Notes under the pieces: model-generated
Databases searched by the model: none
Told to the model about the DNA's origin: nothing
What the model saw: only the letters and a program-made list of their open reading frames with translations
Part shown: positions 1 to 64,000 of the stretch, piece by piece
How positions within the stretch are numbered: the first letter of the stretch is position 1
How the letters are laid out: each line of letters begins with the position of its first letter
Made by a program: the position numbers and the translations under genes
From: Rickettsiales bacterium
Lineage (GTDB): Bacteria; Pseudomonadota; Alphaproteobacteria; Rickettsiales; UBA1997
Length of the DNA stretch: 64,000 bases
Direction of reading: 5' to 3'
NCBI GenBank assembly: GCA_049418765.1
Contig: JBMSJJ010000006.1
Coordinates: 41,894 to 105,893, forward strand

Positions 1-1
1 T

Positions 2-3000
2 CATTACTATAGCAATGTTTAGAACGGATTTGAAAAGCCCATGCGATGTCAATTTTAAATAAAAATTTTTCAGCATCCCCTGATTATATTCATCAATATC
101 TGTGTTAGGGTCATCCGGAGTTTCAAAAAAAATTGGTGTGATAATTTTTAAAATTTTATTTACTATTCCAGCTGATCTGTCGTTATCGAATTTATTGACT
201 ATAATATCTACTTCATATTTTCCATTGTTATTGAAAGCAATATTATCAACATCATTAATTCTAAATATTAATTTATATTTATTGATTTCGCCAGCATTGC
301 CTAAATCATTTCTAAAGCAAAACCAACTTTTGTTAAGATAATAACTTGCTGGCTGGTTGCATTTAAGGGCGTTGCCCCAGTCAGATTCAGGAGTTGCTGA
401 TGATGTATCGTTTTTAAAATCTAAAGTTCTTTCCATCATTCCATTTGGATTTATATTTATAAAATTCTTTTTAGTTGAGGTAGGTGACGAATATTCGTTT
501 GAATATAAAACTGTTATATTGCTGCCGTGGTGATAGTTATGTGAAGTCATTTCATTGCAATCCAAACTTGTTGAAGAAGATTCTTTGCAAAGAACAACCT
601 CTAAATTTTGACCATTATTAAATGTGGTAATATCTGGGGTGTATAGGGTAACAGTTTGATTATCTGCGGTCAGACTTGGAAAGGAATTAAAATATTGATT
701 ATTAACTCTAAATATAGTTGCTTCTTGGTTGGTAATGGGAGGTAAATTTTCAATTTTTCTAAATGTTACATCAGGATGTATTTCATAGGAAGTTAAATTA
801 CCATAATCAATGCCGTCATAAGTTTCATAGTTTTTTAAATCATCAATGCTATAATTTTTTTTAAAATCATTATCAAAAATATTTAATCCCGAATCAGCTC
901 TATTTTTAATTAGTCGGTAAGAGCTAAACTCAGAAGATTTAGAAAAGTCGTAACAATTATTTAAAGTTACGGAAATGAATTTACTAATTGTATTTAGATT
1001 AGCTAATTTTGCTGCGCGACAATTATCGCACATCGTTTGAGTTGAATAGTTGCAGGTCCCATTTTCTTTAGTGGTTGTGCAGTTTCCTTGTGAACAGCAT
1101 GGCTGAACATTACATTGTTTGGCTGTATTTTCATCGCAACTATTAATATCTGAACAACAAGTTGGCTCTGGAATTGACGGCTGTCGATAATATGTGTTGC
1201 ATGTTGAAGATTCTGCTGGTTCTGTTTGGCATGTTGGCGTGCCGGTTGAACTATATACACAACTTACTCTGGCACATTTACTTGGCGACATGCAATATAT
1301 TGAGCCATTTGAAGGGGTTGGATTAGCGAGCGCTTCATTTCTGACAGTTTCTGTGGCACAATCAACGGTAGATAAACAGCTTACATTATCTGGATTAACC
1401 GTTGATTGTATGATATTAGAATTTATATTGCCAGTTGCCGAATCTACTTGCAATTGAACTGTGGATGTTGAACCCGAATAATCCAGCTTGCAAGATGGAT
1501 TGGACACGGTTTTTGTAGTTGAGTTTGCGGTGTTAAAACACATTAAAGCAGGTCTTGGGTTTATTCTAAAGAACATTCCAAAACCACATTTTTTTGTTAT
1601 ATTTGGTCCGCCATTGGTAAAGGTAATATTTTGACGAAAAGTTTCTGGAAGTATGCGGATTTTTTGTCCTTTTCTTACAAAAATATTTTCAGTTGAAAAG
1701 CTTGAAGATACCGATAGGTTGTTTAAAGGATCTAATCCGCTGGTATTAAAATTACTATCATACTCATAAAAATGTGATATTTGCTCGGTTGGAGGTGAGG
1801 TGGTGTTGTCATAGAAAAATTCAGTATCGCAATCGCTAAGATTTGATTTTATGCATCTTTCTCCATTAGGATTGATTATTCTTGCCTTTAGATTGCAGGT
1901 TTGACCAGTTATGTTTTTGATATTTACAAAGCCACTTTCCAAAATATTGATGTCGTTAAACTGAAATTTTTTAAAAACAATTCTTTCGCAACCTGTCTTG
2001 CTGGTAACTGTTAATTTTGACACAGATGGAATTGTAATTAATCTATCGTTGGATGGATAATAATCATTGTCACTAAAAGATGAATTATTGGTGATTGAAT
2101 AGCCATTATAGCGAATATATTTTTCGGTATTTTCGCTATTTGTAACTGTAAAATTTATTGAGCAACTTCCAGTTCCAATATTTTGAAGAACCAAATATTC
2201 ATCCTCTGTGGATAAGTTTAAAATTTCATTATTATCAGCTAAATTTTCGGTTGAAGCAAATGCTAGGGAATTGTTAACATCATTGACATTTAGATGTCCA
2301 ATTTTAGTTGGAGTTACTGGGCATTTTGGGTCGGTTTGTTGGGATAAACTATTCATTAGATATGCAATATTGCAAGTTGAGGCAATTTCAGTGTAGGGAA
2401 CTGGATTTTTTCTGCTCATCAATATAATTTTTGAATAAAATTCATAAGTTCCAGCTTCACTAGTTTTCATGAGAAATTTAGAGTTGTAATTAGTGCTTGG
2501 TTCAATTAACCTATCAACTATCCATCTTGGCTGAATTTGATTGACATCCGATGAAATATTAATTGGTGCAGTAGGTACTTCACCTAAAACAACTTGACCC
2601 TTAACTTTTAAGGAAATCATAGTATTTGGCTCAATATCAATACCTTTGAGCGTTTCGGTTGACGGTGTGGTTGAGGTCCATCTAGGCATTACCATTAATT
2701 GCATACAGCCATCAGCACAATCCTCGTAACAATCAACTCTATCCTGACCAGTTTTATTATAGCATGCTCTTGAATCTAGTTTGGCTTGAGAGTTTTCGGA
2801 ATCATTAATAGAATCGGGAGATCCAACAGTTGTTTTTGTATAATCTTTAAATCCAAGTAGGCAATATTTTAAAAGTGAAACCCGATTATATGGAGATCCA
2901 TCTAAGCCTTCAATTGCTGTTTTAAAATCTGAACCCGATTTAATTTCATATTCAGGGATTGGATAACACTCCCCTTTTTTACTTGGAGATGTAAGATATA

Positions 3001-3136
3001 TTGAATCATAAGGATAAACAGTGATTCTTGCTTTATTGCTATTGCCAAAATCTCCAGCTTCAATACAACTTTCTGGACCTTCACATGAAGTAAAAAATAA
3101 AATAAGGCAACAAAGTAAAACTCTTAAAAATATCAA
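2..3136 (-). CDS. Large cysteine-rich lipoprotein, C-terminus beyond the left window edge (more than 1040 aa visible)
   Basis: The minus-strand frame starting at 3136 has no stop where I hand-checked it (2-140, 1000-1170, 2820-3136). It is absent from the ORF track because it never terminates inside the window. A TTG start gives MIFLRVLLCCLILFFTSC, a lipobox signal peptide. A Cys-dense patch at about 1000-1170 reads PEPTCCSDINSCDENTAKQCNVQPCCSQGNCTTTKENGTCNYSTQTMCDNCRAAKLA. I did not recognise a family. Confidence 0.6.
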   Translation of the reverse strand, partial: MIFLRVLLCCLILFFTSCEGPESCIEAGDFGNSNKARITVYPYDSIYLTSPSKKGECYPIPEYEIKSGSDFKTAIEGLDGSPYNRVSLLKYCLLGFKDYTKTTVGSPDSINDSENSQAKLDSRACYNKTGQDRVDCYEDCADGCMQLMVMPRWTSTTPSTETLKGIDIEPNTMISLKVKGQVVLGEVPTAPINISSDVNQIQPRWIVDRLIEPSTNYNSKFLMKTSEAGTYEFYSKIILMSRKNPVPYTEIASTCNIAYLMNSLSQQTDPKCPVTPTKIGHLNVNDVNNSLAFASTENLADNNEILNLSTEDEYLVLQNIGTGSCSINFTVTNSENTEKYIRYNGYSITNNSSFSDNDYYPSNDRLITIPSVSKLTVTSKTGCERIVFKKFQFNDINILESGFVNIKNITGQTCNLKARIINPNGERCIKSNLSDCDTEFFYDNTTSPPTEQISHFYEYDSNFNTSGLDPLNNLSVSSSFSTENIFVRKGQKIRILPETFRQNITFTNGGPNITKKCGFGMFFRINPRPALMCFNTANSTTKTVSNPSCKLDYSGSTSTVQLQVDSATGNINSNIIQSTVNPDNVSCLSTVDCATETVRNEALANPTPSNGSIYCMSPSKCARVSCVYSSTGTPTCQTEPAESSTCNTYYRQPSIPEPTCCSDINSCDENTAKQCNVQPCCSQGNCTTTKENGTCNYSTQTMCDNCRAAKLANLNTISKFISVTLNNCYDFSKSSEFSSYRLIKNRADSGLNIFDNDFKKNYSIDDLKNYETYDGIDYGNLTSYEIHPDVTFRKIENLPPITNQEATIFRVNNQYFNSFPSLTADNQTVTLYTPDITTFNNGQNLEVVLCKESSSTSLDCNEMTSHNYHHGSNITVLYSNEYSSPTSTKKNFININPNGMMERTLDFKNDTSSATPESDWGNALKCNQPASYYLNKSWFCFRNDLGNAGEINKYKLIFRINDVDNIAFNNNGKYEVDIIVNKFDNDRSAGIVNKILKIITPIFFETPDDPNTDIDEYNQGMLKNFYLKLTSHGLFKSVLNIAIVM

Positions 3137-3268
3137 TTTTTTTTCAAGAGACTTGGAAAATTTTAAAGATGTATTTAAATGAATTTTTGTGATAAAATTG
3201 TCAAAAAAGTATTAAAAAAATTTTCATTAAATTTTAATAAAAAAATAAATTTTAAGCAACTTTTTTTA

Positions 3269-4261
3269 TTAAAAAATAATCTTACAAATTTTTTCACATT
3301 CATTTAGGGTTTTTGTCTTGAATTCATTGATTTCGTCAAGGGTTGATAAGGGGGAGAGGGCATAATTATTATTAAGTAAAAATTCTATAAATTTTTGATG
3401 TTTTTTTGAAGTTATAAAACCATCATTGAAGATGATAATTTTTTTTCCTAAACTACAAGCTTCAGAAATCATTGAAATGGAATCTCCAGATGCAATAATT
3501 AAATCACAATTAAAAATAAAATCATAATATGGGTTGTGATTTTTTATTAAATTAAAATCATAAAAAAATATCGAATTACCGCAATTTTTCAAAAAAAATT
3601 CATTAATTTCGCTAGGAGTTCTTCGGCTATTTAAAATATGGGTTGAGGATTGAAAATCCTGAGTAAATTTTTTGACAATATTAAGTAAATTTTTGGCCGA
3701 ATTTAAAGGAAATTTATAATTTTTGGTGTTGCCACCAACTAAAACTAAAATAATTGGCTTGGTAAAATTTTTAATTTTACTGGCAAAATCTTCGTTTAAA
3801 TTTTTTGAAATATTTTTAAGATTCTTGCTCAAAGAACCAATAAATTTAATAATATTTTGGTTTTTTTGAAATTTTTTTGGAATATTATCGTGAAAAGGCA
3901 ATAGCACAAAATCAAAATAATTAAAATTTATTTCTGGTTTTAAAATTTGAATAATTTTTGCCTTAACTTGCGTTTTTTTTTGATAAAAACTTTGCAAAAA
4001 AAGTGCCGTTGGAGCAGATTTTCTGCCTGCTGAAATGATATAATTTGGGGTAAAATCGAGATTTGTTAGTAATTGCAGTGAATTTTTTGTTATTCTTATG
4101 GGTGATTTTGAAAAAATAAAATTTGGTAAAAATTTTAAAAAATTATATTTTTGTTGGATTATTTGATATTTCAATCCTGATTCATCAGCTAAGGCAACTG
4201 CTTGAGAATAAGTGCCAACTCTGTCATCAGCTATAATTAAAATTTTATCATCTTTTGCCAT
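3269..4261 (-). CDS. ELM1/DUF1022-family protein (glycosyltransferase-like fold)
   Basis: 330 aa. Family-like motifs are ILIIADDRVGTYSQAVALA, ILVLVGGNTKNY, NSRRTP and ASGDSISMISEACSLGKK. Confidence 0.6.
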   Translation of the reverse strand: MAKDDKILIIADDRVGTYSQAVALADESGLKYQIIQQKYNFLKFLPNFIFSKSPIRITKNSLQLLTNLDFTPNYIISAGRKSAPTALFLQSFYQKKTQVKAKIIQILKPEINFNYFDFVLLPFHDNIPKKFQKNQNIIKFIGSLSKNLKNISKNLNEDFASKIKNFTKPIILVLVGGNTKNYKFPLNSAKNLLNIVKKFTQDFQSSTHILNSRRTPSEINEFFLKNCGNSIFFYDFNLIKNHNPYYDFIFNCDLIIASGDSISMISEACSLGKKIIIFNDGFITSKKHQKFIEFLLNNNYALSPLSTLDEINEFKTKTLNECEKICKIIF

Positions 4262-4739
4262 AATTTAATTTAGAAAATAAATTTTTTGCAACATTTGGTG
4301 AGACGAATTTTGAAATATCGCCATTTAATCTGGCGATTTCTTTTACTAATTTTGAGGCAATAAAATGGTGGTGCTCAGATGCTGGCAAAAATATAGTTTG
4401 TATATTGCTATCAAGCTTGGAATTCATGCCAAACATTTGAAATTCATACTCAAAATCCGATACCGCTCTAAGTCCTCTAACAATAATTTTAGCATTTTTT
4501 TGCTTGGCAAAATCAACCAATAATCCTTCAAACTTTTCGACAATAATATTATTAGCAATTTGTGAAATTTCTTGATTGATAAGTTCAACCCTCTCATCCA
4601 TTGAAAATAAAGGATTTTTATTACTATCTTTGGCGGTGGCAATAATTAATAAATCGAATAGTTGCGAGGCTCTTTTGATGATATCAATATGACCAAAGGT
4701 GATTGGGTCAAAAGTTCCGGGATAAATGGCAATTTTCAT
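4248..4739 (-). CDS. coaD: Phosphopantetheine adenylyltransferase
   Basis: MKIAIYPGTFDPITFGHIDIIKRA, i.e. the T/HxGH nucleotidyltransferase motif. Length is 163 aa. Confidence 0.95.
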   Translation of the reverse strand: MKIAIYPGTFDPITFGHIDIIKRASQLFDLLIIATAKDSNKNPLFSMDERVELINQEISQIANNIIVEKFEGLLVDFAKQKNAKIIVRGLRAVSDFEYEFQMFGMNSKLDSNIQTIFLPASEHHHFIASKLVKEIARLNGDISKFVSPNVAKNLFSKLNYGKR

Positions 4740-4840
4740 AATTAATTATATAAAATTTAAAAATAAATAATAATTTTATTATTGTTTTTAATAATTAAAA
4801 TGCAAACATTTGAACAAAAGAATTTTACAATAATTTTATT

Positions 4841-5305
4841 ATGAAAATTACCATCTTAACAATTGGCAAATTTGATAAATCACCACTGTTGGAATTATAT
4901 AATTTTTATCACAAAAAATTAAAAATCAAAGTTGATTTAATTGAAGTTGAGGTCAAAATTAGTAATAATTTTGAAATTAGTAAAATCAAGAATTTAGAAG
5001 CTTCATGTTTAAAAAAATATTTTCCAAAATTTCAAAAAATTATAGCCCTTGATGAAAAAGGTGATGAATATTCAAGCCAAAAATTTGCAAAATTACTCGA
5101 TAATTTTGCAACAAATTCTACAAGCGAAATTTTAGTTGTAATTGGCGGAGCTTATGGGCTAGATGATGACATTAAAAAACAGGCCGATTTAATTATTTCG
5201 CTTTCTAAAATGACTTTTCCACATCTTCTTGCTCGAGTTATTTTAATTGAACAAATATATCGTGCTTATTTGATTAACCAAAATCATCCTTATCATAAAG
5301 ATTAA
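4841..5305 (+). CDS. rlmH: 23S rRNA (pseudouridine1915-N3)-methyltransferase, SPOUT family
   Basis: 154 aa. VVIGGAYGL ... ISLSKMTFPHLLARVILIEQIYRAY matches the RlmH C-terminal knot region. Confidence 0.9.
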   Translation: MKITILTIGKFDKSPLLELYNFYHKKLKIKVDLIEVEVKISNNFEISKIKNLEASCLKKYFPKFQKIIALDEKGDEYSSQKFAKLLDNFATNSTSEILVVIGGAYGLDDDIKKQADLIISLSKMTFPHLLARVILIEQIYRAYLINQNHPYHKD

Positions 5306-5337
5306 ATTTTAAAAAGAATTTCTTAGTAAATTTTTAC

Positions 5338-5829
5338 TCAATTCGGTTGGTCGGCGACTACTGTAAGCCATCTTGAGCGCGCTCTGGTTCTTTTGGAATC
5401 AATCATTCCGCGCATCTTTTGTCCGCGTTCTCTAAGATTTGTTCCGCCTTGCCATTTTTGTTGATTTTGAGTTTCTTGCTTGCGTTCCTCTTTATGGCGT
5501 TCTTGGTTTTGCGTGTGCTTGCGAGCAATTTTTTCTTTTCTGGCAATAGCTCTTTCTCTGGCATTGCTAACAACTGTTTCCCGATTAATTTTGGCTAGTC
5601 TTTGATGATGCATTATGATGTTGTCAACGAATCTTCGACGCTTGCGATTGGTGATTTTTCGTATTTGTGCTCGGCTAAATCCTCTTCTGCGAACATTGCG
5701 CTTAAACATTCCAAACAAAACATGTCCAAGACTATGACCAGCCAACTCATATACTAGCATCGGATTTGATGCCATAAAAGTTGTTGGACTAAAGGCTATG
5801 GAGCCGATTGTTGGCAATGAAATAAACAT
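5338..5829 (-). CDS. Hypothetical protein with a hydrophobic N-terminus and an extremely Arg/Lys-rich remainder
   Basis: 163-aa ORF starting 6 nt downstream of the mnmE stop on the same strand. It is visibly GC-richer than its neighbours. It contains YELAGHSLGH followed by long R/K/E/Q-rich sequence. No family recognised. Confidence 0.45.
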   Translation of the reverse strand: MFISLPTIGSIAFSPTTFMASNPMLVYELAGHSLGHVLFGMFKRNVRRRGFSRAQIRKITNRKRRRFVDNIIMHHQRLAKINRETVVSNARERAIARKEKIARKHTQNQERHKEERKQETQNQQKWQGGTNLRERGQKMRGMIDSKRTRARSRWLTVVADQPN

Positions 5830-5834
5830 CTTAT

Positions 5835-7169
5835 TTATTTACCTATACAAAATTTTGAAAAAATGATATCTAACATTTCATCAATATTAAATTTTCCATT
5901 TATTTTTGCAAATTCATTTAAACAAATTCTTAAATTTTCTGCAGAAATTTCAATTTGATTGTTGATATCAAAGGTTTGAAGTTGTTGTAAAATGTTTTTA
6001 ATCGCCTGTCTATAGCGTTCTTGAGTGATAACGCAAAGCTTTGACGAAGGTAACATTTGTTGAATTTTTTCTTGGATTAAATTAATTAATTCTTCAATAT
6101 TAATTTTTTCTAAAATAGAAATTTTAACAATTTTTTTTGAAGTATTTAAATCTTTTTCAATTAATGAAAGCGAGTCTTCGGTAAATTTTTTATCGATTTT
6201 ATTAATTACAATTATAGTTTTTTCTGAAATGAAATCATGGTTGATAATTGGGTTTGAACCATCAATTAAATATAAAATAATATCGGCATTTTCAGCTTTA
6301 TTTCTTGCCCTTTTAATACCTTCAATTTCAATAATATCGTTAGAAATTCTAATTCCAGCGGTGTCAGCGATTTTTACTGCAATTCCGGCAATATCAAGAT
6401 GAACCTCTAAAACATCACGAGTAGTGCCTGCAATTTCTGAAACAATTGCCACTTCACTATTGGCAAGTAAATTTATCAAGCTAGATTTTCCAACATTTGG
6501 AGCGCCAATTATAGCTAAGTTGATGCCATTTTTAATTTTCTCGCCGATTTTATTATCATTCAAATGATTTTGAATTTCGGCTGTTAGTAAGGCAATTTTA
6601 TCTTTGATATTTTGGTAAATAGATGCTGGCAAATCATCTTCAGGAAAGTCAATAAGAGCTTCAATGAAGGCGGAAATTTCTAGAATTTGTTGTCGCCAAT
6701 TATCGTAAATTTTGCCAAGATTACCTTGGAGTTGTTGTATAGCTTGGCGGTGTTGTGCCTTGGTTTCGCTGGCAATTAAATCAGGAATGGCTTCGGCTTG
6801 AATTAAATCAATCTTGCCATTAAGAAAGGCTCGCTTTGAAAATTCTCCAGCCTGCGCATGTCTTACATCTTCAATATTTGCAAGAGTCAACAAAATTTGA
6901 TTGATAATAAAGGGTGAATTGTGAACACTTATTTCCACAACATCCTCGCCAGTGAAACTTTGAGGATTTGGAAAAAAGGTGATCAAGGCTTCATCTAAAA
7001 CTTCATCAGAATTTTTAATTTTAAGTTGATGAAAATAACAAAATCTTGGAGTAATTTTTTTCTTAAATCCAAATTCTCTAATGCAATCAAAAGCTTTTGG
7101 TCCAGAAATTCGAATTACGGCAACGCTTGATGCATGAGGTGAAGAGATGAGTGCAAAAATTGTCGACAT
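5835..7169 (-). CDS. mnmE: tRNA modification GTPase MnmE
   Basis: 444 aa with a GAPNVGKSSLIN G1 motif, DTAGIR, and the C-terminal CIGK. Confidence 0.95.
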   Translation of the reverse strand: MSTIFALISSPHASSVAVIRISGPKAFDCIREFGFKKKITPRFCYFHQLKIKNSDEVLDEALITFFPNPQSFTGEDVVEISVHNSPFIINQILLTLANIEDVRHAQAGEFSKRAFLNGKIDLIQAEAIPDLIASETKAQHRQAIQQLQGNLGKIYDNWRQQILEISAFIEALIDFPEDDLPASIYQNIKDKIALLTAEIQNHLNDNKIGEKIKNGINLAIIGAPNVGKSSLINLLANSEVAIVSEIAGTTRDVLEVHLDIAGIAVKIADTAGIRISNDIIEIEGIKRARNKAENADIILYLIDGSNPIINHDFISEKTIIVINKIDKKFTEDSLSLIEKDLNTSKKIVKISILEKINIEELINLIQEKIQQMLPSSKLCVITQERYRQAIKNILQQLQTFDINNQIEISAENLRICLNEFAKINGKFNIDEMLDIIFSKFCIGK

Positions 7170-7174
7170 TTTAT

Positions 7175-8224
7175 TTATGGATAAATTGCACTAAATTTTA
7201 AGCCTTCATTTTCATCGAAACCAAAGGCAATATTCATATTTTGAACAGCTTGACCTGAAGCCCCTTTGCATAAATTATCGATAACGCTAACCAAGATTAT
7301 TTGATTAGAATTTCTACCTTTTTTGGCAGTAATAACGCATAAATTAGTGCCAGCCACATCTTTGATATTTGGCTCGCCATCAATGATTTCAACGAAATAT
7401 TCGCTTTCATAAAAATTATTTAAACAATTTTGAATATCGGCAATTTGAAAATTATCATTTAAATTTGCATAAATTGTAGAAATAATCCCACGATTAATCG
7501 GTAATAAATGCGGAGTGAATTCGATTTGCAATTTAGCACCATTGGCAATTGATAATTCTTGTTCGATTTCGCCAATATGACGATGTTTGCCAATCGAATA
7601 AGCTTTTACCGATTCATTTACTTCGCAAAATAAATTGCCAATTTTTGCACTTCTTCCAGCTCCTGAAGTTCCTGATTTTGAATCAATAATAATATTTTGT
7701 GCTGAAATCAATCGATTTTTTAACAATGGAATTAACGGAAGTAATGCCGATGTTGGGTAGCAACCAGGGCAGGCAATGATTTTGGCATTTTTAATTTTAT
7801 GACGATTAATTTCTGGCAAAGCGTAAACCGCTTGGCTTTGCAAATCTTTGGCGATATGCTCGTGATCATACCAAAATTGATAATCATCTGGATTGCTCAA
7901 ACGAAAATCCGCCGATAAATCTATAATTTTTAAATGAGAATTTTCGGGATTGGCCAAAATTTCTTTAAAAGTTGCTTGCGATTGAGTGTGAGGAAGGCAA
8001 CCAAATACTACATCAATATTTTTAAAATTATTTTCTTCGATTTTGGTTAAATCTGGTAAATTAAAATGAATCAAATGCGGATATAATTGAGAAATTTTTT
8101 GTCCAGCATTTGAATTGGCAATTAGAGCTTTAATTTCAACCAAAGGATGATTAAGCAAAATACGAATCAACTCACTTCCAGTGTATCCTGAGGCTCCAAT
8201 AATGGCAATTTTGATTTTTTTCAT
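7175..8224 (-). CDS. argC: N-acetyl-gamma-glutamyl-phosphate reductase
   Basis: KIAIIGASGYTGSELIRIL Rossmann motif and the PGCYPT active-site Cys. I moved the start to the internal MKKIKIAIIG (ATG at 8224), because the track's 37-aa extension overlaps the upstream nuclease gene. Confidence 0.9.
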   Translation of the reverse strand: MKKIKIAIIGASGYTGSELIRILLNHPLVEIKALIANSNAGQKISQLYPHLIHFNLPDLTKIEENNFKNIDVVFGCLPHTQSQATFKEILANPENSHLKIIDLSADFRLSNPDDYQFWYDHEHIAKDLQSQAVYALPEINRHKIKNAKIIACPGCYPTSALLPLIPLLKNRLISAQNIIIDSKSGTSGAGRSAKIGNLFCEVNESVKAYSIGKHRHIGEIEQELSIANGAKLQIEFTPHLLPINRGIISTIYANLNDNFQIADIQNCLNNFYESEYFVEIIDGEPNIKDVAGTNLCVITAKKGRNSNQIILVSVIDNLCKGASGQAVQNMNIAFGFDENEGLKFSAIYP

Positions 8225-8234
8225 ATATATAAAA

Positions 8235-8801
8235 TTAATTAAGTCTTGGATTGGATTTACGATAATCTTTTGGCAATTCAAAACTGCCTTGCCAAATTCC
8301 AATTTTAGAAGCCTTTGCTTGATTTTCAAGGGCATTCATTTCTTCGCTAGACTCGGTAAAATTATAAATTACCGCCATTCCATTTTTAATAATTTCAGCA
8401 TTAATTGAAAGTTTTTCAAGGTAACAAATTCCTAAAAATCTATCATATTTATCTTTTGATGCATAGGTGCATCGAACTTTTTTGCCGGCAATTAATTTTT
8501 GCAAAAAATCTCTTGAATTTATGCCACAATTATATTCTAAATTGTCTTTATCGAGGCATTTTTGCTTATATTCTGGGGCATCTAGCCCGAATAATCGAAC
8601 TTCTTTATTGCCGACCTTAATTGAATCGCCATCTAAAACTTTGGCCTTACCAGAAAATTCCTTATCAAAAACTAAATGCGATTTGACTCGGTAAATACTG
8701 TCGTAACTAAATGAACTTTTAGAAATGGCGATTAGGTAAAAAAAGCAACAAAACCAAGCAAATAGGGCGCTTGAAATTGTTACTAAAATGGGTTTTAACA
8801 T
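8235..8801 (-). CDS. Staphylococcal-nuclease-like (thermonuclease) protein with an N-terminal membrane anchor
   Basis: AKVLDGDSIKVGNKEVRLFGLDAPEY is an SNase-type motif. The N-terminus is a hydrophobic helix. Confidence 0.8.
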   Translation of the reverse strand: MLKPILVTISSALFAWFCCFFYLIAISKSSFSYDSIYRVKSHLVFDKEFSGKAKVLDGDSIKVGNKEVRLFGLDAPEYKQKCLDKDNLEYNCGINSRDFLQKLIAGKKVRCTYASKDKYDRFLGICYLEKLSINAEIIKNGMAVIYNFTESSEEMNALENQAKASKIGIWQGSFELPKDYRKSNPRLN

Positions 8802-8805
8802 AGGT

Positions 8806-9684
8806 TTATTTACGAACTAAATTATGGTAATCTTCCATTAAATCAAGCGTCATTTGTGCTGGATTTGGGTAAAGGTAATTTTCAATTGAACCAATTCTGG
8901 TTATTTCCGCTGCCGTTCCTGTTAAGAAACAATCTATGGCATCACTAAGTTCGTTTGGCATTATATGGCGTTCAACAACTTTGATATTGCGTTTTTTGGC
9001 AATGTCAACAATGGTTTGACGAGTAATACCGTTTAAAAAGCAATCTGGAGTAGGGGTGTGAAGCTCGCCATTTTTCATAACTAAAAATAAATTGGCTCCG
9101 GTTGCTTCAGCCAAATAGCCACGATAATCAAGCATGATAGCATCATTATAGCCATCGCGTTCAGCTTCGTGTTTTGAAATTGTGCAAATCATATATAGCC
9201 CAGCCGCCTTTGATTTTACAGGGGCGGTATCAGGTGAGGGGCGACGATATTTAGCAAATCGTAATTTTAATCCAGCTTTTCTTGCTTCTTCACTATAATA
9301 TGGTGGCCACTCCCAACAAGCAATAGCCACATGAATTTTGTTGCCTTGAGCTGATATTGCCATTTTTTCAGAACCACGAAAAGCAAAGGCTCGCATGTAG
9401 CCATCGACAATATTTTGTTTTTTTAAAATCAATTTTTTGGCCTCATTAAGCTCTTCAACACTATAAGGAATTTTGAAATCCAACATTTGAGCTGAATCGT
9501 GAAGTCTTTGGCTATGTTCGGTAATTTTAAAAATTTTTCCGCTATAAATTCTTTCACCCTCAAAAACACATGAAGCATAATGTAATCCATGATTTAAAAC
9601 ATGCACTTTGGCGTCGTTCCAGTTAACAATTTCGCCATTTTGCCAAATGTAACCATCTCTTTTATCGAATGGGATAATATTCAT
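8806..9684 (-). CDS. ilvE: Branched-chain amino acid aminotransferase (class IV)
   Basis: 292 aa. LHYASCVFEGERIY and TGTAAEITRIG are class IV aminotransferase motifs. Confidence 0.9.
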   Translation of the reverse strand: MNIIPFDKRDGYIWQNGEIVNWNDAKVHVLNHGLHYASCVFEGERIYSGKIFKITEHSQRLHDSAQMLDFKIPYSVEELNEAKKLILKKQNIVDGYMRAFAFRGSEKMAISAQGNKIHVAIACWEWPPYYSEEARKAGLKLRFAKYRRPSPDTAPVKSKAAGLYMICTISKHEAERDGYNDAIMLDYRGYLAEATGANLFLVMKNGELHTPTPDCFLNGITRQTIVDIAKKRNIKVVERHIMPNELSDAIDCFLTGTAAEITRIGSIENYLYPNPAQMTLDLMEDYHNLVRK

Positions 9685-9724
9685 AATTATTATTAAAATT
9701 TAATTTTTTAAGGAAATTCAATAT

Positions 9725-33289: not shown

Positions 33290-34768
33290 ATGAATTTCCA
33301 AAAACTCTTCTTTTTATTTATATTGCTTTGCTTCCAGCTTACTATTAAAGCCTATTGCCAAACTATTTCGCCTTATGTTAATCAAAAAAAACTAAATCCA
33401 AATCAATATCATTTCGAATATTCTGGATTGGTTAATTCGACAATGGCTTTTAGTAAGCAAAATAATATTTTACAGCAAAAAACTTTGCCAGATAATTTTT
33501 CCAAGAATTATATAAATAATCAATTTAATCTTGGTTTTGATAACCAAATTTATTTAAAATCGGCTTATAAATTTGCAAATAACAATATTGGAACTGTTGG
33601 GACAACTGCAAAATTTGAAGTAAATATTAACACGAATCAGCGTTTTCTTCGACCTAATCTTGACCAATTTTTTGGCTATGTTGAAAATGATTATTTTAAA
33701 TTTGAAATTGGAAATTATTTAGCGGTCAATCAAAAAATGAAACAAGGACCAGCTCGCTTTGCCCGTGGCGCTGGTGGCATCAATGGAAAATATTTGGAAT
33801 ATGTAAATTTACCGGTTTTTTCATCTCAAAATAATTTATGTAATAATGCTATCAATAATTTAGCTTGTCAAAATTTTATTCAGCCAAAATTTATTTTGCT
33901 AGCCCAGTCGCCAATTGGTCATGGCGGTTATGCAACTGGCTTTTATCCGCAAGATTATTCAAATAATTATAATGGCAAAATTAAACTTTCGGATTTTAAT
34001 AAAAATAATTTTCGTGCTCTTAAGGATGACAGTTTCGAGGGCTTAGAAGATGCACTGAAACTGAGTTTTTATTCGCAAAAAATTAATGATTTTCAATTGG
34101 GTTTTTCATTAACGCCATCTACAAATAATCAAGGTTTTACCGCCAAAACAGCACCACAAAGCCACGATAACAAAATCAATAATATTTATAGCTTTGGGGT
34201 AAATTATATTGCTGATTTTGATAATTTAAATATTGCCTTATCTTCAACCGCCGAATATGGTGAGTCAAAAAAATTTCAAAATATTTCTAGAGAAAATTTA
34301 TTTTCTTATGATTTTGGCGGAAGTTTAAGTTATTTTGGTTTTAAAATTGGCTCTTCCTTTGGTTCTTGGGGTAAATCCTTAAATGCCAAAAACGGCGCTT
34401 ATGCCTGCAATTACGATGAAAATAAAAATTTATTATCGCAAAATTGCGCAAATAATTCTGCGAATAAATTTTCTAATTCTTATTATTTCACTAGTGGTTT
34501 GGCCTATGAAATTGGTCCAATTAAGGCAAGTTTAACCTCGCTAAACAGTAATTTTCAAGGCAATAAATATTTTGTAAAATCATTTGGTATTGATTACAAA
34601 ATCAAAAAAAATCTAATTTCTTATATTGAATTTACTAATTTTAAATTTAAAAATTCTTTATCAAAAATAATTGATTTAAATAACCAAATAACATTTGCAA
34701 ATTCATCTAATAATATTAAAAATAATGATGGAAAAATTTTTCTAATAGGAATTTATTATATTTATTAA
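33290..34768 (+). CDS. Outer-membrane beta-barrel (porin-like) protein
   Basis: Signal peptide, alternating aromatic/polar beta-strand-like pattern, Asn/Gly-rich loops and an aromatic C-terminus (IGIYYIY). Confidence 0.55.
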   Translation: MNFQKLFFLFILLCFQLTIKAYCQTISPYVNQKKLNPNQYHFEYSGLVNSTMAFSKQNNILQQKTLPDNFSKNYINNQFNLGFDNQIYLKSAYKFANNNIGTVGTTAKFEVNINTNQRFLRPNLDQFFGYVENDYFKFEIGNYLAVNQKMKQGPARFARGAGGINGKYLEYVNLPVFSSQNNLCNNAINNLACQNFIQPKFILLAQSPIGHGGYATGFYPQDYSNNYNGKIKLSDFNKNNFRALKDDSFEGLEDALKLSFYSQKINDFQLGFSLTPSTNNQGFTAKTAPQSHDNKINNIYSFGVNYIADFDNLNIALSSTAEYGESKKFQNISRENLFSYDFGGSLSYFGFKIGSSFGSWGKSLNAKNGAYACNYDENKNLLSQNCANNSANKFSNSYYFTSGLAYEIGPIKASLTSLNSNFQGNKYFVKSFGIDYKIKKNLISYIEFTNFKFKNSLSKIIDLNNQITFANSSNNIKNNDGKIFLIGIYYIY

Positions 34769-34770
34769 CT

Positions 34771-35775
34771 ATGAGCGTTGATGCTTTAGAATCATTTTTG
34801 TCGCCCTTAAGTCAGATTTTTGCTCGCGAAGGTGTGAGTGAAATTTCCATTAATCGCCCTAGAGAAGTTTGGGTTGAAATTAAAGGCGATATGTTTCGCG
34901 AAGAGTTGTCAAATTTTGATGTTGAGCATTTAAAAACCCTTGGAAGACTTGTTGCCCAGGCAACCGAGCAAAGGCTTAGCGAAGAAGAGCCGCTTTTATC
35001 GGCAACTTTACCTAATGGTTTTCGTGTGCAAATCGTATTTCCACCCGCTTGCGAGCCGGGTCATGTGATAATGTCGATTCGTAAGCCTTCACCCTTAAAA
35101 TGGTCGCTTGATGATTATGATAAAATGGGAATGTTTGATACCACATCAGTTGGCGAAATTGAAGATAAAAACGCCTTAATTTTAGGCAAATTACTTGAAT
35201 TAAATCGCATCAAAGAATTTATTTCAAGGGCAGTGCTTTACAAAAAAAATATCATCATTTCGGGCGGTACTTCGACTGGTAAAACTACTTTTACCAATGC
35301 GGTTATTCGTTCAATTCCTCATGAAGAAAGGCTTATAACCGTTGAAGATGCTCGCGAGATTGACCTTAATTCTCATCCAAATCGAGTGCATTTGCTTGCT
35401 TCAAAAGGTGGTCAGGGTAGGGCAAAAGTTAATACTCAAGATTTGATTGAGGCCTGCTTGCGTCTTCGTCCTGAGCGTATTATCGTGGGTGAGCTTCGTG
35501 GATCGGAAGCTTTTAGTTTTCTTCGAGCGATAAATACCGGACACCCCGGATCAATTTCAACACTTCACGCCGATACTCCACAAATGGCAATTGAACAGCT
35601 TAAATTAATGGTGATGCAGGCTGGTCTTGGCATGCCACCAGATGATATTCTTAATTACATTAAAAATGTGGTCGATATAGTGATTCAATTAAAGCGGGGC
35701 GAAAAGGGCAGGAGATATATATCGGAGATTTATTACCGACCTCTTCATTCTAATCCTAAAAATAAAAAAACTTAA
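34771..35775 (+). CDS. virB11: Type IV secretion ATPase VirB11
   Basis: 334 aa. ISINRPREVWVE, MSIRKPS, Walker A GGTSTGKTT and a His-box region TGHPGSISTLHA. No other vir genes are in the window. Confidence 0.9.
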   Translation: MSVDALESFLSPLSQIFAREGVSEISINRPREVWVEIKGDMFREELSNFDVEHLKTLGRLVAQATEQRLSEEEPLLSATLPNGFRVQIVFPPACEPGHVIMSIRKPSPLKWSLDDYDKMGMFDTTSVGEIEDKNALILGKLLELNRIKEFISRAVLYKKNIIISGGTSTGKTTFTNAVIRSIPHEERLITVEDAREIDLNSHPNRVHLLASKGGQGRAKVNTQDLIEACLRLRPERIIVGELRGSEAFSFLRAINTGHPGSISTLHADTPQMAIEQLKLMVMQAGLGMPPDDILNYIKNVVDIVIQLKRGEKGRRYISEIYYRPLHSNPKNKKT

Positions 35776-35777
35776 AT

Positions 35778-36794
35778 ATGGAAACAATTAATCATCGTTT
35801 TTTTAGAAAGAAATTTCAAAGTTTAAATCTTCATGAAGTCTTGGAAATAACTCGAGGTGTGCCACATAAAAATGTTAATCATGAAACCAAAATTCACGAT
35901 ATTAAATCGCTTCCCAATGCCTCTGAAAACGACATCTCTTTTTTAAGTTCAGGGCAATATCAAGATAAATTTTTAGCTTCAAAAGCTGGATTTTGCTTTA
36001 TCGAAGAAAAAAATATCAGCAAACTTCCATCTTCAATGCTTGGCATTGTTGTTAAAAACCCTTATTTTGCTTATGCTCAAATTGTAAGCCATTTTTACGA
36101 GGTCAAGCCTGCAAATTTTGCTTCACAAAATATTCATCCAACCGCCAAGATTGGCGAAAATTCTCAAATTGCCCCAAATGTTTTTATTGGTAGCAATGTT
36201 GAGATCGGTAAAAATGCTCAAATCAATGCTGGCGCAGTTATTGCTGATAATGTTAAAATCGGCGATAATTGTATAATCGGTGCCAACTCAGTGATTTCTT
36301 TTGCAGTTATTGGCGATAATTGTATTTTTTTAAATGGTGTAAAAATTGGTCAAGAAGGCTTTGGCTTTGTTCATAATAATGGTGTTAATTTTAAAATTTT
36401 GCAAATTGGCATCGTGCAAATTGGCAATAATGTAGAAATTGGTGCCAATAGCTGTATAGATCGCGGAGCCCTTGAAAATACTATTATTCACGATGAAGTT
36501 AAAATTGATAATTTATGCCAAATTGCTCATAATGTTGAGATTGGTCGAGGCACAGTAATGGCGGGTTCAAGCGGAGTTGCTGGCAGTTGTAAAATTGGAA
36601 AATATGTACAAATTGGCGGAAATTCTAGCCTTGCGGGTCATATTAATATTGGCGATGGAGTTAAAATTGCTGGTATGAGCGGGGTAATGCGTGATATCGA
36701 GCCGATGTCGATTGTGGCAGGAATTCCAGTCTTACCAATCAAAAAATGGCACCGCTTAAATTTGATTTTGCAAAAACTCCTTGAAAAAAATTAG
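35778..36794 (+). CDS. lpxD: UDP-3-O-acylglucosamine N-acyltransferase
   Basis: Long run of hexapeptide repeats (IGENSQIAPNVFIGSNVEIGKNAQINAGAVIADNVKIGDN...). Length is 338 aa. Confidence 0.9.
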   Translation: METINHRFFRKKFQSLNLHEVLEITRGVPHKNVNHETKIHDIKSLPNASENDISFLSSGQYQDKFLASKAGFCFIEEKNISKLPSSMLGIVVKNPYFAYAQIVSHFYEVKPANFASQNIHPTAKIGENSQIAPNVFIGSNVEIGKNAQINAGAVIADNVKIGDNCIIGANSVISFAVIGDNCIFLNGVKIGQEGFGFVHNNGVNFKILQIGIVQIGNNVEIGANSCIDRGALENTIIHDEVKIDNLCQIAHNVEIGRGTVMAGSSGVAGSCKIGKYVQIGGNSSLAGHINIGDGVKIAGMSGVMRDIEPMSIVAGIPVLPIKKWHRLNLILQKLLEKN

Positions 36795-36849
36795 GGCAGG
36801 GAATTGTTTTTGGCATATAAATTTCTCCTTAATTTGATTGATTAAATTT

Positions 36850-36884
36850 AGTGCATTCAAAACAAATTTTAAATGCACTTTTTA
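36850..36884 (+). terminator. Rho-independent terminator after lpxD
   Basis: Perfect 8-bp stem AGTGCATT / AATGCACT (36850-36857 and 36872-36879) followed by TTTTT. Confidence 0.6.
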
Positions 36885-37067
36885 TCAATTCATGAAAGGA
36901 GGATTTGTTCTAAATTTGGGGTAGCTTAACATCAAAATTGAAGGATATTTTTTGCCACGGCCAGAATCATTCTTGGTTTTTTCTCTACATTTATGGACTA
37001 CTAAATTTTATTAGCCTTCTCTAAATCTTCATGTTCAAAAGCCGAAGACATTAAGATATATAACTTA

Positions 37068-37096
37068 TTGACTTAAGTGCGAGTAAATATTAATAT
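37068..37096 (+). promoter_or_regulatory. Sigma70-like promoter of hipBA-1 with a palindrome overlapping the -35
   Basis: TTGACT, 17-nt spacer, TAATAT. The palindrome ACTTAAGT (37071-37078) overlaps the -35. The same TTGACTTAAGT string precedes hipB-2. Confidence 0.5.
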
Positions 37097-37138
37097 TATC
37101 ATATTACTTTTTGTAATAAATCTATTATAATTAATACA

Positions 37139-37447
37139 ATGATATTATTAAATTCGGTAGCCAAAGCTCAAGAAAAAATTGCTGAAAATGCTCGCAAACA
37201 GCGTCTGGCATTGGGATTGACTCAACAAGGTTTGGCTCTGCGTTCTGGAGTTGCCTTGCCAACTTTACGCAAATTCGAACAAAAGAGTCAGATTTCTTTG
37301 GAGTCATTCTTGAAACTTCAAATGGTTCTAGGTGGTCTAGATAATATTGTTAAATCAGTTGAGCTAAAAAACCCTGAATTTTCTTCAATTGATGATGTGC
37401 TTAAAGCCAACAAAATCAGCATTCGCAAAAGAGGAAATCGCAAATGA
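37139..37447 (+). CDS. hipB: XRE-family HTH antitoxin (HipB-like), copy 1
   Basis: 102 aa. HTH LGLTQQGLALRSGVALPTLRKFEQ. It overlaps the downstream kinase gene by 4 nt. Confidence 0.8.
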   Translation: MILLNSVAKAQEKIAENARKQRLALGLTQQGLALRSGVALPTLRKFEQKSQISLESFLKLQMVLGGLDNIVKSVELKNPEFSSIDDVLKANKISIRKRGNRK

Positions 37448-38670
37448 AAATCGCTGTAAAAGAAATAAAGGTTGGTCTAAATTTTGGCGATGGAATCATT
37501 CCTGTCGGTCGTTTGGCGATAAATAATCGGCAGATTTTTTTTCAATATCACCTCGATTTTCTTGAAAAAAATCTTAATATTTCGCCATTTCATCTACCGT
37601 TAAAATCAGGTGTATTTAGTTTTGATAATAATTTATTTGAAGGTTTGTGCGGAGTATTTAATGATAGCCTTGCCGATGGTTGGGGGCGATTACTTTTTGA
37701 CCGTTTTGCCAGATCTTTTGGAATAATTTCTTCGAGTATTTCGCCACTTGATCGATTAGCATTTGTAGGATTGAATGGTTTTGGTGCTTTAGTTTATGAA
37801 CCAGATTATAGCTCTAAGGAAATTATTGATAATATTAATTTAGATGAATTGGCTAAGCAATCTCAAGAGGTTTTAGATGGAGCATCTGATGAGTTAATAG
37901 AAAATCTTTTAAATTTAAATGGTTCATCAGCGGGAGCTCGTCCAAAGGCTTTGATAGGTCTAAATAATGATCGCAAAACAATTATTCACGGCGCTCGTGA
38001 TTTGCCAGATGAATTCTCGCCATGGATTGTTAAATTTAGCAGTTCACAAGATGGTGCAGATGCTGGAATAATCGAATATGTTTATGCATTAATGGCGAAA
38101 AATGCTGGAATATTAATGCCTGATATTCACTTATTTGCCAGCAAAAAAACTGCGGGATATTTTGCGGTTAAAAGATTTGATAGAAATGCCAAAAAACATC
38201 TGCATATGCACAGCGCGTGTGGCTTATTACACTCTAATTTTAGAGTTCCATCGTTGGATTATCAAGATTTGATTACGCTTACTAGTGTGCTTACCAAGGA
38301 TGCTCGAGAAATTGAAAAACTATATCAACTGGCGGTATTTAATGTTCTCGCCTACAACCGCGATGATCATTCAAAAAATTTTAGTTTTTTAATGGATGCA
38401 AAAGGTGATTGGAAACTTTCACCCGCTTACGATTTAACTTTTTCATCAGGACCAAATGGCGAACAAAGTACAATGGTTATGGGCGAGGGGAAAAATCCTC
38501 GCATTGATCATTTAATCAAATTAGGGCTCGAAGCTAAATTATCCAAAACTCGCATTACCGAAATTATTGAACAAACGCGATCAGCTCTAGCGGGCTGGGA
38601 AGCTCTTGCAAAAGAATATGGGGTATCTAAGGAAAATATTCGCTTGATAAAAAAATATATCGTTGGTTAA
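37444..38670 (+). CDS. hipA: HipA-family Ser/Thr kinase toxin, copy 1
   Basis: 408 aa. GSSAGARPKA (HipA P-loop-like motif), the catalytic-loop motif NRDDHSKNFSF and the Mg-binding motif SPAYDL. Confidence 0.85.
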   Translation: MKIAVKEIKVGLNFGDGIIPVGRLAINNRQIFFQYHLDFLEKNLNISPFHLPLKSGVFSFDNNLFEGLCGVFNDSLADGWGRLLFDRFARSFGIISSSISPLDRLAFVGLNGFGALVYEPDYSSKEIIDNINLDELAKQSQEVLDGASDELIENLLNLNGSSAGARPKALIGLNNDRKTIIHGARDLPDEFSPWIVKFSSSQDGADAGIIEYVYALMAKNAGILMPDIHLFASKKTAGYFAVKRFDRNAKKHLHMHSACGLLHSNFRVPSLDYQDLITLTSVLTKDAREIEKLYQLAVFNVLAYNRDDHSKNFSFLMDAKGDWKLSPAYDLTFSSGPNGEQSTMVMGEGKNPRIDHLIKLGLEAKLSKTRITEIIEQTRSALAGWEALAKEYGVSKENIRLIKKYIVG

Positions 38671-38759
38671 AAATCAAGAAATTCGATACTAAAAAATTAA
38701 TTGAAATTGGAAGAGTGATAGTTAAATTTTAGGTTATTAAAATAGACTTTGGTTGCGAA

Positions 38760-38799
38760 GGGCTCGTGATTTGAACCAACGTCCACGATAAATCTAATG
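38760..38799 (-). pseudogene. Degenerate copy of the 3' end (T-arm plus acceptor) of tRNA-fMet; candidate distal att remnant
   Basis: TGGTTGCGaagGGCTcgtGATTTGAACCAACGtcc compared with the tRNA gene's TGGTTGCGggGGCTgGATTTGAACCAACGacc. There are identical blocks of 8 and 14 nt in the same orientation. The T-stem no longer pairs. Confidence 0.55.
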
Positions 38800-38938
38800 C
38801 TCAAATACCATTTTAACTCAAAAATTGACCGTTATAAAAAAATTTTTTTTGATAAAAAATTTTAAAAATATAATGCAGAGAGTTATTAATTTTGATTAGA
38901 ATATTATTGAACATGTAATTTCGGTATTCAATTACATT

Positions 38939-39168
38939 GGATGCGATGCAAAAACCATCAATGCTATAAAAATTTTAGAGCATATCATTAGCAAAGGTTA
39001 TACTAAGTTTACACATTGTCAGATCATAAGAGAAAAAAGAAATGATGACGCTTTTGCTGATATTAAGCGATAATGGTGTTAGTAGATAGAGGCATATTAA
39101 TACCGATTGAAGAACCAACAAAAACTATATCCGCTGAAAAAAATCCCGGAAGACCAACTCTTACTTAG
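38939..39168 (+). pseudogene. C-terminal fragment of a DUF3987/primase-helicase-like mobile-element gene (frameshifted)
   Basis: Two frames read ...AIKILEHIISKGYTKFTHCQIIREKRNDDAFADIK and then AIMVLVDRGILIPIEEPTKTISAEKNPGRPTLT*. This resembles the winged-helix tail (…GRP…) of DUF3987 proteins. No N-terminal part is present. Confidence 0.4.
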
Positions 39169-39399
39169 TGGTATAGACTAAATTCAAAATTAATAACTAA
39201 CCTAAGTGCCAAAAATACAAAAAATTAAAAACATGATTATTGGTATTTTTGTCGTTAATTGCATTAGGAAAAAATCAAAATTCAAAATTTGATACTTTAT
39301 CAAGGAGAAATTATGGAAACACAATATGGAGACAAGAGTTTAGTCACAGGGAATCCAATGGTTAGCAGGAATAAACGATCATAAATCTTGATTGAAAAG

Positions 39400-39673
39400 A
39401 TGGAAAAGAAATTTCCTAAATGGTCTCCGATTGGGCAATTGATAGAAATCGCTAGAGATGAAAATAAATCCTATTGAAGTTAGAGCTAAGTGCGCTGAAA
39501 GAATGGCGGGTTATGTTTATGCAAAACCAAAAGATGAAAAAGCTCGGGATTTATCGCCTATGAAGGATATGGCGGAGTTAATCCGTGAAGCAAGAATAAG
39601 AGCAGGACTTATGCAAGCACCTCTTCATGGTGAATTAGTAATGAAACAAGTTGGTTTTAAAAAAAGCTTATAG
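39400..39673 (+). pseudogene. Phage-derived gene remnant (frameshifted)
   Basis: MEKKFPKWSPIGQLIEIARDENK runs into a stop and continues in another frame as INPIEVRAKCAERMAGYVYAKPKDEK... This is a motif style seen in small phage proteins. Assignment is weak. Confidence 0.3.
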
Positions 39674-39685
39674 GTAGAAAAATAT

Positions 39686-40153
39686 CTACTTAGTGATAAG
39701 GTCATTCATTTGCTTTAGAGAGTAAATAATAGCCCAATAAATAGCAAAATTACTTAGGCAATTATCTTCTTCAAAAAAGCTGTTAATTGCAGAGAAGAAT
39801 ATTGTACCAATTGCCAGCAAATAAATGATGAACAAAGTCATGGCTATGAAATAAAACTTTTCACCAACTTTCAAATTATCCCATTCCAGATACTCTATTA
39901 AGCTCTGCATCACAACATAAGATAATGTTAAGATATAATATGATGGAAGCATGCTCCAAAGCATCATCTGATTATTTGAGAAATCAAAATCTCTTCCCAT
40001 TAGATCGAGAAAACATCCATAAATCAGAATAATAATCGCAAATGCGGCTTTAGCGATAATGTCGTGTCTGATAATTTTTAAAGAAAAAAACTTTTTAGAA
40101 TTTTGACAAAAAATTTCGTTATAAGAAAGGTTTAGTAAATTTTTGTTTTTCAT
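39686..40153 (-). CDS. Hypothetical 4-TM membrane protein (island cargo)
   Basis: 155 aa with four hydrophobic helices. It starts 9 nt downstream of the lipoprotein gene on the same strand. Confidence 0.55.
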   Translation of the reverse strand: MKNKNLLNLSYNEIFCQNSKKFFSLKIIRHDIIAKAAFAIIILIYGCFLDLMGRDFDFSNNQMMLWSMLPSYYILTLSYVVMQSLIEYLEWDNLKVGEKFYFIAMTLFIIYLLAIGTIFFSAINSFFEEDNCLSNFAIYWAIIYSLKQMNDLITK

Positions 40154-40162
40154 TAGAAGGAT

Positions 40163-40651
40163 CTATTCAAAAAATTTCTTATTCGGATCTGATATTTGCG
40201 ATTCGGTAGCAATATAATTACGCATTCCCTGAAAGATATTTTGCGGCCATGAAGTTGCGGTCATATCTCCCCAGAATCCCAAATCTTTTGAGCCTTTGAC
40301 TAAGATTTTTACTTCCGATCCTTTTCTGACTTCATCTTTTCTGATATAAACCCCAGCAACAATATTCCAATCATACTTGGTCATTCCATGCTCACCAATG
40401 GCAAACAATTTTGAGTAATCAGCTCTTTTTATAGTAAAATCAGCATTAGCCAAACCAGCTTTAGCAGCAAGATAAGCGGTTCTTGTATCAACGCCCTTTA
40501 AGAAAAATACCTCTTCATATTGCGACCATCCAGTGCGGCCTTCTTTAGTGGAGTCAAAATCAATTTCAGAAGATGATTGGGGAAGTGAATTTATTGAGAT
40601 GCAGCTGGATAGAAAAACACATAATAAAACGAAATAAACTAACCTTTTCAT
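40163..40651 (-). CDS. Hypothetical lipoprotein (island cargo)
   Basis: Lipobox VFLSSC. 162 aa. No family recognised. Confidence 0.55.
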   Translation of the reverse strand: MKRLVYFVLLCVFLSSCISINSLPQSSSEIDFDSTKEGRTGWSQYEEVFFLKGVDTRTAYLAAKAGLANADFTIKRADYSKLFAIGEHGMTKYDWNIVAGVYIRKDEVRKGSEVKILVKGSKDLGFWGDMTATSWPQNIFQGMRNYIATESQISDPNKKFFE

Positions 40652-40714
40652 TGAACACTATTAATTATTAATCAGATAGCAATGGGACGGAAAACCACCA
40701 GCCTTTTTAGGGGC

Positions 40715-40888
40715 ACCAGTTGGCGATCCAGTAGGTTAGTAAAATCGTACAGAGACGACCGTGACGATTTTGGTCGTGAGGCTTGGACATAGCGTCATCT
40801 CCCGTACCATAAGGTACGGAAAATGACATCAATTAAGGGCTGATGACCGCCCCCCTGTACGAGATTACTACGCCTCGGAACAACTGGT
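40715..40888. ncRNA. Candidate structured RNA or cis-element in a roughly 50% GC intergenic stretch
   Basis: Five properly nested helices. ACCAGTTG 40715-22 pairs with CAACTGGT 40881-88. TCGTACAG 40745-52 pairs with CTGTACGA 40855-62. ACGACC 40755-60 pairs with GGTCGT 40772-77. GTCATC 40794-99 pairs with GATGAC 40842-47. CCGTACC 40802-08 pairs with GGTACGG 40813-19. By hand count about 115 of 230 nt are G+C. Strand not determined. Confidence 0.3.
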
Positions 40889-41020
40889 TTGCTCGGCGGA
40901 AATTATTGCCTAATTATCAGAAAAAGGCAATGAAATGTTTTGTAAATTATCTAAAAATTAGCTATGCTCCTTTACGCGATTTCTTGAAGAAATGGCAAAA
41001 TTTTACAATTGAGTTAAAGC

Positions 41021-44000
41021 TTAATGCTTGGAATTATGTACACGACTCACATGTCCTTCATAGAAGCTAACCTTTAGATCACTTCCAATAGTTATTGCTG
41101 CCGTAGTATGCATAAAAAAGCTTTTTTCGTAACTAGAGCTTTCTTTGTATTGTTGTAGCTCAACAAAGAGCAACAAACTCATCTTTTTCTTTTCCAGCAC
41201 TTTTTGTAAAAGTGATTTTGAACATTTTAAGCGAACTGCCTCTTTATATGTTTCTCGATCATTTTTATTCGGAGCTTGCCAAGCTTCTGCTGTGGCCAAT
41301 ATTTTACCTGACTTACTTTTCCATTCTCTTCTGAAAGGATCATCAGTACGAAGAGCGAATTGACGCACTATATCTTGTGCAAAATATGGACGCTCCATAA
41401 CGCTCCTTGCTCCTAAAGCATCATGATTATCTATTTTTACCTCTGCTGAAGGTTGAACAATCCATGCTTTAAAATTTTCTTTATCATCGCGCATATATTC
41501 ATCTTCTTCGCCTTCATGGTATATTGGTAACCAAGCTTGAAATGGATCTTCTTTAGAAATTTTTATTGCTTCATTCTTTGCTTGTTCTGGAATCACCAAA
41601 GCAGAAGAAATCTTTATTTGGATCTCATCTGAGGAAATCCAATTTCCATCAACAATGATCTCTTTATCTATCTTTGATGAAGTAATCCCTAATAATCCTA
41701 GTATAATATCTTTGTTTCCGGTGATAACCAATCCTTCTTTACCTTGCTCAAGAAGATTAATATTCGCATCCAAAGGAGTTTTATCCAGACCATCAGATAA
41801 CCATAGACCATCATTTCTGGTTAATATTTCTCTATTAAGAAAATAAGCCCATGGATCATCTTCATAGTAGGAATCATTCGTAATAGGACATTCTGCAAGA
41901 AGCTGTCCTGCTGCCAGAAACAGAGCATTCCAACCAAGCTGGTTACCATATGAATGATATTTTGAAGTAATCTCTCTTATTTCTCGTCTTCCATAATTAT
42001 TATTCCTGCCACCATGTGTATACATGCTTTTTATATCTTTATCAAAGATTCTAACCCATTTTGTAATAATGTCATTCATCTCCCACCCGTATTTACCAAA
42101 TACATCACTGAGACGCTGTACATCATATTTGCCAAAGTCGTGATCCAAATAAAATTCCGATTTCATCTCAGGGATATTGTCGGGTCGATTTTCATGCCAT
42201 CCTCTACTACCAGATCTTCTCTTCTCTTTTAATCGCGGATATGGAGATTTATTTACAGATTCTATTTCCTTCTTCTCTTTAGTAGAGAGTGTGAGATGAC
42301 CACATTCAACGCATTTTTTAATTATATATGAGGAAAAATGGCGCATCAAAACATGAGGGAAATCCTTATCTAGAGCTATTTTCTTAATGGCGTCAGAGTA
42401 TTTCGTTACTTCCTTCGGATAATCTAGAGCAAGTCGTGCTAAAGCGATTAATAACCATAATTTTGCATGTAGATGATAGAATGTTAGTTCTGGAGCTTGA
42501 AAAGGGTGAGCGTTTTTCGTTTCTATTTTTGATATTAATGCTTCTATAACATCCCATCTGCCAAGTTTTGCAAAGCGCCTAATGCTATGAGCCGCCCTCC
42601 ATCTGTCTGCTGCTGAAGGAGAACCAAGTTTTAACCATACCAAACCTGATGCAATTTCATTTATATGGCTGGGTGGATACATATTTTCTTTCCACTCGCC
42701 ATCAGATACATTTGAAGAAAGTTTTGTAGAACCGCTATTTAGCAATCTTACTAGAGCCTTTTGTCCTTCACCATCACCAGACTTTTCGCAAATAATTGAG
42801 GCCAAAGACATCCACACTGGTGCGGAAATATAAATGTCGCTCCCAGAGAAGATTTTAATCAACCTCATTGCCAACGTTGTAATTGGAACGCTGCAAAGTT
42901 CAGAAAGTTCATTTAGGTTTGAAGTCGACAATCTATCATGAAAAATTAATTCGTCCGAGTGTTGATCCAAAATGGTATCTGCAATACTGCTAAATATAGT
43001 ATCCAAAGAATTAGAAGATTTTTTCCAATCGTCTTTGCATGCCTTCAACTCCTCAATCTTTCTATAATAGAATAAATGCTTAATTCTGGATATAATTTTT
43101 ATGTAACTAGAACGCTCGCCAAAACGTACCTTGGTACGTACTCCTGACAGGTAATCCTTTTCTAACATATGACCCGATTGGACTTCGGTTATCTTATAGA
43201 TAGCTTCAGATATTACTTCTTCATTTAGTGGATCAGCTTTATCAATGAGTCTCTGTATTAATTTTTTGTTTTCTTTATCTCTATTTTTTGCTTCTTCTCG
43301 ATGCTTTGGATCATCATAATTGTAATTTTTGTAATTACTGTTTTCGTTTTGCTGAGCTACGATAATCTTAGATCTTTTTCTTAATTTAGCCAAGTGAACA
43401 GTTTCTTCATCAGTCTCACCAAAAACTTTAGCAGATATTGTATGCAATCTTTGTAGCTCAGCGTCCGATAAACGACCCGAATTATTTTCTTCAAACTGCG
43501 CTAGAATCTCCCTAACAAGTTGTTGTTGATTAGGATGACTCCTGTTTTCTATAGCTTGTGCAAAGTGAGAAAAATCATAACTCCAAGTTTCAGAAGGATC
43601 ACAAAGTCTTAACAATGCTAGAGCTATGTCAGCTTCTATTTTTTTATCTTTTAAAAGAGCGATCAGATAGGGCATAAGAGTATGCTCTAAACCTACCTTA
43701 TTTCTATCATCCCACCTACCTAGTTTTGCAAGTGCTTTACATCCAGAAGTTTTAGATAAACCTTGCGCAAATGCATACCAAGGAAACTTATGCGATTCAC
43801 CATCCCACATATTTAATTCGCATATGTTGGTGAGAGTATGAAAATCCTTATCTTCAAGTTCTTGGCCTTTTAAAGATGCGGCAAACAATAAGAGTTCGTT
43901 TGTAAAATCATAATCTCCCGACCCAATAACATCCATCTGATCCAACCCGGCTTTAAAATAGCTAGCTGCCTCTTTTATACTTGCTGGAAGTATAGCACGC

Positions 44001-47000
44001 GATAATTTTGCATATTGAGCGGCGCGATTATTTACATCATTCTCTTTCTCAATTATGGAACTGGCTTTAGTTGCCATTTCTCCCGCTAGTTCGTGAAATT
44101 GATTTATCTCTGATAGAATTGACACGATTTTCACTAAATAGTGTGCTGAAACAAATCCTTCCTTATTCAATACATCGCAAAATTTTTTTATTGATGTCAG
44201 ACATAAATCGTCTCTAGACCATATAGAAAATGCGATTAATTCCTGTCCCAAAAAATCAAAAGTTTGAGAATCGTGATATAAGATTTTAACATTTCTAGAA
44301 TCAGACCAAGCTTGTATTAAATTAATAAATGCATCATCTGCTTTCCCTATTGGAGTTGATAAAAGCTCAGCTAAAGATTTTGCTAATTTTGTTAGCAATG
44401 GGAGACGCTCACTTAAGAAACGTTCTGCGTTAGTTTTTGTATCGTAGCTAAAAGACTCTTTTTCGTTCTTATCCTTTTTTTCTTTCTGACTTTTTTCGTA
44501 GCTCGCAGCAATTTCTTTTTTTAACCGTTCTTTAAATTCAGCGTCACCTAAATTTCTATCTGGTGCAGCCCAGATTTCTTCTAGCTCTTCTGGCAGAATA
44601 TCTTGTGCTGACAAAACATAATTTCCTGCAACAGAATCTATGGCCTTTCGTATAATAAATGGTACAATGTACTGACCAGAATAAATATTGTTAAATGAAT
44701 GTAGGCTAGGAGTTTTAATCTTTAAAACACTGCAAATGGATGTAACTTCTGATTTTAATCCTAATGATAAAGCTATTGATGAAGCTTTAAATAACCCATC
44801 CTGAATGATGTAATTTTTGCTACGTCGATCATCATATCCTACTTCTAGAAGACCATTATCTTTACAAGTTTTGGCAAGATTTTTTATTAGCTTCTTTCGC
44901 TCATTATCTGAGCATTTATAAAAAGATAAAGCTCCAACAATAAGACCAATATTACCTGCTAGTGCTTTTAAAAATTTATCTTCATTTATTGCTGAATTAG
45001 GATGTAGAATCTTTGACTGCTTAATAAACGAAAAAAGATTTTCAGAAATTTCATAAACTCCCCAACATTTCCATCTATTCATCCAGTTAGCAGCTTCTTC
45101 ATTTTTACCTTGTGATAAAAGGCATAGTGGAATAGCCGCTATATCCATAATTTCATATCCCTTACGATCCCTTCGATAGTCATCTTTCTGTTTAGAAAAA
45201 TGATTTATCCATTCTTCAGCCTGAAGGCTATGGCGGTAAGCTTCACTTTTTTCATCTGATAATATGTGTGCAATTGCAAGTCTTGCATGTCTTGTACCTT
45301 GCCAAGAAGTGCGAATTTCAAATAATCTCCGTTTTGCATCAATATCATCAGATGCAACAATCAGATCTGGATTAGCCAGAATATAATCTTTTCCTCTCTG
45401 ATTACTTGCTTCGATGGTAGAAAGCTCCACTAGTAAATTGACAAGATGATCATAATTGTTTTTAGAGGTAGTGGTATCATAATATGCTGCTGCTTTCAAT
45501 CGCGCATAGCGGATAGTTTGCTTTCCAACATTACTAGTTATTTCTGCTGGAAAGCGTTCATCAAAAGCTAATTCAAAAAGCTTTTCACCATCTCCTATCT
45601 TTTGCAATAATCCTGGTAAAGCCTGAGCGGAATAGACAGAATTATCTTGCTGTTTAAAGAGGTTTTCAGCCACCTTTCTGAGAGCCTGATCATTAGATGC
45701 ATAATCCTTTCTAATTAAAGTTTCTGTAGGCTCATCTCTAAACCATATGCCATGTTTTGTCTTTTCTAACAATGGCGCAAGATCTGCAACAAAACTCTCT
45801 ATCGCACTTTCTTCCATATTTTGAGCAGCAGCATATTCCCTAAGAGGTACCGGAGGTGGAAGTGTTGATAATCCAGCTAGAAAAGAGCCTATATCTGACT
45901 CTTTATAACCTCTTGTTTTCGCTTCTTTTAGAGCATCTGATATACGATTCTTAAGTAACTCATCCAATTCAATCGTTTTATTTATCTCGGATTTATCTAG
46001 CAGTCCTCTATCACTAAGTGCCAGATGTTCAAGTACTCGGGGATTTCCACCTGACCTAGCAAAAGCAACTTCAATCTCAGTGGAGTTAATGTTATTTATA
46101 CGATTTCTTAAATAGATTTCAGTCTCTTTTAAAGAAAACGGTTTTAGTTGATACTCTTCGCAAGAAAAATCTCCTTTAGCCAAATCTATACGATGTGTAC
46201 GACAAGTTAAAACTATTGAGAAATTTGGAATGTTATAATTCTCGAAGCTTTCTAATAGCACTTTAACGAAGCAATCTTCTCTTTTATCCTGAGCAGAATC
46301 TGCTGCATTGTCTATTGCATCTATAAAGAGGATTATCCTTTTATCGAAGGACGATCTTTGTAAAACATTCGTTGCCTGCTTAATCCTACTAATAAATGTT
46401 TTTATTAAATCTGATGGGTCATCATGAGAAGGTATCATAGGATCACATAATCCTTTGCTTGCTAGGATATTTATTATGTGCGTAAAAGCCTTCTTTGGGC
46501 GATGACGTGAATCTCCTGTTAATCTATATGAACCACGACCAAAACAGTCGAACAAAATAACTTCATGTTCATCAGAGTAATGTCTTGCTATACTTTGCAG
46601 AAATACAGTTTTTCCAACCCCTCCGGCCGCATGTATAAGAAATGGTTTATTTGACTTTGATATAAGATTAATAACATCAGATAACTGTTCGCGCTCAACA
46701 ATTGATCCCACTTCAGGAAAACTACTAGAACAAGGAAAGAGATCTTCTTCGCTAACCTCAAGCCTATCTAAGATATCCAAACGCTCTATCACATTATTTT
46801 GCTGTCCTTCTACTCCAGCTTTATCCCTTAGCAATTGCTTAATAGCAACTAGACGCGCTCGCGATATATGATCTTGAGCAGTTGACCAATCAGCTATAAC
46901 TCTCGACAAAATTCGCTTATTTTCTCTTAAATTTCCTGCTAAACCGGAAAAAGATATTCTCTGTGCAAAATCAATAAGTTCCTTTCCATCAAAATCACAT

Positions 47001-47503
47001 GCAGTTTTGAACTGATTTACTTCCTTTTTAACTTCATTAGATACATCTTTATTTTTTGCTATTGATTCAATTGCTTCCGTTAATGGCGAATATAAAGGTC
47101 TATTAGTTACCAATTCAAACTCTAGCTTTTCATTAGTCTCTTTTTCGCCATGATTCTTTTTGTGGTCTTTATATGATGCAGCAAATTTCTGAATTGTTTT
47201 CTTAGCATTACTAGCACGAAAGGGTGTTTGTTCGTGACTTATTGAGTATTTGAGTTGAACAATTACGACCTTTTTAGCATCTTTAAATGTTGGTTTCTTG
47301 CCGTAATACAAAGTAACATCCGCTATTTGTACAGTTTTATCGGAAGCTACATCTTGATCATTGGGACCTTCTATTGAAAGACCTATAAAATTATCTTGAG
47401 GCCACAATAACTTTAATGCTTGTCGTGCCGCCCAATTTTCATGAAATTCATGTCCATCTCGTGAGGCTCTTGTTTTATCAACTTTACCTAGTTTGTTTGT
47501 CAT
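41021..47503 (-). CDS. 2160-aa STAND-class P-loop NTPase with a nuclease-like N-terminal module and a long uncharacterised C-terminal region
   Basis: Ordered motifs: Walker A HAAGGVGKT (aa 291-299, nt 46607-46633); Walker B RIILFIDAIDNA (aa 389-400); IVLTCRTHR (aa 430-438, TxR/RNBS-B-like); LKPFSLKETEIYL (aa 452-464); SGGNPRVLEHLA (aa 484-495, GxP motif). The N-terminus GHEFHENWAARQALKLL...SIEG...IADV...VVIVQLKYS fits a D/E...QxK restriction-endonuclease-like pattern. The start overlaps the hipA-2 stop by 4 nt. Confidence 0.75.
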   Translation of the reverse strand: MTNKLGKVDKTRASRDGHEFHENWAARQALKLLWPQDNFIGLSIEGPNDQDVASDKTVQIADVTLYYGKKPTFKDAKKVVIVQLKYSISHEQTPFRASNAKKTIQKFAASYKDHKKNHGEKETNEKLEFELVTNRPLYSPLTEAIESIAKNKDVSNEVKKEVNQFKTACDFDGKELIDFAQRISFSGLAGNLRENKRILSRVIADWSTAQDHISRARLVAIKQLLRDKAGVEGQQNNVIERLDILDRLEVSEEDLFPCSSSFPEVGSIVEREQLSDVINLISKSNKPFLIHAAGGVGKTVFLQSIARHYSDEHEVILFDCFGRGSYRLTGDSRHRPKKAFTHIINILASKGLCDPMIPSHDDPSDLIKTFISRIKQATNVLQRSSFDKRIILFIDAIDNAADSAQDKREDCFVKVLLESFENYNIPNFSIVLTCRTHRIDLAKGDFSCEEYQLKPFSLKETEIYLRNRINNINSTEIEVAFARSGGNPRVLEHLALSDRGLLDKSEINKTIELDELLKNRISDALKEAKTRGYKESDIGSFLAGLSTLPPPVPLREYAAAQNMEESAIESFVADLAPLLEKTKHGIWFRDEPTETLIRKDYASNDQALRKVAENLFKQQDNSVYSAQALPGLLQKIGDGEKLFELAFDERFPAEITSNVGKQTIRYARLKAAAYYDTTTSKNNYDHLVNLLVELSTIEASNQRGKDYILANPDLIVASDDIDAKRRLFEIRTSWQGTRHARLAIAHILSDEKSEAYRHSLQAEEWINHFSKQKDDYRRDRKGYEIMDIAAIPLCLLSQGKNEEAANWMNRWKCWGVYEISENLFSFIKQSKILHPNSAINEDKFLKALAGNIGLIVGALSFYKCSDNERKKLIKNLAKTCKDNGLLEVGYDDRRSKNYIIQDGLFKASSIALSLGLKSEVTSICSVLKIKTPSLHSFNNIYSGQYIVPFIIRKAIDSVAGNYVLSAQDILPEELEEIWAAPDRNLGDAEFKERLKKEIAASYEKSQKEKKDKNEKESFSYDTKTNAERFLSERLPLLTKLAKSLAELLSTPIGKADDAFINLIQAWSDSRNVKILYHDSQTFDFLGQELIAFSIWSRDDLCLTSIKKFCDVLNKEGFVSAHYLVKIVSILSEINQFHELAGEMATKASSIIEKENDVNNRAAQYAKLSRAILPASIKEAASYFKAGLDQMDVIGSGDYDFTNELLLFAASLKGQELEDKDFHTLTNICELNMWDGESHKFPWYAFAQGLSKTSGCKALAKLGRWDDRNKVGLEHTLMPYLIALLKDKKIEADIALALLRLCDPSETWSYDFSHFAQAIENRSHPNQQQLVREILAQFEENNSGRLSDAELQRLHTISAKVFGETDEETVHLAKLRKRSKIIVAQQNENSNYKNYNYDDPKHREEAKNRDKENKKLIQRLIDKADPLNEEVISEAIYKITEVQSGHMLEKDYLSGVRTKVRFGERSSYIKIISRIKHLFYYRKIEELKACKDDWKKSSNSLDTIFSSIADTILDQHSDELIFHDRLSTSNLNELSELCSVPITTLAMRLIKIFSGSDIYISAPVWMSLASIICEKSGDGEGQKALVRLLNSGSTKLSSNVSDGEWKENMYPPSHINEIASGLVWLKLGSPSAADRWRAAHSIRRFAKLGRWDVIEALISKIETKNAHPFQAPELTFYHLHAKLWLLIALARLALDYPKEVTKYSDAIKKIALDKDFPHVLMRHFSSYIIKKCVECGHLTLSTKEKKEIESVNKSPYPRLKEKRRSGSRGWHENRPDNIPEMKSEFYLDHDFGKYDVQRLSDVFGKYGWEMNDIITKWVRIFDKDIKSMYTHGGRNNNYGRREIREITSKYHSYGNQLGWNALFLAAGQLLAECPITNDSYYEDDPWAYFLNREILTRNDGLWLSDGLDKTPLDANINLLEQGKEGLVITGNKDIILGLLGITSSKIDKEIIVDGNWISSDEIQIKISSALVIPEQAKNEAIKISKEDPFQAWLPIYHEGEEDEYMRDDKENFKAWIVQPSAEVKIDNHDALGARSVMERPYFAQDIVRQFALRTDDPFRREWKSKSGKILATAEAWQAPNKNDRETYKEAVRLKCSKSLLQKVLEKKKMSLLLFVELQQYKESSSYEKSFFMHTTAAITIGSDLKVSFYEGHVSRVHNSKH

Positions 47504-48747
47504 GCGGTTTTCTGGATGCGATGAATGTGATTGCTGATCAAAGAAATATTATCACTAGAAACACCATACTCTTTTGCTAAATCTTTCCAAGATGCTAAAG
47601 CTGTTTGTGTTTGATCAATAATTTCAGTAATGCGTGTTTTGGATAACTTAGCTTCATTTCCCAATTTGATCAGATGATCAAAGCTAGGATTTCTTCCTTC
47701 GCCCATAACCATCGTGCTTTGTTCGCCGCTAGGACCGGATGAAAAAGTTAGATCATAAGCGGGCGATAACTTCCATTCACCTTTTTCATCCATCAAGAAG
47801 CTGAAATTTTTAGAGTGATCGTCACGATTATGCGCAAGAACATTAAATACCGCCAATTGATATAGTTTTTCAATTTCACGCGCATCACGGGTTAAAGCAC
47901 CTGTTAGAGCAATCAAATCCTCATAATCTAGCGATGGAACTCTGAAATCAGAATTTAATAAACCACAAGCTGTGTGCATATGAAAACGCTGTTTACCATT
48001 TCTATCAAAACGCTTAACAGCAAAATAACCCGCACTTTTCTTGGCAGAAAATAGGTGAACATCAGGCATGGAAATTCCAGCTTTTTTAGCCATCAAAGCG
48101 TAAACATATTCAATTGCACCAGCGTCTGCGCTATCTTGTGAGTTACTAAATTTGACAATCCAAGGCGCATATCCATCAGGCAAATCATGTATGCCATGAA
48201 CAATATTTTTCCTATCATTATTCAGACCTATCAGAGCTTTTGGACGCGCCCCAGCCGATGAGCCATTTAAAGCCAGAAGATCTTGTAAAACCTCGTCAGA
48301 TGTTCCATTCAAGACTTCTTTTGCCTGTTCTGCAAGCTTATCCAAGTTAATACTGTTGTTGCTTTCTTGAGTGCTATGATCTGGTTCATAAACCATTGCA
48401 CCAAGACCATTTAATCCAACATGTGCCAAGCGATCTAATGGCGTAATATCGGAAGGCAAAATAGCAGTTGAGCGAGCAAAACGATCAAATAGCAATCGTC
48501 CCCATCCATCAGGAAGGCTGTCGTTAAATACTCCGGGAAGCCCTTCAAACAAATTGTAATCGAAACTGCTTACTTCAGATTTCAATGGTAAGTGTAGTGG
48601 CGAAATATCTAGGTTTGCTTCAATGAAGGTGCTGTGATATTCAAAATAGATTTTGCGATCTCGTATTGCTAAGCGGCCAACTGGGATGACTTTACCACCA
48701 AAATTCAGCCCAACTTTTACTTCATTTACAGATTCATATTTATTCAT
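47500..48747 (-). CDS. hipA: HipA-family Ser/Thr kinase toxin, copy 2
   Basis: 415 aa. GSSAGARPKA, NRDDHSKNFSF and SPAYDL are all intact. By eye about three quarters of residues are identical to copy 1. Confidence 0.85.
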   Translation of the reverse strand: MNKYESVNEVKVGLNFGGKVIPVGRLAIRDRKIYFEYHSTFIEANLDISPLHLPLKSEVSSFDYNLFEGLPGVFNDSLPDGWGRLLFDRFARSTAILPSDITPLDRLAHVGLNGLGAMVYEPDHSTQESNNSINLDKLAEQAKEVLNGTSDEVLQDLLALNGSSAGARPKALIGLNNDRKNIVHGIHDLPDGYAPWIVKFSNSQDSADAGAIEYVYALMAKKAGISMPDVHLFSAKKSAGYFAVKRFDRNGKQRFHMHTACGLLNSDFRVPSLDYEDLIALTGALTRDAREIEKLYQLAVFNVLAHNRDDHSKNFSFLMDEKGEWKLSPAYDLTFSSGPSGEQSTMVMGEGRNPSFDHLIKLGNEAKLSKTRITEIIDQTQTALASWKDLAKEYGVSSDNISLISNHIHRIQKTA

Positions 48748-49052
48748 TTGCGGCTTCCTCTTTTTCGTATATTTGTTTTGTTAGTTTCTAACACTTCGTC
48801 AATTGATGAGAAAGAAGACTGCTCTGGCTGTATAGCTTTAACAAGGTTTTCCAAAGCACCCAGAACCATTTGTAATTTCAAAAATCCTTCGAGAGAGATT
48901 AATCCTTTTTGTTCAAACATACGCAGAGTTGGTAGTGGTAAACCAGATTGCTCTGCTAAAGCTTGTTGAGTTAGTTGTAGCTTCAATCTTTGTAAGCGTG
49001 TATTCTCAGATAGTTTTTTTTGCGCTTTTGATATGGTAATAAGTGATAACAT
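48744..49052 (-). CDS. hipB: XRE-family HTH antitoxin (HipB-like), copy 2
   Basis: 102 aa. HTH LQLTQQALAEQSGLPLPTLRMFEQ. It has the same C-terminal IRKRGSRK tail as copy 1 (IRKRGNRK). It overlaps hipA-2 by 4 nt. Confidence 0.8.
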   Translation of the reverse strand: MLSLITISKAQKKLSENTRLQRLKLQLTQQALAEQSGLPLPTLRMFEQKGLISLEGFLKLQMVLGALENLVKAIQPEQSSFSSIDEVLETNKTNIRKRGSRK

Positions 49053-49095
49053 AATATTATGTAAAAATAGTTGCTTACTAGCTAGTAATAATATA

Positions 49096-49124
49096 ATGTT
49101 AGTTAATAAGCGAACTTAAGTCAA
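49096..49124 (-). promoter_or_regulatory. Sigma70-like promoter of the hipB-hipA-STAND operon with the shared palindrome
   Basis: On the minus strand: TTGACT (49124-49119), 17-nt spacer, TAACAT (49101-49096). The sequence TTGACTTAAGT is identical to the one upstream of hipB-1. Confidence 0.45.
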
Positions 49125-49215
49125 TAGATTTTAAACTTTTACACTGGCTTAATTCGCACGATAGAAATCTTGAAGGATTGTTTAGTAAAACACAAAAAAG
49201 AGAGGAAAAAAGTAA

Positions 49216-51507
49216 ATGATATATCATCTCATACGCAGTTATAAATTACACAGCGATAGATTGAAAAAGAGCTATAAACGCTTTTTGAAGAAGACAAAAA
49301 TTTCCTGTTTAAGATTTAAAAAAAAATTGTGCATCTATTTCTCATTAACTTTCAGATGGATAAAGGATAAATGGCAAAAAGTTCTATTTTGGATAAGTAT
49401 ATTTCCTGCATCATTTATTACTCTAGTTTTACTAGGTTTATTTTACTTTGCAGGATTGCCTAATTGTACCAATAATGAACCATGTCATCAAGAGATAGGT
49501 AATACAATCGCCCAATTAATGGGAACAATTCTAGCTTTAGTTTATTCCCTTGCTATTGTAGGTTTTCAAATTGCGGGTACAAATTACTCTCGCTCTGTAG
49601 TCAGAATGCTCTTTAGGGATCGCAAGGCACAAATTTCAGTCTTAATCACGTTTTCATTAATTGTTATTTCGCTCTTCTTATCTCAAATAAAGCTATTTCC
49701 ATTTTGGGGCTTCATTAGTGCAAACGGCATTTTCTATTTTCAGATATTTCTTCTGGGACTTGCTGTAGATGCTATTCATTTCTTTTACACACGAGTAATA
49801 AACATCAATGATCCTCTACACACGCTAGACGCTCTTTTTCAAGAGCTTAGTTTATCAATTAAGAAAAGTGATAAGATTATTAGAAGTCGAGTTAAGAAAA
49901 AGGAAGGAAGCGAAAAAGACTTAGATGGTTTTAATCCTGAAGTCGCTGGTTTATATGCTCTATATCCTGACTTCGATAGTTCAGTAAATTATTACATTAA
50001 CGATATTTTTGAAGTTTCCCATAAGGCTTTGCAAAGAAACGATTATACCACCACTAATGGCTCTCTTCAGACAATAGTCAAAATCATGAAAGAATTTCTA
50101 AACACTAGAAAAGATACGATATTCATACTGCCAAGCACTAATCCTTTTATGATGATGAGTTGCCCAACTTCAGTAGATAGAGTCGTTGAAAAAGCTTGCG
50201 AAGAATTAATGACCTTAAACAAAGAAGCGATTCGCCAAGAAAAAGAAAATATTAACATCAAAATCATACAAGCATTCTGGCAAATTATTGATCTTTGCTT
50301 GCAAACAAAGATAAGCTCTAACCCATTTAACCAGAATGCGTTGGTTACGATGCCATTAAGTTATATTGGTAGTTGTGTCTTAGAGTGTCAGAGAAAGGGA
50401 ATGATGGAAGTTCCGTGGGAATTTATAAAATATATTCCCTATATTACATCGAAAGCTGAACAAGATATTCAGGCTATAAAATTGTATCTGCCTTTAGCAG
50501 ACACTACTAATAAGGTAATTCATGCTGCATATACAAACAAACATGAAGTAGTCGCTAAACAAGCTATAACTAATCTACTGCATATGGTTTCTATATTGAT
50601 AGAAAGGAACTATTGGCAGCTTGAAGAGGTATCTGAAGATGTGTTGAAGAAGGTAACTTTCTATTTCTCATTTCATAAAATATGGGAAATTGCAGAGCCG
50701 AGTAAGTTTATCATGAATGTATTTTCACCATTCGATACCAGCTCAAACTACTCATTACAAATATTATCAGAAAAAAGCAGATGCCTAATTAAAAAATCTG
50801 ATCCAAGAGAAATCTTCTCGGATCCTTATCTGAATTTTATTAAATTTAATAAAATATTGTCAGATTGCTTTTCTGAATTGTTTAGAAATCAATCTCCCGG
50901 TAAAAGCTTTACTATGCATGGCATAGTTTATGGTTTAGATCATATACTAAGGGTGTATTACTTAGTAATAGAAGAAGCTGAAAAAGTTGAAAGAAAACAA
51001 CCCTACCATATAAGCAACTTAATAATTAGCCTTAAGCTTTATATATGGCCGCTTAGCTTTATTAAAGAGATAGATGGGCAATACGCAAAAAATTGTGGGG
51101 ATGTTTTAGGTGTTCAAGCGATACATTATGCAAAAAAAAGCTATACTGAAATTTCAATAGAATTGTGCAAAGTACTCTTAAGAATTGCCTTAGCTTCATA
51201 TAAAACAGCAGAGGATAAAATAAGCGCAATAACACGAATATTTTATGACATATGGTGTGTTGAGAAATATTTAGAGAAGTTAGGACAAAGCGCAGAAGCC
51301 GAGATAATAAAAAAGGTATATACCTCAAAAAGTCAGGAAGTTTCAGAAAAAGATTGGGGAAAAATCTTGGTTAAGATTTCTGAATTTCCTGCAAACTTTA
51401 AGAGGGAATTGAATAATGGATATAGTACCAGAATATTAAAAACTCCTGAGGGTTTTCTAATTAATTGGTTAGAGAAAAATACCACCTTTGACAATAGAAA
51501 TTTGTAG
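49216..51507 (+). CDS. 763-aa membrane protein, DUF2254-like N-terminus
   Basis: Four N-terminal TM helices. IAQLMGTILALVYSLAIVGFQIAGTNYSRSVVRMLFRDRKAQ resembles the DUF2254 signature (…Q.as.q.SPR…f..D). It has a large soluble C-terminal part and is divergent from hipB-2. Confidence 0.5.
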   Translation: MIYHLIRSYKLHSDRLKKSYKRFLKKTKISCLRFKKKLCIYFSLTFRWIKDKWQKVLFWISIFPASFITLVLLGLFYFAGLPNCTNNEPCHQEIGNTIAQLMGTILALVYSLAIVGFQIAGTNYSRSVVRMLFRDRKAQISVLITFSLIVISLFLSQIKLFPFWGFISANGIFYFQIFLLGLAVDAIHFFYTRVININDPLHTLDALFQELSLSIKKSDKIIRSRVKKKEGSEKDLDGFNPEVAGLYALYPDFDSSVNYYINDIFEVSHKALQRNDYTTTNGSLQTIVKIMKEFLNTRKDTIFILPSTNPFMMMSCPTSVDRVVEKACEELMTLNKEAIRQEKENINIKIIQAFWQIIDLCLQTKISSNPFNQNALVTMPLSYIGSCVLECQRKGMMEVPWEFIKYIPYITSKAEQDIQAIKLYLPLADTTNKVIHAAYTNKHEVVAKQAITNLLHMVSILIERNYWQLEEVSEDVLKKVTFYFSFHKIWEIAEPSKFIMNVFSPFDTSSNYSLQILSEKSRCLIKKSDPREIFSDPYLNFIKFNKILSDCFSELFRNQSPGKSFTMHGIVYGLDHILRVYYLVIEEAEKVERKQPYHISNLIISLKLYIWPLSFIKEIDGQYAKNCGDVLGVQAIHYAKKSYTEISIELCKVLLRIALASYKTAEDKISAITRIFYDIWCVEKYLEKLGQSAEAEIIKKVYTSKSQEVSEKDWGKILVKISEFPANFKRELNNGYSTRILKTPEGFLINWLEKNTTFDNRNL

Positions 51508-51515
51508 GTAAATTG

Positions 51516-52673
51516 ATGGCAAGCTCTACCAAGAAAAATCATTATGTTCCGAGATTTTATTTAAAATCCTTCCAGAAAGATGGAGTAGTATATCAAAGAG
51601 ACTTAACGAAAAATAAAATTTATCCCATCTCAAATTTAATTGAGGTGTATAAGAAAAATAATCTCTATACAATTTAGGATAAAATTACATGCGATGACAT
51701 CACATTTTTCTTTCAAATAGCCTACAATGGACAGGTCAATCCTTATGATCAGAGATTTTTTAAATTTTTAATATCATTTTTAAATGATGAGTTTGCAAAC
51801 TTGTTGGAAGTGAAATCTAGTAATGATTCTTACACTAGTAAAATGACAGAAGAAATTAGGAAAACATTTAATAACCAAATTTCTCGTAACCAAGAGGATC
51901 TGTACCAAAAATATGAAAATGATTTTTTGTTTATTTATAAAAAGATTCTAACCCAAGAAAATTTATTATTTCTAGAAAAGGAGAAGGAAGAAGATTACAC
52001 ATTTAAACTGCATCATCTATTGAAAATAACTCAATATATGTTTCACCATTTTTACTCAAAGAGTGTATCTGAAATAAAAAAACTAAATCCTAAAGATGCA
52101 TTAGAGTTAAAACGCATAACACCTCCCGATGTATCCGCTTTGAAAGATTCTGAATACTATAATATGATCTATTACCTAGTATCACAGTATTTTAGAACAC
52201 TAAAAATGTAAGAATCTTTAAAAGAAATATTCGATAGTGAGTTAGTTAGACAAACTATAATCAAAAGCAAAAAAGTTCTTAATATAGATAATGTTAATTC
52301 AAGTAACTTTATTTACTTAATGTCGCACTATCAAACTATTGATTTAACTAATAGATTAGTTGCTTCTGGTTATAAATTAGTTTTAATAAAGAATTGTAGC
52401 GATTTAGATTTTATTACTTCCGACAACCCTTCTATAAATACATATTCGCATATTGTCAAAAGTGGAGGAAATCTAAAAGAAGATGAATTTGAAATATTTT
52501 TTCCATTATCTCCGAAATTAGCTGTGCTATACGGTAAAAAAGGTGACTATTATGATTTATCTACCGTAGAGATCAAATCTATGCTTCAAATAAGAATATG
52601 GAATGCTGCAATAAAAGAAGTTGCTCATCGATATATATATTCTGACCAAGAAGATATTGTAAAAATTCACTAA
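51516..52673 (+). pseudogene. DUF4238-family gene interrupted by two in-frame stop codons
   Basis: A single frame reads MASSTKKNHYVPRFYLKSF... (DUF4238 N-terminal hallmark HYVPxFYLxxF). It passes a TAG at 51675-51677 and a TAA at 52209-52211, then continues to ...DFITSDNPS... (a second hallmark). All three pieces are in the same frame: 51801-51516=285 and 52320-52212=108. Confidence 0.7.
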
Positions 52674-52965
52674 TATAAAATTCCCAATTCTGTAGTTTTT
52701 CCGCTTATGGAAATGACATGACACCCCTAGCACTTCGCTTTCAAAAACCCTGGGTACCCTTTGTATAGGAGAAATTATCGCCAAATTAAAAAATCCACAC
52801 TTTTAAGGTTTGGTAAATAAAGGTTTCGCAGTAGATTTATCTTAGAGAAGATTTACAGCACAAAGATTTGAAGAAGGTAGAATGGACTTGTTTTTAAAAG
52901 TATCCCCAGAGTATCCCCGAAGATTTTGATGAGAAGTCTGTAAGGCTGCGAAGCTTAGAGGGAAG

Positions 52966-53042
52966 TGGTTGCGGGGGCTGGATTTGAACCAACGACCTTC
53001 AGGTTATGAGCCTGACAAGCTACCGGGCTGCTCTACCCCGCG
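52966..53042 (-). tRNA. Initiator tRNA-fMet (anticodon CAT)
   Basis: The reverse complement is CGCGGGGTAGAGCAGCCCGGTAGCTTGTCAGGCTCATAACCTGAAGGTCGTTGGTTCAAATCCAGCCCCCGCAACCA. It is 77 nt and folds as a cloverleaf, with the C1xA72 mismatch typical of bacterial initiators and an encoded CCA. Confidence 0.9.
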
Positions 53043-53046
53043 ATAA

Positions 53047-53240
53047 GATGAAACCGAGTTTTAAGCCCGGTTAGCTTTTATTTGTTTTTGCCGAGGGCAA
53101 AAACTCGGGGCTGCTTACCCCGCTGGTATTGATGAAACCGAGTTTTAAGCCCGGTTAGCTTTTATTTGTTTTTGCCGAGGGCAAAAACTCGGGGCTGCTT
53201 ACCCCGCTGGTATTGATGAAACCGAGTTTTAAGCCCGGTT
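53047..53240. repeat. 84-bp tandem repeat, about 2.3 copies, directly upstream of tRNA-fMet
   Basis: Units at 53047-53130 and 53131-53214 read as identical. A partial third unit covers 53215-53240. Each full unit carries GGGCTGCTTACCCCGC, which mimics the tRNA 5' end (GGGCTGCTCTACCCCGC), and the hairpin TTTTTGCC-gag-GGCAAAAA. Confidence 0.85.
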
Positions 53241-53345
53241 AAATTTTATGATTAAATTTAATTTAAAAAAAACAAATTTAATTTGTAAAGTTAGTGTAAG
53301 GTTTATATTTTAGATGGCAAGGATTAAGTTAAATTTTTTTATTTT

Positions 53346-53672
53346 ATGCAAACAATTATTTTACTAACTTTATCAAATATTTTTATGACCTTTGCTTGGT
53401 ATGGTCATCTCAAATTTCGTGATGTAGCATTATGGCAAGTGATTTTAGTGAGCTGGCTGATTGCCTTGCCAGAATATGCATTACAAGTGCCGGCCAATCG
53501 CTATGGTTATGGAAAATTTACCGCCATCGAACTAAAAACTATTCAAGAGGTAATTTCTTTAACGGTTTTTTGCATTTTTTCAATTTTTTATTTAAAAGAA
53601 AAATTACTTTGGAATCATTTACTTGGTTTCGTTTTGATTGTGATTGCGACTTATTTAATTTTTAAGAAATAG
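53346..53672 (+). CDS. DMT-superfamily small membrane protein (DUF486-like)
   Basis: 108 aa. LSNIFMTFAWYGHLKF at the N-terminus and four TM helices. Confidence 0.75.
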   Translation: MQTIILLTLSNIFMTFAWYGHLKFRDVALWQVILVSWLIALPEYALQVPANRYGYGKFTAIELKTIQEVISLTVFCIFSIFYLKEKLLWNHLLGFVLIVIATYLIFKK

Positions 53673-53782
53673 GGTAGAGGGTTAATAAATTTATGCCAAT
53701 AGCGAAGTTGATTAGATTTAGGCAAATTATTAAAATAAAAAAAAATACAAAAAATTAAATTAATTATTTACATAAATTAAAA

Positions 53783-54022
53783 CTAAAAATGTTTTTTTGT
53801 GAATGCCTTTCCCGAGTGAGATTTTAAATATTTTTCGAATTTTAATGCTTTTTCCTTATTATTAAATCCGCAATAAAATTCTAAACCCCAAGGTTTGAAT
53901 TTGTTGGTGTGAATTGATTTTCCTAAATTATGATCAATCAATCTTTGCTTAAGATTTGAAGTGTATCCGACATATGATTGCTGAGGGTCTAATTTGGATT
54001 TTAGAATGTAGGTGTAAAACAT
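53783..54022 (-). CDS. Small GIY-YIG domain protein
   Basis: MFYTYILKSKLDPQQSYVGYTSNLKQRLIDHN contains the GIY...YVG motif of stand-alone GIY-YIG proteins. Confidence 0.8.
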   Translation of the reverse strand: MFYTYILKSKLDPQQSYVGYTSNLKQRLIDHNLGKSIHTNKFKPWGLEFYCGFNNKEKALKFEKYLKSHSGKAFTKKHF

Positions 54023-54100
54023 TTTCTTATGGTGATAAGAATTAATTTGAGTTTTTAAATTATTATAAAGCCAATCTTCGCCCTTCGGGCTTCGCTTGGC

Positions 54101-54165
54101 ATGCTTCGCTCTAACGATCTACTTTGGCACTGGCGTGCCATGCGTAGCTCGTAAGAGCGAAGCAT
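54101..54165. repeat. 12-bp perfect inverted repeat enclosing a GC hairpin, abutting the tRNA-Ala 3' end
   Basis: ATGCTTCGCTCT (54101-54112) pairs with AGAGCGAAGCAT (54154-54165). An inner GGCAC-tggc-GTGCC sits at 54126-54139. A further GCCC-ttc-GGGC hairpin sits at 54080-54090. GCGAAG occurs three times on the minus strand. Confidence 0.6.
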
Positions 54166-54240
54166 GGTGGAGATAACGAGATTCGAACTCGTGACCTTTT
54201 GCATGCCATGCAAACGCGCTACCAACTGCGCTATATCCCC
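54165..54240 (-). tRNA. tRNA-Ala (anticodon GGC)
   Basis: The reverse complement is GGGGATATAGCGCAGTTGGTAGCGCGTTTGCATGGCATGCAAAAGGTCACGAGTTCGAATCTCGTTATCTCCACCA. It is 76 nt, has the G3:U70 alanine identity pair and an encoded CCA. Confidence 0.9.
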
Positions 54241-54309
54241 ATATGATTTTGGTTAATTAAAATCTAAAAAAATATTTTAAAGATGAAAACTTCAATAGCA
54301 AGTTAAAAA

Positions 54310-55530
54310 TTAACCGAGATTTTTTTGATTTAAAGCTAAAATTCCGGGCAATTCTTTACCCTCGAGCCACTCTAAAAAAGCTCCTCCAGCGGTTGAAATA
54401 TAAGTGAAATCTAAAGCTAAATTCGCCGAATTTATCGCCGAAACAACATCGCCACCTCCAGCAATCGACAAAATATTTCCAGCCTTAGTAAGGCTTGCGA
54501 TACTATGAGCGATAGCCTTAGTTCCTAGGTGAAAAGGCTCAATTTCAAAGGCTCCAAGAGGACCGTTCCAAATAACAGTTTTAAAATTTAATAATTTTTC
54601 TTGTATTAATTTGATAGTCTTTTCACCGATATCAAGAATAATTTCATCATCATTAATTTGATTTACCGATTTAGTGGCATTTGAAGCGTGCGCCTTAAAT
54701 TCTTTGGCAACTACTGCATCAATTGGCAAAATAATTTCGCAATTATTTTCATTGGCGGTTTTTAAAATATCCAATGCGGTTTGCTTTAAATCCTTTTCGC
54801 ATAGCGATTTACCAACATTTTTTCCAGTGGCATATAAAAAAGTATTAGCCATTCCGCCACCAACTACAATTGCTTTGACCTTAGTTGAAAGGGCGTTCAA
54901 TAAATCAATTTTGGTCGATACTTTAGCGCCACCAACCATTGCTATTATTGGTTTCTGCGGATTCTCTAATAAGTTAGTAAGATTATCAAGCTCAACTTCC
55001 ATTTGAAAACCAGCGCATGATTTTAATAAGGCAGGAATGCCAGTGATAGAAGCATGGGCGCGGTGCGAACAAGAAAAGGCGTCATTGACATATAAATTGC
55101 CCAAAGATGCCAAGAATCTTGAAAATTCTGGTTCATTCTTGGTTTCTTGTTTGTAATAACGAAGATTTTCAAGTAAAATAATTTCGCCATAATTGGCGTT
55201 GTTAACGGCTTGTCTAGTTGATTCTTTGAAGCAATCATCGACAAAAGAAATTTTAATTGGCGATAATAATTCTTTTAATCTAGGCATTAATTGAGAAAGC
55301 GAAGAAGCTTGGTCAAAAGATCCGTCTGGCTTGATTTCAGGTCGACCAAAATGGGCAATTACAATAACTTTTGCCTGATTTTCAGCCAAATATTTTAGGG
55401 TAGGGATGATGGCTTTGATTCTAGTGTCATCCTCGATAACATTATTAACTATTGGCACATTAATATCGACGCGAACTATAACATTTTTATTGGTAACGAC
55501 GCAATCTTTTAAACGATTAAATTTTGGCAT
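54310..55530 (-). CDS. pgk: Phosphoglycerate kinase
   Basis: 406 aa. RVDINVP, HFGRP and the C-terminal STAGGAFLEWLEGK motifs. Confidence 0.95.
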   Translation of the reverse strand: MPKFNRLKDCVVTNKNVIVRVDINVPIVNNVIEDDTRIKAIIPTLKYLAENQAKVIVIAHFGRPEIKPDGSFDQASSLSQLMPRLKELLSPIKISFVDDCFKESTRQAVNNANYGEIILLENLRYYKQETKNEPEFSRFLASLGNLYVNDAFSCSHRAHASITGIPALLKSCAGFQMEVELDNLTNLLENPQKPIIAMVGGAKVSTKIDLLNALSTKVKAIVVGGGMANTFLYATGKNVGKSLCEKDLKQTALDILKTANENNCEIILPIDAVVAKEFKAHASNATKSVNQINDDEIILDIGEKTIKLIQEKLLNFKTVIWNGPLGAFEIEPFHLGTKAIAHSIASLTKAGNILSIAGGGDVVSAINSANLALDFTYISTAGGAFLEWLEGKELPGILALNQKNLG

Positions 55531-55717
55531 ATAATTTTAATTTGAATTTTTTTTTCAAAATTTTAGAAAATAATTTCTTTGAATTCAAATAACTTTTTTA
55601 AAACTTTTAAATTAAAACTTGATTCTTACAATTTTTTTTTTAGAATTTATAAAATAAATCTAAAATATAGATATTATTATCAAAACTATTTAACAAATTT
55701 CAAAATTTTAAAATCAT

Positions 55718-55924
55718 ATGGGCACTAAGAATAACCCTAAAAACAGGGCAAAAAATGTTGAAAAAAGAAAGTTTAATGGCAAAGATGTTGAGCCAACTTA
55801 TTATTTTGGTGTAAGAGTTGGACACGGAAAATATATGGCCGCAAAATATGCTGGAACTTCGCAATTAGTATTAGGCGCTGATAACAAGCCAATTCAGTGG
55901 GATCAGCTTGATCAATCGGCTTAA
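55718..55924 (+). CDS. Hypothetical small basic protein
   Basis: 68-aa ORF in a 400-bp gap with an A/T-rich upstream region. No family recognised. Confidence 0.35.
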   Translation: MGTKNNPKNRAKNVEKRKFNGKDVEPTYYFGVRVGHGKYMAAKYAGTSQLVLGADNKPIQWDQLDQSA

Positions 55925-55936
55925 TTTTAAGCAATT

Positions 55937-56701
55937 ATGTCTGAAGTTATTATTGCTGGCAATGTCGGTAGAATCGAAGGAAAATATCATCAAAATGAAA
56001 ACCCTAAAGCCCCAGTTGCTTTAGTATTGCATCCTCATCCGCTTTATGGCGGAACTATGAACAATAAAATTACCTATAATCTTTACAAGGCTTTTGTAAA
56101 TAATGGCTTTTCGGTTTTGCGTGTAAATTTTCGTGGAGTTGGCAAAACTCAAGGCAAATTTGATAATGGCATTGGCGAGTTGATGGATGTTACTTCAGTT
56201 CTAAATTGGCTTCATGATCAAAATATGGAAGCAACAGAATTCTGGATTGCCGGATTTTCATTCGGTGCTTGGATTGCTTTACAGGCAGTTATGAGAAGAC
56301 CTGAGCTTGAAAATTATATTCTAGTTGCACCTCCAGCTTCAAAATATGATTTCAATTTTATCGTGCCATGTTCGTCATCGGGCTTGATAGTTCAAGGCGA
56401 AAATGATGAAGTCACCAAAGAGCAAGACTCTGCCAAATTAGCTGAAAGGCTATCAGCGCGTGATAGTGCAGAAATTTCTTACCAAATGATCACGGGAGCT
56501 GATCATTTTTTTAAGGAACAGCTTACAGAATTTGATGAAGTAATTGATAGCTACATTAAAAGCAGATTATTCATTGACTCTTCAAAAGTTCGCAAAGTTA
56601 AAAGAGATAGAAGGCGTCGCAGAAAAAAGAAAAATGTCGCCGAAACCAAGCCAGAGCGTAATTATAACCCAGTAAAACCATTAAATTTATTCGAGTTTTA
56701 G
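55937..56701 (+). CDS. Alpha/beta-hydrolase fold protein with a poly-basic C-terminal tail
   Basis: LVLHPHPLYGGTMNNK, RVNFRGVGKTQG and the nucleophile-elbow-like GFSFGAW. The tail reads KVKRDRRRRRKKKN. Confidence 0.75.
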   Translation: MSEVIIAGNVGRIEGKYHQNENPKAPVALVLHPHPLYGGTMNNKITYNLYKAFVNNGFSVLRVNFRGVGKTQGKFDNGIGELMDVTSVLNWLHDQNMEATEFWIAGFSFGAWIALQAVMRRPELENYILVAPPASKYDFNFIVPCSSSGLIVQGENDEVTKEQDSAKLAERLSARDSAEISYQMITGADHFFKEQLTEFDEVIDSYIKSRLFIDSSKVRKVKRDRRRRRKKKNVAETKPERNYNPVKPLNLFEF

Positions 56702-57031
56702 TTTTGGTTTAATTAAATTAATCCTCAAAATATTAAAAAATTAGCATTAGCTACTTTCTTATCTAGGGTTATTTTAAATATTGTCGGAGTAGCCAAGCAT
56801 TTAGAAAATAAGGATGATAGATTAATTCCATATTCATTGATGACAATTAGCTTATTTTATATGGGTTGCTCGTTAATGCTTCGTTCAAATCAAAACGAAA
56901 ATCACGATAATTATCCTGTTGGAATTGTTATTAATCCAAGCGTTGAGGTCATTGATAATCCAAATTCTGCTATCTATAGAAATGCTCCAACTGGCATCGT
57001 AGAAAATTCGGCAAGAATGTAAATTAAAAAT

Positions 57032-57955
57032 CTAATGTAAAATTAGGTCAATTTCTGGTTTTAAGCCATTCAAAAAATCCTTTATTGGGAGAGGATTTTT
57101 TCCGGGTTTTTGTAAAATTTTTGGAATAATAATGCCGTTATTACATTTTATATGAAATAAATTATTAATTATTTTGCCATTTTGTTCATTAGAATTTTCA
57201 ATTTTATAATCGCATTCTAAAATTTTAAAATTTTCATTTTTATAAATAAAAAAAGCTCCAAGATTTCCGCTTAAGCCTCGAATTAATCCAGAAATTTCTT
57301 GGCAAGTTAAATTCCAATTAATTTTTGCCTCTTCTTTAGCGATTTTTTTGGCGTAAGTAGCTAAATGATGATTTTGCGAAGAAAATTTTAGCGAATTTTG
57401 TTTGATGGCTTCAATGGCATTGACCATTAATTTTGCACCAATTTTTGCGGTCTTATCTTGAATTAAGCTAAAATTTTCTTGTGGGGAAATATTAAAATCT
57501 TCACTCAAAACAATATCGCCGCTATCAATTCCTTCATCCATTTTAATAATGCAAACCGCACTTTCATTTTCAAGATTCATTATTGATCTTTGTAATGGAG
57601 CGCTTCCACGATAAAGTGGTAATTTTGAGGGATGAATATTGAAGCAGCCATATTTGGTAGCATTTAAAATTGCTTTTGGCAAAATTAAACCGTAAGAAAC
57701 CACCACCGCCAAATCGGCATTAAATGACCTAAATTCTTCTTGAGTTTCAGGAGTTTTTAAAGTTTTTGGGGTAAAAATTTTTAGATTTTTTTCATTGGCA
57801 AATTGATGAATTGGCGAATAATTTAATTTTTGACCCCGCCCACTAATTGAAGGTTCTTTAGTATATATGGCTAACAAATTATAATTTGGATTTTTCACCA
57901 ATTCCATCAAGGTTGGCAAGCCAAATTCGGAGGTTCCCATGAAAATAATATTCAT
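57032..57955 (-). CDS. fmt: Methionyl-tRNA formyltransferase
   Basis: MNIIFMGTSEF and FNIHPSKLPLYRGSAPLQRSI (the HPSLLPxxRG motif). Confidence 0.9.
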   Translation of the reverse strand: MNIIFMGTSEFGLPTLMELVKNPNYNLLAIYTKEPSISGRGQKLNYSPIHQFANEKNLKIFTPKTLKTPETQEEFRSFNADLAVVVSYGLILPKAILNATKYGCFNIHPSKLPLYRGSAPLQRSIMNLENESAVCIIKMDEGIDSGDIVLSEDFNISPQENFSLIQDKTAKIGAKLMVNAIEAIKQNSLKFSSQNHHLATYAKKIAKEEAKINWNLTCQEISGLIRGLSGNLGAFFIYKNENFKILECDYKIENSNEQNGKIINNLFHIKCNNGIIIPKILQKPGKNPLPIKDFLNGLKPEIDLILH

Positions 57956-58040
57956 AAATTTAATATAGAAATTTAACTTGTATAATTTAAATTAATTGAG
58001 AAAATAATTAAAAAATATAATTGCAATTTTTTTAAAATAT

Positions 58041-58559
58041 ATGAAAAAAAACCAAATTAATCAAAGATTTATTATAGGAATTTTGATGGTTTTTTTAGTT
58101 ATTTATTTAGATTTATTCACAAAAAATTTTGTTTTTTTCTATCTTTATAATACCAATTATTTTACACATACACTTTATCCTGTCAAACCAATTACTTCAT
58201 TTTTTTCATTGGTTTATGTTAATAATAATGGCATATCTTTTGGGATGTTCAATAAAATTAATTACGCCAGAGAAACATTTGCCATTTTGCAATCTTCTAT
58301 TGCAATAGCACTTGTTTTTTGGATGTATCGAGTAAAATCAAAACACATGACTTTGGCTTTAGCATTAATTATTGGCGGTGCTTTTGGAAATGTAATAGAT
58401 CGTTTGCAAAATGGCGGAGTTACCGATTTTCTTGATTTTCATTTTAATAATATTCACTGGCCAGCTTTTAATTTAGCTGATTCGGTAATTTTTATTGGAG
58501 TTTGTATTATCCTATTTGATGAATTTATTTATAGAAAAAAATGTCAAAAATTAAAATAA
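58041..58559 (+). CDS. lspA: Lipoprotein signal peptidase II
   Basis: NNGISFGMF, GGAFGNVIDR and VTDFLDF...WPAFNLADS. Confidence 0.9.
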   Translation: MKKNQINQRFIIGILMVFLVIYLDLFTKNFVFFYLYNTNYFTHTLYPVKPITSFFSLVYVNNNGISFGMFNKINYARETFAILQSSIAIALVFWMYRVKSKHMTLALALIIGGAFGNVIDRLQNGGVTDFLDFHFNNIHWPAFNLADSVIFIGVCIILFDEFIYRKKCQKLK

Positions 58560-58738
58560 TTTTTCTGATTACTCTTTTGGCTTCATGTAGCAAAGTCGAT
58601 AAAAATCCACTGATTATTCCGCCAAATTATTCCGAGGTTCCTTCTAAGGAAGAATTAATGCAAAAAAAACTTGAAGAAAATGTTGTTAATCAAGATAATA
58701 TCGATAAAATTAAAAAAATGTTGCAAGAAAGCGATTAA
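58541..58738 (+). CDS. Small lipoprotein
   Basis: Lipobox LLASC. 65 aa. It overlaps the lspA end by 19 nt. Confidence 0.5.
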   Translation: MSKIKIIFLITLLASCSKVDKNPLIIPPNYSEVPSKEELMQKKLEENVVNQDNIDKIKKMLQESD

Positions 58739-58761
58739 TTTCAAACTTAAATTTAATAAAA

Positions 58762-59151
58762 ATGACTAATTTTCTTATCTCTGAATCATTGGCTCAAGCC
58801 ACTGAAAATAGCACTCCACAAACTGCAAATAATTTTTCATTTGCTAGTTTTGTCCCTTTAATTTTAATTTTTGTAATTTTTTATTTCCTAATTATTCGTC
58901 CTCAAACCAAGAAAATGAAAGAGCATGATTTAATGATTAAAAATCTTAAATTGGGCAATAAGGTCATTACCTCTTCAGGAATTATTGGTATTGTTCGCCA
59001 AATTCATGAAAAAGAAAATCAAATTGAATTAGAAATTGCTAAAGATGTTATTATCACAATTCTAAGAGCATCAATTTCTGAAGTTGAAAAAGCAGAAAAA
59101 AACGAAGTTAATCAAGTTAAATCTGCTAAAAAAAATTCTAAAAAACACTAA
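58762..59151 (+). CDS. yajC: Preprotein translocase subunit YajC
   Basis: LILIFVIFYFLIIRPQTKKMKEH...GNKVITSSGIIGIV. Confidence 0.9.
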   Translation: MTNFLISESLAQATENSTPQTANNFSFASFVPLILIFVIFYFLIIRPQTKKMKEHDLMIKNLKLGNKVITSSGIIGIVRQIHEKENQIELEIAKDVIITILRASISEVEKAEKNEVNQVKSAKKNSKKH

Positions 59152-59160
59152 ATTTACTCT

Positions 59161-60699
59161 ATGTTGTATTTTTCTAAACTCAAAATTACTTTGATTTCAT
59201 TGCTTTGTTTGCTGGCGATTTACTTTGCCATGCCATCGTTTTTATATAATAGTAAAATCGAAAAAAGCGATTTTATGAAAAATTTTTTTCCAAGCAATAA
59301 AGTCAATTTGGGTTTAGATTTGCAAGGCGGATCGCAATTGTTAATTGAGGTTGATTTTAATGCTTATCTTCAAGAGCAAAATATTTTTTTGAAGGAAGAA
59401 ATTAAAAAAACTTTTACCGATGAAAATTTACGAACATTAATCGAGGTTAATGGCGACAAAATTATCTTTAATGTTCAAGATGAGTCTGAGCAAAAAATTG
59501 CCAAAGAGCTTTTAAAGAAAGTTTCTAGAAATTTAAATATCTCGCAAGATGGCAATGGTTTTTCTGTAAGCTTTACCAACTTTGAAATTGAAAATCTCAA
59601 GAAAAATTTACTTTCGCAATCAATTGAAATAATTCGTCGAAGAATCGATGAAAATGGCACTAAAGAGCCGACAATTGTGGCTCAAGGTGAAAATCGAATA
59701 TTACTTCAGGTTCCTGGTGTAAAAAACTCTGATGAATTAAAAAATATTCTTGGCAAAACCGCTAAAATGACCTTCCATCTTGCTTCAAGTGGCACAGAAT
59801 CTTTTGACGAGGTGCTTCAGGCTTTTGATAATCGTGGCAATATGTTTTCATTAAAAAAACAAGCAATGTTAAGCGGAGATTTATTAATTGACGCCTCAGC
59901 AACTTATCACGAGGGTAAGCCTGCAGTAGCCTTTCGCTTCAATAGCGCAGGCACCAGAAAATTTGCTGAAATAACTCAAGAAAATGTTGGAAAAATCTTT
60001 GCCATAATTCTTGATGGAAAAGTCGTTACAGCTCCTGTAATTAATACGGTAATTAATCAAGGAAATGGGGTTATTTCTGGAAGTTTCGATGTTAAAGAAG
60101 CTAGCGAAGTGGCTTTATTATTGCGTTCTGGAGCCTTACCAACCCCGCTTTTAATCGTCGAAGAGCGTTCGGTTGGACCTTCTCTTGGATCTGATTCAAT
60201 TAAAAGCGGGCAAATTGCTTCTTTCGTTGGATTGATAATGGTATCAATTTTTATGATAATTTTCTATGGATATTTTGGTTTTATTGCCAATATCGCTTTA
60301 GTCGTTAATATCGCCATCATCATTTCAATCCTATCTTTATTATCGGCAACTCTTACTTTGCCTGGTATTGCTGGTATTGTTCTTACAATGGGTATGGCGG
60401 TTGATGCCAATGTATTAATTTTTGAACGAATTAAGGAAGAATTAAATTCATCAAAATCAATTTTAGCTTCTATTGAAAAAGGATTTAGCCAAGCATATAG
60501 AACCATCATTGATTCAAACATCACCACTTTAATCGTGGCTTTTTTTCTATATGTTTTTGGAAATGGCTCGGTTAAGGGCTTTGCTGTAACTTTATCCATC
60601 GGAATTACTTCTTCAATGTTCACGGCAATTTTATTGACCAGAATGTTGATTGTAATTTGGATTAGAAACAACAAAAATAAAAAACCATCTTTAATCTAA
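59161..60699 (+). CDS. secD: Protein translocase subunit SecD
   Basis: 512 aa. LGLDLQGGS, a periplasmic domain and six C-terminal TM helices with GMAVDANVLIFERIKEE. secF is not adjacent. Confidence 0.9.
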   Translation: MLYFSKLKITLISLLCLLAIYFAMPSFLYNSKIEKSDFMKNFFPSNKVNLGLDLQGGSQLLIEVDFNAYLQEQNIFLKEEIKKTFTDENLRTLIEVNGDKIIFNVQDESEQKIAKELLKKVSRNLNISQDGNGFSVSFTNFEIENLKKNLLSQSIEIIRRRIDENGTKEPTIVAQGENRILLQVPGVKNSDELKNILGKTAKMTFHLASSGTESFDEVLQAFDNRGNMFSLKKQAMLSGDLLIDASATYHEGKPAVAFRFNSAGTRKFAEITQENVGKIFAIILDGKVVTAPVINTVINQGNGVISGSFDVKEASEVALLLRSGALPTPLLIVEERSVGPSLGSDSIKSGQIASFVGLIMVSIFMIIFYGYFGFIANIALVVNIAIIISILSLLSATLTLPGIAGIVLTMGMAVDANVLIFERIKEELNSSKSILASIEKGFSQAYRTIIDSNITTLIVAFFLYVFGNGSVKGFAVTLSIGITSSMFTAILLTRMLIVIWIRNNKNKKPSLI

Positions 60700-62858
60700 T
60701 GAATTTTTTTTCATTATTTTTGCTGTTATTCTTAGGCTTTAGTTCCAAATCTTTTGCGCTAATTAGTAAAGTAAAAATTTCCAACCAAAATTTACCCGCC
60801 GTTCTTAAGGCTGATATTGTCACTGGTGACCAAATCAATGCCGAAATAAAGGCCACTGGCAATGTTGAAATCACCAAAGATTCCGCGGTTCTTTATGCCA
60901 ATAGCGCTACTTACAATAAAAATTCTAAATATATTTTTGCTCAAGGAGATGTTCGAATTAAAAATCTGGAAATTGGTAATATATTAGCACCTTCAATTGC
61001 AATAAAAGATGATTTTTCGCAAGGCAGTTTTTCTGACGCCAGAATGTTTTTTATTGATGGCTCATATTTATTTTCCAAAAAAATTGAAAGAAAAATTGGC
61101 AATAAAATAGTTTTAGAAAAATCTATATTTTCGCTTTGCCCGAATCAAGAAATTGTCAATGATAATTACCAAGCAGGAAAGCTTTGGGACATGCTTACAA
61201 TCAGCTCTTCAACTGCAAAAATTGATAAGGAAAATAATAATTTTTCAAGCTATAATTCAATCATAAAATTTTACAAATTCCCAATTCTATATTTGCCTTA
61301 TTTTAAATTTCCTTTACCGAGTAAAGAGCGTCAATCAGGCTTTCTTCAGCCATCATATACCAGAAATTCTAATTTTGGATTTGGTCTAAAAATACCATAT
61401 TTCTTTGCCATCAATAAAAATATCGATTTAACTACCACTCCAAATTATTATTTTGGTAGTTCACAATTAATTTTGAACAATAATATTCGTCATTACACCA
61501 AATATGGAAAATATAATTTTAATTTTGACATAGCCAATAACCAAGTCGATAATTTTGCCGATAAAACCGTGGTAAAGCGCTCAAATAAATCAATCCGTTG
61601 GCATATTGATGGAATTGGAAAGTTTGATTTTACTAAAGATTTTGGTCTTGATTTTAATATAAATACTCTTGCCGATAGAAATTATCTCCGTGATTATGGC
61701 TTTGATTATCTTGCTTACAGCACCTCTAAATTAAATTTTGACTACATTAAAAATCGTGATTATGTAGGTGTTAAATTTTTAAGATTTCAAGAATTGGAAA
61801 ATGAAAAATTTGAAAAACAATCACCATTAATTTCGCCAATTATCACTACTTATCATGAATCTAAGCCACTTTTCTTTAAAGAAAAATTTTCATTGGCCAG
61901 TAATTTTGCAAATTTAAAACGGGCAGACGGATTGCAATATAAAAGATTATCTTTGGTTCCAGAATTCCAAATTCCATTTAATGTAAAAGGTAATTTAATA
62001 AATTTATCTTATCAAATTCAAAGCGATATTTATAAAATTGATGGACATAGCATTATAACCCAACAAAATAATTATAAAAACACCCAATCAAATTTAAATA
62101 AGCAATTTGCTTTAAATTGGAGGCTTCCCCTTCGAAATAAATCAAGTAAAAACACTCTTACTTTGGAACCAATTGCAAATTTTGTAATGAGTGATTTTAA
62201 AACTCGCAATAATTTAATTCCTTTGCAAGATTCTGTTAATTCTGAATTAAGTTTTAGTAATTTATTTGCTAATGATCGTATTTCAGGATTTGACCGAAAT
62301 GAAGCGGGTAAAAGGGTGGGTTATGGTTTAAAATCGGCGTTTTTTTCTGATATTGGTGAATTTGATTTTACGGCTGGACAGGCAATTATTCTAAGCGAAA
62401 AGCATCAAGATGTAAAAATTCGTGGATTTGCCGATAATAATCGCTCAAACATCGTTGGTATTGGCAGTTTTAGAGGAAAAAAATACTTCAATATTTCTTA
62501 TGCTTTTCAATTGGATCAGCAAAATTATAGCAATAATGTCAATCAAATAAGCTCATCTTTAATCTACAAAAAATTTACTTTAAATGGCGATTATTTGTTA
62601 ATCCGTAAAAATAAATTCTTTGCCCAAAAAAAAGAGCAAGCAAATTTAAGTTCCACCATGGAATTGCCGAAAAAAATTAAGTTAAAATTATTTTTAATTC
62701 GTGATTTTGTCGAAAAAAGAAATATTCAAAGGGGCTTTGAAGTCAGCCGTGAAGGCTGTTGCTCAGTTTTTGGATTTTCCTTGATTGAAAATAATCCAAG
62801 TAATTTAATGAAATCTCAAAAAACTTTTAATTTAAATTTTACCGTTAAAAATTTGTAA
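60699..62858 (+). CDS. lptD: LPS-assembly outer-membrane protein LptD (OstA family)
   Basis: 719 aa. Signal peptide, an N-terminal OstA-like segment (VLKADIVTGDQINAEIKATGNVEI...) and a large beta-barrel-like remainder. Confidence 0.7.
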   Translation: MNFFSLFLLLFLGFSSKSFALISKVKISNQNLPAVLKADIVTGDQINAEIKATGNVEITKDSAVLYANSATYNKNSKYIFAQGDVRIKNLEIGNILAPSIAIKDDFSQGSFSDARMFFIDGSYLFSKKIERKIGNKIVLEKSIFSLCPNQEIVNDNYQAGKLWDMLTISSSTAKIDKENNNFSSYNSIIKFYKFPILYLPYFKFPLPSKERQSGFLQPSYTRNSNFGFGLKIPYFFAINKNIDLTTTPNYYFGSSQLILNNNIRHYTKYGKYNFNFDIANNQVDNFADKTVVKRSNKSIRWHIDGIGKFDFTKDFGLDFNINTLADRNYLRDYGFDYLAYSTSKLNFDYIKNRDYVGVKFLRFQELENEKFEKQSPLISPIITTYHESKPLFFKEKFSLASNFANLKRADGLQYKRLSLVPEFQIPFNVKGNLINLSYQIQSDIYKIDGHSIITQQNNYKNTQSNLNKQFALNWRLPLRNKSSKNTLTLEPIANFVMSDFKTRNNLIPLQDSVNSELSFSNLFANDRISGFDRNEAGKRVGYGLKSAFFSDIGEFDFTAGQAIILSEKHQDVKIRGFADNNRSNIVGIGSFRGKKYFNISYAFQLDQQNYSNNVNQISSSLIYKKFTLNGDYLLIRKNKFFAQKKEQANLSSTMELPKKIKLKLFLIRDFVEKRNIQRGFEVSREGCCSVFGFSLIENNPSNLMKSQKTFNLNFTVKNL

Positions 62859-62948
62859 AAAAATATTTTATTTTAGTATTTATCAATTAAAATTTATTTT
62901 AAGCAGATTTTTTTAATATCGCTTAAAAAACTTAACAAATTATAATTT

Positions 62949-63275
62949 ATGACAAAAGAAACTTCAGACTCATCATTCGAAAATGATGTTTTAAAATCCT
63001 CCTTACCAGTTTTGGTTGATTTTTGGGCGCCTTGGTGCGGACCATGCAAAATGCTTGGACCTGTCATCGATGATATTTCTAATCAATATAAGGGTAAGCT
63101 TGAAGTTTTTAAATGTAATGTCGATGAACATCCTGAAACTCCTTCTAAATATGCTGTTCGTGGCATACCATCATTAATGATTTTTAAAAATGGTAAATTG
63201 GTTGATTCTAAAGTTGGAGCATTACCAAAACCAACCTTGATTGAGTGGGTTAACAAAAATTTAAATGACAATTAA
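62949..63275 (+). CDS. trxA: Thioredoxin
   Basis: WAPWCGPCK active site. Length is 108 aa. Confidence 0.95.
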   Translation: MTKETSDSSFENDVLKSSLPVLVDFWAPWCGPCKMLGPVIDDISNQYKGKLEVFKCNVDEHPETPSKYAVRGIPSLMIFKNGKLVDSKVGALPKPTLIEWVNKNLNDN

Positions 63276-64000
63276 TATTTTTGAAAATAATTTTCTTATT
63301 TTCAAAAACTCTCTTCATCTTTTAAACTCTAGATTTCAAGCGAATTTTAAGGAACTAATCCTTAAAATTGGCTGTGAGCTAGAATTTTATCTTCCAAATT
63401 TATCATCAAATCAATTAGAAAATCTCTTAAATGATAAATTTCTGCAAAATTTTCAAATTAAAAAAGAGCAGGGCGATTCACAATTTGAGTTAGTATTTAA
63501 TCATAGCACTGATATTGCTGGCTTGGCATCGCAAATTATTTTAGTTAAAAATTACATATTAAATTTGGCAAAAAATCTAAATTTACAGGCAATTTTTTTA
63601 GGAAAACCATTTGCCGATGATTGCCCTAGTGCTTTGCAATTTAATATCTCAATACATCAAAAAAATGGAGTAAATTTATTTAATAAAAATTCGGATTTGA
63701 TGTTTAACATTTGTAATTCGCTCCTTGATCTAAGCGAGCAGATGCTTTATTTATTGAATAATGATGAAAAGGATTTTTTGCGATATAATCAGCAATTGAA
63801 TTTAGACTTATTTAAAAATGGAAAATATATTGCACCAATAAATTTGTCATTGGGTTTTGACAATCGAACTTGTGCCATAAGGCTGGCCAATAGTTTTGAT
63901 GATAATTTAAGTAAAAGGCTGGAATTCCGTTTGGCTTCTTCAAATGCCGATATTTATTTGGCATTTAGCGCAATAATTTTGGCAATTAAAAATGGTCTAA
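63265..64000 (+). CDS. Glutamine-synthetase-family protein, C-terminus beyond the right window edge
   Basis: Open frame from ATG 63265 to the window end, not in the ORF track because no stop is reached. It reads ...KIGCELEFYL..., ...DNRTCAIRL... and ...RLEFRLASSNADIYLAFSAIILAIKNGL, which are GS catalytic-domain-like motifs. Confidence 0.6.
   Translation, partial: MTINIFENNFLIFKNSLHLLNSRFQANFKELILKIGCELEFYLPNLSSNQLENLLNDKFLQNFQIKKEQGDSQFELVFNHSTDIAGLASQIILVKNYILNLAKNLNLQAIFLGKPFADDCPSALQFNISIHQKNGVNLFNKNSDLMFNICNSLLDLSEQMLYLLNNDEKDFLRYNQQLNLDLFKNGKYIAPINLSLGFDNRTCAIRLANSFDDNLSKRLEFRLASSNADIYLAFSAIILAIKNGL

Follow-up and report, generated by a model that had tools for sequence, protein, structure and literature searches.

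The long minus-strand gene described here very probably encodes an antiviral STAND (NLR-like) protein of the Avs3 family, which would work as a single-gene abortive-infection system with a terminase trigger, tetramerisation and DNase activity like those of its Salmonella relative. Our confidence is based on homology from one end to the other, a full set of motifs, the predicted fold, the absence of any conserved partner gene and the location of the gene on a variable island. The features found in the window (the whole stretch of 64,000 nucleotides that was analysed) are collected in Table 1. The open reading frame of the 2160-aa protein, already called in the preliminary description, is real: it starts from an ATG on the minus strand and is intact over 6483 nt. 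It comes from an AT-rich lineage that is probably host-associated.

Table 1. Features of the avs3 island and of the Avs3-like protein (positions in the window)
Feature	Position	Strand	Basis
Strain-variable island with avs3, 14.2 kb	38729..52965	.	blastn of window vs L086
tRNA-3'-end-like fragment, left border	38750..38784	-	att-like imperfect direct repeat of tRNA-Met 3' end
avs3-like gene, 2160 aa	41021..47503	-	ORF; PADLOC, NCBIfam and 8DGC phmmer matches
Beta-strand-rich C-terminal sensor domain, aa ~1901-2160	41024..41803	-	predicted strands aa ~1918-2158; phmmer alignment
TPR-like alpha-helical sensor solenoid, aa ~601-1900 (boundaries approximate)	41804..45703	-	all-helical in both models; aligns to 8DGC by sequence and fold
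STAND/NACHT NTPase module, aa ~265-600	45704..46711	-	Pfam NACHT, motif positions, Foldseek
N-terminal Cap4-type PD-(D/E)xK nuclease effector domain (putative), aa 1-255	46739..47503	-	PDB profile match, invariant residues, predicted core
hipA-family kinase toxin gene (island copy)	47500..48747	-	Pfam HipA_C E=1.3e-50, Couple_hipA E=6.3e-14
hipB-type HTH antitoxin/repressor gene (island copy)	48744..49052	-	HTH_3 (weak), TIGR03070 couple_hipB (weak); overlaps hipA start
Promoter/operator-like region upstream of hipB	49084..49133	-	sigma-70-like site; 50-nt similarity
tRNA-Met(CAU) gene; 3' end is right island border	52966..53042	-	ARAGORN, Rfam

Salmonella enterica Avs3 (AVAST type 3; SeAvs3), whose complex with the PhiV-1 large terminase is PDB 8DGC, has at its head a Cap4-type PD-(D/E)xK nuclease, followed by a STAND/NACHT NTPase, a long helical solenoid of the TPR-like kind and, at the C-terminus, a sensor rich in beta-strands. 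Judged by its sequence, the 2160-aa protein is a full-length Avs3 relative, homologous to SeAvs3 almost end to end. The only strong PADLOC match was Avs3a (E=3e-231), next to a marginal one with mad8 (E=0.016), and neither Avs1 nor Avs2 was matched at E<=0.1. The NCBIfam model of Avs3a (NF041816) gave E=1.4e-250 and 835 bits, vs an equivalog cutoff of 2800. Since members of other deep clades scored 695-829 bits with the same model, this cutoff takes in nothing beyond the close relatives of the enterobacterial protein. Phmmer aligned the protein to 8DGC (E=1.4e-135) in two colinear stretches, residues 11-834 to SeAvs3 7-830 and residues 1122-2128 to 1079-2055 (of 2092); a family profile gave E=6e-199 and lengthened the first stretch to residue 992. 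Two structure models, both of moderate quality (pLDDT 65.5 and 72.9, pTM about 0.4), were compared with known structures by Foldseek. For the N-terminal half (including aa 600-1050), 8DGC came first by a wide margin (E=1.4e-39, 1069 columns), followed by the STAND/NLR proteins 6mfv, Avs4 (8DGF, fourth match, E=1.3e-7), CED-4, Apaf-1 and NOD2. For aa 1000-2160 it again came first (E=5.3e-21, about 1200 columns), and the next matches were generic solenoids (E>=2.8e-5).

In the preliminary description, no known motif had been found past about aa 520, and the C-terminal ~1650 aa had been regarded as unrecognisable and possibly a novel sensor. The lack of motifs holds for Pfam, which gave nothing past about aa 470, but not for defence-specific profiles or the PDB. 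Because the homology to 8DGC runs end to end, the long tail without motifs is the Avs3 sensor: the C-terminal region falls in a sensor family already known with this architecture, and the domain layout is thus one already described through SeAvs3. Given the homology to 8DGC both in sequence and in predicted fold, the idea of an orphan or novel sensor is not supported. The deep clade to which the protein belongs comprises more than 1000 full-length relatives (about 2160 aa) spread over many phyla, with an identity to SeAvs3 of about 19-25%. Its members are labelled in databases merely as "NACHT domain-containing" or "hypothetical", and no experimental test of any of them was found in the literature searched.

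Pfam recognised only a NACHT domain (residues 291-468, E=2.9e-8, above the gathering score). A scripted check located Walker A GGVGKT (294-299), Walker B LFIDAID (392-398), LTCR (432-435, with CR at 434-435), LKPFS (453-457) and GGNP (485-488), as well as GHEFHENWAARQAL (17-30), SIEG (43-46), IADV (60-63) and VQLKYS (82-87) near the N-terminus; a winged-helix hairpin (~579-588) lies within the STAND/NACHT module. All motifs listed in the preliminary description were therefore present at the positions given, except that LKPFS starts one residue later (453, not 452). Each of them aligned with its SeAvs3 counterpart in the phmmer alignment, and G294, G295, G297, K298, T299, D395, D398, C434, R435, G486 and R489 were invariant in 28 full-length homologues. 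The full STAND motif set is thereby borne out, and taken as a sequence pattern the listed motifs exceed chance matches.

The suggestion of a nuclease-like N-terminus also held up. Some 260 aa (residues 9-260) matched the nuclease domain of SeAvs3 (residues 7-253, E=8.6e-44), which was the sole PDB match of the nuclease-domain profile; no Cap4 chain was matched by sequence even at E<=10, and the Pfam scan, with hits reported to E=0.1, gave no nuclease family. The model of this domain has a predicted alpha-beta-beta-beta-alpha-beta core. E45, D62, Q83 and K85, which align with E41, D62, Q82 and K84 of SeAvs3, were invariant in the 28 full-length homologues and also across 20 sequences from three deep clades; D62 and K85 are the two residues that the preliminary description had singled out for mutation. 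They form a putative active site, their catalytic roles being suggested by the PD-(D/E)xK topology.

The protein thus resembles SeAvs3 in length class (2160 vs 2092 aa), domain order, colinear sequence, alignment of the nuclease residues and Walker motifs, best structural match for both halves and organisation as a single-gene system. It differs from it in that identity in the Foldseek alignments is only 25% for the N-terminal half and falls to 19-20% for the sensor half, that the NCBIfam score is far below the equivalog cutoff, that the nuclease loop matching SeAvs3 residues 41-60 is four residues shorter, that the start of the gene is coupled to hipBA, and that the host is not Salmonella. 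The most divergent part of the solenoid, aa 835-1121, could not be aligned to SeAvs3 by plain phmmer. His1770 of SeAvs3 has been reported as essential for contact with the terminase-bound ATP (bioRxiv 10.64898/2026.08.25.746987). In a loop alignment of low confidence, its position is taken by Arg1839, and the corresponding loop is Arg-rich and devoid of His in the clade and missing in one member (P0014). SeAvs3 Y1714 aligns with Y1793 (DFGPY vs DFGKY), at a position that varies within the clade.

Avs1 and Avs2 share with the protein the logic of a STAND module, TPRs and a C-terminal sensor; according to PMC13601566, Avs1 comes close to Avs3 in structure and Avs2 has the C-terminal sensor in common with it, but the TPR domain of Avs2 is shorter and its effectors differ (PMC13601566; bioRxiv 10.64898/2026.08.25.746987). 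Avs4, Avs7 and other Avs proteins with a Cap4 or Mrr head also carry an N-terminal PD-(D/E)xK nuclease that becomes active when the STAND modules tetramerise (bioRxiv 10.64898/2026.08.25.746987; PMC12803255), but they use unrelated sensors, which bind the portal or the major capsid protein, and their similarity is far below that of Avs3. As to Cap4 of CBASS, the head of SeAvs3 bears its name and has a PD-(D/E)xK active site (bioRxiv 10.64898/2026.08.25.746987; PMC12803255); Cap4 is triggered by a cyclic oligonucleotide, whereas STAND oligomerisation would activate the Avs3-like protein.

The gene lies on an island that is absent, by blastn, from a 95%-identical relative (L086, GCA_049423025.1), with which homology restarts exactly at 52966. 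The 35-nt repeat at the left border had a local alignment score of 44, a value that did not exceed 25 anywhere else in the window. The segment may be a tRNA-associated integrative island, which would be expected to carry an integrase, but ORF translations and Pfam revealed none. None of the island neighbours of avs3 had a PADLOC or NCBIfam defence match. Across 80 Avs3-like genomic loci there was no conserved neighbour and no family common to more than 5 loci, the recurring families being integrases and SNF2 helicases. The closest homologues adjoin an integrase/primase and a type I restriction-modification system, or a relaxase, ParDE and a PIN gene. The name Avs3a suggests an "Avs3b" partner, but none was found at the locus and the literature searched made no mention of one. 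The avs3-like gene appears to be without an obligatory conserved partner, which fits a stand-alone system, and as far as its sequence tells it is the whole of a single-gene antiviral STAND system.

By homology with SeAvs3, the resting protein would be an autoinhibited monomer. On infection, the TPR-like solenoid and the beta-rich C-terminal domain would bind a conserved protein of the phage, with the large terminase subunit as the likeliest candidate, and the ATP-bound STAND module would then tetramerise. This would gather the N-terminal Cap4-type nuclease domains (E45, D62, Q83, K85), allowing degradation of double-stranded DNA and leading to death or arrest of the cell ahead of phage release. 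We infer the large terminase trigger, tetramerisation and DNase activity of the 2160-aa protein from SeAvs3, for which terminase binding, tetramerisation and dsDNA degradation are summarised in two reports (PMC13601566; bioRxiv 10.64898/2026.08.25.746987).

The same Avs3 chassis might respond to another trigger, its diverged sensor reading a phage protein other than terminase, or terminase without its bound ATP. This would be in keeping with the low identity of the sensor half, the unalignable segment of the solenoid, the Arg at the His1770 position, the loss of the loop in one clade member and the variability at the Tyr1714 position. Furthermore, a wide variety of phage proteins is recognised across other Avs families whose TPR sensors are similar (PMC12803255), and KpAvs2 recognises several unrelated proteins (abstract of PMC11564622). 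We nevertheless consider this rather unlikely, because the sensor is colinear with that of SeAvs3 over its full length, including the beta-rich C-terminal domain (the "C-terminal sensor" of SeAvs3 and EcAvs2 binds the terminase ATPase; PMC13601566), because Avs1, Avs2 and Avs3 all sense terminase despite large divergence (PMC13601566), and because the replacement of His1770 by Arg is read from a low-confidence region. That the gene is an inactive relic, acquired horizontally and non-functional in a reduced Rickettsiales-type genome, is very improbable. The island does lack an integrase and does hold a decayed gene (a neighbouring DUF4238 gene with two in-frame stops), and the lineage is of the AT-rich, probably host-associated kind, but the 6.5-kb ORF is intact in this AT-rich genome with all catalytic and NTPase residues kept, the protein was found 100% identical in five independent SRA assemblies, and its GC3 (0.243) matches that of host genes, which indicates that it has long been resident without decaying.

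A further reading makes hipB, hipA and avs3 a three-gene unit, in which HipB would repress avs3 together with hipBA, and HipA would regulate or back up Avs3, giving a toxin-antitoxin-gated NLR. The neighbouring pair looks like a HipBA type II toxin-antitoxin system, with a HipA of the Couple_hipA plus HipA_C type (kinase motifs GSSAGARPKA and NRDDHSKNFS visible in the translation) preceded by an overlapping HTH antitoxin gene that is 62% identical to the hipB copy of the core genome; it differs in being a neighbour outside the Avs3 family definition and in overlapping, by 4 bp, the 6.5-kb defence gene that lies downstream. The TGA stop of hipA overlaps the ATG of avs3 (ATGA), no promoter or terminator was found at this junction, and the arrangement is the same in the five assemblies. 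The region upstream of hipB has a sigma-70-like site (TTGACT-17-TAACAT, 49124..49096) and a 50-nt similarity to the region upstream of the other hipB (I2), and avs3 probably has no promoter besides this one. The four codons with which avs3 begins (MTNK) also occur downstream of an 88.8%-identical hipBA without avs3, which suggests that the original 5' region of avs3 has been lost. In another context, a role in phage defence has been validated for kinases of the HipA family (HipAD, PMC13092281). Still, we regard a three-gene unit as quite unlikely: hipA was adjacent to the Avs3-like gene in none of 80 related loci (one, L033, had just a hipA fragment, encoded on the other strand), hipBA copies of 90% identity or more are found in other places that lack avs3, and the genes flanking close Avs3 homologues include toxin-antitoxin systems of other types (ParDE and PIN), which fits the generic clustering of toxin-antitoxin and defence genes. 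Most simply, hipBA is an independent toxin-antitoxin neighbour that in this lineage happens to give avs3 a promoter and translational coupling. There is a similarly small chance that avs3, having lost its 5' region, is expressed solely as the third gene of a hipBA operon under HipB autoregulation and that the clade, devoid of the His1770 contact, reads terminase differently or reads another phage protein. If expression as a third gene of the operon were true, the amount or activity of an NLR-like sensor would be governed by the state of the toxin-antitoxin pair (HipB degradation, HipA activity).

The understanding of how Avs proteins work is unchanged by this finding. What it adds is an annotation: a giant protein that looked like an orphan becomes an anti-phage sensor in which D62, K85, K298 and the loop 1830-1850 can be tested. 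It also brings to view a large, phylogenetically broad Avs3-like clade behind generic database labels. That a Rickettsiales-type genome has this 6.5-kb defence gene intact, on an island that varies between strains, implies that the lineage still meets tailed phages or phage-like elements.

Previous inspection of the sequence had described the 2160-aa product of the minus-strand ORF, avs3, as a nuclease-like head followed by a STAND module and about 1650 aa of unrecognisable, possibly novel sensor. Pfam recognised NACHT (291-468, E = 2.9e-8), with related P-loop families as its only other matches; it assigned no family to the head or the tail, and this is why both looked unassignable. The silence of Pfam is no sign of novelty. 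Defence-specific and structure-derived libraries matched the protein unambiguously: the Avs3a model of PADLOC (E = 3e-231), the Avs3a model NF041816 of NCBIfam (E = 1.4e-250) and, when PDB chains were searched with phmmer, Salmonella enterica Avs3 (SeAvs3; 8DGC_A, 2092 aa; E = 1.4e-135). The latter alignment comprised two colinear stretches, residues 11-834 facing 7-830 of SeAvs3 and 1122-2128 facing 1079-2055. A profile built from 28 full-length homologues matched SeAvs3 with E = 6e-199, and the first stretch now reached residue 992.

The motifs listed in the preliminary description were all present where it had placed them, LKPFS being off by one (453-457), and in the phmmer alignment SeAvs3 has an equivalent opposite each STAND motif (Walker A, Walker B, CR, LxPF and GNP). 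The reading of the N-terminal part as a nuclease head joined to a STAND module was correct, residues E45/D62/Q83/K85 facing E41/D62/Q82/K84 of SeAvs3. These four residues were invariant in the 28 homologues and also in 20 sequences spanning three deep clades. With a profile of aa 1-260, the SeAvs3 head was the sole match in the PDB (E = 8.6e-44), and no CBASS Cap4 chain was found at E <= 10. In a later paper that cites the original SeAvs3 work, the head is termed Cap4, with a PD-(D/E)xK site (PMC12803255); no SeAvs3 nuclease mutants were found by name in the literature searched.

Structure was predicted in two AlphaFold2 models of moderate quality, each from a 14-sequence alignment. In the model of aa 1-1050 (pLDDT 72.9), an alpha-beta-beta-beta-alpha-beta head is followed by a P-loop NTPase bearing a winged-helix hairpin, and helical repeats come after it. 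In that of aa 1000-2160 (pLDDT 65.5), helical repeats continue until about aa 1890, and a beta-rich domain occupies roughly aa 1918-2158. When the PDB was searched with Foldseek, 8DGC was the top hit for the N-terminal half (E = 1.4e-39, 1069 columns, 25% identity) and also for the C-terminal half (E = 5.3e-21, about 1200 columns, 19-20% identity). The runners-up were STAND/NLR proteins for the former (6mfv, Avs4, SAMD9, CED-4, Apaf-1) and generic solenoids for the latter (E >= 2.8e-5). The segment left unaligned by plain phmmer (aa 835-1121) was helical in the models and lay inside the structural alignments. Since 8DGC matched both halves, this segment included, the published SeAvs3 architecture accounts for the whole window protein. 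The models agreed with the proposed head and STAND module. The reading of the tail as an unrecognisable, possibly novel sensor is refuted: by phmmer as well as by Foldseek, the tail belongs to a sensor family already described, the outcome that the preliminary description had itself named as a refutation.

The clade of the window protein is large, with more than 1000 proteins at E <= 1e-5; the best 120 of these were nearly all full-length and 46-64% identical. A pattern scan of species-representative genomes yielded 175 confirmed encoded relatives; the 80 loci retained were from hosts belonging to Nitrospirota, Acidobacteriota, Desulfobacterota, Proteobacteria, Myxococcota, Verrucomicrobiota, Leptospira and other groups. 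SeAvs3 shares just about 19-25% identity with this clade. The window protein scored 835 bits on the NCBIfam Avs3a model, as against an equivalog cutoff of 2800 bits, and members of other deep clades scored 695-829 bits.

In the window, hipB, hipA and avs3 follow one another on the minus strand with an overlap at every junction, that between hipA and avs3 being ATGA. The 100% identical protein was found with the same neighbours in five independent SRA assemblies. None of the 80 related loci had hipA next to the Avs3 gene, and no conserved partner, whether Avs3b or hipBA, emerged around them by tblastn and all-versus-all clustering of flanking ORFs; an Avs3a/Avs3b pairing is not mentioned in the literature searched. 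Close homologues had other mobile-element or defence genes as neighbours, in some cases a type I R-M system together with an integrase/primase, in others a relaxase with ParDE and a PIN gene. Conversely, hipBA copies at least 90% identical were found elsewhere without avs3. The hipBA-avs3 linkage is lineage-specific.

Where an 88.8%-identical hipBA occurs with no avs3, hipA is followed by ATGACAAATAAA, which corresponds to the first four codons of avs3 (MTNK), and then by a stop; the junction therefore falls within the first codons of avs3. Further downstream, the sequence of L092, an assembly with such an avs3-less copy (GCA_020050275.1), had no similarity to the window. In L092 and L093 the 3' end of this hipA carries an approximately 9-fold expansion of the 11-nt unit CCAGAAAACCG, which appends RQKTARKPPEN repeats to HipA, and the window has a single copy, exactly at the hipA-avs3 junction. 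The two hipBA pairs of the window are in inverted orientation, the core pair being also present in the relative that lacks the island, and their upstream regions are alike. For its expression in this lineage, avs3 probably relies on the promoter of hipBA. Promoter and terminator scans gave no enrichment over shuffled sequence, so promoter assignments are tentative.

Features of the window and related contigs
Feature	Position	Strand	Remarks
Upstream region of core hipBA	37059-37108
Second hipBA pair	37139-38670	+	core genome; HipA 76%, HipB 62% identical to island pair
Left island border			imperfect 35-nt copy of tRNA 3' end; best secondary match in window
Two small ORFs	39686-40651	-	162 aa and 155 aa
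avs3	41021-47503	-	2160 aa
hipA (island)	47500-48747	-
hipB (island)	48744-49052	-
Upstream region of island hipBA	49084-49133
Membrane protein gene	49216-51507	+	763 aa, predicted
DUF4238-family pseudogene	51540-52673	+	HYVPRFYLKSF motif N-terminal; C-terminal part PF14022, E = 1.1e-11
Right island border			tRNA-Met 3' end
Tandem repeat	53047-53249		84 bp; two exact copies and partial third
GIY-YIG domain ORF	53783-54022	-	79 aa, E = 4.9e-17
Insert in island-less relative	L086 7460-8333		193-aa ORF
CCAGAAAACCG repeats	L092 11180-11360		3' end of hipA

A MAG labelled Rickettsiales bacterium (GCA_049423025.1, L086) encodes housekeeping proteins that share at least 90% identity with those of the window. 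A contig of this assembly is colinear, with 94-97% nucleotide identity, with window 31142-38728 and 52966-60685, and lacks the intervening 14.2 kb (38729-52965), the island that carries avs3; by blastn, about 870 bp of unrelated sequence is found there instead. Because of this, the tRNA-Met site looks like a hotspot of variable content. The L086 insert lies at the same tRNA-Met site and its ORF belongs to no known family. No integrase ORF was found on the island. With a GC3 of 0.243, avs3 resembles the genes of its host and is therefore not a recent arrival. For the same reason we rejected a compositional anomaly of the island, the rise in GC at the level of the window reflecting coding density. 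Two in-frame stop codons interrupt the DUF4238 gene of the island, whereas avs3 is intact.

Several other genes were noted. The membrane protein encoded divergently from hipB had a weak, sub-threshold match to DUF2254 and none in PADLOC or NCBIfam, and its cluster comprises three sequences only; it may be a further defence gene. Of the two small ORFs that follow avs3 on its strand, that of 162 aa has a signal-peptide/lipobox-like N-terminus and that of 155 aa encodes a hydrophobic protein; neither matched a family or had a homologue beside any other Avs3 gene. The 84-bp repeat adjoins tRNA-Met, and overlapping blastn segments suggest that its copy number differs in L086. The lone GIY-YIG ORF lies between a DMT_6 gene and tRNA-Ala.

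As described in two later reports (PMC13601566; bioRxiv 10.64898/2026.08.25.746987), SeAvs3 binds the phage large terminase, forms a tetramer and switches on its nuclease, which degrades dsDNA. It reads the active-site residues of the terminase and the bound ATP; its beta-rich "C-terminal sensor" contacts the ATPase domain, and its long TPR domain additionally grips the nuclease domain. By homology, the window protein would likewise bind terminase, tetramerise and degrade dsDNA. SeAvs3 Y1714 and H1770 are reported to touch the terminase-bound ATP (bioRxiv 10.64898/2026.08.25.746987). Y1714 corresponds to Y1793 in the window protein, at a position that varies across the clade, and H1770 faces R1839, in an Arg-rich loop without His that is deleted in one clade member. 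Given these differences from SeAvs3, in identity and score as well as in residues, terminase sensing by the clade is likely but not secure. The window protein adds a new and divergent member to the known Avs3 family, and both its host and its operon junction are unusual.
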